A stretch of 63,111 bases of DNA, the filler included, from Folioceros fuciformis (lineage: Eukaryota), in NCBI GenBank assembly GCA_049999805.1. It is 17 parts of 17 records of this genome, joined end to end, with 100 filler letters (N's around TTAATTAATTAA, not from the genome) between each part and the next. Parts side by side here need not be neighbours in the genome. Positions count along the whole stretch, not along the records: positions 8,727 to 11,000 come from JBNGIO010004807.1; 16 more parts are not named here. The stretch is one strand, 5' to 3'. Each line of letters begins with the position of its first letter. Positions within the stretch are counted from its first letter, which is position 1. The notes under the pieces were generated by a model. The model did no database searches, was not told the DNA's origin, and saw only the letters and a list, made by a program, of their open reading frames with translations. The translations under genes were made by a program, and so were the position numbers. Shown here one piece after another: positions 1 through 63,111 of this stretch.

Positions 1-70
1 ACCAAACCATACCACTATTAACCCTTTTTCAACCAAAACAAACTACTAGCCCAAACTTTGGAGGTTCACA
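1..70 (-). repeat. Terminus of repeat family D (TGTGAACCTCCAAAG...), probable LTR end
   Basis: Reverse complement of the start of 33594-33965; also matches 50071-50277. The terminus is TG. Confidence 0.75.
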
Positions 71-356
71 AGTTTCAAACCTTCCTTACCTCTCCTGCTC
101 ATTCGAAGAACAAGAGGACAAACAGGAATAATAGAAGATTCCAACAAACCATAATGTTCCCTGAACATTATTGTCATATCCCTGCAACTTTTGTCAACGC
201 ACTCTACTTGTGGTCCCTTTTCGGTTGTAATCCTGTCACCATCTCACTTTCCCTAAAAGCACCTTACAGTGACTAACCTGCAATAGGATAGTTCACAGGC
301 ACATACCTTTGCTGGTATTCATCATTTAGCCTCTAAGTGTGAATTCATACCCAAAC

Positions 357-3300
357 ATGGGTGAGTCTTCATCCAATACGAATTACAGAGGAGGAGATGG
401 TTTTAGGGAAAAGGACAGGTTTGGTGGACAAGACTATGACATCTGGGTTATGAGGATGCGGGGCATTCTTCATAGTAAGAGACTATGGAAGATAACTATT
501 GACGAGGAAAAGGATGATGGAACTGATATGGCATCTCAGGAGGCTTGGGCATCAAGAATGAGCATGCAATGTACATCATTAGAAGTGGTCTTACTTCTGA
601 TATGATGCAACAGACCTCTGGATGTGCAACTGCTGCTGAAGTCTGGACTCGCTTGCAAAACTTGTATTCAGGTAACAACACAACTAGTCAAATGACCGCT
701 TTACGAAATCTACAGAACTGTAAAATGAAAGATGGTGACTCTGTTGAGAAGCACGTTGGGACCTTTAGGAGCCTAGTTTCAAAACTTGAGAGTGCTTCAA
801 ATGAGAGCGTAAAAGATGACATGCTAGCCCTACACCTGATGCTTTCTTTGCCTCCATCATGGTCACACTTTGTGACCTCATTAAATGCTTCAAAGCTCAC
901 AGCTATGAAACTGGCAAAGGCTTCAAATGTTACTCTCCCTAAGATGACATTCACAGAGTTATTGGGAGCTCTTCTTGAGGAAGAGGCTACAAGAGGACCT
1001 GTAAAGAGCAAACAACATGCCCTTTATACCACAAAACGAGGAAAGGGGGGCAAACCTAATTTCCAAGGTCGACAGTATTCTTCAAGTGCTGGGACTCCTC
1101 AGAAGGGTGTCACACAGAAGAAACCCAAGAAGGCTGGAAAGTGCCATTGGTGCCAAATTCCAGGCCATTAGGAGCATGAATGTCGTAAGAAGCAGGCCGG
1201 AATACCTTGCAAGGAGGGCAATTCCACTTCTGAGACACATGTTGTGGTAAAGAAGCAGTCCTCCCCGTCAGTCCTTACTGTAGGGACTAGGGAGTTTGCT
1301 TGCCCTCTTATTTATCCCACCTATCTATCCACAAGAACAGATTTTAGATCATTCCAAGAATGGTACCTAGACACTGATGCAACAGCGCACATATGTTTTG
1401 ACAGTAATGCCTTTGCAACTTATCAGCCAGTAACAGATTAGTTTGTTTACCTGGGTGATAATATATCCCTTGTGTCTCCTGGAAGAGGAACAATAAACCT
1501 TAAAGTTCCTTCAGGAATTACTCTGTTGCTCACAGATGTATATTACGTACCTGAGATGACAAGGAATCTTATACCTGTTAGAAAGCTAAACATGGATAAC
1601 AATACACACATCCTGTTTACACCTACAGAATGTAAGATTATAGATGCCGTTGATCCTCATAAGGTCTTGGCACATGGATCATCTTACAGTGATCTTTTTC
1701 GTCTTCACACCAATGTTGCACATGGTGCTGCACAAACTCACTTAGCTTCACAAGCTATTGATGCTTCTGCAAAGCAAATTGAAAAGGTGAAGTTATGGCA
1801 TGCCCGTTTAGGTCATCCACATAGTTCCAAGTTACAGCAGTTGGCTACAAGCGACTTATATCATGATGGCCAAATTGGTCCCTTGCCTCCCTTACCTCTC
1901 CGTGAAGCATGTGTACTTTCTAAGCGCCATCAGGCTGCCTTCAAGAATAAGACTCCACATCGAGCTTCTGAAGTGCTTGAATTGGTCCATACTGATATCT
2001 GTGGACCCCTCTCACAGCCCTCTATTGGTGGAGGTCGTTATTTCCTTACATTCACAGATGACAAAACACGTTTTGTTAAAGCTTATATCCTAAAGGCTAA
2101 AAGTGAAAGTTTCTCTCTATTCAAAGAATACATAAAGTATGTAGAGAGATGGACTGGACAACAATTAAAAACACTTCGCCCAGACAATGGGGGCGAATAC
2201 ACTTCAAATGAGTTTCAAACATTTTGTGCAAATGAAGGGATTGGTAGACAACTTACCATTGTTTACACGCCGCAGCAGAATGGCATCACAGAACGCCTCA
2301 ACCTCACTCTTCAGGAGATGGTTTCTTCACTGCTGCATCATGCAGCATTACCCCTACCATATTGGGCCGAAGCCCTTATGACATCTGTTTACCCGTTAAA
2401 CAGATTGCCAACCACTGCTATTGAAGGGCAGACACCATATGAAGCATTTCTTTGCAGAAAACCTTCTATTCAACATCTTCGTACCTTTGGGTGTCTTGCT
2501 TATGCCTTCATTCCTAAGGAGAAGAGAAAGAAATTATCCGCAAAGGCCAGAAGACTTCTTATGATTGGCTATACAGAGGGGATAAAAGCTTACAAACTCT
2601 ATGACATCTCTCGTGACAAAGTGATTTACTCACGAAGTGTTACATTTGATGAGGGAAAATTTCTACCTTCAGTGGGAGCTTTTCCCACTCTACAGGCTGA
2701 TGATACATCTTTCCCTTTCCCTGATGTTTGATGATTCTCCTCATGAGGATGTTGCTCCTGCAAGGGGGGAAGATCCACAAGATCAACAAGTGTATCAACA
2801 GGAAGAGTTAATATTGGATGCAGCAGACAATCATACCTTTGATGACCTGCAGTAGCAACCTCCTCCTGACGAGCAACTACCTGTCCTGACCCCACAACCA
2901 GTACTCCATTATCCTGCCAGAGAACGTCGAGCACTTGATTATTATCAAGCGCCTGACTTTAGACCTATCTCTTCCTATGCTTAGGCATACTCTCTCACTT
3001 TCTTGGATCCACTTGAGCCTCAGTCTCTACACGAAGCTTTAAGTCATCCTGATCATAAGGAATGGGAGAAAGCCATTGAATCGGAATACGATTCCCTAAT
3101 TGAGAATGGTACCTGGGAGATAGCTAAACTTCCTCCCGGTAGAAAACTGGTATCCTGTAAGTGGGTATTAAATTGAAAGTAAAGGTTGATGGTACCTTCG
3201 ATAGGTAGAAAGCCAGGCTTGTTGCCAGAGGCTTCTCTCAAATTCCTGGCCTTGATTACTTTGAAACCTTCGCTCTAGTTGTCAAACCTGCTACACTGCG

Positions 3301-4606
3301 AACCATGTGTGCAATTTCAGCTCACAGAGATTACGAATTGCAGATGTTTGATGTCAAAACAGCATTCTTAAATGAGAAGATAGATACAAAGATCTATATG
3401 CAGCAACCCCCTGGCTATGAGATTCAAGGCAAGGAGGAATATGCTTGCAAACTAAAGAAGTGTCTGTATGGACTGAAACAGTCTGCCATGAAATGGAATG
3501 AAGAACTAGACAAGGAACTTCTAGCTTTAGGCTTTACAAAAAGTAAAGCTGATGGTAGCCTATACATATACAAAACCACAGAGATAATATGCTACTTTGC
3601 TATATATGTTGACAATCTTATACTCTCCAGCAATACTCAGTTGTATATTGATAAGATCACTGATCTCCTGGCCACAAAATTCAAAATGTCAAATCTTGGT
3701 CCACTTCAGAGTTGCCTAAGTATCTATACTCAAAGGAATAGACGAACTAGGGTTATTACACTAACTCAACCAAGATACTTATTTGACTATGCTAAACAAT
3801 TTGGCCTCAAAGATGCTAAAGTAGTGGCTACACCCCTCCCTAGTGGCTTAAAGCTCAGCAAGAGCATGTCACCTGTCACACAAAGTGACAAGGATCAGAT
3901 GGTCAACGTTCCCTATAGACAAGCAGTTGGCAAACTCATTTACGCTGCCAACACAACCAGACCTGAGGTCGCCTATGCAACTAGTGTCTTGTCTCAATAT
4001 CTCGAGAACCCTAGACAAAAACACTGGAGTTGTGTTAAACGAGTTCTTCAGTATCTGAAGGGAACAACAAATGGAGGCATACTATACTCTTACCAATCAG
4101 GAGTTCCTCTTGACTTGAAGGTTTACACAGACTCTCACTACGCTGGAGATCTGGACACCAGAAAGTCCGTATCTAGATATTGTGTTTGTGTTGCTGGAGG
4201 ACCCATATGCTGGTCCAGTAAAAAGCAGCCAACAGTGGCGCTGTCTAGCACTGAAGCTGAATATCGGGTACTGAGAGCAGCAGCTAAGGAAATAGTCTGG
4301 TGCAAGCTTCTATTTTTAGAAATGGGGATCGACATTCCAACCTGCACAACTATACACACAGACAACCAAGGCTCGGTCGCTCTTGCTAAGAATCCAGCCT
4401 TCCACTCAAGGACGAAACACGTGGAAGTCGAATACTACTACATTCGTGAGTTAGTATCTGCAGGGACAATCGAACTGCAATATATTTCCACACAAGACAA
4501 TCCAGCTGATGTCTTAACCAAAGCTCTTGGACGAGAGCTACATGAAAAACATGTAAAGGGTCTTGGACTAGGGGAGTCAGAGACTTTCCTAGCTGATCCA
4601 ACCTGA
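357..4606 (+). mobile_element. Ty1/copia gag-pol, decayed (frameshifts and stops)
   Basis: Gag (RFGGQDYDIW, CHWCQIPGH knuckle), protease WYLDTDAT, integrase (WHARLGH, VHTDICGP, LRPDNGGEY, PQQNG), RT (DVKTAFL, LYGLKQS, YVDN), RNase H (SSTEAEY, NPADVLTK), in copia domain order. Confidence 0.96.
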
Positions 4607-4632
4607 ACTATGCTACCTACAAGACTCGCCTA

Positions 4633-4910
4633 CTACTCACTGTCATATTCACTGTCAGACACATGCATTGCTGCTGAGGCTTTCTTTGGGTTGCTAGAAT
4701 CATCATCAGTACTGGATGATAGCTATATGTAGTCCTCACTGAGCACTTTGTCTTCAATGATTTTGTGCACAAAACCTGTAGTGTGAGTTACATGTTGACA
4801 GCAAACGATTTTCAAAACTAGTGGGAGTAGAGAGTGGGAAAGACACATGGAAGGTTGGACTTACGATAATAGCTGATAACATGGCCTGGAAACTCGTCAC
4901 TCTCATAGAC
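4633..4910 (-). pseudogene. 3' part of the copia antisense accessory gene (end of main exon, intron, acidic last exon), truncated by the insertion at 4911
   Basis: Reverse complement is homologous to about 10095-10374. It reads ...EFPGHVISYY, then GTAAGT, then CTACAG and the acidic exon with one Q-to-stop change. Confidence 0.75.
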
Positions 4911-5652
4911 TGTGGAGACCACATGGTAGATAGGCCTCTTAGAAAATGAGTGGTATTTGTTTTTTTTTTGGAGTTTTGATAGAATTCCTTGAAGACATAA
5001 TTAGGAAACTATGTTAGATGGGGCTAGATTAGATAGGATGATCAGGGGATAGCGGTGGTGCAGTTTAGAAAGGCAAGAATCATCTAGCTAACTCGTGGCC
5101 GTGGAAAATGCGAAGTAGGGGGTGCCTGTGGAGAGAGGTGCCGGTGTGTGTGGAACCCTAAGTCGGGCGTGTTAGGGCGAGTTGTGTCCTCAGGAGCGTG
5201 CGGAAGGGGGTTGGGCATAGGCGTGTGGGTGGCGTGCTTGACTTGCCGTGGCCTTACCCAGGTGCGCCGGGGGCTGAGGATCTGAAGGCAGGAAGCTCAT
5301 CTGGCTTGCAGGCTTGGCAAGCTAGCTTGGCCTCTAGGTGAACGAATTCGACAAGCAGCCAGGCCGGGTAGGCTGGCTCCCTGGCTGGGTATGGAGGCCA
5401 AAGGTTGGCTAGCAGCCTCTGGCCAGTCGGCCTAGGCAAGAAAGTGACGGCCCAGGGGGCCAGCCAGCCAGGCCGGGAGGGGGAAAGGGCTGGATGGATG
5501 TGGAGGAGCTGCAGGGAGCGTTGCACCGGGCTGGGTGCAACCAGGGTCGGATCGGGTGGCCGACACGTGGCTCAGCAACTACTGGATCTGGAAGCCGACA
5601 GGAGGCCCAGTGGCAGTCGGAGCTGGCTAGGTAGGCTGTAGGCAGGTAGGCC
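4911..5652 (+). repeat. Repeat family A (TGTGGAGACC...), GC-rich, probable long LTR
   Basis: Sharp TGTGG junction interrupting the copia 3' region. Homologous to the reverse complement of about 45900-46291. Confidence 0.75.
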
Positions 5653-5752
5653 NNNNNNNNNNNNNNNNNNNNNNNNNNNNNNNNNNNNNNNNNNNNTTAA
5701 TTAATTAANNNNNNNNNNNNNNNNNNNNNNNNNNNNNNNNNNNNNNNNNNNN
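5653..5752. other. Artificial contig linker (N44-TTAATTAATTAA-N44). The same linker occurs at 8627, 11001, 17230, 18447, 19843, 22875, 26095, 28223, 33966, 35675, 42896, 49971, 56015, 58174 and 60176
   Basis: An identical 100-nt block with six-frame stops occurs 16 times. It is not biological. Confidence 0.98.
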
Positions 5753-6188
5753 TTTTGTTTGGGGTTAGTCTAGTGACTCTTGCCGGGTAGGAGGAGTCCG
5801 TAGGGAAGTATACAAGGTAGTGGTGTCGTTGCTGGTTGCTAGTAGTTGCTGGTGTTGGTGCTGGAGCGAGAGAGTGAGTGAAGTGAGTGAAGGAAGACGC
5901 AGATCTGAGAGGTTAGAGTCGTTGTAGTGACTGGAGTGAGTTTGTGGGCACCGAGAGAGGTGCAGCTGACCGCCGGACAGCGAGGCCTGTCCTACGCCTG
6001 ATCGGAGCTGGAGGGGAGCCCTCGAATCCGTCATCGAGTCGATCAAGTCCGACCCTCCATCCACAGCAGCAAGGAACCCCATCGCTCCTTCGTGGGAACG
6101 AAACCCAATGTCTCAACGACAGTGGGATAAGTGTGGACACTAAAGGTGGAACCCGTCGGCAATCAGTGCCCGGGGTTTTGCCTCCACA
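5753..6188 (-). repeat. Repeat family B (TGTGGAGGCAAAACCCCGGG...), probable LTR end
   Basis: Near-identical to the reverse complement of 49045-49460 and homologous to 6990-7320. Confidence 0.85.
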
Positions 6189-6659
6189 AAAACTAAATGT
6201 TTAGAACTAGAGAATGCAAAGAGAGGTGTTGATATAATGAAACCTTTGGACAAGAGGTTTATGAGCAACAATCTTCTACTAAGCATTCTAATAGCAAAAA
6301 CAACCTCCTTATCGATCTGATCAAGGAATTTGCAGACACGAAAGCCATGTATCTACATGGTTGTGATACCAAATTAGAATTTCTAATGAAGAAGGAGAAG
6401 CATTAAAGATGATCTATTAACAATTAAACTAGTGGTATGGTGGTAGGCGTTAAATAGCGTTTGTGTTAAGATAACAAGCTCTATCACACTTAGGGTTATA
6501 GACATTTAATTTAGATTAAATATGTTTAGTCAAAGTGAAACAGCATGACTCTAGGTCATGAGTATAAAAACACATTTTTGTAAACATTTTCATTATATTA
6601 TTCATTCAGTTTTGGTAACAACTACTTGCACAACCTTTACACCTTGCACACCGTTTACA

Positions 6660-6671
6660 TGGTATCAGAGC
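6660..6671 (+). promoter_or_regulatory. Primer-binding site (tRNA-iMet) after an LTR 3' end
   Basis: ...TTTACA followed by TGGTATCAGAGC. Confidence 0.85.
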
Positions 6672-6760
6672 CATGCACTGGCCACACAAGATTTTAAAAA
6701 ATGCCTAGGCTGGATTACATCCGAGAATCGCAAAGCTAAAGACGGGATGGAAGGGGAAAT

Positions 6761-6855
6761 TGCTCCCGTGGGCATTGTTTCTCCCGGATCCCATAACAGC
6801 TTTTTATCATTGCTCCCGTGGGCATTGTTTCTCCCGGATCCCATAACAACTTTTT
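6761..6855. repeat. Tandem duplication, 50-bp unit x2
   Basis: TGCTCCCGTGGGCATTGTTTCTCCCGGATCCCATAACA starts at both 6761 and 6811. Confidence 0.9.
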
Positions 6856-6989
6856 CGATAAAAAGCTGGATCCGATTTAAGGATGCGACCCCAACTACAA
6901 GGTTGAGGATCTTGTTGGCCACGTAAGACACATGCGGTGTGGAGGCATGCATGCAGCATGACTTGAACCCGTGACCACCTATGGCACAC

Positions 6990-7360
6990 TGTGGAGGCAA
7001 AACCCCGGGCACTGATTGCCAACGGGTTCCACCTTTAGTGGCCACACTTATCCCACTTGTCGTTGAGACATTGGGTTTCGTTCCCACTAAGGAGCGATGG
7101 GGTTCCTAGTTGCTTTGGATGGAAGGTCGGACTCAACCGACTCAATGACGGATTCGAGGGCTCCCCTCCAGCTTCGATAAGGCGTGGGATAGTCCTCGCT
7201 GTCTAGTAGTCAACTACACCTCTCTTGGTGCCCACAAACTCACTCCAGTCACTACAACGACCTTAACTTCTCAAATCTGCAACTTCCCTCACTTCACTCA
7301 CTCACCTCACCTCACCTCCACTCCATCGCCTCTCTCTCTCTGACTTCACCTCTCTCTAGC
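6990..7360 (+). repeat. Repeat family B copy
   Basis: Begins TGTGGAGGCAAAACCCCGGGCACTG and matches 49045 onward. Confidence 0.85.
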
Positions 7361-8179
7361 TTGACAAATATTATTTTAATAGGACCACTAGCCTAGCCAG
7401 CTGTCACCAACCACTTATTTAGACTTTCCTAGCACATCCTACCGCCAATGAGCTGGCCCTACAAACTGCTAACCCAACCACCACAAGTATCTACCACCTC
7501 TTAAACTACCATGAGACTTTGAAGGATGCCTGATCTTCAAAGTTCTTGTAAACGCCGTCTCTTCCTTGTTGGATGGCTGCCCGCAAAGCCTTCCCCTGCA
7601 ACTGTTCCCCCTTGGTGGCTGAGCATGCTTGCATGGGAGGAGTATGAGCAGTGGGAGAAGATAGGGATGAGTTGGGAAGAAGTGAGATCAGCAGCCGGAA
7701 CCGGAGCTGAAATCGGTAGCTTATTCAGCAGAATTGGCTTCCAGCCAAAATGGTTCCTCGGCCATAGAAAACTGATCCTGGGGTCTCGGGACAATTCAAA
7801 CTATCGACCAAGTGAGGTAGGTAAGGTTCATGCTTTGTAGAATTATCTCTCAGAAAATGGCAAAAAAGAAAAAGAAAAATAATATTAATAAAGGAAATTA
7901 GAAAAAGGGGAGGGAGGCGGGACGGGTAGCTTTCCGGGCAGCACGGTAGCGATCGGGCAGCACGGGCAGAGCGGGTAGATTGGGTAGGTGTGGGCAAGTG
8001 GGCATGGTATCCCTACCAGGCACCCACTCACGTGTATCATGGCCACATCAATCCCGCGGTCATTGTAGGTTTCCCCAGAATTGCTCCCCTCTGAGCCTGG
8101 TCAGCTACGTCTATCGCTCCCCTACACTAGTCAACTCTCCCAACCACGTACCTACGAATCTGGCCACACGTCCCATCAA

Positions 8180-8585
8180 TAGGTAGGCACCATTTCTTCA
8201 CTTGGAAGGGCCCCAGTACCTCCCCTACTGATTTCTACCTTCCAATCACGTTCCTACCAATCGTGCAACATGTCCCGTCAGTAGGTAGGCACCATTCCTT
8301 CACTTGGAAGGGCCCCTGTACCTCCCCTACTGATTTCTACCTCCCTACACTCGATACCTTTTCCTCACAAGGCTCCCTGCAACACCTTCCTCTACCCACA
8401 ATCTAGTTGCTCGTCTCCCTACACCCAGCAACCAACGAGTTTCCTCCGAGCCTACTCCGCTCCCTCCAACTCTGTTTATCGTTCGCCTACGACATTCAAC
8501 CTTTCCCAGCGCGTACCTTCAACACGTCTAGTCAGTAGGTAGGCACCATTCCTTCACTTGGAAGGGCCCCAATACCTCCCCTACC
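8180..8585. repeat. Three dispersed copies of a ~50-60 bp motif
   Basis: TAGGTAGGCACCATTYCTTCACTTGGAAGGGCCCC..TACCTCCCCTAC occurs at about 8180, 8282 and 8536. Confidence 0.85.
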
Positions 8586-8728
8586 AACTTCCAACTACCT
8601 ACACCCAGCACCTTTCCCCACAAGTCNNNNNNNNNNNNNNNNNNNNNNNNNNNNNNNNNNNNNNNNNNNNTTAATTAATTAANNNNNNNNNNNNNNNNNN
8701 NNNNNNNNNNNNNNNNNNNNNNNNNNAG

Positions 8729-9033
8729 TGTTGAGTTATCGAGCTCTATATGAGCTAAACTCATGTGGTGTTAGTTATCCCAGTTGGGTTCATACTAGAC
8801 TAGTTCTAGTTATTAGTGAACTTAGGATAGTGTAGATTATCCCATATTGAACCTGGAAGTTGTGTAGCCCTAAATGTACTACTTAAATGGAGACCTCGGA
8901 CCTCCACAGTAAGACAGTGGTGATGTGTATTGTTTTCATGGTTGTGATCACCAATACCACCCTCTCTTCTCTCCTCTCCTCTCCTACACTTGCACGTAGA
9001 TTGGAGTCGATCCTATTGACATGGTATCAGAGC
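8729..9033 (+). mobile_element. 293-bp 5' LTR (TGTTGAG...TTGACA) plus tRNA-iMet PBS
   Basis: LTR 8729-9021 is nearly identical to the solo LTR 52707-52999. TGGTATCAGAGC follows at 9022-9033. Confidence 0.92.
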
Positions 9034-9183
9034 CCGGTGCAGGCGGTGCAAGATCGGCGTAGGAGGTGCTGCAAGAGGCAGCAAGAGTGCACACCAGAAG
9101 CTAGAGCAGCTACGAGAAGTTGGAGCAGCTTGGAGGGAGATCGGCAGCAAGCGTCCCGGCAGCTAACTCTCATATCGAAGACA

Positions 9184-9356
9184 TATTGAAAAGACACTAT
9201 GGCTATAACTTAAACGACATAACTGTTCGCTATAGGTTGTAACCCTAACGAACGGGTACCTAATAATTATTTATTCTAAATACCCCTATAAACCATTATA
9301 TTATGTGCCTTTAATTTGCTAGATATTATCAACACTATCTCTTAACACTCCCACTT
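9184..9356 (-). mobile_element. Copia 3' LTR (~164 bp) with polypurine tract
   Basis: The minus strand reads AAGTGGGAG then TGTTAAG... and ends TTCAATA. Confidence 0.75.
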
Positions 9357-9613
9357 GTTGATGATTTCGAACAATAAATTCACAGTCGTGCTTCACTGGT
9401 ATCAGTCATTACGTGCGAGAACCAGCTGAGACTTCAGCCATGAACTATGAGTGCTTGGTTTCCTCCTACTCTTCGCCTCAAAACTCCATAATACGGTGTT
9501 TATTGGAGCGTGCTCAAAAGAAACCTCTTGAAAGCAGGTGTGCAACATTCATTCTTATCTTGTTCACTCTTAGCATTCTTTTGAGAGAGCAGCTAGAGAG
9601 TAACTTGACCAAG

Positions 9614-10374
9614 ATGTCGTCCTCTGAGGATTCGAAGGCGACTCCGCGCTATGTGAGGGATACCTTGGGCCGCTTTGCGCGTGCCAAGGGAGCTCCTAGG
9701 ACAACTGCCTCAAGTCCTGGCGGGAGGTCCGATGCTGGAACGAGTTCTCCCTTGCAAAAGCAAACCCTCAAGCGTCCAAGGGTCTTCTTCAACACTCCAC
9801 CTACTGTGAAGACAAGAGCCGCTGACAATATGGGAGCTCACGCACGTCCTATATCATCTGCAGGACATAGAGCTGCAAACACGCGACTGACTGAACATAA
9901 GCTTCCTATTTTTATAGACTCAGGTCCAGTCGCGATGTGGGAGGAAGGTGAGGGAAGGCCTCTTGTTCCCCTCAAGTTCCCAAGAGGTAGCCTCAAGCAC
10001 GATACAAGAATCATCGGTTTGGGGACTACTACGAAGCCCAATTCTCCTCTTTGGTATAGGTGCACTCTGTCCACAATTGTGATGGAGAGGATTAGAGTCT
10101 GCGAGAGTGAAGAGTTTCCAGGCCATGTTATCAGCTACTACAGTAAGTTCACACCTCCATGTGTCTTTCCCACTCTCTACTCCCACTGCTTCTGAAAATC
10201 TTTTGCTATTAACATGCAACTCACTCTACAGGTTCTGTGCACAAGATCATGGAAGACAGAGCGCTCAGTAAGGACTACATACAGCTATCATCCAGTACTG
10301 ATGATGACTCTGGCAACCCAAAGAAGACCTCAGCAGCAATATACGTGTCTGACAGTGAGTATGACAGTGAGTAG
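9614..10374 (+). CDS. Antisense accessory gene of a minus-strand copia. Predicted exons 9614-10142 and 10232-10374; the ORF is open upstream to 9413
   Basis: Lies between the pol end (10403-10497, minus) and the PPT/3' LTR. It shares a 64-aa block with 13587-13778. An 89-nt GTAAGT...CTACAG intron joins it in frame to an acidic exon ending ...YVSDSEYDSE*. Confidence 0.75.
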
Positions 10375-10402
10375 TAGGTGGGTCTTGTAAGTAGCAGAGT
10401 TT

Positions 10403-10497
10403 AGGTTGGATCAGCTAGGAAAGTCTCTGACTCTCCTAGTCCAAGACCCTTTACATGTTTTTCATATAGGTCTCGTCCAAGAGCTTTGGTTAAGACA
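10403..10497 (-). mobile_element. RNase H C-terminus of the same copia family as 357-4606
   Basis: Reverse complement is nearly identical to about 4510-4606 (LTKALGR...GLGLGESETFLADPT). Confidence 0.9.
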
Positions 10498-11000
10498 TGT
10501 GGGGTTAAAATATGGTACCCGAGGGTACCGCGAGGTCCACACAAGCCCTCTATGCCGTTGTAGCTCTGGGATTCGATCCCAAGGAAATGATTCGTGTTAA
10601 ACTACATAGGTTAGCTTCTAAAGTCAATTAGCACCCAAACTCGACTGACCCACGCACACACGTCCCGTGCTCGGTCTTTACCCAGTCCCCTTACTTCTCC
10701 CACCAGACGACCCTCCTACCACCCAGTCGCACCAGGGACTACCTCCCCCTGGACTACTCTTGGTGGCCCGCCGGACTACCCTCCGTTCCCCAATGGACTA
10801 CTACTGTCGTCTTTCGGGCTACCACTTGTGGGTCACACTCCCTCTCTCTTTCTCTCTCTAGGATTTCCTCTCTCTTTGAGTCGTCCCTACCTGACTGTTT
10901 TCTCGCGCCTTCCCTTTTGCGCTTTCCTTCCTTGGTTCTCCACAAAATAGCCTCTCACCCTCAGGATCAAACGCACACACATATGAACAACGACAATCTG
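10498..11000 (+). repeat. Repeat family C (TGTGGGGTTAAAATATGG...), probable LTR end
   Basis: Matches the reverse complement of 56115-56359 and is related to 20256 onward. It interrupts copia RNase H. Confidence 0.8.
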
Positions 11001-12354
11001 NNNNNNNNNNNNNNNNNNNNNNNNNNNNNNNNNNNNNNNNNNNNTTAATTAATTAANNNNNNNNNNNNNNNNNNNNNNNNNNNNNNNNNNNNNNNNNNNN
11101 CGGCGGATAATACTTGTTGAGCACCTTGCGCTCTCCCATTTCCCCCGAAGAGTGCCGAAGCCCCGACAGGGGGTTTCTAACTGAGGGAAGCCCGCTTAAT
11201 TCGCATAGTAAATTAGGGCCGCAGCAGGAATTTCCACAGTTAAACAAGACAAAATAAAGTGGCAACCCTCCTTTTTTTTCTTTTCACCCATCCTTACAGA
11301 CGCTCCATTGGCTATGCGTAGCGGAAGCTTTCGTTGGATTTTGGTGTCATTTATCTACTACCACTATGACGAATTTGGACTGTATCGCAGGTTTGCAGAA
11401 GACGTGAAAAACGATAAAAAAAACTCTCAATTTTTCTTTTGTTTTTTTCTTCGAGAAGAACCTCGTCCGGGGCGCTCTGCGCCCTCTTGGAGAATGCGTA
11501 CGGCCACCTCCGGCCTTCGTTTGCTTGCCAACTGCTTTTGCCCGAAACTAGAACGAAGAGATATAGGAAGGAGGCCAAGGCCACCTTGCTTTATTTTTCG
11601 CGCTTTTGTTTGGTGTTTTTCCTTATGATACAATTGAAACTCTCGGACGGTCATGGGATCTGTGGACGTTTGCTTAAAAGGCCCCCCGGTTACACGCAGT
11701 CGGGCTCCACTTGCATCGCAGGTGGAGGCCAGAAAACTTTTCCTAAAATCGATCCAGATTCGCAGATTATGCCATTACTACCTTATGACTTCAAAGCATG
11801 CAAGGCCACAAGTTGACTAATTTTCCTCCTGCCAAGCGTCTTGGGGTGCGAAGCCCGGAGCCGCGTGCCCCCGCAGTGCGGGCTCGACCCTTTTCTTAAC
11901 TCCATAGAGTTTGTGGGAGTCAGTTGTTGTGTAAGTACCCCATGACACCTAGAGGGATGTAGTAACCCTAGGAGAATGTTGCAAGTGCAGAATGTGGGGA
12001 TTGCATGTCTACAAAATCAGTGGCCAGCCTTTGGAATAGCAATGACATTGTAGTGAAGTTCACGTCCTGCAACATGGAATGTGAGCTAAGAATGTAGTGA
12101 ATTTTAGGTCCTACGACATGGAATGTGAGGTAAGAATGCAAGCAACTGCATGGGCTTCTTGCATTCTTAGGAGGAAAGCTAGCATGGAGTGGCATGTGGC
12201 CAACCTTCAAAATAGTAATGACATTGTAGTGAAGTTCGGGTCCTACAATATGGAATGTGAGTTGAGAATGCAAACAACTCATGGGCTTCTTGCATACCTA
12301 GGAGGAAAGATAGTATGGTTGTCCGTGCACTATGGTGTGGATTGTAGTCACTGC

Positions 12355-12550
12355 ACACATCCATGGCCCCGTCTAGCCTAATCACAAAGAATGAAACAGA
12401 GGAGCTTGATTGTGGGTAGACACATCCATGGCCCTGTCTAGCCTAATCACAAAGAATGAAACAGAGGAGCTTAATTGTGGGTAGACACATCCATGGCCCT
12501 GTCTAGCCTAATCACAAAGAATGAAACAGAGGAGCTTGATTGTGGGTAGA
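12355..12550. repeat. Tandem repeat, ~65-bp unit x3
   Basis: ACACATCCATGGCCCYGTCTAGCCTAATCACAAAGAATGAAACAGAGGAGCTTRATTGTGGGTAG occurs three times. Confidence 0.92.
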
Positions 12551-12795
12551 TTGAACAGCCATTTTGGTAGATTCAATATACCTAGAGGAACCCATGGGAT
12601 TGTGATGAGCAGCGAACCAAACACATGTGTTTTGTATGTCAATTCAATTTCTATTAGTGGCACAAGCAACCCAATGTATTCGTTCCTAGACTGTAACCCC
12701 AAGTCTAAGAGTCTAAGATTGAAAAGAATTTCACATCCTTCTTGCAAGCAACCCAGTTTTAATTTTAGGAATTTCTATGTAAAATATATATATTC

Positions 12796-13001
12796 TATTG
12801 AATGATTCATGAAGTACAATACTAATAAAAGAAAAAAAAATATGTCTTAAATAATAACTACCAAATTAGGGCTATAACTACCGTCAATGGGTGCATCCTT
12901 TCACAAGGTGCACCTATATAAAAATTAAAATTATGAAACTTGCCCTAACCCTAGTTGATATAGGCAACATACTAATAAGGGTCATTTCAACACTCCCACT
13001 T
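12796..13001 (-). mobile_element. Copia 3' LTR (~197 bp) with PPT
   Basis: The minus strand reads AAGTGGGAG then TGTTGAAA... and ends TTCAATA. Confidence 0.75.
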
Positions 13002-13241
13002 GTTGCTATATCTACTAGGCTTCTATTTGCCTCATATCGGTGCTTCAACTTCAAGTAATGTCCACACACGAATGATAGGTAGTGCACGAGCACAATAGTT
13101 ATTCTCACACGCTTGTGGAAATATGATGGAGTTGCATGTCGTGCCGCCAGCAGCTTGGTTAGTGCATTCCCAATTGTTGGTTTAAATTTTCGTGCCAGGT
13201 TTCAAGAATGGCTCACAGACCAACAAGCTCCCAACATTGTG

Positions 13242-14477
13242 ATGATGCTATATACTGATGTCAGTGGTAACCAAAAACAAAGGCGCACCTACAACAGGGA
13301 TACTCGCAGCCACTTCATCACTAAGAGGGTCAAGGAAAATCATGCCAAGATCACGAGATTTGCCACAACTAGCAACCCTGTGCAGCGGCTTCCACACTTA
13401 ATTCCAGCCAGAGTATCTTCAGCTGTCAACGCGGCGAGTAAAGTTGTGAGGCGGGCACTCCGGCGGAAGAAAAAGAAGATGGGAGCACCAGCCAGGAAGA
13501 CGCCTACCAGGGCCGCTGCAACACACACCGTCACTGAGAAGACTGCTGTGGAGGTTTGTTACAAATACGCGTCCCAAACTAACACTCCTCCTGTGCCAAA
13601 ATTCTTTTCCATCGGCGAGTTGTGGAAGAAGACCAAAATCTACTCGCTGGGAACAATCTCTAAGCCAGGCACACCAGTCTAGTATAAATGCTGGAAGACA
13701 GGCCTGAAGATGGTGCACGTAAGGGTTAGAGACAACAACCAAGTTCTCAACCACGTGATCAGCTTCTATCGTAAGCATCACACTTCCTCGAAACTCGAAA
13801 ACGTTGTTTTCCTATTTTCATTCACATCTGCACATTTCCTTGCGGTTCTGAATTACATGCACAGGGTTCGGTCTGCGGTTCATTATGGATTTGTTGTCCC
13901 AAAACCTTCACACTTAGCGGGTTACTGTGGAAGCTCACTACATAGTCGCTAACCCCGTTGATTTCAATCTCACAGTTTTCCCGTTTTTGTTTGCTTTTGA
14001 TTCATTTAGTTCTCATCTGACTCGGGTTCAAGTAGCAAGATGCAGCCTCAGACATATTTGTATAACTACACTAACCAGGCAGTCTGTGCCTTCGGGATAT
14101 CACCTTGAGCTGATTACTGCTTTTCCAGTTGCACGAAATATCTGCTGAAAATCCTAACCACTTGATCATTTTTGTTATCTGGTATTGATATCCTGATATG
14201 TTGTGCTGCCATCCAGAAACTTCAATATGCACTAAAAACTCCCACTGTTTGTGCAGGGTCTGAACAAAGAATTGATAAGGAGCAAAATCTGGACCACAAA
14301 GACAGAATTTCGTTTGATCCCACTTTCTCTAATTCCAAATCGAAAAATGAAGATCATGAGGCCAATGACATGGTGGACGACGATGAAGATAGCTGCGAAA
14401 ATTTGACAGGATCTCCTCGAGACCATAGTCACCAGTCAATCTCTGACTCTTCTAATGAGAGTTTGTATCGGAGCTAG
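13242..14477 (+). pseudogene. Antisense accessory gene of a second copia family (one W-to-stop change at 13680; predicted last exon 14257-14477)
   Basis: ORFs 13113-13682 and 13710 onward are in one frame. Homologous to 9614-10142, with a GTAAGC donor at 13771 in the same position. Confidence 0.72.
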
Positions 14478-14494
14478 AATACTCCCCCAGGCCT

Positions 14495-17137
14495 AGTGCC
14501 TGAACTGTTTGTTATGCAATTCTTTGCTTAATGGCTTTGTGAAAACATCAGCAGGATTTTCTTATGTAGGGACATATTCCAGTTTTACCTTTCCAGCTGC
14601 AACTAAATCTCTTATAAAATGATATTCCACTTCAACATGTTTTGTCCGATAGTGAAACACTGGATTTTGTGCCAAAACAATTGCACCTTGATTGTCTGTA
14701 TGTACTGTTGTGCAAGCTGGAATTAATAAGCCAAGTTCCTTAAATAATAACTTGTACTATATCACCTCTTTGGCAGTTGCTGTAAGCACTCTATACTCAA
14801 CTTCGGTGCTGGGCCAACTCATAGGTCCTTCAGCAACACTAACCACATGACCAGAAACGGATTTCCTGGTGTCTACATCTCCTGCATAATCGGAATCTGT
14901 AAAAACTTTCAAAGTAAGTTCTTCATCATGCTTGCCCTGAAATCGTATGCCTCTGTTAAACGTGCCTTTCAAATATCTAAGTACATGTTTCAAATATGTC
15001 CTGTGTTCTTGTCCTAGATTCTCCAAATACTGAGACAAGACACTAGTTGCATAAGCTATCTCGATTCTTGTGGTATTAGCAACATAAATCAACTTACCAA
15101 TAGCCTTTCTATAAGGTATCTTAGACATAGCTTCCTTTTTAGTTTGTGTACTAGAACTCATAATTTTACTTAACCTAAGTCCTACTGGTAAAGGAGTAGA
15201 AACAGGCTTAGCATCCTTTAAACCTAATTGTTCTACATTGTCTAAAATATATCTGGGTTGAGATAAATTTAAAAATCCTTTACTTTTATTTCTTTGTATA
15301 TGCACACCTAGACAGCTTTATAAAGGTCCTAAATGTGTCATTTTAAATTTAGCAGCTAAGAAATTATTAACTTTGCTAATGAAAGCTGTTCTATTGCAAG
15401 TTAAAATCAGGTCATCTACATACAAGGCTAAATAGCAAATAACAGGACTTTTGATGATAATATAAAGACTGCTATCTGCGCGACTCTTTACAAAACCTAA
15501 GGTATGTAACTCTTCATCTAACACCAAATTCCATTCTCTTACTGACTACTTAAGTCCATAAATTGTTTTAATAAGTTTGCAAATTAACTTCTCCTTTCCC
15601 TTTACTTCATAACCAAGAGGCTGCTGCATATATATATATATATCAGTATCGAGTTTGCCATAAAGGAAAGCAGTTTTAACATCCAACATTTGCAACTCAT
15701 AGTTCTTACAAGCTAAAATAGAACATAAAACACGGAATGTAGAAAACTTCACAACAAGAGCAAAGGTCTCGAAATAATCCAAACCAAGTACTTGAGAAAA
15801 GCCTCTGGCAACAAGTCTGGCTTTATATCTATCGAAAGTGTCATCAGCCTTAACTTTCAACTTAAACACCCAGTTACAAGACACTAAATTCCTCCGGGAG
15901 GCATCTCCACTAACTCCCAAGTGCCATTTTCAATCAAGGAATCATATTCTGATTTAATGGCAGCTTACCATTATTTACTATCAAGTCTACTCAAAGCTTC
16001 CTTAAGAGATTGAGGTCCAAGAGGAAGGGAGGTGGCAGCCAGGACTTTTGCATAAGACACACCTGCTCTACCTGCTGTAAAATCAGGAGCTTGATAATAA
16101 TTAGGAGCGTGCCGCTCACGGGTTGGATAACGACGAGGTGGAGGCTCTGGCTCAGAAGCCAATTGTGGAAGTAAAGTAGAATGCTCTTCAAAAACATCAG
16201 CATCATTATTGACAATGTCCTTCCCTGCAAGATTAATATTTTCATCTTGAATTCCCATTAAAAGAACAGGTAATGGAATAACTGGTTCATGCATGGGTTC
16301 AACCACAAAATGTTGCTTGGATTCACCCCTCGAAATGGGAATACCATAATCTGTCTGATCAAAATGAGAAATTGGAGGAAGGGCTGAATCATTAGCACCC
16401 TCCTGTTGAGCTGAATTTTCAGATCAACTAATCTTACCAACCCAAAGGTACTCTCATCAAAAGTAACACTTCTTGCATAAAAAACTATATTTTTAACATC
16501 ATCATATAATTTATAGACCTTGATACTTTTAGTATACCCAGCATGAGAAGTTTCCTTGACTTATCTGAAAACTTCTTACGCTTCTCTGTGAGTATGAAAG
16601 CATAAGCAACACAATCAAAAATCTTTATGTGTTGAATTGATGGCTTCCATCCTATAAAAGCCTTATAAGCTGTCATATTATCAATAGAATTTGTTCGCAA
16701 CCTATTTTTGAGGTAAACAATATTTAAATTCAAGCGCTCTACAACTCCATTCTATTGAGAAGTGTAAACCACTGTCAATTGTCTCCCAATGCCAACATCT
16801 ACACAATAATCTTGGAAAGCATGGAAGGTAAATTCTCCACCATTATCTGATCTCAATGTCTTCAATTGCTTTCCAGTTCACCTTTCATATTGTTTTACAT
16901 AATCCTTAAAATAGGAAAAACAATCACTTTTGTTTTTCAAAATATATGAAGTGATAAATTTGGTTTTATCATCTGTAAAAGGTTAAAAAATATTTTTCAC
17001 CACCTATGGACTCTTGAGAAAGAGGCCCACATAAATCTGTATGTATAAGCTCCAATGTTTTATGTGCTCTATGAGGAGTCAAATTTTTGAAAGCAGCTTG
17101 ATGTTGCTTGGACAAAACACAAGATTCACAAAGTAGA
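14495..17137 (-). mobile_element. Ty1/copia pol (INT-RT-RH), decayed; sister family of 357-4606
   Basis: IHTDLCGP, RRYPTRERHAPNYYQAPDF linker (similar in element 357-4606), YKARLVARGF, YVDD, DSDYAGD. Confidence 0.95.
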
Positions 17138-18724
17138 TGATGAATCAAACTCACTAAGTTTTGAACGTGTATTCGTTCCTAGACTGTAACCCCAAGTCTA
17201 AGATTAAAGAGAATTACACATCCTTCTTGNNNNNNNNNNNNNNNNNNNNNNNNNNNNNNNNNNNNNNNNNNNNTTAATTAATTAANNNNNNNNNNNNNNN
17301 NNNNNNNNNNNNNNNNNNNNNNNNNNNNNGGGTTCGAATCCCGGCAACAAGATTTCAACCACATTTCTTCAGTTTACTAATTTATTACAAGAATCACTTT
17401 GTTTTGTGAAGTATCATCATATTATGTAATAGTATATACTCTATGATACTTTATATGATATATATGATACTACACCCTATACTTTACTATAATACAAAAG
17501 TTTTATTTTTGTTACAAATGATACTACATAACTAGATAACAAGCGTTCATTAGGCTTCAGGGTTGGCCCCTAGTGTTCCTTTCATGGTTTATCTCTCTCT
17601 AGAGGTGGATTTTTTTTTCCATCTTTTTCTACTAAAATAAATAAGTTCCTTTCGCTAACAAGGAAATAGAATAACACAAACCGCTTTCTTCGCTTTGTTT
17701 CATGACATACAATAGTAAAAATTAATAAAATATGAAATATCATCATACTTTACAAAAATACTAAAGTTTCATTTGTGTTATTCATCATGCTATATAAGTA
17801 GATATAACACCATGCAAAGAGGTTAAGGAATACTATCCCTTAACCTCTACTAGTAGACCCTTTTCACAAAAATACGCATAGACTTCCATGTGTTTTTCTA
17901 ATGTAATATGTCTTTGACATAATTCTTGTGTAATTAGGCCGAAGATGGAATGCTTTATTTTTCAAGAGTAATGACCATCATCAAAGAAAGTGGGTGCCCA
18001 CTGGTTGGCAACCACTTTCTATGTGTACTTTGGCCATTATAATCCATCAGGGTAGTCCTACACAAAGCTTGGAGCTTCTAAGCTTAGAATAAGAGAAATA
18101 CATCCCAAAGGCCTACATCTGAACTATCAGACTGTCAACTATAAAATTTACTTTGTTTACAAAGTTTCTATTTGATGAAGCAAGTATATGAAGTGGCACT
18201 AGGGCCATTGTTTTTTTTTATCTACAAAGTATACAAGAGAACTAAGGGTCCCTAGGGCCATCATTTCTTTCATCTAGGTTTAGGGTTTGATCTATGAAGT
18301 ACAGCATTTATAAAGCAAGTATACAAAGTGACCCTAGAGCCATAGTTTCCAACAAAGCGGTTTAAGAGCCACAACTTCTTTTAATTCATATGAGGCATAA
18401 GCAAACATAAAATCATGTAAAACTAATATCATTGAGTCTTCTAAGTNNNNNNNNNNNNNNNNNNNNNNNNNNNNNNNNNNNNNNNNNNNNTTAATTAATT
18501 AANNNNNNNNNNNNNNNNNNNNNNNNNNNNNNNNNNNNNNNNNNNNGGAATTGTGCCCCTTCGAATCTGAATGAAAAGTCGCAGCTGTCTGGATAGTGGC
18601 GCTTCGTGTCTCCTCGCTCCCTGCCAGCGGAAGCAGGATCACAGGATGGTGTTGTAACAGGAATATAAGATGCTGAATAGCAGTCAAGACAGCTTGACAT
18701 CTTGTGCGTGTAGCGAGAGATAGA

Positions 18725-18876
18725 TATCAAAAGAATCCAGCATGATAATTAATGAGAGAATAATTAATAATGAAAAGGTAAAGGTATTTATAGCCAAGCC
18801 CTAAACTAATTAGGTCATCTATTCATGCATACTCCTAGGTTACCCATAACAACGGGTTATTTTCAACACTCCCACA
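18725..18876 (-). mobile_element. Short 3' LTR (~144 bp) with PPT
   Basis: The minus strand reads TGTGGGAG then TGTTGAAAA. The distal boundary is approximate. Confidence 0.55.
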
Positions 18877-19003
18877 TAACCTAGGCAGTGTGCATCTTCC
18901 TTTAGATGAGAGTCGAGCGCCGCCCTCTCCCGTTATCGCACACGCTCGTTAGCCAGAGCTCGCACTGTTACGCGCTGGGAGCTGAAGCGACGACTGTGAC
19001 ACC

Positions 19004-19514
19004 ATGTCGCAGCTACTTGCGATTGTGGCCACCATCCTCGCCTCCTTCTGTTTGCTCATACTGTGGCAGCAGCAGAAAATGACTACAAGAAGCGGTGCGC
19101 GCTACAGGCCTGAAAGGTATGGAGAGGGTGCTGTCCCAAGGAAGAAACGTGCGGTGAAGAAACAGGAAGAGGTTGCAGCTGGTGCTAGAAACACAAGGGC
19201 TTTGCAGTGGAGACCTTTCAATCTACAGCACTACATCAGTAGCTGCGGCTGGGAAGTGGAGGTGGCAGCCAGCGTGACTATGCGCAAGGTGCAGGAAACA
19301 GGCAGGGCAAATTCAGCTGTGAAGGAAAAAAGTGATAGTGGCTGAACTCCTGGACCCGCCTAACCCAGACCCCCTCAGAGGGATGAAGGTTAGATGGCGC
19401 GAGGCAATCAGGACCCCACTGCCTGCTGATGAAAACGTGAAGGAAGAAACAGAAGTAGAAAGGATTGATGCAGCAGACGGGAGACAGCTCCCACAGAAGA
19501 CAACAAACCCCTAA
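19004..19514 (+). pseudogene. Probable antisense accessory ORF next to the PPT/LTR (probable frameshift near 19325-19345)
   Basis: Hydrophobic N-terminus, MTTRSGARY, a basic cluster, KVRW and an acidic tail. Same position and orientation relative to the PPT as 9614 and 13242; the linked pol is not visible (gap follows). Confidence 0.5.
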
Positions 19515-19942
19515 AGTGCCATGATTAGGTAAACACTGTGATGATTCATCCATGGCTGTGATGGTGATAGATAGAAGCAAGTCTGACCAACTAATCTGTA
19601 TGTATGTGCTGCAGAACACATGGCAGGACTGATGAGAGGACAGCTTTAGAGCTGGGTCTCACAGCTAAAATTATGATAAACTATAAAACCAGGGGACTGA
19701 GGTCCCCATCCCCCCAATTCCAAATAGGTCAGACTGTCACCACTGTTTACCTTACTCCTGTTCTTGGTAACAAATAGCTGAAGTCTCGTATACCCAGGGA
19801 TTCCATGTGATGCGAATGCTTGAGCTTGGGTAGTGACTTTGTNNNNNNNNNNNNNNNNNNNNNNNNNNNNNNNNNNNNNNNNNNNNTTAATTAATTAANN
19901 NNNNNNNNNNNNNNNNNNNNNNNNNNNNNNNNNNNNNNNNNN

Positions 19943-20255
19943 CTTGTGCACCATATTGTGTGGTATTGTGGAGCCCTTTTGTACACTTAAGACAGTGGTG
20001 CTATTGTGTGTCCCATCCATTGCCTCTACTTGTGTCTGCTAACTTTGTTGATCCTGCGTGTTGCATAGGCCGTGTTGTGTCTAAGCTATTTCTCACATGG
20101 TATCAGAGTGTGGAAAAGGTCCATGAAAGTTCTACTGATGGCCGAGGATGCATACTGAAGTGTTTCACTCGTTTTGTCATATGGCGACATTGAAGTATTC
20201 AAACGGAGACGATTTGCAAAAGCACATCGACACCTTTCACGAACTATTTATAGTG
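19943..20255 (+). mobile_element. LTR 3' part, PBS and internally deleted copia gag remnant
   Basis: CTCACA then TGGTATCAGAG at about 20098, followed by MATLKYSNGDDLQKHIDTFHEL (gag-like). Confidence 0.6.
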
Positions 20256-20880
20256 TGTGGAGTGAAATGTTGTGTCCGAGGACATCGTGAGGCCCACACA
20301 AACCCTCTATGTCGTTGTAGCCATGGGATTCGCTCCCAAGAGAATGATTTGTGCCAAGTAACATAGGTTTCTTCTACTACTGACTCTTACTTAGGCTAGA
20401 CCTTATCCACTACCGCTCCTACTACCTACTACGCATGCAGCACTTCAATGTACGCTCCTACTACCTACTACACATGCAAATGCTAATCCTTGGGGAACAA
20501 GGCCCCGTAGATCAGCCACACTCTTCCACACACCCATGCATCACTCTCCACACATGCAAACCACACAAGAACTCTAGTGTACACTTATTCCTCGCAGGTC
20601 TGTCTCCAAGTGTCTTCAATCCCCCAGCAATGTCCACAAATCTCTAGCGATTCCTCAGCAATCCGTCACAACACCTCACAAGCTTCAACAATATCCAACA
20701 GTCTTCCACAAACGTCCAGAAGTCTCTCCAAAAATCACATCCAAACTTCAGCACTCTTTCTCAATCATCCAGCAACTTCCTAGCACTTCTCTTCAGTCTC
20801 CAGCAATCTCAACAAGCTTCTAGGGTCCTTCTCAGTCTCTCAACTCACTCCCTCCTTCTCTTCTTCTTCTTCTCACACAC
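20256..20880 (+). repeat. Diverged relative of repeat family C
   Basis: TGTGG start; CACACAAACCCTCTATGTCGTTGTAGC...GGGATTCG is similar to about 10540-10590. The right boundary is uncertain. Confidence 0.65.
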
Positions 20881-21249
20881 TCACTTCAACACCAGATTCA
20901 AACACAACCAATAACATGGTCTGCGCCTAACGGTCATATTCCGCCAAATCGGGCTTTGGGTGATTTTCTTCATTCTTTTTCTTGGCACATATCCACGATT
21001 CATGCTATTTGATGTGGAAGATTCCGAAATAAACTGAACAACATTCACGACGCACTTCGTATTCATCATGTTTACCAAGAAACTAGGCGAAATTGCGGGT
21101 TGGGAATAGTAAAAATCCTTGATACTATTCAGTTCCATGCTTGGACTGCCGCTCTCGGCTGCAGCTAGACACGATGATAATTTTCGAAATCGGCATTAAT
21201 AGAAGTTGGAAAATGTGAGGGGTTTTTAATATCAATCATTTACTCATAC

Positions 21250-21503
21250 GTGCGCTGATATGCCAACGCACAGTCGTAGTGAGTGCGCCGGTCTACTGGC
21301 GCACACATTGCTTCAGTGCGTCGGTAGACCAGCGCACTCCTTGAGGCAGCACGCTGATCATTTGGTAAACACCCAGATAGGGTTTGGGGGAAGTGCAACA
21401 CAACCATTCGTAAGGGTGCACCAATAGGCCAGCGCACACATAGACTGAGTGCGTCGATCTATGTGCGCACCCCCACATGATCTGCGTCGGCTAACCAGAG
21501 CAC
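21250..21503. repeat. 33-bp-period array of 22-bp imperfect palindromes (GTGCG-N12-CGCAC) separated by 11-bp unique spacers
   Basis: Units at 21250, 21283, 21316, 21349 (degenerate), 21416, 21449 and 21482. Confidence 0.85.
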
Positions 21504-21708
21504 TACTAGAAGACGCATTCATGGCACTGGCAAACCGAGGGATGCACTTATGAATAGCCAACCATAGCTCTCGGCAAACAGTGTTCATAGATAGGAAGTG
21601 TGGTATACATGAAAGTACTTTACCGGTATAGTCTAAGTATCTGCCAGTTGGTCATCGATTCCATCTGGAGGAATTTCCTGATCTTGTTTAAGCACATACA
21701 AGTTCTTT

Positions 21709-22134
21709 CTAATAAGGTTTTGAGTGTGAGCATGCAGCTGTTTTTTGACGAGTCAACTCAAATCCATACGCTAAAATAAAAGTGTTCGCGATAGAAAGTG
21801 TGTCAATATGCTTCCAAAGTCTTTTGCTTGGCCGTCGCTTTCGTCCTCGTCTAGAACCCTTGGGAGAATCTTCTTTCGGTAATATCATCTCCTCTTGATA
21901 TCGACCTTCAAATGCATTTGAACATTTGGTGACCCACCAATGGACTATGATACTTTGAATGTCATTGTCCTTATGTATGTCCAAAACTTTGGCGATCCAA
22001 AAAGGCTTATTGTCTTCGTCTGTCTCGCATGGGACAACAATCATGTGCCCTGCTTCTATCTCTGATACATCTCCATTTAAGCTAGCACAGTCGTTGCGAA
22101 CATGAGCCTCTCTTCTATACGCACCCACATACAT
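21709..22134 (-). CDS. Transposon-type ORF fragment with a BAH/SH3-barrel-like module
   Basis: EAGHMIVV...KPFWIAKVLDI...IIVHWW pattern plus a basic NLS-like stretch. Assignment is by motif recognition only. Confidence 0.45.
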   Translation of the reverse strand: MYVGAYRREAHVRNDCASLNGDVSEIEAGHMIVVPCETDEDNKPFWIAKVLDIHKDNDIQSIIVHWWVTKCSNAFEGRYQEEMILPKEDSPKGSRRGRKRRPSKRLWKHIDTLSIANTFILAYGFELTRQKTAACSHSKPY

Positions 22135-22253
22135 ATCTCTTCTAGGAACTTCTCATATCTGTGGGTTTTCCACCACCAATGCATCTGGCACATGTAACGG
22201 TGTATTCAACAACTCTGCCACATCGCGATTATACATGACTCTGCTTCGCAACT

Positions 22254-22874
22254 ATGCAGAAGCTGCACCAAATGTTCCCAGTTGAAGACAAGTATGAATG
22301 GATGGAGGGGTATGTATATGCAGGACTAACAGAAGAGGAAATGAGAGTGCTCGCAGTTGATCATAATGTATATGCAGATAAGAGAAAGAAAATGGGCTTC
22401 ATTGAGCAAGTTCGGTATATCCACGACGAGCTTGATATCTTTTATAGAAAACACGGCTTGGATGAGACGCCCCCTGTGAAGTGGAAGTTCAACCTGTATA
22501 GGTTGCTTGGAATGATGGATGAAGGAGGAGACCCTCACGACACTGATTGGGTGCAAAAAGTGGTAGACAGGCAGACATTACCATATCGAGTGGCCAAGCG
22601 TAGTGGGATCCTGTGGGAAAATGTAGATAGGATATTCCAAATGTGGGAGAAGAGTGAGCTCCCTGAACAGATAGTAGGAGGAAGCTCTGGGACAAAGAAA
22701 CGTGCAAAAGCCAAGAGGAAACCTGGGGAAGCTGAACTCGCTTCCAATAGTGCGCAAATGTCAGATGAGTCATCAAAGAAGGTTGCAGCAATGCAGGGAA
22801 GGTCTAGGAGGGCTTTTCAAGGAGTCCCAGCAGGGGTTACAGGCGAGGAAATGCTAATAGCTATGACGCAAAAG
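22254..22874 (+). CDS. ORF fragment resembling the ParB-like region of transposon-associated proteins (runs into a gap)
   Basis: YVYAGLTEEEMRVLAVDHN...MGFIEQVRYI motif. More than 200 codons are open. Confidence 0.45.
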
Positions 22875-22974
22875 NNNNNNNNNNNNNNNNNNNNNNNNNN
22901 NNNNNNNNNNNNNNNNNNTTAATTAATTAANNNNNNNNNNNNNNNNNNNNNNNNNNNNNNNNNNNNNNNNNNNN

Positions 22975-25900
22975 TCGTACTAAAGGATGTTAGGCATGTT
23001 CCAAAGTTGACCAAAAGCATGGTTAGCGTAGGGCAGTTGGATGACGTTGGCTAACACTGTTGATTTGGAGATCGTTCTTGGAAGATCTCCAAAGGTTGTG
23101 TAACGGAACAGCCAAGTGTTTCCTTGTGGCATAGTCGGTTAGGACATATGTCTCAAAAAGGAATGAAGATCTTATCTCGTTTTCGTTACGTCCTTGCCTT
23201 TGACTTCTCCGATTTCTCCGTGTGTGAGCACAGTTTGTATGGGAAACAGATGAAGTCACTACATGGAGTAAGAGGTAAACACAAAAGTAAACATCTTGAG
23301 TTGGTTCACAATGATGTTTGTGGACCTATGCCCACTGTATCATTAGGTGGTGCATCCTATTTTGTCACTTTCATTGATGATTTCTCACTCAAGGTGTGGA
23401 TTTATTCTTTAAAGAAAAATGATGATGTTCTGATAGTGTTTCAGAAATTTGTCACCCTTGTCGAAAATCAGTCTGGCCTCCAACTAAAGTGTTTAAGGAC
23501 AGACAATAGGGGAGAGTATGTTTTGAAGGCTTTCCAGTCATTCTGTGATTCCAAGGGAATCAAGAGAGAATTGACTGCGCCGTATACTCCTCCCCAGAAT
23601 GGTGTGGCTAAGCGGATGAACAGGACCATCCAAGAGAGGATGCGTAGTTATTTCTCAAACTCTGGATTGCCTAACGGATTTTGGGCGGAAGCAGTAGTTA
23701 CTGCGGTGCATCTTATTAACAGATCTCCTAATAGGGCTGTGGATGAACAGGTTCCAAAGGAGATGTGGTTTGGAAAGAAGCCGTCATACAAGCATCTACG
23801 AGTGTTTAGCTGCGAGGCATACTATCATGTTCCGAAGGAGTTGCGGGACAAATTGGCTCCTAAGTCAAGAAAATGTATTTTTCTTGGCTATGGTGAATCT
23901 GGTGAGATGGGATACCGTCTATGGGATCCAACGGCCAAGAAAATGGTCCGCAGCAATGACGTGTTCTTCAATGAGACCAAGATGCACAAGAAGCGTACTC
24001 CAACTATGGAGGTGCGACGGGTGGTCTTTCAAGAAGATGGACTTAACCGTCTCGCGCAGGTTGAACATCGTGATGTGCAGGAACAAGTTCCTTCACTTGT
24101 AGAAGAGGAGTGCAACCAGCTCCGGTCGAGGCGCGAGTGCTTCGTAGGTCAGGAAGGATCTCACGCCCTCCTAACAGGTATGTTGCATTTCTTGATTATG
24201 TCATGCTGACGGATTGTGGGGAGCCCTCTTGTTATCAAGAGGCCATGTTAGTGACTAATAAGGACAAGTGGGAGAAGGCGATGTAGTTGCAGATGGATTC
24301 GCTCTATAAGAACCAAACATGGGAGTTGGTTCGGTTGCCTAGGGGCAAGAAGGCGTTGCCATGCAAATGGGTGTATAAGATGAAGAACATACCCCATTAT
24401 GGCAAACCAAAGTACAAGGCATGATTGGTTGCTAAGGGTTTTAAGCAACAGCAAGGTACTTTGATGAGATTTTCTCTCCAGTTGTCAAAATGACAACCTT
24501 GCGATGTGTTCTTGGTGTGGTTGCGAGGCACGATATGGAACTTGTCCAGATGGATGTGAAGTCGGCATTTCTGCATGGTGATCTCCAGGAAGAGGTATAC
24601 ATGCAGCAACCAGAGGGTTTCATTGAGAACGGCTAAGAGAGTCTGGTGTGCAGGTTAAAGAAGAGCCTTTATGGTTTGAAACAGGCACCCAGGGAGTGGT
24701 ATTTCAAGTTCCACGCATTATGCTTTCTCAAGGCTACAAGCATAGCGATGAGGATCATTGCCTCTACACAAAGCAAGCTAAGGATGGAAGCTTGCTCATT
24801 CTGGTCCTCTATGTGGATGATATGCTAATTGCTGGGACTAACAGTGATGAGATTTCATCGTTGAAGTCAAAGTTGAATGCTCCCTTTAACATGATAGACT
24901 TGGGAGAGGCAAGCCATATTCTTGGCATGTGTATTCGTTGAGACAGACAGAAGCGTTTGCTTTACTTGTCTTAAAATGAGTACATTAACAAGGTGCTTCA
25001 ACGTTTCAATATGGAGAAGGGGAAGGTATTGAGTACTCCGTTGCTTCCATATGTGAAACTGTCGAGCAAGGATTGCCCAAGTTTTGCGGAGAACAAAGCT
25101 GAAATGGAGAAGGTTCCATATTCATCATCTGTAGGGAGTTTGATGTATGCAATGATTGCTACAGGTCCTGACATTGCTTTTGCAGTGGGAATGGTTAGCA
25201 GGTTTATGTCAAACCCTGGCAGGAAGCATTGGGAGGCAGTGAAAGGAGTTATGAGGTACTTGAATGGTACGAAAGCTTTGTGCTTATGTTTTGGTAGTGA
25301 AGATGCATCTATAGTGGGATATACGGATGCTGATTATGTAGGGGATATGGAGAAAAGGAGGTCCACATTATGTTATGTCTTCATGTGCACAGGAGGGGCA
25401 ATCTCATGGCGATCTCATTTGCAATCGTGCATAACACTATCTACCACATAGGCCGAGTATGTTGTAGCAACTGAGGCGAGCAAGGAAGCCATGTGATTTG
25501 CTCGTTTAGTGGGAGATTTGGGGATCAAGGTTGAGCTGCCAGTGTTGCATTGTGATAGCCAGAGTGCTATCCAGTTGGCGAAGAATCTAGTGTTTCATGC
25601 GAAGACCAAACATGTGGAAGTGAAGTATCACTTCATTCGAGAGGTGTTGGAAGACAAGAGGGTACAGCTTGTCAAAGCTCACACCAGTCAAAACCCTGCA
25701 GATGTTCTTACTAAGGGGCTCTCTATGGAGCAATTCGCACAAGATCGGACACTCATGGGCATGAGGTAGACCACTCTCCTATGAAGGTAAATTGGCCTCT
25801 AAGTGGGAGGTTGTAGGGTTATTAAAGCCCAATGTGCTTAGACTAATGTCGTTAGTCTAAGATTAGTGTCTAGTTAAGTATCATTAGCTTAGATTAGCTT

Positions 25901-26094
25901 AAGTTAATCCATAGGAAGCTTCTTGTGTAGCTTCTTGTGCGCTTCTTGTGAAGTTTCCTAGGGAGCTTTTCTAGAGGGTATAAATACCCCGTTCAGCTCC
26001 CTTGCATATTGAGACTCATTGTGAGAGTGTGACCTCTCTTTCTCCTCGTCCTTGCCTCCTCCTCTCCTTCTTCACCATGTAGCTCTCGCAGCCA
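22975..26094 (+). mobile_element. Ty1/copia (Tnt1/Tork-like) INT-RT-RH, PPT and 3' LTR (from 25812)
   Basis: WHSRLGHMSQKGM, VHNDVCGP, YVDDMLI, NPADVLTK; AAGTGGGAG-GT-TGTAGGG. Confidence 0.95.
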
Positions 26095-26194
26095 NNNNNN
26101 NNNNNNNNNNNNNNNNNNNNNNNNNNNNNNNNNNNNNNTTAATTAATTAANNNNNNNNNNNNNNNNNNNNNNNNNNNNNNNNNNNNNNNNNNNN

Positions 26195-27121
26195 CCACAT
26201 GAAGACATTCGGTTTCCCTACCCTGTTGAACACATCCATCGCCTCCTTTAGCCTACCTCCACATGCATACATCCGCAGGATATGGTTCCCCAAATATGCA
26301 TTCGACTCGTACCCAAGTTTGACAGTGAGATCATGAACTCGTCGCCCCACCACCAAATCCTTCTTAGCTGTACAGAGTTTTAACACTGTGTAAAACAGAG
26401 ACTGAGAAACGCCAGAGTCTGACTGCACCAGAGATTCCAGGGCTCCAACGGCCTCAGAAAGCTTCCCCTGATGACATAACATGCTCACGGTTGCAGCACT
26501 TACGACGCCCGTTTCCAATTCTGTACGCCTGCCAGATCCACGGCTATACAGAGAGCTGCACTGGAAAGAAAATACTCCATGGCCCATTGAATGTGGAAGT
26601 GCTGGGTTTCTTACACTGCTGCCCCTGGAGCCCATTTCACCACCTGTACGCCTTCCAGGTTCAGGATTACCTGGAGAGCTCAAGTTGGAAGCACAGGAAC
26701 CGAGACCCATCTGCATATCCAAGGAGACGAGCTGCTCGTCAACCCAAGCTGGCTTAAACCTGTTGTTTAACCACAGCACCTCGCCGGAACCCTTACGCCG
26801 GAAGTCAGGGGAACGGGAGCTCTTCTTGTCTCGTCTGTTATCCCACCACATGGTAGGGTCCAGAAAAAGTTGTTGCCACAAGTGCTCCTGCTGCTCCTGG
26901 CAACTACCAGCATCGTCGGAAAACCCGTCCCTGCCCACACACGTTCTCGTTCTCGGAGGTGGAAGTGCTGGGTTCCTGACACTGCTGCACCTGGAGGCTT
27001 TGTTTGCAAAGGGTTCAATCCCGAAGCAAAGGCGAGCGGGGGTTCCTGGTAGAGTCCTCGTACACACACCAATTCCAATTTGTTGGGTCCGTAACAGGTC
27101 CGGTTGCCATACTGTGGCCAT
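26195..27121 (-). CDS. Pentatricopeptide-repeat protein, N-terminal part (PLS-like), with a probable transit peptide and a WDNR...PDF motif; truncated by a gap
   Basis: LCHQGKLSEAV, FYTVLKLCTAKKDLVVGRRVH, SNAYLGNHILRMYACGGRLKEAMDVFNRV..PNVFMW are PPR motifs. WWDNRRDKKSSRSPDF...VLWL lies upstream. Confidence 0.88.
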
Positions 27122-27904
27122 CGTTCAGGGACCGCTGTCGGAAGATGACTCTAACAAAAGTCTCGCCTAGGCAGATCCCCGGCCGGGTACATTGTAGGTA
27201 TGACCATAGCAGCCTGAAGGGGTGAACCGTGAGCCGTCCTGCCTGAAGAGGTGAGCCATCCTATGATACCTGTGGGGGAGCTGTCGGACTGGTACTGCAG
27301 ACCAATCGACCAAGTGAGGGATATTAGGTAGTAACTTTATGTTTCAGTTCAGATATACAAAACAGTTATTTGCTTGTCCCCCGTCATAAGAAAAACAAGA
27401 TTTTCATTTCAGGCTTGTCAACGTTAAGTGCATACCAATCTACATACCCCAAGATATTCTAAGCGAGCCATGGTATCACGGTCTCTGTTTCTCATCACGC
27501 AGTTGGGCCAGTTGGTATCTTGAAGCCCGAAACGGCAACGCGGTCTTGGATGTGACTAGACGAGGAATTGCCGTTAAGTAAAAGTCTAGATATGTGCCTC
27601 GCACTGCATGGATTGTGATTGGGGTTGCTAGTTTCACCTGCTTCCTGTAAACTGCCAAGCTCTTGTGCCTTGATACTCCTCGGCATACTGGCTACCAATG
27701 TGCTTTCACCTGCACTGTACAGCATCATACACACAAGGCAGTATTGGTAAGGAGAAGGAGTTGACGAGACCCTGCAAAGCACGTGTACAACGTGCTCATC
27801 ATGAAGAGTGTGCAGGAGTGCAGGGAAAACATGCTAGGCTTGCTACAAAGTTGTGAAGTACCTTGTCCCACAGAGCGAAATGCCCTCAAGTGCACGATCA
27901 TACA

Positions 27905-27980
27905 ATTCTTCTTCTTCTCATTCTCCTTCTTCTTGTTCTTATTCTTCTTCGTCTTCTTCTTGTTCTTCTTCTTTTTCTTG
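27905..27980. repeat. Degenerate (TTC)n microsatellite
   Basis: Run of TTC/TTG triplets. Confidence 0.85.
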
Positions 27981-28836
27981 TTAGGCAAACAATAATACTT
28001 GCCACCAAGAAGAATCCGCACACCACTAGGAATCCGCCTGGCACTGGCTACACTCACTTCTTCATTTTTCTCATGGGCGACCCTTACAACTGCAACAACC
28101 ATTTGCGAATCGATGCACACGGTACCCATCCCTCACAACAATGTCTCTCTGCTCAAGCCTCGACATGATCGCCGTCGAGCTGTGGCAATCACTGCACATG
28201 CGTAGATTCTTGGTTACCATCANNNNNNNNNNNNNNNNNNNNNNNNNNNNNNNNNNNNNNNNNNNNTTAATTAATTAANNNNNNNNNNNNNNNNNNNNNN
28301 NNNNNNNNNNNNNNNNNNNNNNCCCTTCCTCCTGTTGGTCGCGCCCGTAGACCCTCCTGATCAACTCCAGGTTCCATTCCTGGGGTCTGCCTCTGATCCC
28401 CTCCTCGCGTACAGGCTCTATCAGCCTCAGGGCGCACTCCCTGACCAGCTCGGGTCCTGCATGGTTCCACTTCTGGGTCATAAAGTTCAGACCCAACTTT
28501 GCTACCAACTTTCCTGCCCTGACCCTCCAGTGCTCCATATTGGGCCACAGGAGTAGGTCAATTCGGGGGATAAGAGGTCCCCCCTCCTGTCTAGAGGCTG
28601 CTGCTCCCGGGATCAATTCAGGCCGTGACCTCATCCTGGCTGTCCTCCTCCCCTCACGCTCGGGCTCTTCCTCTGTTCGCCCAGCTCTCTCCACCGCTCG
28701 CGTCTTGGAGGTCTCCCACTCCCCTATGCCTCCTCAACCCTCATGCCTTGCGCCGTCTGTCCCGTCGTCCTGGCGCTTTCTCCTCCTTCAGCTGCTTCAC
28801 GCTTCAAGTTACTATCAAACTTAAATAAAGCATCAT

Positions 28837-29042
28837 TGTTAAGTATTAATCATGTCTATAATAAATTACATTTATTGTTCTAAATGGGAACAACTATATA
28901 TGCACTATATTCTTATGTATATATTCAAACATAAATGTATGTAGGCTTAAATACCATAACTTAGACCTAAAAATGAAAGGACACATCCATTGGCCTTCCG
29001 GGCGAGTTAGGGTTTATTTTAGCGGCTTTCACACACCCTCTT
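28837..29042 (-). mobile_element. Copia 3' LTR (197 bp) with PPT
   Basis: The minus strand reads AAGAGGGTG then TGTGAAAG...CTTAACA. Confidence 0.7.
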
Positions 29043-29197
29043 AAACCACAACGAGAGGGGTACCACGAGAAAGGAATCAAACATTACTCCCCAACAACTC
29101 TACTGGAGTGGGAGTAATCTGCGTGTTCTCATCGTGAAGTTGATGACAACACGGCACCGGCTTCCACTACAAATGGCGGTCGCTAAGAGAATGTGCA

Positions 29198-29653
29198 GTG
29201 AGGGCAAGCATCTTCATGAACATCAGGATGACAACCAGCAGCGGAGAACACCGAGAAGCCAACGAGGGTTGCCTTAGCAATAAGCGAGGTAGAAGGGAGG
29301 GAGCACCTGCAGAAATACACCTTGTGGCATGGCCAACACCGCCAACTGACATGAAGCGGGCCTTGCGAAGCTACAGGGTGAGGTGGTCTGGCGTTTCTGA
29401 GATAACGTGGTGTCTGGTTACAGGCGAAGAGGACTCCAGGTCTTCAGATTGCATCGATCCCATCTCCAAGAACAACAATACTTATCTGAGCGAAGGAGAA
29501 GAGGAAGAAGTAGACAACTGGTCGGCAGTCCAACTTCAGCACCAGCCTACCATCACCAATGAATCTCAAGCCGCAGCTGTTCAACAACAGGTGATTGGAT
29601 TATTCGCTCAAGCTTCATCCACTTGCTGTCGAAAAAATCTGCTGTTGTCATAA
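29198..29653 (+). CDS. Putative antisense accessory ORF of copia 29954-33593
   Basis: Sits between the pol end and the PPT, opposite to pol. Contains MTTSSG, NKRGRR, RVRW and EGEEEE. Confidence 0.5.
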   Translation: MRASIFMNIRMTTSSGEHREANEGCLSNKRGRREGAPAEIHLVAWPTPPTDMKRALRSYRVRWSGVSEITWCLVTGEEDSRSSDCIDPISKNNNTYLSEGEEEEVDNWSAVQLQHQPTITNESQAAAVQQQVIGLFAQASSTCCRKNLLLS

Positions 29654-29953
29654 CCCTAATATAGGCTACTGATCAAAAAAAAAAAACTTCTGTCACAGGA
29701 GGCTGGCTATAACAAGCCCTTTGTTGAGGCTTCTAAGCCTGAAAAGAGGGGACTTCACCAGGAATAAAGTGTCTGCTGACAACTTGAGACAACTTTTAGA
29801 TCACTACTTCAACTATAGAAAATCATGTGGCTGTTAGATGAAGATGTATAGAAATACCACATGTTAGCTTACCCTTCCCCATGTTCTTAGGCTGGCAGAC
29901 TGTAAGGAGATTACTCTGTATCGAAGCCAGCTATCAGACTTAGAGGGGAAAGG

Positions 29954-32900
29954 CTAAGTGTTTTGAAAATAGCTGTAGAAGTTTATCAGCCCTAGGCCCT
30001 CCATATGCTGATAATGTTTAGCTTTTGGTAGGCCTTTAGTCAAGATGTAAGCAGTGTTTTTGTCGGTGGGGACATAGCCTACTGTTGCTATTCCCTTTTC
30101 AACCATATCTCTGATATAGTGGTGCTGGATCTCAATATGTTTAGTTCTAGCATGAAATTTGGGATGGGCAACCAGGTCAAGGGCAGACATATTGTCACAC
30201 AATAGGAAGTAGGCTCATTCTGAATTTGTCCCAAATCTGCAAGGAAGGTTCGTTCCCATTCCAGTTCCTTTGAAGCTTCTGTTAAACTCTTGTATTCTGC
30301 TTCAGTTGATGATAAGGCAACTGAAGCTTGTTTCTTGCTGCTCCAGTTGATCACAGCTGATGAGAGCATGAAACAGTATGCAGAAAGACTTCGTCTGGAA
30401 TCACTATCTGATGCCCAATCAGCATCAGTGAAGCCTGCAAGAGTGAGTTTACTTGTCCCTTTTGACTTGTATGCTAGACCATAGAATTTTGTCCCTTTTA
30501 AGTACCTAAACACCCTCTTGGTCGCTACCCAATGTACACGACCAGGGTTTTCTAAAAACTGAGATAATGTTCTAATTGCGTATTGTATGTCAGGGCGAGT
30601 CCAGTTCGCAATGAACAAGAGGCTCCCAACAGCCTGTCGATAGGGGATTGTGGCCATTTCCTTAATCTCATCGTGTCCTTGAGGGCATTGTAAGCTAGTA
30701 AGTTTAATCCCCAATGATATAGGTGTGGCTGCTGGACGTGCTTGCTCTAGCTTAAAACGTGTCAGCATTTCCTGTATGTATTGGTACTGATGTATGATCA
30801 ATAATCCTTCAGCTCTGACTCTAAGTAGCTGGATGCCGAGACAGAATCTCAACTCGCCTATGTCTTTCATTTCAAATTTACTGCTAAGCATCTCCTTTAC
30901 TTGTGCTAACAGTGATTGATCATTTGTTGCAAGGATCACAACATCCACATATATAGCCAAGATCACGTACCCTGAACCTTTGGAGAGTTTATAAACATTT
31001 CCATCAGCAGCACTTTGAACAAAGGAATGACTCAACAAGTATTCATGAATGGTAAGGTACCAAACTCTACCACTTTGTTTCAGCCCATAGATAGTTTTCA
31101 GCAACTTCAGGACTTTGTTTGTATGCTTGGAGTCCACATAACCCTCTGGTTGAACCATATACAGGTCTTCATCCAGAGAGCCATAAAGGTAAGCTATACA
31201 AACATCCATTTGCTGCAAGTCAAGATTGAATTCGGCAGCCAATGTGAATATCATTCTTATTGACTGTGCTCTTACAACAGGAGAAAATGTCTCTTGGTAA
31301 TCAAGGCCCTCAACCTGGGTAAATCCTCGTGCCACCAACCTTGCCTTGTACCTCGCTATATCTCCTTTAGCATTCAATTTCAGTTTGAAGACCCACTTAC
31401 ATGATATGGGTTTTCTTCCTTTTGGCAGATCCACAAGGATCCAAGTGTTGTTTTTGACAAGGGAATTGTATTCGTCATCAACAGCAACTTTCCACTTGTC
31501 TTTCTCAAGTCCTGAATAGGCTTCTGTAAGTGTCTTGGGTTCAAGGTGAATAGTACTTGATGCTGAGTTACATACCTCAGCAGATGATGTCCTAAAGTCA
31601 ATTGACTCATATCTTGGCTCCCTCCACTGTTCAGGAGGGTTTCTCTGTCGAGTAGACTGTCTTAATGGAGGATCTGGATCAGGGACAGTTTGTATGTTCT
31701 GAGGTATATCTTATACCTCATTTCCAGGAGGTAACTCCTCTCCCTCTAAATCTGGAACAGGTGGGTGATCCTCTAACTGTTCTTGATGTTCTGCTGTAGG
31801 TGGCATTTGTGCAGCCTGAACATCAGGACCTTGTTGATGTTCCTGAATATCCCGTAGAGGTGCTATGGCAGGAACATATGCATCGTCAGTAGCATCATCA
31901 GAAGGATAAACAGCATCAATAGGGTCTGCAGCGGAAGTAGGGAGAGGTAAATCTCCTGATGGTAGAATATTCAGTAACGGATCTGAAAGGTTTGGCTCCG
32001 TAATTTCTAGGAAAGTAACAGATCGCGCTAATATCAATTTTTGATTTACAGGATCATACAGCTTGTATGCTTTAGATTGCTCGCTGTAACCCACAAAAAC
32101 AAGGGCTTGGGCTCGAGGATCCAATTTCCTGCGTTTCTCCCCTGGAACGAGAGCAAAAGCCTTGGAACCAAAAACTCTAAGGTGTAGCAGACTGGGCTTT
32201 CGACGCCACATTGCTTCATATGGGGTCTGGGAGGTAAGGGAACTGGTAAACAGTCTGTTCAAGATGTAGGTCGCAGAGACTATGGCTTCTGCCCAGAAGG
32301 TTTGGGGCAGACCAGCCCATAGGAGCATACTTCTAGTCATGGAAAGGAGTGTTTGGTTCTTTCGTTCAGCAACTCCGTTTTGCTGCGGAGTATAAGGGAC
32401 AGTGAGTTGACGCTGGATGCCTTGTTCCTGCAGGAAAGAATCAAAAGCATGGTTCACAAATTCAGAACCGTTATCAGTGCGGAGACATTTGAGTTGTTTT
32501 CCCGTCTGGCGCTCAACCATCTGTAGCCAATCCTGAAAAAAGGTAAATGTATCACTTTTCAGATGAAGTGGGTAAGTCCATGTGTATCTGGAAAAATCAT
32601 CTGTGAGGCAGAGATAATAAATTGCTCCCCCTAACGAGGCAACTTGGATCTTTCCAGAAATATCAGCATGGACCAATTCTAGAATTGAGGTAGCACGATA
32701 AGACGCTGCTTGAGGGAATGGTAGTTCCTTCTGTTTGGCCACGATACAAGCTTCACAAGGAGGTAGCTCCTTGAATACTTGAGGTAACCTTTCTTCGTGG
32801 CAATCCTGTAGGGACATGTCAAGTAACTTTCGTTTGTTGACGTGCCCTAATCTTGCATGCCATAGGACAGCAAGTTTTGTTGACTGTCTTGTGATAGCAG

Positions 32901-33593
32901 CTGCCTTATGCTGAACAGCATAAATATCCAACTTATACAATCCATGTTCCACGACACCTTTGAACACTGGAAAGCTAGGTTTTCTTATGCGGTAGAACGT
33001 ACAAATTCTATCTGCAGCTTGCATCTCATACTCATTTGTTTGCATGAGCTTGCTTAGGGAGAAGAGGTTCTTAGCCATGGACGAAACGTACAGTAGGTCC
33101 TCCACTATAAGAATAGACCCATCATGCAAGATGAATTTGCATGAACCACTTCCCTGTACAGGTAGACTAGTTCTGTTTGTTTCATCACCTAACAAAACTC
33201 TTTCATTATTATACGCAGCAGTAAACTCATAGAACTGATTTTTATCTCTGCAGATGTGGGAAGTTGCCCCAGAATCTAGATACCAATTATCCTCTGGGGG
33301 AAAGGTACGAGCCAAGCAAACTGTAAGGATCTTCACCGCTGGTTTAGTGTCACCTTGATTCTTCTGCTTGGCTGATACTGCTGCAATCGTCTTTTGTACA
33401 CGCTGTGGCTCACCTGCCTTTTTCCTTCTGCAGTCTCTTGCCCAATGCCCTCCAACCCCACACCAGTGGCAGTTGCCAGGGCGTTTTACTGACTGAGGAG
33501 GCCTATTACTAGGATTCACAGGCATTTTTCCTTTGCCCTTGAATGTCCTTTGGTTAATCGCCAGTATCCTCTCAGACTTACTCTTAGGAGTGC
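29954..33593 (-). mobile_element. Ty1/copia gag (C-terminal part)-pol, lightly decayed
   Basis: CHWCGVGGHWARDC, WYLDSGAT, WHARLGH, LRTDNGSEF, RT YKARLVARGF, DADWASD, SSTEAEY. Confidence 0.96.
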
Positions 33594-33965
33594 TGTGAAC
33601 CTCCAAAGTTTGGGGTAGTAGTTTGTTTTGGTTGAAAAAGGGTTAATAGTGGTATGGTTTGGTTTTCTTTTTCAACTTATTTTTCCTAATTTTCCTTTAT
33701 TTTCTGGTCATTTTTCCTATTTTTCTTTGTGCTAATTGGGTTAATTGACCAGGAAATAGTGGGTTTGGTTATAAGAGTGGGTATAGGTTTGGTCCCAGAG
33801 CTGGGAAGGTTTAGGTTCGGTACCAGGCCATAGGGTTGGGTGATTAGTTTAATATTAATTAAAGATATATAATATTAAATGATTAAATAATAATATTATA
33901 ATATTATAATATTATAATAATATAATAATGGTTTGAACATAGGAACGGGTATCTGGGTATGTCAG
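33594..33965 (+). repeat. Repeat family D inserted in copia gag
   Basis: Begins TGTGAACCTCCAAAGTTTGGGG. Inverted copies at 1-70 and 50071-50277. Confidence 0.8.
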
Positions 33966-34699
33966 NNNNNNNNNNNNNNNNNNNNNNNNNNNNNNNNNNN
34001 NNNNNNNNNTTAATTAATTAANNNNNNNNNNNNNNNNNNNNNNNNNNNNNNNNNNNNNNNNNNNNCCAGGGACTAACTGCATTTGAAAGTTTCAGACAAC
34101 AGGGTTTTGCTCTTGCTGCATTTGTTTTGATTTTCGATCTAGCATCGCGAGTGAGCGAGGCCGCGTGCTGCAATCTTCACATGTGAGCTGGAGTTTTGTT
34201 GTGCTGTGTTCCTAAATCCTATGGCAGACATGGGGAATTGTGGGTGTTGTAGCATGATCAGATCTAGAGTAGTTGTGCTTTCTGTTTTGTGCTGGGGGGG
34301 CATCTAGGGTTCTCTAACAGGTGTGCTTGCATGCCACCTCTCGCTGAGAATTGGTTGTTTGAGTGTGAGTTGTTGCATGGGTTATGCAACCCAAGGAGCC
34401 TGAAGACAGCCCACGTTATCACTTGCGATCGAGGAACGTCCCTGCTAGGGTTACACCGGAGCGTGGATGAGCCAGGAGGAGGAGAGCTGCACGTCAATGA
34501 TGTTTGTCTTGGGAGGAAGAGGTCCAAGAGGACCATCAAGCTGGGCCAAGTGCTATAGACCAGCAGCAACCAGAGATCGAGAGTTGGTCTCCGTTTGTGG
34601 GCTGGACAGCCACTGCTGCCCCCACAGTTCCTTTGGGAAGCCAAGGAGCTGGTTTCAATTGTCCTGTAGTCACAACTGCGAGGTTAGGGTCTCAAGGTC

Positions 34700-35674
34700 G
34701 GGCATACCTCTCTAAGGATTCAGATACTAGATCCATGGAGGGAGGAGCACCTTACAAGCAAGAGAGATTCTCCGAGAGACCACGGACACAAACTTTGCGG
34801 GATTTCAGACTGCACCTTAATGATGTCATCAGTCGGGTAAAATTCAAGCATGCTGGAGCTTACAACCATTTGTATATGTTCGAGCAGCTTTCAAGTTATC
34901 TGTCTGGACCTTTATGAGATGCATCAGGCTGAGCTTACAGCCATGGTGTCCACGCCTAATCCAAAGTTCCAGGAGGCTCTTCAGCTGCCTTACAACGCCA
35001 AGCTGGCTACAGCCATTCAGGGCCATCAGCAGGCCATTGTTGCAACCACAGTGGAACCAACAGTGCCACCCCCAACGGTCATAACTCTTACACCAGATGA
35101 AAGGATAGCAACCACTATGGGCATACCCGATGAGCTGCAGGTTCCTAAGTATGCCAACCCCGTCGAAGAATTCATGGGCATTCTGGAGAAAGCCTTCCCA
35201 TTGAAGACTCCGGAGAAAATTGAAGAGCTGGCCTCTTTTGCTAGGAAGAAGGGAGAAATCGTGCAAATGGCGTTCCGTAGACTGCAGAAGCTACGTGAGG
35301 GCACAGGGATGCTAATGGACCAGGAGGCAGTGGAGAAATTCCTCACAGCCTTGGAAGGAGACCCACTCTTTCACTTTTAGCTCATCACAGCGTTGGTGGA
35401 TAAATATGGTGATAGGTATACCTTGGAGCAAGTACATGAAGAAGCTGAACGCAGGGAGATCGCTTTCTCTGCATATGCTTCACGACACTCCAAGGCATTT
35501 ACTCGTTACTTGTCTATGTTCTCCACAAAGGGGTCTACTGCAACAGGTTCAAGGGCCAAGTCACAGCAGGCCAAGCTTGTCAAGGCTGGAGCAGCTGCAG
35601 CTACAGTTGCTTCTTTGTGCAATATTGTGGCAATTCTGAGCACATGAGCCCAACCTGCAAATGCCCAGCGGAAG
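34700..35674 (+). mobile_element. Probable Ty3/gypsy gag, decayed
   Basis: Consecutive frameshifted ORFs end in a CCHC knuckle (C.YCGNSEHMSPTC at about 35617-35660). A gypsy integrase follows on the same strand after the gap. Confidence 0.65.
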
Positions 35675-35774
35675 NNNNNNNNNNNNNNNNNNNNNNNNNN
35701 NNNNNNNNNNNNNNNNNNTTAATTAATTAANNNNNNNNNNNNNNNNNNNNNNNNNNNNNNNNNNNNNNNNNNNN

Positions 35775-37106
35775 CATTAGTAGGGTGCATGATGTCATGG
35801 GCCATTTTGGGGTCAAACGCACCTATAGCCTACTGACCCCGTATTTCTATTGGCATCCGATGCATAAACAATTGAAGGAATAGGTAGCCTACTATGAGCA
35901 ATGTGACCGTGTCAAGGCTTCCTTCACCATGCAGCTCCCAGACGCCCACCCTTTGCCCATTATGGGTTTATTCTTTAGATGGTGATGTGACCTGTTGGGT
36001 GAGCTCCCGCAAACTCCACGAAGCAACCTGTAGGCCATGATCATGATGGAAGATTTCAGCAAGTGGGTGGAGATAGTGGCCCTGCCAGATAAGACCTCTA
36101 CAAGTATCTCATAAGCCTTCCTACAATGCGTGCTCAGTAGGTTTGGCAGCTGCGCAAAGTGTCTCACATATCAGGTTTTTGAGTTTCGAGGAGAATTCCA
36201 ATATCTCATGGATGCAACCCTTATTAACCACAGGATAACTAGCCGAGACCACCCGCATGTTGATGGCTTAGCTAAGTGGATGGTCCAAACTGTCAAGAAG
36301 GGGCTTCGCAACTGTGTCTCAGACAGCCCAAAATAGATTGGGATCTCATGCTTTCATATATTGCAATGGGCTACGGCATGAGCAAACATGCACTTGCCCA
36401 TTTTTCTCCTTACTTCCTCTTGTTTGGCAGAGGACTAGTTCCACCTAGTTCTATAGCCTGACAAATGCTAGAGGTTGTCAAGTTGGATGATGCAGCTACA
36501 TGGGCACGTGTGATAGGAGATAGGGCGGCCTTGTTCAAGCAAGTCTTGCCCATGGCAAGGGCTAACTTGCACATTGCCCAACATAGGGATACCCTCCGTT
36601 ATGCACACACCAAGGGAGGTAGTTTTAGACCCAAGCTCAGGAAGTTCCAAGTAGGAGAATTCGTTTACCTCCAGAGGCAAATCTTAGATACCCTGGACAC
36701 TTCTAGCAATCGGCATGTGTTACGGGTTTGGGAGGTAAAGCGTAATGGCATCTTGGTATTGCAAGGTTCAGATGGTCGAATCACCACCGACCACACCAAG
36801 AACTTCGCACCCTGCCACTTGCCCAATCTTGATCCTACTATTGTCATAGTAGATTGGATTCCACTAGTGGACTACCCATGTTAGTTCTATGAATGCATAG
36901 ATGATGCTAACCTCATGTTACTTTGTGATGACTTCAATGGAGGTTTCCATCTTTTCTACTTACAGCCACCACTTACCAGTGTACCGGAGTAGCTTTGGTA
37001 TTGTCCCAAGTGCCAACCAGATGCAGCAGGTATGACCAGCTCAGGAGTGTAGTTCTTGTTGTGCTCCTCATGCTTTCAACCTGTCCATTGGCTAGGGGAG
37101 GGGGGG
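35775..37106 (+). mobile_element. Ty3/gypsy integrase with C-terminal PHD finger and PPT, decayed
   Basis: HDVMGHFGVKRT (HHCC), FSKWVEIVALP, HPHVDGLA, FSPYFLLFGR, KFQVGEFVY, then LLCD...FH...[31 protein letters not shown] at 37094-37106. Confidence 0.88.
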
Positions 37107-37907
37107 TAGCATGGACAGTCTTTTTGTTTCCTTTTTCTTAGTGCACAAGCCATTAATGCCTTGCAGCTAATGGACTGAACTAAAGCACTTACAACAATTG
37201 ATGCCAAGAGCACAACAGCTGTCATGAAATTGTGGCAAAAATGCACTTTTGGTAGATGATCATAGTAAACATCACAGCTTAGTGGATCACAATGACTTTA
37301 AGCTGATTAGATAATAGGTAGCTAAACTAACTCAGCCTAAACCTGTTGATTAAATAATAAATAATAAGATAAATAATAGGTAGAAAGATTGGATCAACCT
37401 AAATTACATAAATGGCCAAAATACTGGCTAGGGTTGTTTGCCTAGCAAAAGCGCATGGGCTCACATTGCCCGCATAAGGTAGCTCAGTGATGATCACCAA
37501 CATGGGGCCAACAAGGCGAGCATGGAGGATACAATAGCTGTGGATTAGGAAGCCCAAACATGGCGATGGAAGAAACCAGATGTTGAACTTGCTTGTTACA
37601 GGAACTACTAGAAAACCTAAACCCCTTTGTTGTTCACTGGCCTTCTGTGAAAGCAAGAGCTGTTTTCAATGTTTGGTGCAAGATTGTGAATGTGATGGTG
37701 GCATTCCGCAAGTGACTTACCAACTATAGGCAGCCCAACAAAGGGCAGCCCCTTTTTTGCAGTTTTACGACGCAGAGTGGGCTATAGCGCATGTGAGTAG
37801 CCTAGCATCTTGGTAGCATGGACAATCTTTTTATTTCCTTTTTCTTGGTGCACAAGGCATTAGCCTTGCAGTTAATGGACTGAACTGAAGCACTTACAAC
37901 AATTGAT
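37105..37907. repeat. ~100-bp imperfect direct repeats about 707 bp apart
   Basis: GGTAGCATGGACA...GTGCACAAG...ATGGACTGAACT.AAGCACTTACAACAATTGAT occurs at about 37105 and 37811. Confidence 0.8.
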
Positions 37908-37912
37908 ACCGA

Positions 37913-38825
37913 TGAAGGATCGCTAGAGGAACCATAGGGTGAAGGAGGAGAGGAGGAAGTTAGGAGGAGAGGAGAAAGAGAGGTCACACTCTTGCATAGA
38001 GTCTCACATTGCAAGGGAGCTCAAGGGGTATTTATACCCTCCAGAAGAGCTCCCAAGGAAGATTCACAAGAAGCGCACAGGAAGCTGCGCAAGAAGCTTC
38101 CTACAGATTAGCTTAAGCTAATCTAAACTAATGATATTTAATTAGACACTAATCTTTGGCTTAACACATTATTCTAAGCACATTGGGCTTTAATAACCCT
38201 ACAACCTCCCACTTAAAGGCCAATTTACCTTTATAGAAGAGTGGTCTACCTCATGCCCATGAGTGTTCGAGCTTGTGCGAATTGCTCCGTAGAGAGCCCC
38301 TTGCTAAGAATATCTGTAGGGTTCTAACTGGTGTGAACTTTGACAAGCTGTACCCTCTTGTCTTCCAACACCTTTCGAATGAAGTGATACTTCACTTCCA
38401 CATGTTTGGTCTTCGTATGAAACACTGGATTCTTTGCCAATTGGATAGCTTTTTGGCTATCACAACGCAACATTGGCAGCTCAACCTTCATCCCCAAATC
38501 TCCCACTAAACGAGCAAGCCACATGGCTTCCTTGCACGCCTCAATCGCTGCAACATACTCCGCCTCTATGGTAGATACCGTTATGCACGATTACAAACGA
38601 GATCGCCATGAGACTGCCCCTCCAGTGCACATGAAGACACAACCTGATGTGGACCTCATTTTGTCCATATCCCTTGCATAATCAGCATCCGTATATCCCA
38701 CTATAGATGCATCTTGACTACCAAAACATAAGCACAAAGCTTTTGTACCATTTAAGTACCTCATAACTCCTTTCACTGCCTCCCAATGCTTCCTGCCAGG
38801 GTTTGACATAAACCTGCTAACCACT
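37913..38825 (-). mobile_element. Tork-like copia RT/RH end, PPT and 3' LTR (37913-38203); same family as 22975-26094
   Basis: Reverse complement is homologous to about 25190-26090. Confidence 0.92.
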
Positions 38826-39204
38826 TGTGGACTCCACATGCTGAACAGACCCCTGGGAAATGATAGGTTTTCTTTTTTTTTGGATTTGTGGGTGAGTGTT
38901 GTAGAGAAAAGGTTGGAAGGTTAGGTTAGAATAATAGCTAGATTGATGGTGAGTTGATAGGGTAGGTAGATTGTGTGGTAGATAGGACACGGGCTCTGGT
39001 TCCTCGGGGTAAGGTAATGGAGGAATAGGAAACCTGGGACGTCGCGGAAAGCGAGCTGGGGGTCCTCTGGCTGTCGCTGGTGGAAGTTGGGGACAGAGAT
39101 GGAGGTGTCGGGACGCTGCCCTGGTGCGTCGGGTGGATAGGGATCACCAGAGCACAGGTGGCCAAATTAGCAGACCGGCGGGATAGGGCGGTGGCCTAGA
39201 TCTG
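38826..39204 (+). repeat. Repeat family E (TGTGGACTCCACATG...), resembles family A
   Basis: TGTGG junction interrupting RT, with a G-rich interior. Confidence 0.55.
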
Positions 39205-42200
39205 AGTTAGAAATGCTAATGCGGAAGAAGATGCACCGAAGATGATCTATTAGCAAGTGAATAGGTGGATACAAGGGTAGGCCTTAAATAGCGGTAACGA
39301 AGGGGTGTGTCCTTTAACTAGCCTGTCAATTAACTAACTACACTTATAACTAGGTCTAGTTTGACTAACCAACGTGATACAGAACCACGTGGTCTGCCTT
39401 ATATTCTAACTCTCCCTCTCAGACACGTGCTGGTTGCTGTGAACTGAGAGCTCCTATGTACAAACGGAGATCACCGCCGTTGACGCCAAGCTTCAAACAT
39501 CTTCAAATCGGCTGTCACCAAGAGTCGGTCGTCCTCACTCTTGCAGAGTCTGTAGTCTACAGAAACTCTCAAAGTAGAACACCACTCCAGAGACCAGAAG
39601 AGAAGCATGTTATCTGTTCTGAAACATCAACCCAAGTGACGGAATAAAGGTGTAGTGTAAGGTCCTACCATATGAGTGACTTATCTAGTGTCATGTAAGT
39701 ACTACAATCCACCAACCCAAGCCCTTCTCGGTGGTAAGAGTGTTTAAACTTGGGCAAGGACTTGGTAAGTACATCTGCTGTGTTGTCGTCAGTAGGTATA
39801 TACTGAACCTTGACGATACCTCGCTCAGCAGCATCCCTTATATAGTGATGTTGTATCTCTATATGTTTGGTGCGTGCATGAAAGACGGGGTTAGCAACCA
39901 AAGCAATTGCAGACATGTTATCACAATGCAAGATAGTCGGCCCTTCTTGCTTCATACCCAAGTCTTCGCAAAGCTTCCTTTCCCATTCAGCCTCCTTTGT
40001 AGCTTCGGTAAGAGCCTTATACTCTGATTCTGTTGAAGATAAAGAGATGGCTGCTTGTTTTCTACAAGACCAGTTAACTACGGAGGAGCTGGCTAGGAAA
40101 CAAAAGGCTGATATGCTTTTGCGGGTATCAGCGTCTGAAGCCCAATCTGCATCTACATAGCAGGTGAGTTTGTAGACGCTTCTTTCCGCTGGGTTTATAG
40201 CAAAGACCATAATTGGGGGTACCCTTGAGGTACCTCATGATACGCTTGAGGGCTACCCAGTGAACCTTTCCTGGGTTCTCAGAAAACTGAGCAACTGCAT
40301 TTACAGTGTTGGAGATATCAAGCCTTGTTTGATTACTCAAGAACATAAGAGTACCTACGGCCATACGATAAGGGATATTCTCCATCTCTTTCTTGTCTTC
40401 TTCAGACTGTGGACATGAAGCAGAAGAGAGCTTAACACCAAAGGCACCAGGTGTGGTAGACGCCCTTGCATTCTCCATGTTAAAACGTTTGAGCATACCG
40501 GCTACATATCTACCCTGGTGTAGGTAAATAGCGCCTGTGCTATCTCTATGTACATGCATGCCAAGGATATACTTGACCTTTCCTAGGTCCTTCATTTCGA
40601 ATTCCCTGCTGAGGTCAGCCTTAATCTTGTTGACTAAGTCTACGTTGTTCCCTGGAATGACCAGGTCATCAACATAGAGGGCGACTAGAACAAGTGAGCT
40701 ATCCTTGCGCAACACATAGATGTTAGTATCAGCTTTGCTTTGGACAAATCCTATTTTCTTAAGGTAAGAGTCCATCCTCTCATACCACAAGCGTGGGCTC
40801 TGCTTGAGTCCATAGATAGAGCGGTTGAGTTTACACACCTTATGTGGGCACGCCTTGTCTTCGTAGCCCTCAGGTTGATCCATGTAAATCTCTTCCTGTA
40901 GATGACCATAGAGAAAGGCCGTGCACACATCTAGCTGATAAATTTCTAAGTTTAGTTCAGCACATAATGCAAGGAGCATCCTCACGGATGCAGCTTTAAC
41001 TACGGGTGAGTAAACCTTATCACCCTGATAATCAACTCCCTCTTTTTGACTATACCCCTTAGCCACTAATCTCGCTTTGTAGCGGATTCTAGGCTCAACT
41101 TCCTGGAACTTTGTCTTAAGAACCCATTTGCATTTGACGGTCGATCTACCCTTGGGCAAGCTAACAAGAGACCAGGTATTGTTTTTGATTAATGAGTTAT
41201 ACTCATCATCGACGGCCAGCTTCCATTTAGCTGCCTCAGGTCTTGAGTAAGCCTCCTGTAAGGTTAAAGGATCTCCCTCTGCAGTAGCAACACTTAAGGC
41301 ATAGGGGAAATCCATAGAATCACCATAGGTTAGATGAGCTTGATTAAACTCAATGTCAAATGGTAGGTCCTTCCAAAGATGTCTAGGCTGACGCACACGA
41401 GTAGGATATCTACGCTCGGGAGCAGCTGGTGGCCTAGGAGGGGATGAAGGAGTGGCGGGTGCTGGAATAACATCATGGGGCACCACGTGATCATAATGAA
41501 CATGTTCAACATCACCTTGTTCCATAGGAAGGTCCTCCACTACAGCGTCGAGGTATATCTCCATGTCCCCCTCTCGAGCAGGAACGAATGGCGCAGGAGC
41601 AGGCTGCATGTAAGGAACATGACCAGCAGCTGGCGGCAGTGGTCCTGCTAGAGGGATAGGAGCCACAGGAGGAGTAGGAGGAACACCATCAACGGTAAAG
41701 GAAAAGGGTTGAACATGGTGGTCAAGAGTGAGGTCACCAAGGGAGCATGGAGTGCTGGAGCCAGAGGAAGCACCATCGGGGATGCCAGGAGCAATCTCCA
41801 GGGATGTCCGGAGGGCAGGCACTATCTTGGCTTCATCAAAGGTGACTGTGCGTGCATAGATTAGATTCCGAGTGGCCATGTCCACGAGCTTGTAGGCTTT
41901 GCGATCATCACCATAGCCGACAAAAACTAGCTTTCGAGCACGAGCATCAAGCTTGTCACGGTGCGGTGAAGGGACAAAGGCATAGGCAGGGCAACCAAAA
42001 ACACGAAGATGTGAGAGTAGAGGCTTGCTCCCGTGCTAGCACTCGTAGGGTGTACGGCCTGAAACCGCCTTAGTAAGGACCCTATTCTTAATGTATGCCG
42101 CCGTAGACACAGCCTCAGCCCAATAGGACTTGGGCAGCTGAGACTGAGTCAGCATGGCACGAGCCATGGACATCAAATCGCCGTTAGCCTTCTCGGCCAT

Positions 42201-42895
42201 GCCATTCTGCTTGGAGGTGTAAGGTACAGTGAACTGGCGCAAGACACCACGCTCCTCGCAGAAGGCACGAAACTGAGGGTTGTTGAGCTCTCCCGCATTG
42301 TCGGATCGAATACATCGAAGTTTACGACCAGTCTGTAACTCGGCCATAGCAACAAAGGGTGAGAACACATTAAAAGAGTCACTCTTAAGGCGGATGGGAA
42401 ACGCAAACGTATATCGACTGAAGTCATCAACGACAGTCATAAAGTGGTTAGCCCCGCCTAAAGACGCAACAGGGAGAGGACCACAAAGGTCTACGTGGAC
42501 CAAGTCAAGAGGCACAGTGGTCCGACTAGCAGGAAGAGAAGGATAAGGAGAACTTCGCTGGTTAGCAAGCACACAAGCCTCGCAAAGAGGAGGTGTTGAC
42601 GAAATTCAGGGAAGCTTATCGCGATACAAGTCCTGCTGAGTCGTGGCCAGGAGCCGGGCTGGATTAAGATGTCCAAGCCGACAATGCCAAAGGAGAGCGT
42701 CACCTGGGTGGGATCTCCTTGAAGGCTGGTCTCCATGTGAGGGAACCGCCAGGGAGGTAGCTGCCGGAAGCACAGGCTGACCTGTGAAGACATACAAGTC
42801 ATGACGCGGACGTCCTCTAGCAACAACCACACGAGGGTTAGAAGACCAATATAGAAGACAATCGCCTGAACCAAACTCTAGGCGAAAGGAGCCGT
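39205..42895 (-). mobile_element. Ty1/copia INT-RT-RH with PPT and a ~207-bp 3' LTR (39205-39411)
   Basis: LWHCRLGH, VHVDLCGP, YKARLVAKGY, YVDDLVI, DADWASD; PPT GAGAGGGAG. Confidence 0.95.
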
Positions 42896-42995
42896 NNNNN
42901 NNNNNNNNNNNNNNNNNNNNNNNNNNNNNNNNNNNNNNNTTAATTAATTAANNNNNNNNNNNNNNNNNNNNNNNNNNNNNNNNNNNNNNNNNNNN

Positions 42996-45900
42996 AGCCC
43001 TGCAATCCGTCGCCTTGGAAACCCCTTAGGGATGTCAAGGTACCCCAACCACCCAACCAGCCTGCAAGAAAGGTCAGTCCCTGTGGATTTGGCCACCCAA
43101 ATCTCAGCAATTTTGGGAGCCGCCACGTTCCCCTAGTGGCATGGGGAATCAAGGCCGAGGTGCATCTGCACACTGGATTAATCCCTCTAACCCAACAACC
43201 TGCACACAAGGTCAAGGGCACTCTTCACCAAAAAAAGCCTCCCCCTCAATGACAGGCCTGGCCTCTTATACTCCTTGGCCAGGAACCCCTTGTCACTACC
43301 TAACCCGGTCAGTATGCCTCAGACAGAACTCTCCACTCGTCAAAACCCTAAACCTAACTCCAACCTAATCCTAACCCTAACTCTCACCCAACCTTAATAT
43401 GACCTAATCCTAACCCCGACCTAAGAGGGGTTGTGCCCCCTTTGACACCACTAGTTGACCCTATCAAAAATAACCAGCCTCTCAAAACTACCAAAATTCG
43501 TGAGTGCCTCTCAACACTCCCCTCTCCCTCAGATCATCCTACAACCCTTCAGAACCTCCACCTTCTTCCAGTCCTCTAGTCCCCATCCTATTGGCCAAGG
43601 AGGCTCCATGGTCCAGCCTAGCTATCCATCTGATGCCCTTGGGAGGTGATCTTGTAACCATGGCACCTGAAAACATGGCACCTGAAAGTGACATCCCACC
43701 ATCTCCTGCCAACATAATTATCACTAGGCTTCCCACCCGCAAGCAACACGTCTATATTGGGCTTTCCGCCTGCGAGCAACCAGATGTGCTGCTTGTGGAC
43801 GAAAAGCCAACTGCTAATTATGCCCTCTGGTTGTCCTCATGAGAGGTGCATCGCTCCTGGCTCCAATTCATTTGAAGGGGTTGCAACGCAGGGTTCACGA
43901 GTGCATTCGGAGCTGCCCCCAGGTTGACTGTTCCAAAGCTTCACAACAACATTGATCCTTCTCACAACCCTTCCCCCAACTACCCTGCTTCGCTCATCCC
44001 ATTGAGAAACACCCTCCTACTAGCCGCTTGGATCCAACCCATGTCTATCATCGGTTGTTTGGAGCCCAGAGCTGGTCCGCCACAATCCAACCACCAATCC
44101 TGAGGGGGTGCCCATTCCAGCCATCCTCCTCCCTACTGCGACCCGGCTTCTGTTCCACCGTGATCCAGCCCATGCTTCCGCCAGAGTCACAAGAGACGAG
44201 TCCTGCCCCAGATAGGTCTGCCAGCCATGCCCTAGCCAGCACTTGGATCTGCCAATCTCGATCCAACCTGCTCACTCGCTAGCTACGACCTAGCTCGCCT
44301 GGTTAGCTAGTCTGGATCCCACCACCTGCTCGGCTGCGCGGCATGGATCCTGATTGGACCGGCCACTGCCCACCTTGGCGATCCGGCCTCCTCCTACCCA
44401 CACCTTGCCTGATCCACTCCGGCCTGCCACCATCCGGTCGCTACCCACCTGGCCTCGCTCCGACTGCCGCTAGGCCGCCTGCCGGCCTCCCTATGCGGCC
44501 CCGGCGGCTTGCCTCCAGCCTTCCGGATCTTTCAGCCAAACCGGCTAGCCTAGCAGCCAGGCCGCTTGCCCAAAGGCCACTTGCGCCCCGCCTGCTAGAT
44601 GCCTGGCCAGATCCGGCCAACCAACCTTCCCGGTCAAGCCTGCCGAATGCAATCCAGGCCACACTTAGATTCGCTGCCAACCAGCCACCCTGCCTACCTT
44701 CCGAATCTGGCCAGCTAGCCAGCCGATCGGAGTCGACTGGCAAGCCTGCCTTGCTTGGTTGCCAAGCCACGGCCCAGCCCGCCTGTTGTGGGTCTGCTGC
44801 TGCAGCTAGCCAGCGTTGCCTGGTGATCCGGCAAGGCACCGTCCTTGCTCCGCCCCAGATTCACCTCCAGCTTCTTAGCTTGGATCTGGCCAACCTGCCT
44901 GCGTGCCTGACTCCTTGCAAGATTCCGGCTAGTTAGCCTACTTCCGAATCCGGCCCCAACTGTCTGGAGCCCCACCTCCCGTGCGACTAGCCTTCAGCAC
45001 TAGCCAGACCACCCGCATAGAGGCCACACACCGGCCTCCTGCCTTGATCCAGACTTGCACGCCAGCCAACAACCCTGTCCACCCGGCACTGCAATCGCCC
45101 CGGCTTGCCCGGCCTGACTGCCTGGCTCAAGTCCCCCTCGGCCAGCTTTTGCAAGCTAGGCGGCCTACCTGCTAGCAGCCCGACTTGGACAGCCGCCATG
45201 CCTGATCCGCTCCGGCTTGCCTCTGCCGGAGCGCCTGCCACCAAATGGGGCCTCCCCTGCTAGCCAGCTCCCCGCCTAGCCCCCCGGATTGGCCAGCTAG
45301 CACAGGCGGATCCAGCGCCGCCCCTAGCTGATCCGCTCCTGCCTGCTAGATCCAACCCAGCCCCACCTGACCGGCTTTGGTCCGCCCGCCGAACGCCTGT
45401 GCCTGCCCGAAGCTGCCATCGCCAGCCAGCCTACCTGATCTCCAGCAGCTGGGCCTGGCCTGGATTAGGCCTCCCCGGATCCACCAGCAACCAGCCTGCT
45501 TGGCCTGGCCGTGCCAGGTTGGACTAGCCACAGCCAGCCTGGCTCCAGAGTCGGCCAGCCAGCCAGCCCCACTGCCGCCGCTGGCTGCCTGCCATCTTGG
45601 TCCATCCCGTTGCCAGCGGGTTGGGCGACTGCCTGGCTACAACAGCCAGCCAGGCCGTTGCCTGGATTCCACCCAGCCAGCCCCTTAATCTGCCTCGGAC
45701 TCGCCCGTCGGCTAGTCGGGCCGTCATGGCTAGTCCACCTGCAATCGGTCCGCCAGCCTATTGCCGCTGCTTTCCCATAGGCCACAAGCTGGCTCCTGCC
45801 TGCTGCCGGCGAGACCCCTTAGCCGGCCATCACCCGCCATCCGCCGGCATACTGGTTGCCTGCCTGCCAACCAGGATCCGACCAAGCCTGGCCCTGCTCC

Positions 45901-46291
45901 TGGCCTATCCAGCTGCCTGCTCTCAGGATCCTCAGCCCCCCGACGCACTTGGGCTAGGCCATGGCAAGTCTAAGCACGGCACCCACACGCCTATGCCCAA
46001 CCCCTTTCGCACGCTCTTGAGGCCACAACTTGCCCTTGAGGCTCCACACATGCCGACATCCCTCTCCACGGGCACACCCTACCCCCTACTTCACATTTTC
46101 CACGGCCATGGGTTAGCTAGACGATTGTTGACTTTCTAAACTGCACCACCACTATCTCCTGATCATCCTATTTAATCTAGCCTTATCTAACACAGTTTCC
46201 TAATTACCTCTCCAAGGAATTCTATCAAAACTCCAAAAAAAACAAGTACCACCCATTTTCTAAGAGGCCTATCTACCATGGGGTCTCCACA
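42996..46291 (-). repeat. Repeat family A, more than 3 kb of GC-rich low-complexity sequence ending ...CTCCACA
   Basis: The right end is the reverse complement of 4911 onward. The interior is rich in GCCAGC/CTAGC motifs with no recognisable protein. Confidence 0.65.
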
Positions 46292-49044
46292 GACCCCTAA
46301 CGGCCAACTGTCCACCGCTACCGCGTTCATAAGACATGGTCTGTACATTTTCTTTCCTAAGCAAGCATCTCTCTTGCAATCTCTCACAGGCAAACTCAGC
46401 CTCAGCTCATTCTCACTTTGCCAAACCCTCACTTACTTACCTGTGGCATTTGCGTCTTGGCCACATGAATTTTTAAAAACTCGTGAAGATGTATAAGGAG
46501 CATCTAGTTGATGGCGTCACTCTGGATAACTTGGATGACTTTGGCGCCTCTGAGGCATGTATTCTTGGCAAGCATAAATGAGCCCCGTTCCCTACAGAAG
46601 CAGCCACAAGAGCTATTGAAGTGTTAGGACTTGTGCATAGCGATATTTGTGGCCCCTTACCTAAATCTATTGGTGGTAAGGAGTATTTTCTGACCTTTAT
46701 AGATGACTTCACGCATTTTTGTGTAGTCTACCTCCTGAAGTGCAAGTCTAACACCTTTGGCTGCTTCCTGGAGTTCAAGGCATGGGCTGAGCGGCAGACA
46801 GGCCATGCATTGAAGCAACTCCGTACTGACAATGGCGGAGAGTATTTATCTAGTGAGTTTGTCTCCTTCTGCAAAACTCATGGCATTGGTCGTCAGCTTA
46901 CCAATGCACGTACTCCTCAGCAAAACGGCGTTTCAGAAAACAAGAATAAGGTATGGGAGACATCTGGTTCCAGTATGCTACAGTATGCCGGGCTGCCCAA
47001 GTGCTACTGGGTTGAAGCGATCGCATATGCTACTTATATCTAGAAATTGAATACCTCATCGATCTATAAAAGGGAAGACCCCTTATGAGCTGTGGACTGG
47101 GAGGAAGCCTAATCTGTCTCATCTTCGAGTCTTTGGCTCCACGGTGTATGCACAGGTGCACAAGGACCTGCTCAAGAAGAGTTGACTCCACTTAGCAAGT
47201 GGGAGCTCCGGTTTCTGAAACCTCTAGTTCTGATGAGTTCTCTGAAGAAGAATGTGAGGATTTCCTAGTTGGCGCACTGCTGGTTCTGTTTCCTGCCGCT
47301 CCTGTTGTTGTCCCATCTCCTCAAGTCAATACTCCCTTGTGCACACCTGGATGAGCTGCTAGCAATAGAGGCCTCCTCAACACTCCTTCTCACAATGTTT
47401 CATCTAATCTGGACGACGTTTTAGCATATGCTGCAACCTTTATACCTATACCGTCCAGGAGCCGAGCTCCACACATAGATTTACCCATGAGGCAGTCTAC
47501 TCGGACTAGAAGGCCACCTCACACATATTCTCCCGAAGACATCCGGTGCCCTAAATCACATCTTACCTACTGCCTTGCAGCGTATTCCTAACTTTATGAG
47601 CCACAATCATATGAGGAAGTTGTTCATTGTCTAGATGCTGCTCTTTGGCAAGTTGCCATCGATTCGGAGCTTGCCTCTTTAGCTGAAAATGATACCTGGA
47701 CAATTACCAGCTTGCTTGGAGGAAGGAAGCCTGCGGGCAGCAAGTGGGTGTTTAAAATCAAGCTTAAGGCAGATGGTAGTGTAGCCAGGTATAAAGGCCG
47801 TGTGGTGGCAAAAGGATACTCACAGATTCCAGGTGTCGATTATGACGACACTTTTAGCCCTGTTGTGAAGCTTACCACGTTGTGCCTGTTTGTGGCCCTG
47901 GCAATTGTGCATGACTTTGAACTTGAAAAGCTTGACATAAAAACAGCATTTCTGTATGGCCAATTGCATGAAGACATCTATATGGAAGTGCCTGAAGGAG
48001 TGGCCATACCCCCAGGCATATCTCGGCCAGTCTGTCATCGAAAGAAGACTCTGTACGGCCTGAAACAGAGTCCAAGGGCCTGGTATGCTCGGATTGATGC
48101 TTATTTGAAAGCACTCGCATACGTTAGCATCCATGCTGAAAGCAATGTCTACATTAAGCGGGAAGGCACGAATTTTATTGCTGCTGCTATATATGTTGAT
48201 GACATAATTGTCATGAGTAACTGTTTAAGGATGATCCATACCTTGAAAGGTCAGCTGAGCAATGAATTTCAGATGGCATATGTTGGAGCTCTGCAGTACT
48301 GTCTTGGAATGCAACTGGTCCGGGATAGGAAGGCAGGAACAATATTCTTGCACCAAGCCAAGTATGCACGTCAAATATTAGAAAGACATGATATGCAACA
48401 CAGCAAACCAGTTGCCACTCCCGTTGAGCAAAATTCTAAGTATACAGCTCAAGTTGGAGACTTGCCTGAACAAGAATATGAAGCAGTTGCTTATTATCCA
48501 TCAAGGAATGGCACTCTCATGCATCTGGCTATTGGAACACGTCCAGACCTCAACTTTGGCTCTGGGCTTGCATCCAAGTTCGTATTAAATCCTAACTCGT
48601 CACACAACGATCTCATGAAGAGAGTGTATCGCTACATTGGAGCCACACAGGATTGGGGATTGCTGTATAGTGCAAAAGCCAACAAAGCACTCACTTTGGT
48701 GGCGTATAGTGACACAGACTGGGCTGGTGACTCGAACAGCAGGAAGAGTTTGTCCTGCTATGTCGTTATGCTAGCTGGAGCAGCCATAGGCTGGAGGAGC
48801 AAATTGCAAACCACCATAGCATTGTCCAACACCGAAGCAGAATTTAAGAGCTTAACTGAAGCGTGCAAAGAGATAGCTTAGATAGTGGGAGCCTTAGGGG
48901 AGCTCGGATTCCCTCAACAGCTGCCTGTTACCTTGTACTGTGACAACCAGAGTGCGATTGCACTCACGATGAACCCAAGGTTCCATGCTAGACCAAGCAC
49001 ATAGAGGTTCAGCACCACTATGTGCGCAAAGTTTCAGCACAAGG
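46292..49044 (+). mobile_element. Ty1/copia INT-RT-RH, decayed
   Basis: [40 protein letters not shown]. Confidence 0.95.
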
Positions 49045-49970
49045 TGTGGAGGCAAAACCCCGGGCACTGATTGCCAATGGGTTCCACCTTTAGTGGCCAC
49101 ACTTATCCCACTGTCGTTGAGACATTGGGTTTCGTTCCCACGAAGGAGCGATGGGGTTTCTTGCTGCTGTGGATGGAGGGTCAGACTTGATCAACTCAAC
49201 GATGGATTCGAGGGCTCCCCTCCAGCTCCGATCAGGCGTAGGACAGGCCTCGCTGTCCGGTGGTCAGCTGCACCTCTCTCGGTGCCCACAAACTCACTAC
49301 AACGACTCTAACCTCTCAGATCTGCGACTTCCTTCACTCACTCTCTCGCTCCAGCACCAACACCAACAACTACCAGCAACCAGCAACGACACCACTACCT
49401 TGTACACTTCCCTACGGACTCCTCCTACCCGGCAAGAGTCACTAGACTAACCCCAAACAAAAGGAAGAAGGGAACACACTCCCCTCTTGGGTATCTCCTC
49501 CCCACAACCTTACCAGACGCCATGAGACATGGCCGGCCTACAGCACTTGACCAAGCAAGGAACAAGAGTGGACAGGTTGAGAGAAAGACACACCCTTTAC
49601 AATCAAGAGCTAGGGGCAAGCCCCTACACCCTGGTCATTACACCTTGTGATCCTACCAGACACTATACAACCGGCAACACGCTGCCCGCGATCCTACCAG
49701 ACACTGTACAGCCGGCAACACGCTGCCTGCGAGCCTACCAGACACTGTACAGCCGGCAACACACGACTTCCGATCCTACCAGACGTTGCACAGCCGGCAA
49801 CACACTGCAGGTCCTAGACCAAGCAGGGACAGACCACAAGAGCTCAAGAAGAGAGGACCTCCAAGAGCTCACAAAGAGATAGACTGACTCCCAAAAGTGA
49901 ATGACTCCCTCCTCCTACAGGCTCACCTGATCTTATAGGAGCCTCTCTCTCTCTCTGACTTCACCTCTCT
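49045..49970 (+). repeat. Repeat family B inserted in RNase H, containing ~41-bp tandem repeats x4 at about 49649-49805
   Basis: TGTGGAGGCAAAACC start; CCTACCAGACACTGTACAGCCGGCAACAC units. Confidence 0.85.
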
Positions 49971-50070
49971 NNNNNNNNNNNNNNNNNNNNNNNNNNNNNN
50001 NNNNNNNNNNNNNNTTAATTAATTAANNNNNNNNNNNNNNNNNNNNNNNNNNNNNNNNNNNNNNNNNNNN

Positions 50071-50277
50071 GTCTGGGACCAGACGTATACCCACTCTTAT
50101 AACCAAACCAACTATTTTCTAGTCAATTAACGTAATTAGCACAAAGAAAAATAGGAAAAATGACCAGAAAATAAAGAAAAATTAGAAAAAAGAAGTAGAA
50201 AAAGAAAACCAAATCATACCACTATTAACCCTTTTTCAACCAAAACAAACTACTACCCCAAACTTTAGAGGTTCATA
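50071..50277 (-). repeat. Repeat family D copy
   Basis: Reverse complement of about 33594-33800. Confidence 0.85.
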
Positions 50278-52706
50278 ACAATCTTGCTTTGTACCAGGCT
50301 ATATTCCCGTCATTATTCAACTTGTGTTTAAACACCCATTTACAGGTGATAGCCTTCCTGTTTGCAGGTCGAGGAACCAAACACCAAGTGCCATTTTTTA
50401 TGAGACTATTATACTCATCATTGACAACAAATTTCCATTTAGCTTTGTCTAGGCCTGTCAAGGCCTTAGTAAGAGTAGTTGGTTGGAGAGGAACTGCTGG
50501 AGGGGAGGAGACATTTGAAGCTATATGTCGTCAAAAGTCAATGCTGGCATATGGAGGTTCCCTCCAGTTGGAAGGTGGAGGTCTGTGACGAGAAGAACGA
50601 CGGAGTCCAGCATCTTCATCTTGAGGAGGGTCACGGGCAACAGCAGGGGCAGGTATATACAAGTCATCAGCAATTGGTAAGTCAATTGGCAAATTGTCTG
50701 GGACGTTTTCAATGTCCATTTCTGCATCAGCAAATAAGCCATTGAACCCAAATGGATCAGGATCTAAGATCAGTTCTTCTGCTGCAACGGGTTGTGCAAG
50801 ATCTTGGTCCACATCATCAGCAGGTAGATGCTGATGTTGAGCAGGGTTGACGCCAACAAGTTGAAAGGCATTATGTGGGTTTTGGTTCCCTGCAGGTAAC
50901 TCAAGGGCAGGCATGGCTGGCCCGTCAGCATCCATATGATATAAGGACAAGAGACCTGTGGAGCCTTCTACATCACTGACTTCGTCTGGAGTGGATGGTT
51001 GCTCAAGGGAATCATGCTGAATAGCAATGTGAGCAGATTGCAAAGACTCCAGGAAAGTGACACTCCGTGCCAGAATTGGTTGTAGGGTAGCAGGGTCAAT
51101 GAGCTTGTAGGCTTTCACAGTTTCACTGTAGCCAACAAAAACTAATTGTCTTGATCGGTTGTCTAATTTCATGTGTTTCTCTATAGGGACATAAGCATAG
51201 GCTTTTGAGCCAAAGATACTGAGATGAAGAAGCCTGGGCTTCCGCTTCCATAAAACCTCAAAAGGAGTCCTAGCAGCAAGAGAACTTGTGGGCAGTCTAT
51301 TAAGGATGTAAGTAGCAGTGACTACGGCTTTTGCCCAGTATGGCGATGGGATGCCTGACCAGAACAAAATAGCACGCGTCATTCCCATCAAGGTTTGGTT
51401 TTTGCATTCGGCAACACCATTTTGCTGTTGAGTATAGGGCACAATTAGTTGGTGAATTATGCCATGTTTAGAGAAGAGGTTAGAGAATGACTAATTAATG
51501 ATTTCTGTGCCATTATCAGATCTGAAGATTTTTAGCAAGCAGCCTGTTTGACGTTGTGCGGTAATAAGCTAGTCTTGAAACAAGGCAAAGGTTTCGTTCT
51601 TTCTCTTCATGGGAAAAGTCCAAGTGAACCTGCTGTAATCATCTGTGATGGTAAAGTAGTAATCTGCCCCTCCAAGTGAAGAAACCTAAAGGCAGGCAAA
51701 TATGTCAGCATGCACCAGGTCTAGGAGTTGTGAAGATTGATGAGCTGGGGCTGTGGGAAAGGGGAGCTCCTTCTGCTTGGCTAGAGCACAAGTCTCACAA
51801 AGGGGCAACTCCTTCAAACATCTAGGTAATGGCTCACGATAGCAAACTTCTTTGCTGAGGAATGCCAGGGTTTGTCTTTTCACATAACCCAATTGGGCAT
51901 GCCATAGAATAGATTGCTAGACAGCCGTCAGGTTGCCTACACTTGTAGAATAGGCATGAGTCCTATTACCAGGAAGGCAAGTAAATCTAAACGATACAGG
52001 TCGTCCTCTTGTATTGCTTGAAAAACACAATTAGAGGGCGAATCTGGCCTAACAAAGCAACAGGATCCCTCATGAGCAATCAACTGGAAACCATGTTGCT
52101 TGAGCAACCGACTGAAGGACAGCAGGTTCTTTGTCATGATGGGGACATATAGAACATCTACTAGAGTTAAGGTGGAGCCATCAGTGAGTCTAAAATTGCA
52201 GGAACCTTGGCCTAGAATTTGTAGACTAGTGGAATTCTGTTCATCCCCGAGGTACACCCTATCAACGTCAGAATTAGGGGTAAAAGATGCAAACAGAGAT
52301 TCATCCCAACAAATATGGGCAGTCGCTCCAGAATCCAGGTACCAAGCTGCCTTATCACCTGCTAAGGTTGAAAGACATATTGTTAGTATTTTAACCACTG
52401 GCTTGTTGGATTCTGCAGGCTTGTCCCTAACTACAACATTGGTAGCAGGTCGGGATGGTTTACGAGGCTCTCCAGCCTTCTTTTTTCTACACTCATTGGC
52501 CCAATGGCCAGGTTTGCCGCACTAGTTACAGTTACCAGGGCATTTGGAAGAAGGGCCAGCATCGTTGCATTGTCCTTCATTGCGGGGACCCTGGTTGAAT
52601 CCCTAATGTGGCTGTATCTGCGGTTTTCCTTTTTGTGCCCCTTGTCCACGGAAAGCAGTCAGCACTCTATTAGCTTTGGTTTTCCTAGACCCTGACAAGA
52701 GCCTAC

Positions 52707-52999
52707 TGTTGAGTTATCGAGCTCTATATGAGCTAAACTCATGTGGTGTTAGTTATCCCAGTTGGGTTCATACTAGACTAGTTCTAGTTATTAGTGAACT
52801 TAGGATAGTGTAGATTATCCCATATTGAACCTGGAAGTTGTGTAGCCCTAAATGTACTACTTAAATGGAGACCTCGGACCTCCATAGTAAGACAGTGGTG
52901 ATGTGTATTGTTTTCATGGTTGTGATCACCAATACCACCCTCTCTTCTCTCCTCTCCTCTCCTACACTTGCACGTAGACTGGAGTCGATCCTATTGACA
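52707..52999 (+). mobile_element. Solo LTR (293 bp) with 5-bp target-site duplication CCTAC, inside copia gag
   Basis: CCTAC|TGTTGAG...TTGACA|CCTAC. Near-identical to 8729-9021. Confidence 0.95.
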
Positions 53000-54059
53000 C
53001 CTACTTTGCTCTTCCTGGAAGAGAGCCTCCATCACCTCGTCTAAGGTGAGAGTAATTTGTTGTCCTACAACTCCGGCAACCCTAGCCTGTTGAATGGGGA
53101 TATTGTGTGCAGATACAAAGTTCTGGTAATTGGGCGGAAGGCTGGTGAGCAATTGTGCAATCACGTCCACCTCGTCCATAACAGTACCAAGAAAGGTAAG
53201 TTGTGCCCTAAGGTGTCTAAGCTTGCTGGTGTGAGCAAGTACTTTGTCTCCTTCCTGCATTTTAAGTCCATAGAAATCCATACGCAAGGTACAAAGTGTA
53301 AGGACATTGTTTATTCTATACTAACCTTCCAACTGTGCCCAGATTGTACTGGCCTTGGTGAGAAATTCGATTTGTGGAATAAGATCTTCAGTCAGGCCAG
53401 AGACAAGACGGGCAATACCAATGGTGTTCGCATGAGCCCACTTATCTCTTTCTCCTGTGAGGGTTGTAACAGGGGGCTCAGGAATAGACCCATCTACTAC
53501 TCTCCACACTCCTCTAGCTAATAAAGTGGATTTCATCCGAAGGAATAGCGCGGCTACAGAATGAAGTGGTAGAAAGCACAGCGCAGCAGAATACTACCTC
53601 TGCAGAACTTCAGCAACTTGGAGCGTCTTTGGCCACAAAAACGCAAGTTCGGATGTCCTTGGAAAGAAGTAATGCTGCCCTCGAGGAAAAAGCGAGATGG
53701 TTGGACTCCTGCCACACCTCATACCTCTGGCCATTAAATCTGTCATTTTCTTTTAATTCGGAAGTGAAGACAGGTTGGTAGCCAACTAAGGGTGTAGGTG
53801 GTGGCGGAAGAGGTGGGTTAACGCTAGTCATGGTAGTAGGATGACCTTAGCCTATGTGAAAGGCTATCTGGTTAGCACCAAAGAGGTTGACTAACCAGGA
53901 TATCTGCCTGCGCAATGGAAATGAACAGGCATATACACGGAAGGGGAGGCATCAAAAAGACACCAAGAGACATGGTAGCACTGAAACGGTAGGTAACGAA
54001 AAACCCTAACTTCTAAGGGGTATACCGGTTTACATGAGTTGGACATTCACATGAAAACC

Positions 54060-54488
54060 CTAACTGTTTTGTGCATCCGGCTTTCTAGGAGTGGGCAGCC
54101 GGGTTGGAAGATACAATCCCACTGTTGGCTGCACCATGGAAAGGGGTTCAAGATCATCCAATTGCTGGAATTCCCTGAGAAGAAGCTCCTGGCGCTCACC
54201 AATCTGATCCAATTGTCCACTGATCTGATCAATTTTTGCAATTATAGTTGAATTTTGTTGCAAAAATTGCATAATTTGTGCGTCCTGCATAAGGAGCACA
54301 TTAGTCAACTGATCCTGCAAATTGTTAACGTGCTAGAGCAGGTAGTCATTTTCTACAGCATCATCCAATTTGTGAATTCCTGGTACAGCAGGTCCTTGCT
54401 GTAATTTAGGCAAATTAGGCTGATATGAGTGCCGTTTTTGTGTAGATATATCTGCAAAGGTACGGCGACTACGCCTACAATGAGGCAT
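54060..54488 (-). pseudogene. Extra sense-strand ORF in the copia 5' leader (142 codons, one internal TAG), coiled-coil-like
   Basis: MPHCRRSRR...YLL*HVNNLQDQLTNVLLMQDAQIMQFLQQNSTIIAKIDQISGQLDQIGERQELLL. Confidence 0.45.
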
Positions 54489-55747
54489 GCTATAGAAGAC
54501 ATGCAGCAACCATATATGAAATTATTCAGACATTGTGACTGATAGTTGTATGCAGGAGGAGCAATCCGGGCTTGAGCATAGTTCTTAAATTATTTAGAAA
54601 TAATTGTGTGACTTTGCTGAAGTTTCTATTGCTCTTCCTCTACAAAAGTGTCAGCTTTTGTTCTCCTAATAAAATTAATGGTTGGAATTACTGGGATTCC
54701 ATATATAATTTCGTAAGAAATCTCTCATGCTTCTATGCAGCAGAATTTAACATGATCCGAGGTTGAAATCCATATCTGAATTTGAGGTCCAACCTTTGTG
54801 ATGATTTTAATGGCAGCATAATCATAGTTACCATCAAATGTAAGATGATGCCAGTCCATACATGGGTTTGGTTATCATCCATACATGATTATAAAGAGCC
54901 TTGCTCTGATACCATGATATAAATGGAGAGCAAGAGAGATGAGTAATCATAAGGCAATGGGATAAAATAATAATAATACAAAGTCATGTAAAGAGTGTAT
55001 ATTATCTACACTAGGCACCCCTTCGCTAAAGTGACCCTTGAATAATCACTAAACTTAACTAACCACAACTAACCAAGGGTAAACCCTAAGCGAGTGAGGT
55101 TACCCCATGAACACATCATCCGAAACAATTTATATACCATGCACAAAGCTCATGGTGGGGATGCCGAAGATATTGTACATGATGCTATTGATGAATAACT
55201 TCAAGAGATGGGTAGCCCTCATCTTATTCTACATGTTATGTGACAATTTATCTAGCCTTAATGATGAAAACCTCAAGGTCCACCGATAGATTGCCGCACC
55301 TTGCACAAACCATTACCTCGTATACAGGCACTTTTGAAGCCAATGCACCTTAATCGCAATAAAGCAGTTAAGCGCAGCTTATGTTCGTTTAAGCACCTAG
55401 TATTCTAATCATAATATTTGAAACTGGGAGTGGAAGAATCACTAGAAGCCTAGGTCGTGGACTTTGAACAAAAGTTGGTTTTTTTTGAGATCATGCTTAA
55501 TCATGTGATCTTGGAGAAATTAGTGGTTTAGAGGCAATATACTGTATTGCATTTTTAACCACACGATCAACGATGTATTCCTTTCGGAGAATTTGAAGAC
55601 TTTATAGAAAAAAAGAGATGGAAGTTTCATCTACACTGTGACAAGGGGAAAAGCCAAAAATGGGGGCCTAACCCCCTCGTCCACCTAGCCTATAACTCCC
55701 TATCGCCCCTAAGATTTTGCATTTAGGTATAAGGTATGGCTTACTTA

Positions 55748-56014
55748 CTACAGGGGCCACTGAAGCTGCATCCACTGCGCTTGATGTCCAAAAAATCGCT
55801 TTTGCCAAGGCCTTTTGTAGCGCAATCGAAACCTATGTTGGAAAAATGCCACCACACCGGATAGAGGAAGCCCTACGCCGCTCCTGTTGACGTGATGGGC
55901 CTTCGTGCAGGTCTTTAAAAACGTAGAAAAATCCTTACCCATGGCCCCATGTGTTTCAATAGCAAGGGGGATGAACAAGTGACCCTACTGCATGGGCCTG
56001 TACTTGCAAGTCTT
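55748..56014 (-). mobile_element. C-terminal restriction-like endonuclease region of a CRE-like non-LTR retrotransposon
   Basis: K..KY....*GHLFIPLAIETHGAMG...FL is the signature of RLE non-LTR elements. Confidence 0.75.
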
Positions 56015-56114
56015 NNNNNNNNNNNNNNNNNNNNNNNNNNNNNNNNNNNNNNNNNNNNTTAATTAATTAANNNNNNNNNNNNNNNNNNNNNNNNNNNNNN
56101 NNNNNNNNNNNNNN

Positions 56115-56359
56115 TAGTCCCTGGGGCGACCGGGTGGTCGAGGAGTCGTCTGGTGGGAGCAGTAAGGGGGCTTGGTAAGGTCCGAGCACTGGACGTGTGT
56201 GTGTGAGTCAGTCAAGCTTTAGGTGTTAATTGACTTTAGAAGCTAACCTATGTAGTTTAACACAAATCATTCCCTTGGAATCGAATCCCAGAGCTATAAC
56301 GACATAGAGGGCTTGTGTGGACCTCGCGGTACCCCCGGGTACCATATTTTAACCCCACA
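56115..56359 (-). repeat. Repeat family C copy
   Basis: Reverse complement of about 10498-10740. Confidence 0.85.
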
Positions 56360-57506
56360 TTTTGCCAGTGTCATCCAACTGCCCTGCGCTAATCATGCTT
56401 TTGGTCAACTTCAGAACATGCCTAACGTCCTTCAGTACGAATGAGGATCCATTGTCGAACTTTAGTTGCACATCACCAACGCCTGCAATCTCGCATGCGT
56501 AGTTATTTCCAAGCCGAACACATCCTTTCCTAGAAGCATCATAAGTGCTAAACCACTCCTTATGCAGAGTAACATGGAAAGATGCTCCAGAGTCAATTAT
56601 CCAATTAGAGAATTAGTGACTCTCCACGGCTGTTAGTTGTGCAGAATTGAAGGAAGAAGAGGTAAGAACATCTCCATCAGCAACAGAGTTCACCTCGTCA
56701 CGCTTGACACTCGGACTTGCCTTGTTGTCACTCTGCTTGTTCTCCTTTCCTTTGTCCTTCTTGAACTTCTTGTAGTCCCTTCTGATGTGACCCTTATTGT
56801 GACAATAGTAACACTCAACATTGTTACGACTAGGAGATTTACTACGGGAAAGACTTCGCTCCTTGTACTTCCCCTTTGAAGTGGACCTTCCTCTCACCAT
56901 GAGAGCATTGGAACCTTTTGAAGGTTCCATATTCTTCCTGTTTACCTCCTCTGGTAACAGGCTACCTTCTACATTTACAACGGTAAGACCACTAGCAGGA
57001 GCGGAATTACTCAGACCTGTACGAAAGGTGTCCCAGCTCTCTGGTAATGTGACCAACAAAAACATAGCTCTCACGGAATTTGGGAACGAGATACCTTGAG
57101 ATGAGAGCTGGCTGAAAATGGTATTGAACTTGTTTAGATGATCGGACATCCTCGTCCCTTCCTTCATCTTCAAGTCCACCAGTTGTTTCAACCAGTACAC
57201 CTAAGAAGCCGCACTTTGCTTCTCATACAGGTCACACAACTTCTGCCATACCTCGTAACTTGTGGTCTTGTCTTTCACGTTGAAGTAGACCGACTTCGAC
57301 AATGTTAGCATGATGGTAAACCTAGCAAGCTCATCTAGATCCTGCCACTCATCCTGAGTCATGCTAACAGGATTCACTCCTAGCAGCTTGATGGGCTTGA
57401 TCTACTTCTTTTGTACTAGAACATTATACACTTGTTCTTTCCAGAACGGGAAGTTAGTACCATCTAACTTCTCAATATTGAACATGACGTTTTCTGAGGA
57501 TGTCAT
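56360..57506 (-). mobile_element. Tork-like copia gag and protease, decayed
   Basis: FNIEKLDGTNFPFW, LVDLKMKEG, LLVTLPESW, CYYCHNKGH, WIIDSGASFH. Confidence 0.92.
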
Positions 57507-57701
57507 GTTTCAAAATCAATGCAAATCAACCAAAAAGCTAGTTAGAAAGCGGTCGAAATGAAATGTAGATTCTTTTACCCTCACTCTCGTTTTGAATCGG
57601 CTGTCCACAAGCCAACTTGACGGGCCTAAATCCTCCAATTGAGATCTCGCTGCCTTGCGGTCAGGATCCCAACTAGCCTGCACTCGCGTCGCTTGTGTTA
57701 C

Positions 57702-57975
57702 TGTTGAGACAAATAATTAAATATTATTTGTTGGTCATTGCCATATACCTAGATAAAGTAAACCCTAAATGAGATGGTTGTTAGTTACACCCGTTCACAA
57801 GACTTGGACATATATATTTATTCTTGTATCAATACTTAAATGATATAGAGTCCATCTGTTTTTTCAGTGCATCTGATGCGGTTATGTCTCCAATCTCTTG
57901 TGTAAATCCATGAAATTCAACATAGTATCAGAGCTACCTAGTGTAAATCCATGAAACTCAACATGGTATCAGAGC
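57702..57975 (+). mobile_element. LTR (TGTTGAG...TCAACA) with a tandemly duplicated LTR-end/PBS
   Basis: A 41-bp unit (GTGTAAATCCATGAAA.TCAACAT.GTATCAGAGCTACCTA) occurs twice. Confidence 0.8.
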
Positions 57976-58273
57976 TACCTAGTTGCGATCCAGTGCCCAC
58001 AATCTTTATTGAGTTTTGATTAGCATTTTCTCAATTATTCATGGAAATTGCTAGTCTTTACTTGAACAAATCTGGAATGTTGGGCATGGCCTGATGCATT
58101 GTAGGCAATATGCCTTGCAAGGATGCAGGTAGGAAGTCATGGCTAGCTTTCGCTGAGTCCAGCAGGTCTAGGCNNNNNNNNNNNNNNNNNNNNNNNNNNN
58201 NNNNNNNNNNNNNNNNNTTAATTAATTAANNNNNNNNNNNNNNNNNNNNNNNNNNNNNNNNNNNNNNNNNNNN

Positions 58274-58711
58274 AGGTCCATCTCTGCCAATTGCCTTCTA
58301 CTGGGAGCCCATGAATATGAGGCCACAGTAGTTTCCTGGCATTCCAAGAAACAGCAAGTTGTGGCCCTATCATCAACAGAGGCAGAGTACGCTGCTACAG
58401 CTACTGCTGCCCAAGACATTGTATATGCAAGGGAGCTGCTCTCCTCACTAGGTGAAAACCAAACTGCACCCACGCTCTTACTGTGTGATAATCAGTCCGC
58501 TATAGGATTAGCACAGAATCCTATCATGCATGCTAGAACTAAACACATAGAAGTGAAGCATCACTTCATTAGACAGGTGCTACTAAATGGGCAGGCTACT
58601 TTACAGTATGTGCCTACCAACGACAATGTGTCGGACCTGCTAACCAAAGCCTTAGCAAAAGAAAAACACGACAGCTTCTGTAGAGCACTAGGCCTGGTAG
58701 TAGGAAAATAG
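58274..58711 (+). mobile_element. Copia RNase H C-terminus
   Basis: SWHSKKQQVVALSSTEAEY, CDNQSAI, HARTKHIE, DLLTKAL. Confidence 0.93.
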
Positions 58712-58861
58712 CACCAAGAAACCATCCCACGAGGTCAGCACTTGCAAGGACTTCATGTATACCTTCAGGACTGCAAGCTAGCTGCTCTGAAAGCGGCGAG
58801 TTGGCATCTTTGTGGAGCACAAGTACCAGGGTTCTGCGCAAGGCGGAAAAGGGTCAGGACT

Positions 58862-59212
58862 TCACCAAAACAGGAGGAAAACCAGCAGCAAGTACCTTGC
58901 AGAAGCCTGTGGCGGCGCATCATAGCGAAGAATGAGCCGCCCCTCGTCTGTGAAGTCTGATCCGGCGTACAAGAAGCAGTCCATACAATTGGGCAGCATT
59001 CTGAAGGACGCATCTGGTGCTAGCTGAGGAAATCCCTGAAGGCGCTTCCAACGAGCGTACGCGGCCTCCAGTTCAGCCTCAGCAGTGTACAAATTTGCAA
59101 ACTCAACGCACAAGGAGCAGGGTCTCCGCCGACGGAGCTCAAGAACAACCAGCACGATGACCAGCAACATCACGCAAGCGACCAAAACCTGGCCATCAGC
59201 AGAGGAATCCAT
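58862..59212 (-). CDS. Antisense accessory ORF (116 aa): signal-anchor helix, RRRR and two CxxC
   Basis: ATG-initiated and intact. Lies between RNase H and the PPT AAGTGGGAG (59295-59303) / LTR start TGTGGAAAA (59304). Confidence 0.6.
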   Translation of the reverse strand: MDSSADGQVLVACVMLLVIVLVVLELRRRRPCSLCVEFANLYTAEAELEAAYARWKRLQGFPQLAPDASFRMLPNCMDCFLYAGSDFTDEGRLILRYDAPPQASARYLLLVFLLFW

Positions 59213-59747
59213 GGCGGCGGCAGTAAGCGCAAGCGAAAACCCTAGCTGCAGATCGAAACCCGGCGAGACATGAAGAATTAACGAAGTTCTGGCTAAGTGG
59301 GAGTGTGGAAAATGCGTGAATAGTTAGGTTTAACATTTAATAGCCAGACTTAATTAATTAATTATTTATTAGGGCGAAAGTCGGGGTATGAAACGCTGGG
59401 AGCGTTTCATAGAGTCATAGCTTTTCATAAGGGTCGCAACCCTAACCAACAGCCACCACCGAACCGGTGCACGCACTCTCTCTCCTGGCTTAAGGCCACT
59501 TTTGGCCACGCCTAATCTTAATCTTGTCATTTCTACTAATGATGTGCATGTAATTCGATCCTAGACCACAAATTTGTTACTGATCTCCTCACGAAAGGTT
59601 TAACTAAACACAAACACTACTATCATATGGAGGGCATGGGGCTAAGGGACTACTCAACTTATTTTGAGTGATAGTCAACACAAAAAAAAACACAGGAGCA
59701 GATGGATGAAGCGTGAGGGATATACCCAATCATCTGAATACCTGTCC

Positions 59748-60152
59748 TCAGTTGTCAAAGTCCAACCCCTTGAAATTGTTCAGTGTTCTGATGGTGCCCT
59801 CCAGCTGATCGACGAGGCCCTGTCGCCTTTCCTCAGTTTGCTCACGAGTTGGAGGTTCAGAGATGTGGGTGTCCTTGTCTCTGACTCTGCCAATCAGCAA
59901 AGACATGTTCAGTTCCACATGGTAGTTCCCTAGGCGCACATGTTGGCCAACCACGTGCTTGTTGTCCCATTCCCAGCCTTTGATTGCCTCCTCTTTACTC
60001 AGAGGAGTGACCTCTGATGAGGAAGACGACCCTGTCCCCATTGCTAATGGAGACTGCGGGTCATCAGGATGGTTGCGAGCAGCTTCACTCCTCCTTTGCC
60101 TTCTTGCAGAAGGTACTTGGACCTCCCCGTTGCTTCTCCTTCTCATGATCAA
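59748..60152 (-). CDS. Putative antisense ORF behind another copia RNase H tail (about 59575-59671, +)
   Basis: The + strand reads TDLLTKGLTKHKHYYHMEGMGL...YFE*, similar to the end of pol at 29954. A 134-codon ORF lies on the opposite strand. Confidence 0.5.
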   Translation of the reverse strand: MIMRRRSNGEVQVPSARRQRRSEAARNHPDDPQSPLAMGTGSSSSSEVTPLSKEEAIKGWEWDNKHVVGQHVRLGNYHVELNMSLLIGRVRDKDTHISEPPTREQTEERRQGLVDQLEGTIRTLNNFKGLDFDN

Positions 60153-60373
60153 TCAGAAAATAAAGATGTAGGAGCNNNNNNNNNNNNNNNNNNNNNNNNN
60201 NNNNNNNNNNNNNNNNNNNTTAATTAATTAANNNNNNNNNNNNNNNNNNNNNNNNNNNNNNNNNNNNNNNNNNNNAAGTCCAAGGAGATAAGAACCAAGT
60301 TGGAGGCAAAGTCAGTGGAGTGTATTTTTGTAGGTTATGACTTGGAGAGAAAAGCTTTTCGATTGTATGACAC

Positions 60374-60537
60374 TGACCCCCAAACCCTACAATACTTTTT
60401 TGCCTAACATAGCAAAGTCTAATAAGCTATATATATATATATATTAATCATAACCTTAATCACTCTTACCACTAATTAGTACAAACTCAATAAGCTGGAT
60501 TAGCACTAATTAATCTCAACATTAATCATGCTTAACA
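60374..60537 (-). repeat. Inverted partial copy (first ~163 bp) of LTR 62473-62872, fused to a + strand integrase fragment (60276-60373)
   Basis: Reverse complement matches 62473 to about 62632. The left flank reads KLEAKSVECIFVGYDLERKAFRLYD. Confidence 0.85.
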
Positions 60538-62472
60538 TATACTTGTACTAGTGAACGAATAACAGGCCTTCTGCCCTTACACGGAGAAGTTGGATTCCTA
60601 AGCAGAATTTAAGCTCCCCTATGCCTTTCATGTCGAATTTGCTGCTGATTTTGTGTTTTACAGACGCTAACAGCCCTTGTGTCGTTTGTGGCAAATATTA
60701 CATCATCCACATAAAGTGCCAAAGTGACGGATGCTCACTGTGTGAGCTTGTACATATTACTGTCGGCTCCATCCTGGACAAAGTTAATGCTAAGCAGGTA
60801 TAAGTGCATTGTTCTGTACCAAATGCGCCCACTTTGCTTTAGGCTGTAGATACATTTCAGGAGCTTTAACACTTTGTCCGAATGCTGCTTGTCCTCATAT
60901 GCTTCAAGCTGCAACATGTACAGCTCTTCTTCAAGAGAATCGTACAAGAATGCAATGCAAACATCCATTTGCTGTAAGTCCAGGTCGAACTCAATAGCAT
61001 ACACGAGAAGGATTCTTATTGACTGTGTGCGAATGATGGGCGAGAAGGTCTCTTGATAGTCAAGGCCTTCTACTTGGGTAAAACCACGAGCCAAGAGCCT
61101 AGCCTTGTACCTGGCTACCTATCCTCGTGCATTTAGCTTTATTTTAAAAACCCACCTACAGCTGATTGCCTTTCTTCTAGGTGGGAGGTCTGCGAGCACC
61201 CAGGTCTTATTCTTAATGAGGGATTGGTACTCGTCCTCCACTGCAGCCTTCCACTATACGTGCTGAGGACCAGCAAAGGCCTACTGTAAAGTGGTGGGCC
61301 CTTCTGGAAGATCGAGGTTAGTAGCGGTAGCCATTGCAACGGTTCGGACAAAGGAGGTGGATCGAAAATCAATGGATTGGTAGCGAGGTTCTGCCCACTG
61401 GTTTGGAGGTGGTTGATGGCGAGTCAAAGACCCTTGATCCACAACAGGTGGAGGATGCTCATCGGATTCTTGCTCAACAAGCTCGTGCCGTACAAGCTCA
61501 CCAGCATAAAGGTCCAAGTCATCGGCATCATCGACGGCTGTGTGTTTGTCATGATCCAAAAGAATAGCTGGTTGGTCAAGGGCAACGGGCTGGGCATCAG
61601 CAACATCAGGTTCAAGTTCAGGGGCATCCTAAACAGGTGTATCTTCAACATCAGGATCCTCCACTGTGTCAAGATCATCAACATCTCCTTTGGAATCTGC
61701 TCATCCACAGCCTTATTAGGAGATCTATTAATAAGATGCACCGCAATAGACATTGCTTCTACCCAAAATCCGTTAGGCAATCCAGAGTTTAACAATGAAC
61801 TATGCATCCTCTCCTGGATGGTCCTGTTCATCCGTTCAGCCACACCATTTTGGGGAGGAGTATACGGGGCAATCAATTCTCTCTTGATTCCCTTGGAATC
61901 ACAGAATGACTGGAAAGCCTTTGAAACATACTCTCCACTTTTGTCTGTCCTTAGACACTTGAGTCGGAGGCCAGACTAATCTCCACAAGGGTGACGAATT
62001 TCTGAAACACTGTCATAACATCATCCTTTTTCCTTAAAGGATAAACCTACACCTTGCGTGAGAAATCATCTATGAAAGTTACAAAATATGATACACCGCC
62101 TAATTATACAGCGGACATAAGTCCACACACGTCACTGTGAACCAATTCAAGAAGTTTACTTTTGTGTTTACCTCTTGCTCTATGTGGTGACTTCGTTTGT
62201 TTCCCATACAAACAGTGCTCACACACAAAGAAATTGGAGAAGTCAAAAGCACGGACGTAACCAAAACGAGATAAGATCTTCATTCCCTTTTGAGACATGT
62301 CCTAACTGACAATGCCACAAGGAAACATTTGGCTGTTCCGTTACACAAATCACATGAGCCTTGACAATGGTTACTTGAAGTGAGTACAAAGTGCCACACT
62401 TCGATCCACGAGCTAACACAAGAGAACCTTTGGAGATCTTCCAAGAATTATCCCCAAACCAACAGTGGTAGC
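60538..62472 (-). mobile_element. Chimeric copia remnant: Tork-like integrase (about 61685-62472) joined to the linker and RT of another family
   Basis: The right part is homologous to about 23050-23765. The left part (WAEPRYQSIDF, ARGFTQVEGLDYQETFSP) resembles 30088-31650. Confidence 0.85.
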
Positions 62473-63111
62473 TGTTAAGCATGATTAATGTTGAGATTAA
62501 TTAGTGCTAATCCAGCTTATTGAGTTTATACTAATTAGTGGTAAGAGTGATTAAAGTTATGATTAATATATATATATAGCTTATTAGACTTTGCTATGTT
62601 AGGCAAAAGAAGTATTGTAGGGTTTGGGGTCATTTATCCCATATTGGGCACGAAATGAGAGTGCCACCCATAGGTCCATAAAAGAAGGGATGAACCCACT
62701 TAGTATAGGCAGTCTAACTCCCTCTTCACTTGTATTGTGTTGTTTTTGTAATTCTCCTTTTTATTTTAGTTTAAGAGCCTTGTTATAGTGCTCTTAGTTT
62801 TGGGATTCTGCATCTTGCTTCAACTAACTTGTTTTAACCTCCTTTGAGCATGGCGGGGGTGACATCTCAACAGGTTATGGGCCCACACACCCAAGGGACC
62901 GTCACTCTACAAGTTATCTCAAAGTTTGGAGGTGACAACTTCAACTTGTGGAAGTTCAAGATGCAAATGTTGTTGGCTGAAAAAGGCCTTTGGAGAATTG
63001 TGTCGGGGACCGAGGAGCGTCCAAATGAAGTGGAGAGACAGCCCAAGTGGGATGAGCTTGCAGGCAAGGCCTTTGCAAATATTTGTTTCAACTTAGAAGA
63101 TGCACAATTGA
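62473..63111 (+). mobile_element. Copia 5' LTR (62473-62872), half-tRNA-iMet PBS (62873-62885) and gag start (62877 to window end)
   Basis: TGTTAAG...CTCAACA followed by GGTTATGGGCCCA. The ORF MGPHTQGTVTLQVISKFGGDNFNLWKFKMQMLLAEKGLWRIVSG is open to the end of the window. Confidence 0.92.

Follow-up and report, generated by a model that had tools for sequence, protein, structure and literature searches.

The window analysed here, a stretch of 63,111 nucleotides of Folioceros fuciformis DNA (GCA_049999805.1), carries two copies of an open reading frame (ORF) that runs antisense to gag-pol between the end of pol and the 3′ LTR of Ty1/copia elements. We think it probable that this ORF is a true extra gene coding for a protein, one that worked at least in its ancestral form, and that it predates the split of the two copia families in which it is found. 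Antisense accessory genes are a known kind, described mainly in gypsy elements; what would be new here is the copia carrier. The product would be a small, very basic protein for which our searches found no relatives.

The window consists of 17 contigs chained by 16 identical linkers (N44-TTAATTAATTAA-N44), and the two ORF-bearing elements lie on separate, unplaced and unlinked contigs, contig 3 (8727-11000) and contig 4 (11101-17229). Both are minus-strand Ty1/copia remnants. An earlier note on this DNA had spoken of two copias. This holds for contig 4, in which a pol is present, though decayed (14493-17178, minus strand), being split over at least eight stop-to-stop ORFs and missing its 5′ part at the contig end. 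The contig-3 ‘copia’, on the other hand, is a 3′ fragment only, with pol reduced to ~100 nt (10401-10499, minus strand), that is, the last ~33 codons with the stop at 10401-10403, and with other repeats bordering the remnant on either side. A fuller element is found on the plus strand of contig 1, where gag, integrase and RT-RNase H ORFs (527-4606) show the domains Retrotran_gag_2 (527-1168), gag_pre-integrs, rve and SH3_retrovirus (1442-2728) and RVT_2 (3209-4603). It belongs to the same family as the contig-3 fragment, with an 88% match over 4607-4911, and the contig-4 pol is ~55-77% identical to it in tblastx segments. The order gag, integrase, RT-RNase H with an RVT_2-type RT identifies the carriers as Ty1/copia. 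In the pol search, identity to any known sequence was at most 45% and no copia lineage could be assigned; Rfam and tRNA scans over the window found nothing.

The contig-3 ORF is intact, running on the plus strand from an ATG to a stop (9614-10195) and encoding 193 amino acids (aa). The ATG at 9614 lies within a stop-to-stop frame of 276 codons (9365-10195), a length reached by 9 of the 5875 ORFs in the window, the remaining eight being copia gag-pol. The contig-4 copy (13245-13820, plus strand) is homologous to it over the full length and has one in-frame stop, a TAG at 13680-13682, which is the sole in-frame stop of the plus frame 13083-13952; the frame is open thereafter to 13952. As the earlier note had observed, this TAG aligns with a Trp codon of the contig-3 copy (10052-10054). 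Since the neighbouring pol is itself broken up, ORF and pol may well have decayed together in a copy that was already dead. The same note had placed a truncated third copy at 4633-4910. Within the plus-strand contig-1 copia, positions 4821-4910 (minus strand) are indeed the final 30 codons of the ORF, and the homology stops at 4911, while 4607-4820 turned out to be the spacer between pol and the end of the ORF. A tblastn search across the window gave no additional copy (best other E 0.68).

The predicted product is a protein of ~190 aa with a short conserved N-terminal motif (YxRDTxxxF), a ~90-aa low-complexity basic linker and a conserved ~64-aa C-terminal domain. The N-terminal motif, YVRDTLGRF in contig 3 (9650-9676, plus strand) and YNRDTRSHF in contig 4, is found 12-15 codons downstream of the Met. 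Within the linker are clusters that resemble an NLS, as well as the conserved motif MGAxAR; KRPR and RRALRRKKKK clusters are present, and the calculated pI values of the two copies are 10.1 and 11.0. The two copies are colinear across the entire ORF, from the Met and the YxRDT onward.

Similarity between the copies is most evident in a C-terminal block of 64 codons (9959-10150 in contig 3 and 13587-13778 in contig 4, both on the plus strand), which aligns without gaps with 25 of 64 residues and 96 of 192 bases identical, the residue count being the same as that obtained earlier by hand. When contig 3 was compared with contig 4 by tblastx, two matches only were obtained: one in the plus frame (63 aa, 39.7% identity, 57.4 bits, E 1.5e-11) and one in a minus frame (32.7 bits, E 4e-4). 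With blastp, the ORF match starts at MGAxAR, includes two in-frame gaps and is longer, with 35 identical residues over 106 aa (E 5e-13). BLOSUM scores of the block were 118 in the plus frame of the ORF and 6, 26, 14, 54 and -25 in the other five. After shuffling columns in a way that preserves base identity, none of 5000 shuffles reached 115 in any of the six frames, and the best-frame score had a mean of 28.1 (sd 12.9). Nucleotide identity at codon positions 1, 2 and 3 was 34, 40 and 22 of 64, respectively, with position 3 differing from positions 1 and 2 taken together (Fisher p = 0.0035). These values support the view, put forward earlier, that the ORF has been conserved and selected, and they do so at the level between families. 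The ORF would thus have survived a long divergence, since the pol regions of the two families are only ~55-77% identical.

One could argue that a fortuitous long ORF in a decayed fragment has met a fortuitous local match, given that there are just two copies and that neither has a database relative. We regard this as barely credible, considering the E value of the contig pair and the outcome of the shuffles; besides, at the stop frequency found here a run of 276 open codons has a probability of ~1.3e-6 per start, and the positions of the ORFs in their elements are homologous. It is also highly unlikely that what is conserved is a feature of the sense (minus) strand, such as a degenerate env-like or other ORF or a cis-acting RNA or DNA element, with the plus ORF as its shadow. 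One minus frame, whose wobble position coincides with that of the plus frame, does equal the latter in identities (25/65), and SIRE copias have, in the cited texts, sense ORFs in the linker between pol and the 3′ LTR. Yet that frame scores 54-56, under half the value of the plus frame, and within the block it is broken by 2 stops in one copy and 4 in the other. Another minus frame is open across the block in both copies (101 and 130 codons), and no longer sense ORF is found in the linkers; it scores just 12-14 between copies, and no sense ORF in either linker exceeds 130 codons, unlike the SIRE arrangement. A structural RNA or DNA element would not yield three-base periodicity at 50% base identity.

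At short range the picture is different. Within the contig-3 family, differences amount to 10 of 96 bases in the ORF, 24 of 205 in the non-coding spacer and 4 of 98 in pol, so no extra constraint is visible on the ORF tail; 6 of the 10 ORF differences are at third positions. The informative copies number two only, one of them bearing a stop. Contigs from a DNA run of the same organism add further copies of the ORF, ~86% identical, some of which have 1-nt or 5-nt gaps. Among 40 of the 292 variant positions, 15 are in the ORF, split 5/3/7 by codon position; being too few and mostly private to the contig-3 copy, these bear no weight on selection. When the contigs of four runs were compared, the ORF was covered in organism A only, with B and C giving the flanking high-copy repeat, and a run guessed to be RNA matched 8820-8852 only. 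Eight sequencing runs were listed, six containing part of the stretch and two half or more of its words; no RNA run was among those listed as containing it.

As the earlier note had described, both ORF copies lie between pol and the polypurine tract (PPT) with the 3′ LTR. On the LTR side they are bounded by an identical 13-mer, AAGTGGGAG-TGTT, where the hyphen marks the junction of the PPT and the LTR. This 13-mer comprises the terminal PPT, AGTGGGAG, and the 3′ LTR's beginning (TGTT...), and is located on the minus strand at 9344-9356 in contig 3 and 12989-13001 in contig 4; the contig-3 LTR is truncated near 9177-9182 by a high-copy repeat. A second, upstream PPT octamer is found on the minus strand at 10180-10187 in contig 3, where it overlaps the final codons of the antisense ORF, and at 14239-14246 in contig 4. 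Copies of the octamer therefore flank the cassette on both sides, and the window contains 17 of them against 2.7 expected. The linkers from pol to the 3′ LTR are unusually long (~1.0 and ~1.5 kb). In lying in this interval, opposite to gag-pol, the ORFs have the position that defines the aORF-3R or eORF-3′R class, and the description of them as antisense accessory ORFs of copia agrees with what we found.

The two octamers bracket the cassette as if it had been inserted at the PPT/LTR junction. A piece of a host gene, or some small foreign unit, could long ago have been captured or nested backwards next to the PPT of an ancestral copia and been passively inherited ever since, of no further use to the element. 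The stop in the contig-4 copy and the tail conserved no better than the adjoining spacer would fit this origin, and the REXdb authors, in the passages cited here, take the heterogeneity of extra ORFs as a sign of independent acquisitions. We consider this unlikely: passive inheritance at the pol identities given above should have erased both frame and protein similarity, whereas the plus frame stands at 118, with shuffles averaging 28, and conservation is weakest at third positions, and no donor-like protein appeared among 1.84 billion representatives.

In order to place this gene, which we take as probably selected, among known ones, we compared it with the systems it most resembles. Known aORF-3R or eORF-3′R genes include maize Grande gene23 and the rice RIRE2, Silene Retand and bean ORF2 families (as given in PMC7264820 and PMC4093653). 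According to the same texts, the antisense ORFs of plant Tat-Retand elements are alike in occupying the linker from pol to the 3′ LTR, in being read in reverse, in being kept across families without clear relatives and in having a proposed nuclear and regulatory role. They differ in that the carriers in the cited texts are Ty3/gypsy or the fungal Boty, while here they are Ty1/copia. In addition, Transposase_28 (PF04195) is reported in 97% of clusters of Retand ORFs (PMC11963269), while the ORF described here had no Pfam match to it at E up to 1 or 10, and the 193-aa product is much shorter than those of the ORFs in the bean table (211-939 aa; PMC4093653). SIRE and other Sireviruses share with our elements the Ty1/copia structure, a long linker, an extra ORF 3′ of pol and a PPT that is present more than once (PMC2829016 and PMC6317226); their extra ORF (env-like, eORF-3′F) is sense, in contrast to the antisense one found here. 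The PPT also differs from that of SIRE, which argues further against a sense-strand origin of the conservation. The SIRE PPT is given as AGGGGGAG followed by AT/TG, in about four copies (PMC2829016), whereas here AGTGGGAG is joined directly to TG and occurs in two copies. AGGGGGAG is present three times in the window against 2.45 expected, none of them at the two PPT/LTR junctions. Bousios et al. list AGTGGGAG, with a G-to-T change in the octamer, among the variants common in classic copias (PMC2829016). Judging by sequence, then, the carriers are of a classic, non-SIRE Ty1/copia lineage. Our literature searches on copia antisense ORFs found no paper describing them, and the suggestion that they are essentially undescribed fits the literature examined; the REXdb survey records 582 copia elements with extra ORFs, and the breakdown by orientation in its supplements may include antisense ones.

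Searches for relatives of the protein were negative at all levels covered. In hmmscan runs against Pfam with E allowed up to 10, neither copy obtained an acceptable family, nor any chromo or chromo shadow match (PF00385, PF01393). Rad60-SLD matched the tail of the contig-4 copy at E 0.12-0.15 (12 bits) and was rejected as far under the cut-off. Profile and single-sequence searches of PDB sequences gave insignificant matches to unrelated proteins only (E 0.49-1.9), and none with the block alone. A phmmer search of 1.84 billion representative proteins returned 0 matches, word-indexed searches with the ORF and the two-row alignment (E up to 0.01 and 10) found no homologue, and two scans of metagenome contigs turned up 45 and 117 stretches fitting the pattern, with none confirmed.

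As to function, a single lead emerged, namely that the C-terminal block resembles chromo shadow domains. The pattern RG..IIG, ~32 residues and PxxVIxFY may be chromo-shadow-like. By language-model features, residues 108-193 had Chromo_shadow clusters at ranks 1 and 2 (0.89 with 161 shared features and 0.88 with 138), and chromo or chromo shadow clusters at ranks 6 and 18; all these scores are below the tool’s line of 0.9, in a range where some shuffled sequences also score, and the whole ORF protein reached 0.79 at best. The AlphaFold and Foldseek check proposed earlier did yield models, from 2- and 3-row alignments, which were unusable (the whole ORF had a pLDDT of 37.3, its C-terminal part one of 40.9); for the latter, Foldseek listed 143 matches at E <= 10, none of them reaching E <= 0.001, a meaningless result, and a homodimer model of the C-terminal 86 residues scored 0.00 with an uncertain fold. 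The block is at most a candidate member of the chromo shadow family, with no HMM match, no PDB sequence match and no usable fold to set beside the chromo type, in which a three-stranded sheet packs on a C-terminal helix. The nuclear, nucleic-acid- or chromatin-binding role suggested in the earlier note is consistent with the pI values, the basic clusters and the language-model likeness, and finds no counterpart in the Pfam and PDB HMMs; it is kept as a lead only.

We propose that transcription of the gene would start at a promoter of its own, located in or close to the 3′ LTR, and run opposite to gag-pol, and that its protein would enter the nucleus to act on chromatin or nucleic acid in trans, as has been proposed for the Ty3/gypsy Tat/Retand antisense ORFs. 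A cited review draws an analogy with HTLV, where a minus-strand regulatory protein depends on a 3′ LTR promoter (PMC7264820); there is no sequence relation here, and the parallel is one of analogy only. Our preferred mechanism, possible though doubtful, is that the C-terminal domain forms a chromo-shadow-like, dimerising, peptide-binding module that would tether the protein to host heterochromatin factors and thereby steer integration or blunt silencing. Among the chromodomains of plant chromoviruses, those of group II are said in the cited text to resemble chromo shadow domains and to be possible protein-interaction platforms (PMC5006619). If the lead holds, the likeness to the chromo fold of HP1 and the chromoviruses would consist in a retrotransposon-borne module tying the element to heterochromatin. 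The chromovirus domain is fused to integrase in a sense polyprotein of Ty3/gypsy, whereas the candidate domain here belongs to a separate antisense gene of copia. In its fullest form, which we put forward with much the same reserve, a copia lineage would encode an antisense HP1-like adaptor with a basic hinge and a chromo-shadow-type domain, able to dimerise and to dock on heterochromatin proteins.

Conserved antisense genes have been regarded as a hallmark of some Ty3/gypsy lineages. A conserved antisense gene in classic copias would mean that this strategy arose or spread in both superfamilies. ATG-counted ORFs of this size miss the 250-codon cut-off of large surveys and are thus easily overlooked in annotation, and at 193 aa the product is compact enough for experimental testing. 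If real, the chromo-shadow likeness would provide a direct tie between a copia accessory gene and heterochromatin biology, and an HP1-like adaptor would do in trans what the chromodomain fused to integrase represents in gypsy chromoviruses, targeting integration or disturbing silencing.

Both minus-strand copias, one on contig 3 (8727-11000) and one on contig 4 (11101-17229), carry a plus-strand ORF antisense to pol, between pol and the polypurine tract (PPT) at the edge of the 3' LTR. On contig 3 the frame 9365-10195 has 276 open codons, or 193 aa counted from the ATG at 9614. Its homologue on contig 4, the frame 13083-13952, is interrupted by a single in-frame TAG, at 13680-13682. An earlier note had placed this stop on a W codon, and it does align with a Trp position of the contig-3 copy. 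The conserved C-terminal block of 64 codons (9959-10150 and 13587-13778) aligns without gaps, with 25 of the 64 residues identical, which agrees with the hand count of that note. Using blastp, the match lengthens to 106 aa (E 5e-13), starting at a common MGAxAR motif and running across two in-frame gaps, and YxRDTxxxF lies 12-15 residues past the initial Met in both proteins. Regarding the third, truncated copy proposed on contig 1 (1-5652), it is genuine but small: only 4821-4910 (30 codons, ~80% identical) corresponds to the ORF, and the homology ends at 4911, with unrelated DNA from there. Small gaps occur in some other genomic copies of the ORF. Between pol and the LTR of another minus-strand copia of the window (pol ORFs 29954-33642) there is also a 168-codon plus-strand ORF (29147-29653), with no similarity to the extra ORF.

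The sharing of this ORF by two copias is far beyond chance. tblastx of contig 3 against contig 4 gave two matches only: 57.4 bits (E 1.5e-11) in the plus frame, and 32.7 bits in a minus frame. Across the 64 codons, the six frames scored 118, 6, 26, 14, 54 and -25. As a null we shuffled the alignment columns 5000 times, preserving the 50% base identity, and took the best of six frames; these values had a mean of 28.1, an sd of 12.9 and a maximum of 88, and a score of 115 was reached in 0 of the 5000. Identity by codon position was 34/64, 40/64 and 22/64 for positions 1, 2 and 3 (position 3 versus the rest, p = 0.0035). The minus frame with the same wobble position as the plus frame has 2 and 4 stops within the block, and the minus frame open in both copies scores just 12-14. 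Besides, only nine of the 5875 stop-to-stop ORFs of the window reach 276 codons, the other eight being copia gag-pol. From these comparisons we conclude that constraint at the protein level acted on the plus frame during the divergence of the two families. At short range, contigs 3 and 1 differ at 10 of 96 sites in the ORF tail (6 of them at third positions), at 24 of 205 in the neighbouring spacer and at 4 of 98 in pol, which gives thin evidence for constraint on the extra ORF. With two and a fraction copies from a fragmentary assembly, the reading as a ‘conserved antisense accessory protein’ is supported for coding and conservation; the nuclear or chromatin function that the earlier note also proposed is a lead.

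Along its 63,111 bases the window contains runs of 44 N, 32 in all; they form 16 pairs, and each pair encloses TTAATTAATTAA. It is therefore not one locus but 17 unplaced contigs chained by six-frame-stop joiners. The 16 identical joiners, of 100 nt each (44 N, TTAATTAATTAA, 44 N), are at 5653-5752, 8627-8726, 11001-11100 and 13 further sites, and there is no physical linkage between features on either side of one; the extra-ORF finding is distributed over contigs 3 and 4, with the third copy on contig 1. The stretch 44001-46000 is GC-rich (65% GC, against ~45% elsewhere in the window), with plus-strand ORFs at 44307-44936 and 45528-46139 and no RNA family detected by Rfam.

Contig 1 carries a plus-strand Ty1/copia with the order Retrotran_gag_2, gag_pre-integrs/rve/SH3_retrovirus, RVT_2, its RT-RNase H at 3209-4603 (+) and the end of pol at 4606 (+). 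The identity of this RT-RNase H is at most 45% to the best 120 of 6629 proteins with E <= 1e-30; the copia lineage of this element is therefore poorly represented in protein databases, as its host group probably is. The minus-strand copia of contig 4 has its pol (14493-17178) broken into at least 8 stop-to-stop ORFs, with ~55-77% identity to the contig-1 pol in tblastx segments. Identity between contigs 3 and 1 is 88% over 10096-10400 / 4911-4607, and local alignment takes the match to 10498; the contig-3 copia is a fragment from the 3' end of an element of the contig-1 family, with only the last ~33 pol codons left. The sequences 8727-9177 and ~10500-10626 belong to other, far commoner repeats, according to contigs of the same organism's DNA run. 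These flanking repeats are very high in copy, with summed word depths from thousands to 130,000, and 8727-9177 is also present in runs that carry the labels of two other organisms. The internal part of the contig-3 copia has a depth of ~40-150 and was seen only in the organism labelled A.

Both minus-strand elements contain an identical 13-mer, AAGTGGGAG followed by TGTT, at 9344-9356 and 12989-13001, which is the PPT and then an LTR starting with TG. The linker from the pol end to the PPT measures ~1.04 kb on contig 3 and ~1.49 kb on contig 4. In the window we counted 17 copies of the PPT octamer AGTGGGAG, where 2.7 were expected, and 0 of 100 shuffles had as many. A second octamer copy lies between pol and the extra ORF, at 10180-10187 on contig 3, 14239-14246 on contig 4 and 4820-4827 on contig 1. 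With a terminal PPT and a second copy per element, the antisense gene therefore has a PPT copy on either side, as if a PPT/LTR junction of an ancestral element had undergone an insertion or a duplication. AGTGGGAG is also found at 2671-2678, 24267-24274, 25508-25515, 25802-25809, 38206-38213, 38500-38507, 48884-48891 and other sites, some of them inside or directly after pol/integrase ORFs of other copias of the window, where they may be internal (central) PPT copies. In the contig-4 LTR, ~80 nt inside its edge and with the ATG of the antisense ORF ~320 nt downstream, TATATAAAA (12915-12923, +) is a candidate antisense promoter element; no strict equivalent was found on contig 3. By reading the sequence we also found a ~65-nt direct duplication (…ctacccacaat.aagctcctctgtttcattctttgtgattaggctagacagggccatggatgtg…) at ~12400-12530 (-), within the contig-4 copia's presumed 3' LTR.

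The extra-ORF proteins are highly basic (pI 10.1 and 11.0); their low-complexity N-terminal half contains the clusters KRPR and RRALRRKKKK. We found no Pfam family at E up to 10, no sequence match in PDB, and no relatives in word-indexed searches, phmmer (1.84 billion representatives) or metagenome scans. The AlphaFold2 models built from 2- and 3-row alignments were unusable, at pLDDT 37.3 and 40.9. Language-model features put residues 108-193 nearest to two clusters of chromo shadow domain families, at 0.89 and 0.88; ranks 6 and 18 are also chromo/chromo-shadow clusters, and the whole protein scores 0.79 or less. Because every chromo-shadow score lies below the tool's line of 0.9, the suggested resemblance of the C-terminal part, the only positive indication of function, is a lead and no test. 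The block pattern (RG, few residues, IIG, ~32 residues, PxxVIxFY) presumably resembles that of HP1 chromo shadow domains.

For Grande, RIRE2, Retand, PvRetro13 and the fungal Boty, a review of additional ORFs records antisense ORFs in the interval from pol to the 3' LTR (PMC7264820). In the bean survey of Gao et al. 2014, PvRetro13 and all 15 families with a reverse ORF2 are Ty3/gypsy; among the copias, an extra ORF occurs in just two families, where it is in sense and env-like (PMC4093653). Transposase_28 is found in 97% of clusters of Retand antisense ORFs (PMC11963269); the extra ORF here lacks it. REXdb reports extra ORFs of at least 250 codons, falling into 45 groups, from 582 copia elements; it sets apart four position/orientation classes, and its main text covers only the sense ORF of SIRE (PMC6317226). 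In the literature searched we found no paper on a conserved copia antisense ORF; reverse copia ORFs may already be tabulated in the REXdb supplements, where the breakdown by class stands. Bousios et al. 2010 (PMC2829016) describe about four copies of AGGGGGAG, with AT/TG after it, for SIRE elements, and name the G-to-T octamer as a variant common among classic copias. The contig-3 and contig-4 elements have AGTGGGAG instead; AGGGGGAG is not enriched in the window and is absent from their PPT/LTR junctions. The carriers therefore belong to the classic copias, with a linker that is unusually long, and not to SIRE.

Follow-up and report, generated by a model that had tools for sequence, protein, structure and literature searches.

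Introduction

Antisense open reading frames (ORFs) between pol and the 3' LTR (aORF-3R) have been described in Ty3/gypsy retrotransposons, namely gene23 of maize Grande and those of rice RIRE2, Silene Retand (TRP28) and common bean (ORF2) (PMC7264820, PMC11963269, PMC4093653). Where these papers treat the products, they too give no clear function, and some of the proteins are nuclear or predicted to bind DNA (PMC7264820, PMC11963269, PMC4093653). The bean families described there comprise 15 with an antisense ORF2, all of them gypsy (15/15), and two copia families with an extra ORF, which had it in sense (PMC4093653). Passages on introns and splicing in two of these sources make no mention of an intron in an antisense aORF (PMC7264820, PMC11963269), and the word 'antisense' is absent from a 2019 survey of plant LTR-retrotransposon lineages.

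The gene described here was found in a stretch of 63,111 bases from Folioceros fuciformis (the window). It resembles the aORF-3R genes in lying antisense in the space from pol to the 3' LTR, and perhaps in its conservation across families; it is present in both families seen of its clade and in 3/3 copies in the window (three copies in all). The hosts of the aORF-3R genes are Ty3/gypsy elements, whereas the host here is Ty1/copia. A sequence relation to aORF-3R proteins (TRP28 PF04195, SMC-like) was sought in Pfam, with 0 matches at E ≤ 10; judged by sequence, the likeness is one of analogy, not homology.

Deltaretroviruses provide the second comparison. As summarised in the relevant part of PMC10186651, their antisense genes (HBZ of HTLV-1; APH-2, APH-3 and APH-4 of HTLV-2, HTLV-3 and HTLV-4) are transcribed from the 3' LTR and spliced, and their products are nuclear regulators. 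The common feature is an antisense coding gene at the 3' end of a retroelement; for the gene described here, promoter, splicing and nuclear localisation are predictions. The deltaretroviruses differ in being vertebrate retroviruses; there is no sequence relationship, and Pfam gave no bZIP or other domain for the gene described here.

Copia elements are usually regarded as gag-pol only, plus a sense env-like ORF in SIRE. The SIRE-type ORF likewise lies between pol and the 3' LTR, but it is in sense and is read from the element's own transcript, whereas the present gene is antisense and has no similarity to it. An intron within an LTR retrotransposon has a precedent in Ogre of pea and Medicago, where, in the account given in PMC6317226, an intron in sense orientation separates the gag-protease ORF from the RT ORF and is spliced out of some of the transcripts of the element itself; the intron predicted here is on the opposite strand. 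In the engineered Ty1his3-AI, as outlined in PMC8074290, an intron is spliced only from the transcript that carries it in sense. Its layout is the reverse of the present one: the intron is sense to the element, so it is lost on transposition. In the literature searched, which covered few subscription journals, no accessory gene that is antisense or spliced was reported for a copia element. Gypsy elements are known to carry antisense ORFs, and deltaretroviruses to carry antisense genes that are spliced; the copia host together with the predicted intron is probably new.

Results

Three copies of the gene in unlinked pieces

The 34 runs of N in the window (1,408 letters) resolve into 16 identical 100-base linkers (N44-TTAATTAATTAA-N44). 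The window consists of 17 pieces of 1.1-7.1 kb, and adjoining pieces are not shown as genomic neighbours. Ty1/copia elements are the source of nearly all long Pfam-matching ORFs (Retrotran_gag_2, gag_pre-integrs, rve, SH3_retrovirus, RVT_2), and Pfam searches of the long ORFs revealed no clear host gene in the 63,111 bases.

The gene occurs in three copies, A in the piece 8727-11000 (plus strand), B in 11101-17229 (plus strand) and C in 1-5652 (minus strand). These pieces are unlinked, because the linkers join separate contigs. The parts of the three copies are as follows.

9614-10142, plus strand: copy A exon 1, intact and basic (pI 10.3), with 176 complete codons and nucleotide 1 of a split codon
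10143-10231, plus strand: copy A predicted intron, 89 nt, phase 1, GTAAGT...CTACAG, T fraction 0.34
10232-10374, plus strand: copy A exon 2 as predicted, acidic and Ser-rich, pI 4.5, stop TAG 10372-10374
13242-13770, plus strand: copy B exon 1, Met-Met start at 13242/13245, in-frame TAG 13680-13682
13771-14256, plus strand: copy B interval from donor to far acceptor, GTAAGC...GTGCAG, T fraction 0.34-0.35, including a nearer acceptor at 13863/13864
14257-14477, plus strand: copy B candidate acidic terminal exon, stop TAG 14475-14477
4633-4910, minus strand: copy C, with exon 1 remnant 4910-4865, predicted intron 4864-4776 and exon 2 4775-4633

Only copy A (1/3) is intact. Exon 1 of copy B is broken by its in-frame TAG, and exon 2 of copy C carries an in-frame TAG at 4725-4723. 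Just the final 15 codons of exon 1 are retained in copy C, because another repeat begins at 4911.

Position between the 3' LTR and pol

The surroundings of the three copies contain the following host features.

527-4606, plus strand: gag-protease-integrase-RT/RNase H of the copy C host (Pfam), pol stop TGA 4604-4606
10401-10497, minus strand: C-terminal end of pol of the copy A host, stop TAA 10403-10401, cut by another repeat at 10497/8
14493-16025, minus strand: pol (RT-RNase H) of the copy B host, stop TAG 14495-14493, decayed, with 4 stops in the frame read
9344-9360, plus strand: polypurine tract (PPT)/3' LTR start junction of copy A in reverse complement, a 17-mer identical to that of copy B
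12989-13005, plus strand: PPT/LTR junction 17-mer of copy B, identical to that of copy A
9287-9292, plus strand: TATAAA, candidate antisense promoter element in the reverse-complemented 3' LTR of copy A

The host of copy C is the most complete. On the strand opposite to the gene, Pfam placed Retrotran_gag_2 at 527-1171, gag_pre-integrs, rve and SH3_retrovirus at 1442-2731, and RVT_2 at 3209-4606; the order gag, protease, integrase, RT/RNase H fits Ty1/copia (Pseudoviridae). Only the last 30 residues of pol are left in the host of copy A, and these are 93% identical to those of the copy C host. RVT_2 in the copy B host was matched at 15549-15929 on the minus strand. The antisense gene converges on pol in 3/3 copies, with 26 nt between the gene stop and the pol stop in copies A and C and 15 nt in copy B.

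On its other side the gene is bounded by the PPT/LTR junction. The 17-mer shared by copies A and B is, on the element strand, a purine run followed by TGTT, and it has 2 matches in the window, where shuffled sequence gives an expectation of 0.01. None of the contigs contains an LTR pair. Since the pol stops lie on one side and the PPT/LTR junction on the other, the gene occupies the space from pol to the 3' LTR in antisense. Its placement in this space of a Ty1/copia element is well supported in 3/3 copies.

The TATAAA of copy A is 327 nt upstream of the ATG at 9614. A counterpart in copy B, TATATAAAA at 12915-12923, is ~325 nt upstream of its ATG. In each family a TATA motif precedes the ATG by ~325-327 nt, which would be consistent with a promoter inside the 3' LTR.

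Exon 1 as coding sequence

Copies A and C belong to one family and copy B to another. The host pol proteins of the two families are 59.7% identical over 452 aa, and the DNA is 65.8% identical over 1,531 nt. Pol of every other copia family in the window is more distant (35-43% identity to that of the copy C host), and exon 1 had no tblastn match in these families (remaining rows at E 4.3 and 9.8). An antisense ORF of one of these families, at 29147-29653, was tried as a homologue and rejected, since its score of 29 equals the shuffle mean.

Between A and B the exon 1 proteins align across 162 codons, 54 of which encode the same residue in both (z 19). The alignment score was 128, compared with 30.8 +/- 5.1 (maximum 60) in 500 shuffles. 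The alignment spans the region from the start codons to the donors, and the starts correspond (9614 in A; 13242/13245 in B). At the DNA level the antisense gene was not alignable between A and B by blastn. Identity by codon position was 0.49/0.52/0.29 for exon 1 (A vs B), a pattern that the protein-guided alignment biases somewhat, and 0.69/0.83/0.41 for pol of the same elements. pN was 0.505 for the gene and 0.232 for pol; pS was saturated in both (0.778 and 0.81, respectively). On these sequence comparisons the gene evolves ~2x as fast as pol at the protein level, yet is constrained as a protein.

When all frames of A and B were compared, the gene frame gave E 8e-13, and the best other frame was its reverse shadow at E 8e-5. 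The gene-frame alignment ends at 10147/13775, at the donors. Selection on the protein is indicated by the third-position identity of 0.29 as against 0.49-0.52, together with an alignment of z 19 where the DNA is unalignable. The comparison gives good support to exon 1 as real, selected coding sequence common to the two families.

Splice-site motifs at the end of exon 1

The initial annotation had placed a donor directly after HVIS[YF]Y plus one nucleotide in all three copies, and this was confirmed at 10143, 13771 and, on the minus strand, 4864. The HVISYY of copy A ends at 10141, and a single nucleotide (10142) separates it from GTAAGT (10143-10148). HVISFY of copy B ends at 13769, with one nucleotide (13770) before GTAAGC (13771-13776). 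On the minus strand in copy C, HVISYY ends at 4866, with one nucleotide (4865) before GTAAGT (4864-4859), an acceptor AG at 4777-4776 and a stop at 4635-4633. A six-frame scan with the pattern [HNQ][VIL][IVL]S[YFW][YFH] returned 4 matches, of which three are the gene copies, each followed by N+GTAAG; the fourth (23290) lacks it. GTAAG has a frequency of 8.9e-4 per position in the window (112 occurrences on 126,222 strand positions). At this background rate, chance is an unlikely explanation for finding it at an identical codon offset in the diverged B family. Position -1 of the donor is A or C in the gene copies. The usual base there is G.

Both splice joins of the initial annotation also hold as reading frames. 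Joining 10142 to 10232 in copy A (89 nt, CTACAG) and 13770 to 14257 in copy B (486 nt, GTGCAG) leads in frame to acidic, Ser-rich tails that end at TAG 10372-10374 and TAG 14475-14477. The acceptors read CTACAG|G in A and C and GTGCAG|G in B. The interval in copy C (4864-4776) is also 89 nt, without an indel relative to A. The acidic ORF of copy A can be entered solely via the AG at 10230; four in-frame GT donors could serve it, of which GTAAGT has by far the best consensus. The T fraction is 0.34-0.35 in the intervals and 0.19-0.24 in the exons.

The strongest alternative is that the antisense gene is real and unspliced, in which case the protein would end at the first stop past HVIS[YF]Y and the acidic ORF would be 3' untranslated sequence. 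The exon 1 frame of copy A indeed continues for 18 codons, to a stop at 10193-10195, and the last exons of A and B are not alignable. The intron and the exons are, moreover, equally diverged when A is compared with C: the intron is 86.5% identical, as compared with 87.2% for the exon 1 tail, 89.5% for exon 2, 85.2% for the spacer and 95.8% for the pol tail, with no indels anywhere. The difference of 86.5% from 87-90% is uninformative about the intron, since both copies decayed neutrally after insertion; ~11/15 of the A vs C differences in exon 2 change the amino acid (hand count). Against an unspliced product, the similarity between A and B ends exactly at GTAAG, and the read-through tails are unlike in length and sequence (18 codons in A and ~60 codons in B, unrelated to each other). 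Both families also keep an exceptional in-phase acidic ORF 15-26 nt before the pol stop, and the interval is T-rich, as an intron would be. We regard an unspliced gene as unlikely, and splicing to the acidic last exon as probable, with real room for doubt.

The intron of copy A was also compared at the nucleotide level with the interval of copy B. The scores were not significant, either for the first 94 nt of the copy B interval (z 1.6) or for the rest of it (z 0.9). A gene of two or more exons within a retrotransposon had been proposed initially. The coding nature of exon 1 (z 19 between A and B) and the antisense position lend this partial support; the expected contrast between intron and exons in A and C was absent.

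Acceptor of copy B

The choice between the near and the far acceptor of copy B is ambiguous from its sequence. The nearer AG (13863/4) would give an intron of 94 nt, close to the 89 nt of copy A, followed by 17 codons and a TAG, with the same frame open to 14147. The far AG (14255/6) leads to the in-frame acidic ORF. Other AGs of copy B open frames of 57-71 codons as well, so the far join is favoured partly for giving the expected tail.

The nearer acceptor was considered as a demonstrable homologue of that of copy A and rejected as such: the resemblance is suggestive globally, and the local scores (z 1.6 for the intron, z 1.4 for the start of exon 2) are not above shuffles. Homology of the two is at most a possibility. 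A second intron in copy B was likewise rejected. GTs in phase 1 occur only at 13871, 14009 and 14060, none with good consensus. As B is a decayed copy, the near and the far join are both candidates.

Acidic terminal ORF and properties of the predicted protein

In both families an in-phase acidic, Ser-rich terminal ORF ends 15-26 nt before the pol stop, with D+E+S of 0.43 and 0.50. The composition of all 578 ORFs of at least 45 codons in the window was surveyed. Within the last 46 residues, D+E+S reaches 0.43 and D+E also reaches 0.2 in just two of them, 10213-10371 of copy A and 14166-14474 of copy B. The last exons of A and B gave no alignment above composition-keeping shuffles, 45% of which reach the score, so that they are alike in composition only. 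The spliced product predicted for copy A has 223 residues with an acidic tail of 46 residues.

Exon 1 is strongly basic in both families, with clusters of Lys and Arg, and is best conserved in its last ~60 residues. Its pI is 10.3 in A (charge +12) and 11.0 in B (charge +29). The tails have a pI of 4.4-4.5, with Ser beside Asp or Glu. A point against the acidic exon is that a GA-rich stretch could give an acidic ORF without translation.

Database searches

A search for proteins homologous to exon 1 confirmed 0/51 candidates, and an exhaustive HMMER search over 1.84 billion representatives gave 0 matches at E ≤ 0.001. A profile built from A, B and C gave 0/389 candidates at E ≤ 0.01. The match between A and B has E 4.8e-10 in the 63-kb window, which by our own arithmetic becomes ~1e-3 in the library of 1.84 billion; relatives as distant as B would for this reason be borderline there. 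Protein-level searches gave 280 pattern matches in metagenome contigs (0 confirmed) and 11 in viral contigs (0 confirmed). The PPT/LTR 19-mer was present at 18 loci in metagenome contigs, none of them similar beyond the seed, and a degenerate pattern of the donor region gave 0 matches in genome contigs and 0 in viral contigs. Sequencing reads aligned to the piece 8727-11000 gave one contig, confined to 8820-8852, with nothing on the gene.

Pfam has no family for the protein even at E ≤ 10. PDB sequences gave one match, at E 0.86, and the best score in the ESM Atlas was 0.77, under the lead level. AlphaFold2, run on a 4-row alignment, gave a mean pLDDT of 36.2 without secondary structure. The gene would define a protein family that is missing from the sequence and structure resources searched.

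Discussion

We consider it probable, on the sequence features described above, that the locus is a spliced antisense accessory gene of a Ty1/copia clade (the A/C family and the B family), with two exons in copy A. Transcription would begin at the TATA on the gene strand ~325 nt before the ATG, at a point in the 3' LTR or just inside it, proceed toward pol and end inside the C-terminal coding region of pol. In copy A, exon 1 (176 codons, basic) would be joined across the 89-nt phase-1 GT-AG intron to exon 2, an acidic tail of 46 residues rich in Ser, Asp and Glu. The intron is oriented against the genomic RNA; it would not be spliced from that RNA, and would be copied into each new insertion. 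Its persistence would follow from this orientation. The initial annotation had taken survival of an antisense intron through retrotransposition as established, and this logic agrees with the Ty1his3-AI indicator principle as set out in the corresponding part of PMC8074290.

The product may be a nuclear regulator of the element's own expression that binds nucleic acid or chromatin, a role suggested by Grande gene23 and HBZ/APH. The gene would most plausibly work like HBZ/APH, by analogy. The gene and pol stops lie 15-26 nt apart, so the 3' end of the antisense mRNA must overlap pol, and such an mRNA could also feed double-stranded RNA. The position and orientation of the gene, the coding constraint in exon 1, the donor and acceptor motifs and the acidic ORFs in phase with them are directly visible in the DNA; its transcription, splicing, promoter and function are what we infer. 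The full picture, in which a long-carried, intron-containing antisense copia gene with an LTR-internal promoter encodes a basic-plus-acidic nuclear regulator without known relatives as a counterpart of HBZ/APH, is put forward tentatively, as somewhat less likely than not.

The same convergence could mean that the antisense transcript works as RNA, through its overlap with the 3' end of pol and the resulting dsRNA or small RNAs, and that the ORF is incidental or weakly used. With stops 15-26 nt apart, a polyadenylated antisense RNA must overlap pol, and such a role is raised for antisense aORF transcripts in the section of PMC7264820 that deals with them. An incidental ORF fits poorly with a third-position identity of 0.29 vs 0.49-0.52 and with 162 codons aligned as protein at z 19 where the DNA is unalignable, and we consider a purely RNA-level role improbable.

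Equally improbable, in our judgement, is a passenger: a fragment of a host gene that was captured in reverse, intron included, by the common ancestor and has no role for the element. If a host gene with an intron was captured in antisense, the intron would need no further explanation, and PMC7264820 has a passage on transduction as a source of aORFs. A functionless passenger would decay, however, whereas here the frame, start, donor and acidic tail were kept while pol fell to 59.7% identity, and no host or other homologue was found in the protein libraries (1.84 billion representatives).

That there is no gene, and that the features arose by chance in decaying repeat DNA or as the shadow of a sense-strand feature, would accord with the stops in 2/3 copies, with the lack of database relatives, of a domain and of a confident AlphaFold2 model (mean pLDDT 36), and with the minus-strand ORFs that overlap the region (9920-10225 and 13419-13811), but is very improbable in view of the z of 19, the E of 8e-13 for the gene frame vs 8e-5 for the reverse frame, and the conserved start, donor offset and position relative to pol.

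If the antisense, spliced accessory gene is real, copia elements can hold regulatory genes in the manner of complex retroviruses, and an LTR retrotransposon would for the first time be known to carry an antisense accessory gene with an intron in the heritable structure of the element. The retained intron would be a built-in marker of the strand from which the gene is expressed, and the forced overlap of its mRNA with pol would offer a handle on the self-tuning of expression or on silencing. A spliced antisense accessory gene without relatives would be invisible to annotation, because annotation relies on uninterrupted ORFs and known domains. If the proposed promoter lies inside the LTR, the 5' LTR would have it too, since LTRs are mutual copies, and each insertion would drive transcription outward into host DNA.

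Neighbouring repeats

The repeat that cuts copy C (boundary 4910/4911) is 84% identical to 45911-46292. The region 8727-9348 was considered as the LTR of copy A's own host and rejected, as 8729-9021 is the LTR of a different element on the plus strand. This 292-bp LTR is followed by a primer-binding site, TGGTATCAGAGC, at 9022-9033. Both belong to the other element, so the host of copy A is nested in the leader of that element. A solo copy of the 292-bp LTR is present at 52708-52999, flanked by the 5-bp duplication CCTAC.

Overlapping sense-strand frames and candidate promoter elements

In copies A and B, which represent the two related families, open reading frames on the sense strand of the element overlap the predicted intron of the antisense gene and the end of the preceding exon 1:

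9920-10225, minus strand: sense-strand ORF of the element, 101 codons, copy A
13419-13811, minus strand: sense-strand ORF of the element, 130 codons, copy B

These two ORFs resemble each other (E 8e-5) far less strongly than the antisense frames of A and B do (E 8e-13); their likeness is best read as a shadow of the antisense frame. TATA boxes on the strand of the antisense gene (+) were located inside the LTR at 9287-9292 (copy A) and 12915-12923 (copy B). The distance from box to start codon was nearly equal in both families, at 327 nt and about 325 nt, respectively. Since both LTRs of an element carry copies of one sequence, the corresponding TATA box in the 5' LTR would be predicted to point out of the element into flanking DNA.

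Tandem repeats were found upstream of copy B:

12355-12550 and 12049-12138: tandem repeats, 65 bp x 3.0 (97% matches) and 44 bp x 2.0

Both should lie within the presumed reverse-complemented LTR region of the host of copy B.

Host elements and their relatives

A solo LTR of 292 bp (TGTTGAG...TTGACA) is present at 52708-52999, with a 5-bp target duplication (CCTAC) on both sides. A second occurrence, 99.3% identical, lies at 8729-9021 and is directly followed by a primer-binding site of the initiator-Met type, TGGTATCAGAGC, spanning to 9033. This LTR and primer-binding site are part of a plus-strand element, and the copia host of copy A is nested inside the leader of that element.

The pol of the host of copy C (3209-4603, +) was compared with 5.8 billion proteins, none of which exceeded 46% identity across the full length; one 264-residue fragment reached 69% identity, covering 54% of the query. 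Named matches were scattered among flowering plants and oomycetes at 30-45% identity. Public protein sets are poor in this organism or this copia clade.

Another copia family, with its pol at 30088-33642 (minus strand), also carries an antisense ORF:

29147-29653, plus strand: antisense ORF, 168 codons, between pol and presumed LTR

Its product begins with a basic segment and contains an acidic stretch rich in Glu. Similarity to the antisense gene of copies A-C was not detectable, the score being the same as the mean of the shuffles. A Pfam search gave no match. The ORF may be an analogous accessory ORF.

Composition of the window

Seventeen contigs of 1.1-7.1 kb each make up the window, and the linkers between them are identical 100-base segments (N44-TTAATTAATTAA-N44), for example:

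5653-5752, 8627-8726 and 11001-11100: linkers

The neighbouring of pieces is thus artificial. G+C content was 64.8% at 44001-46000, compared with 33-50% in the rest of the window. A related sequence, 84% identical, adjoins copy C at 4910-5297.
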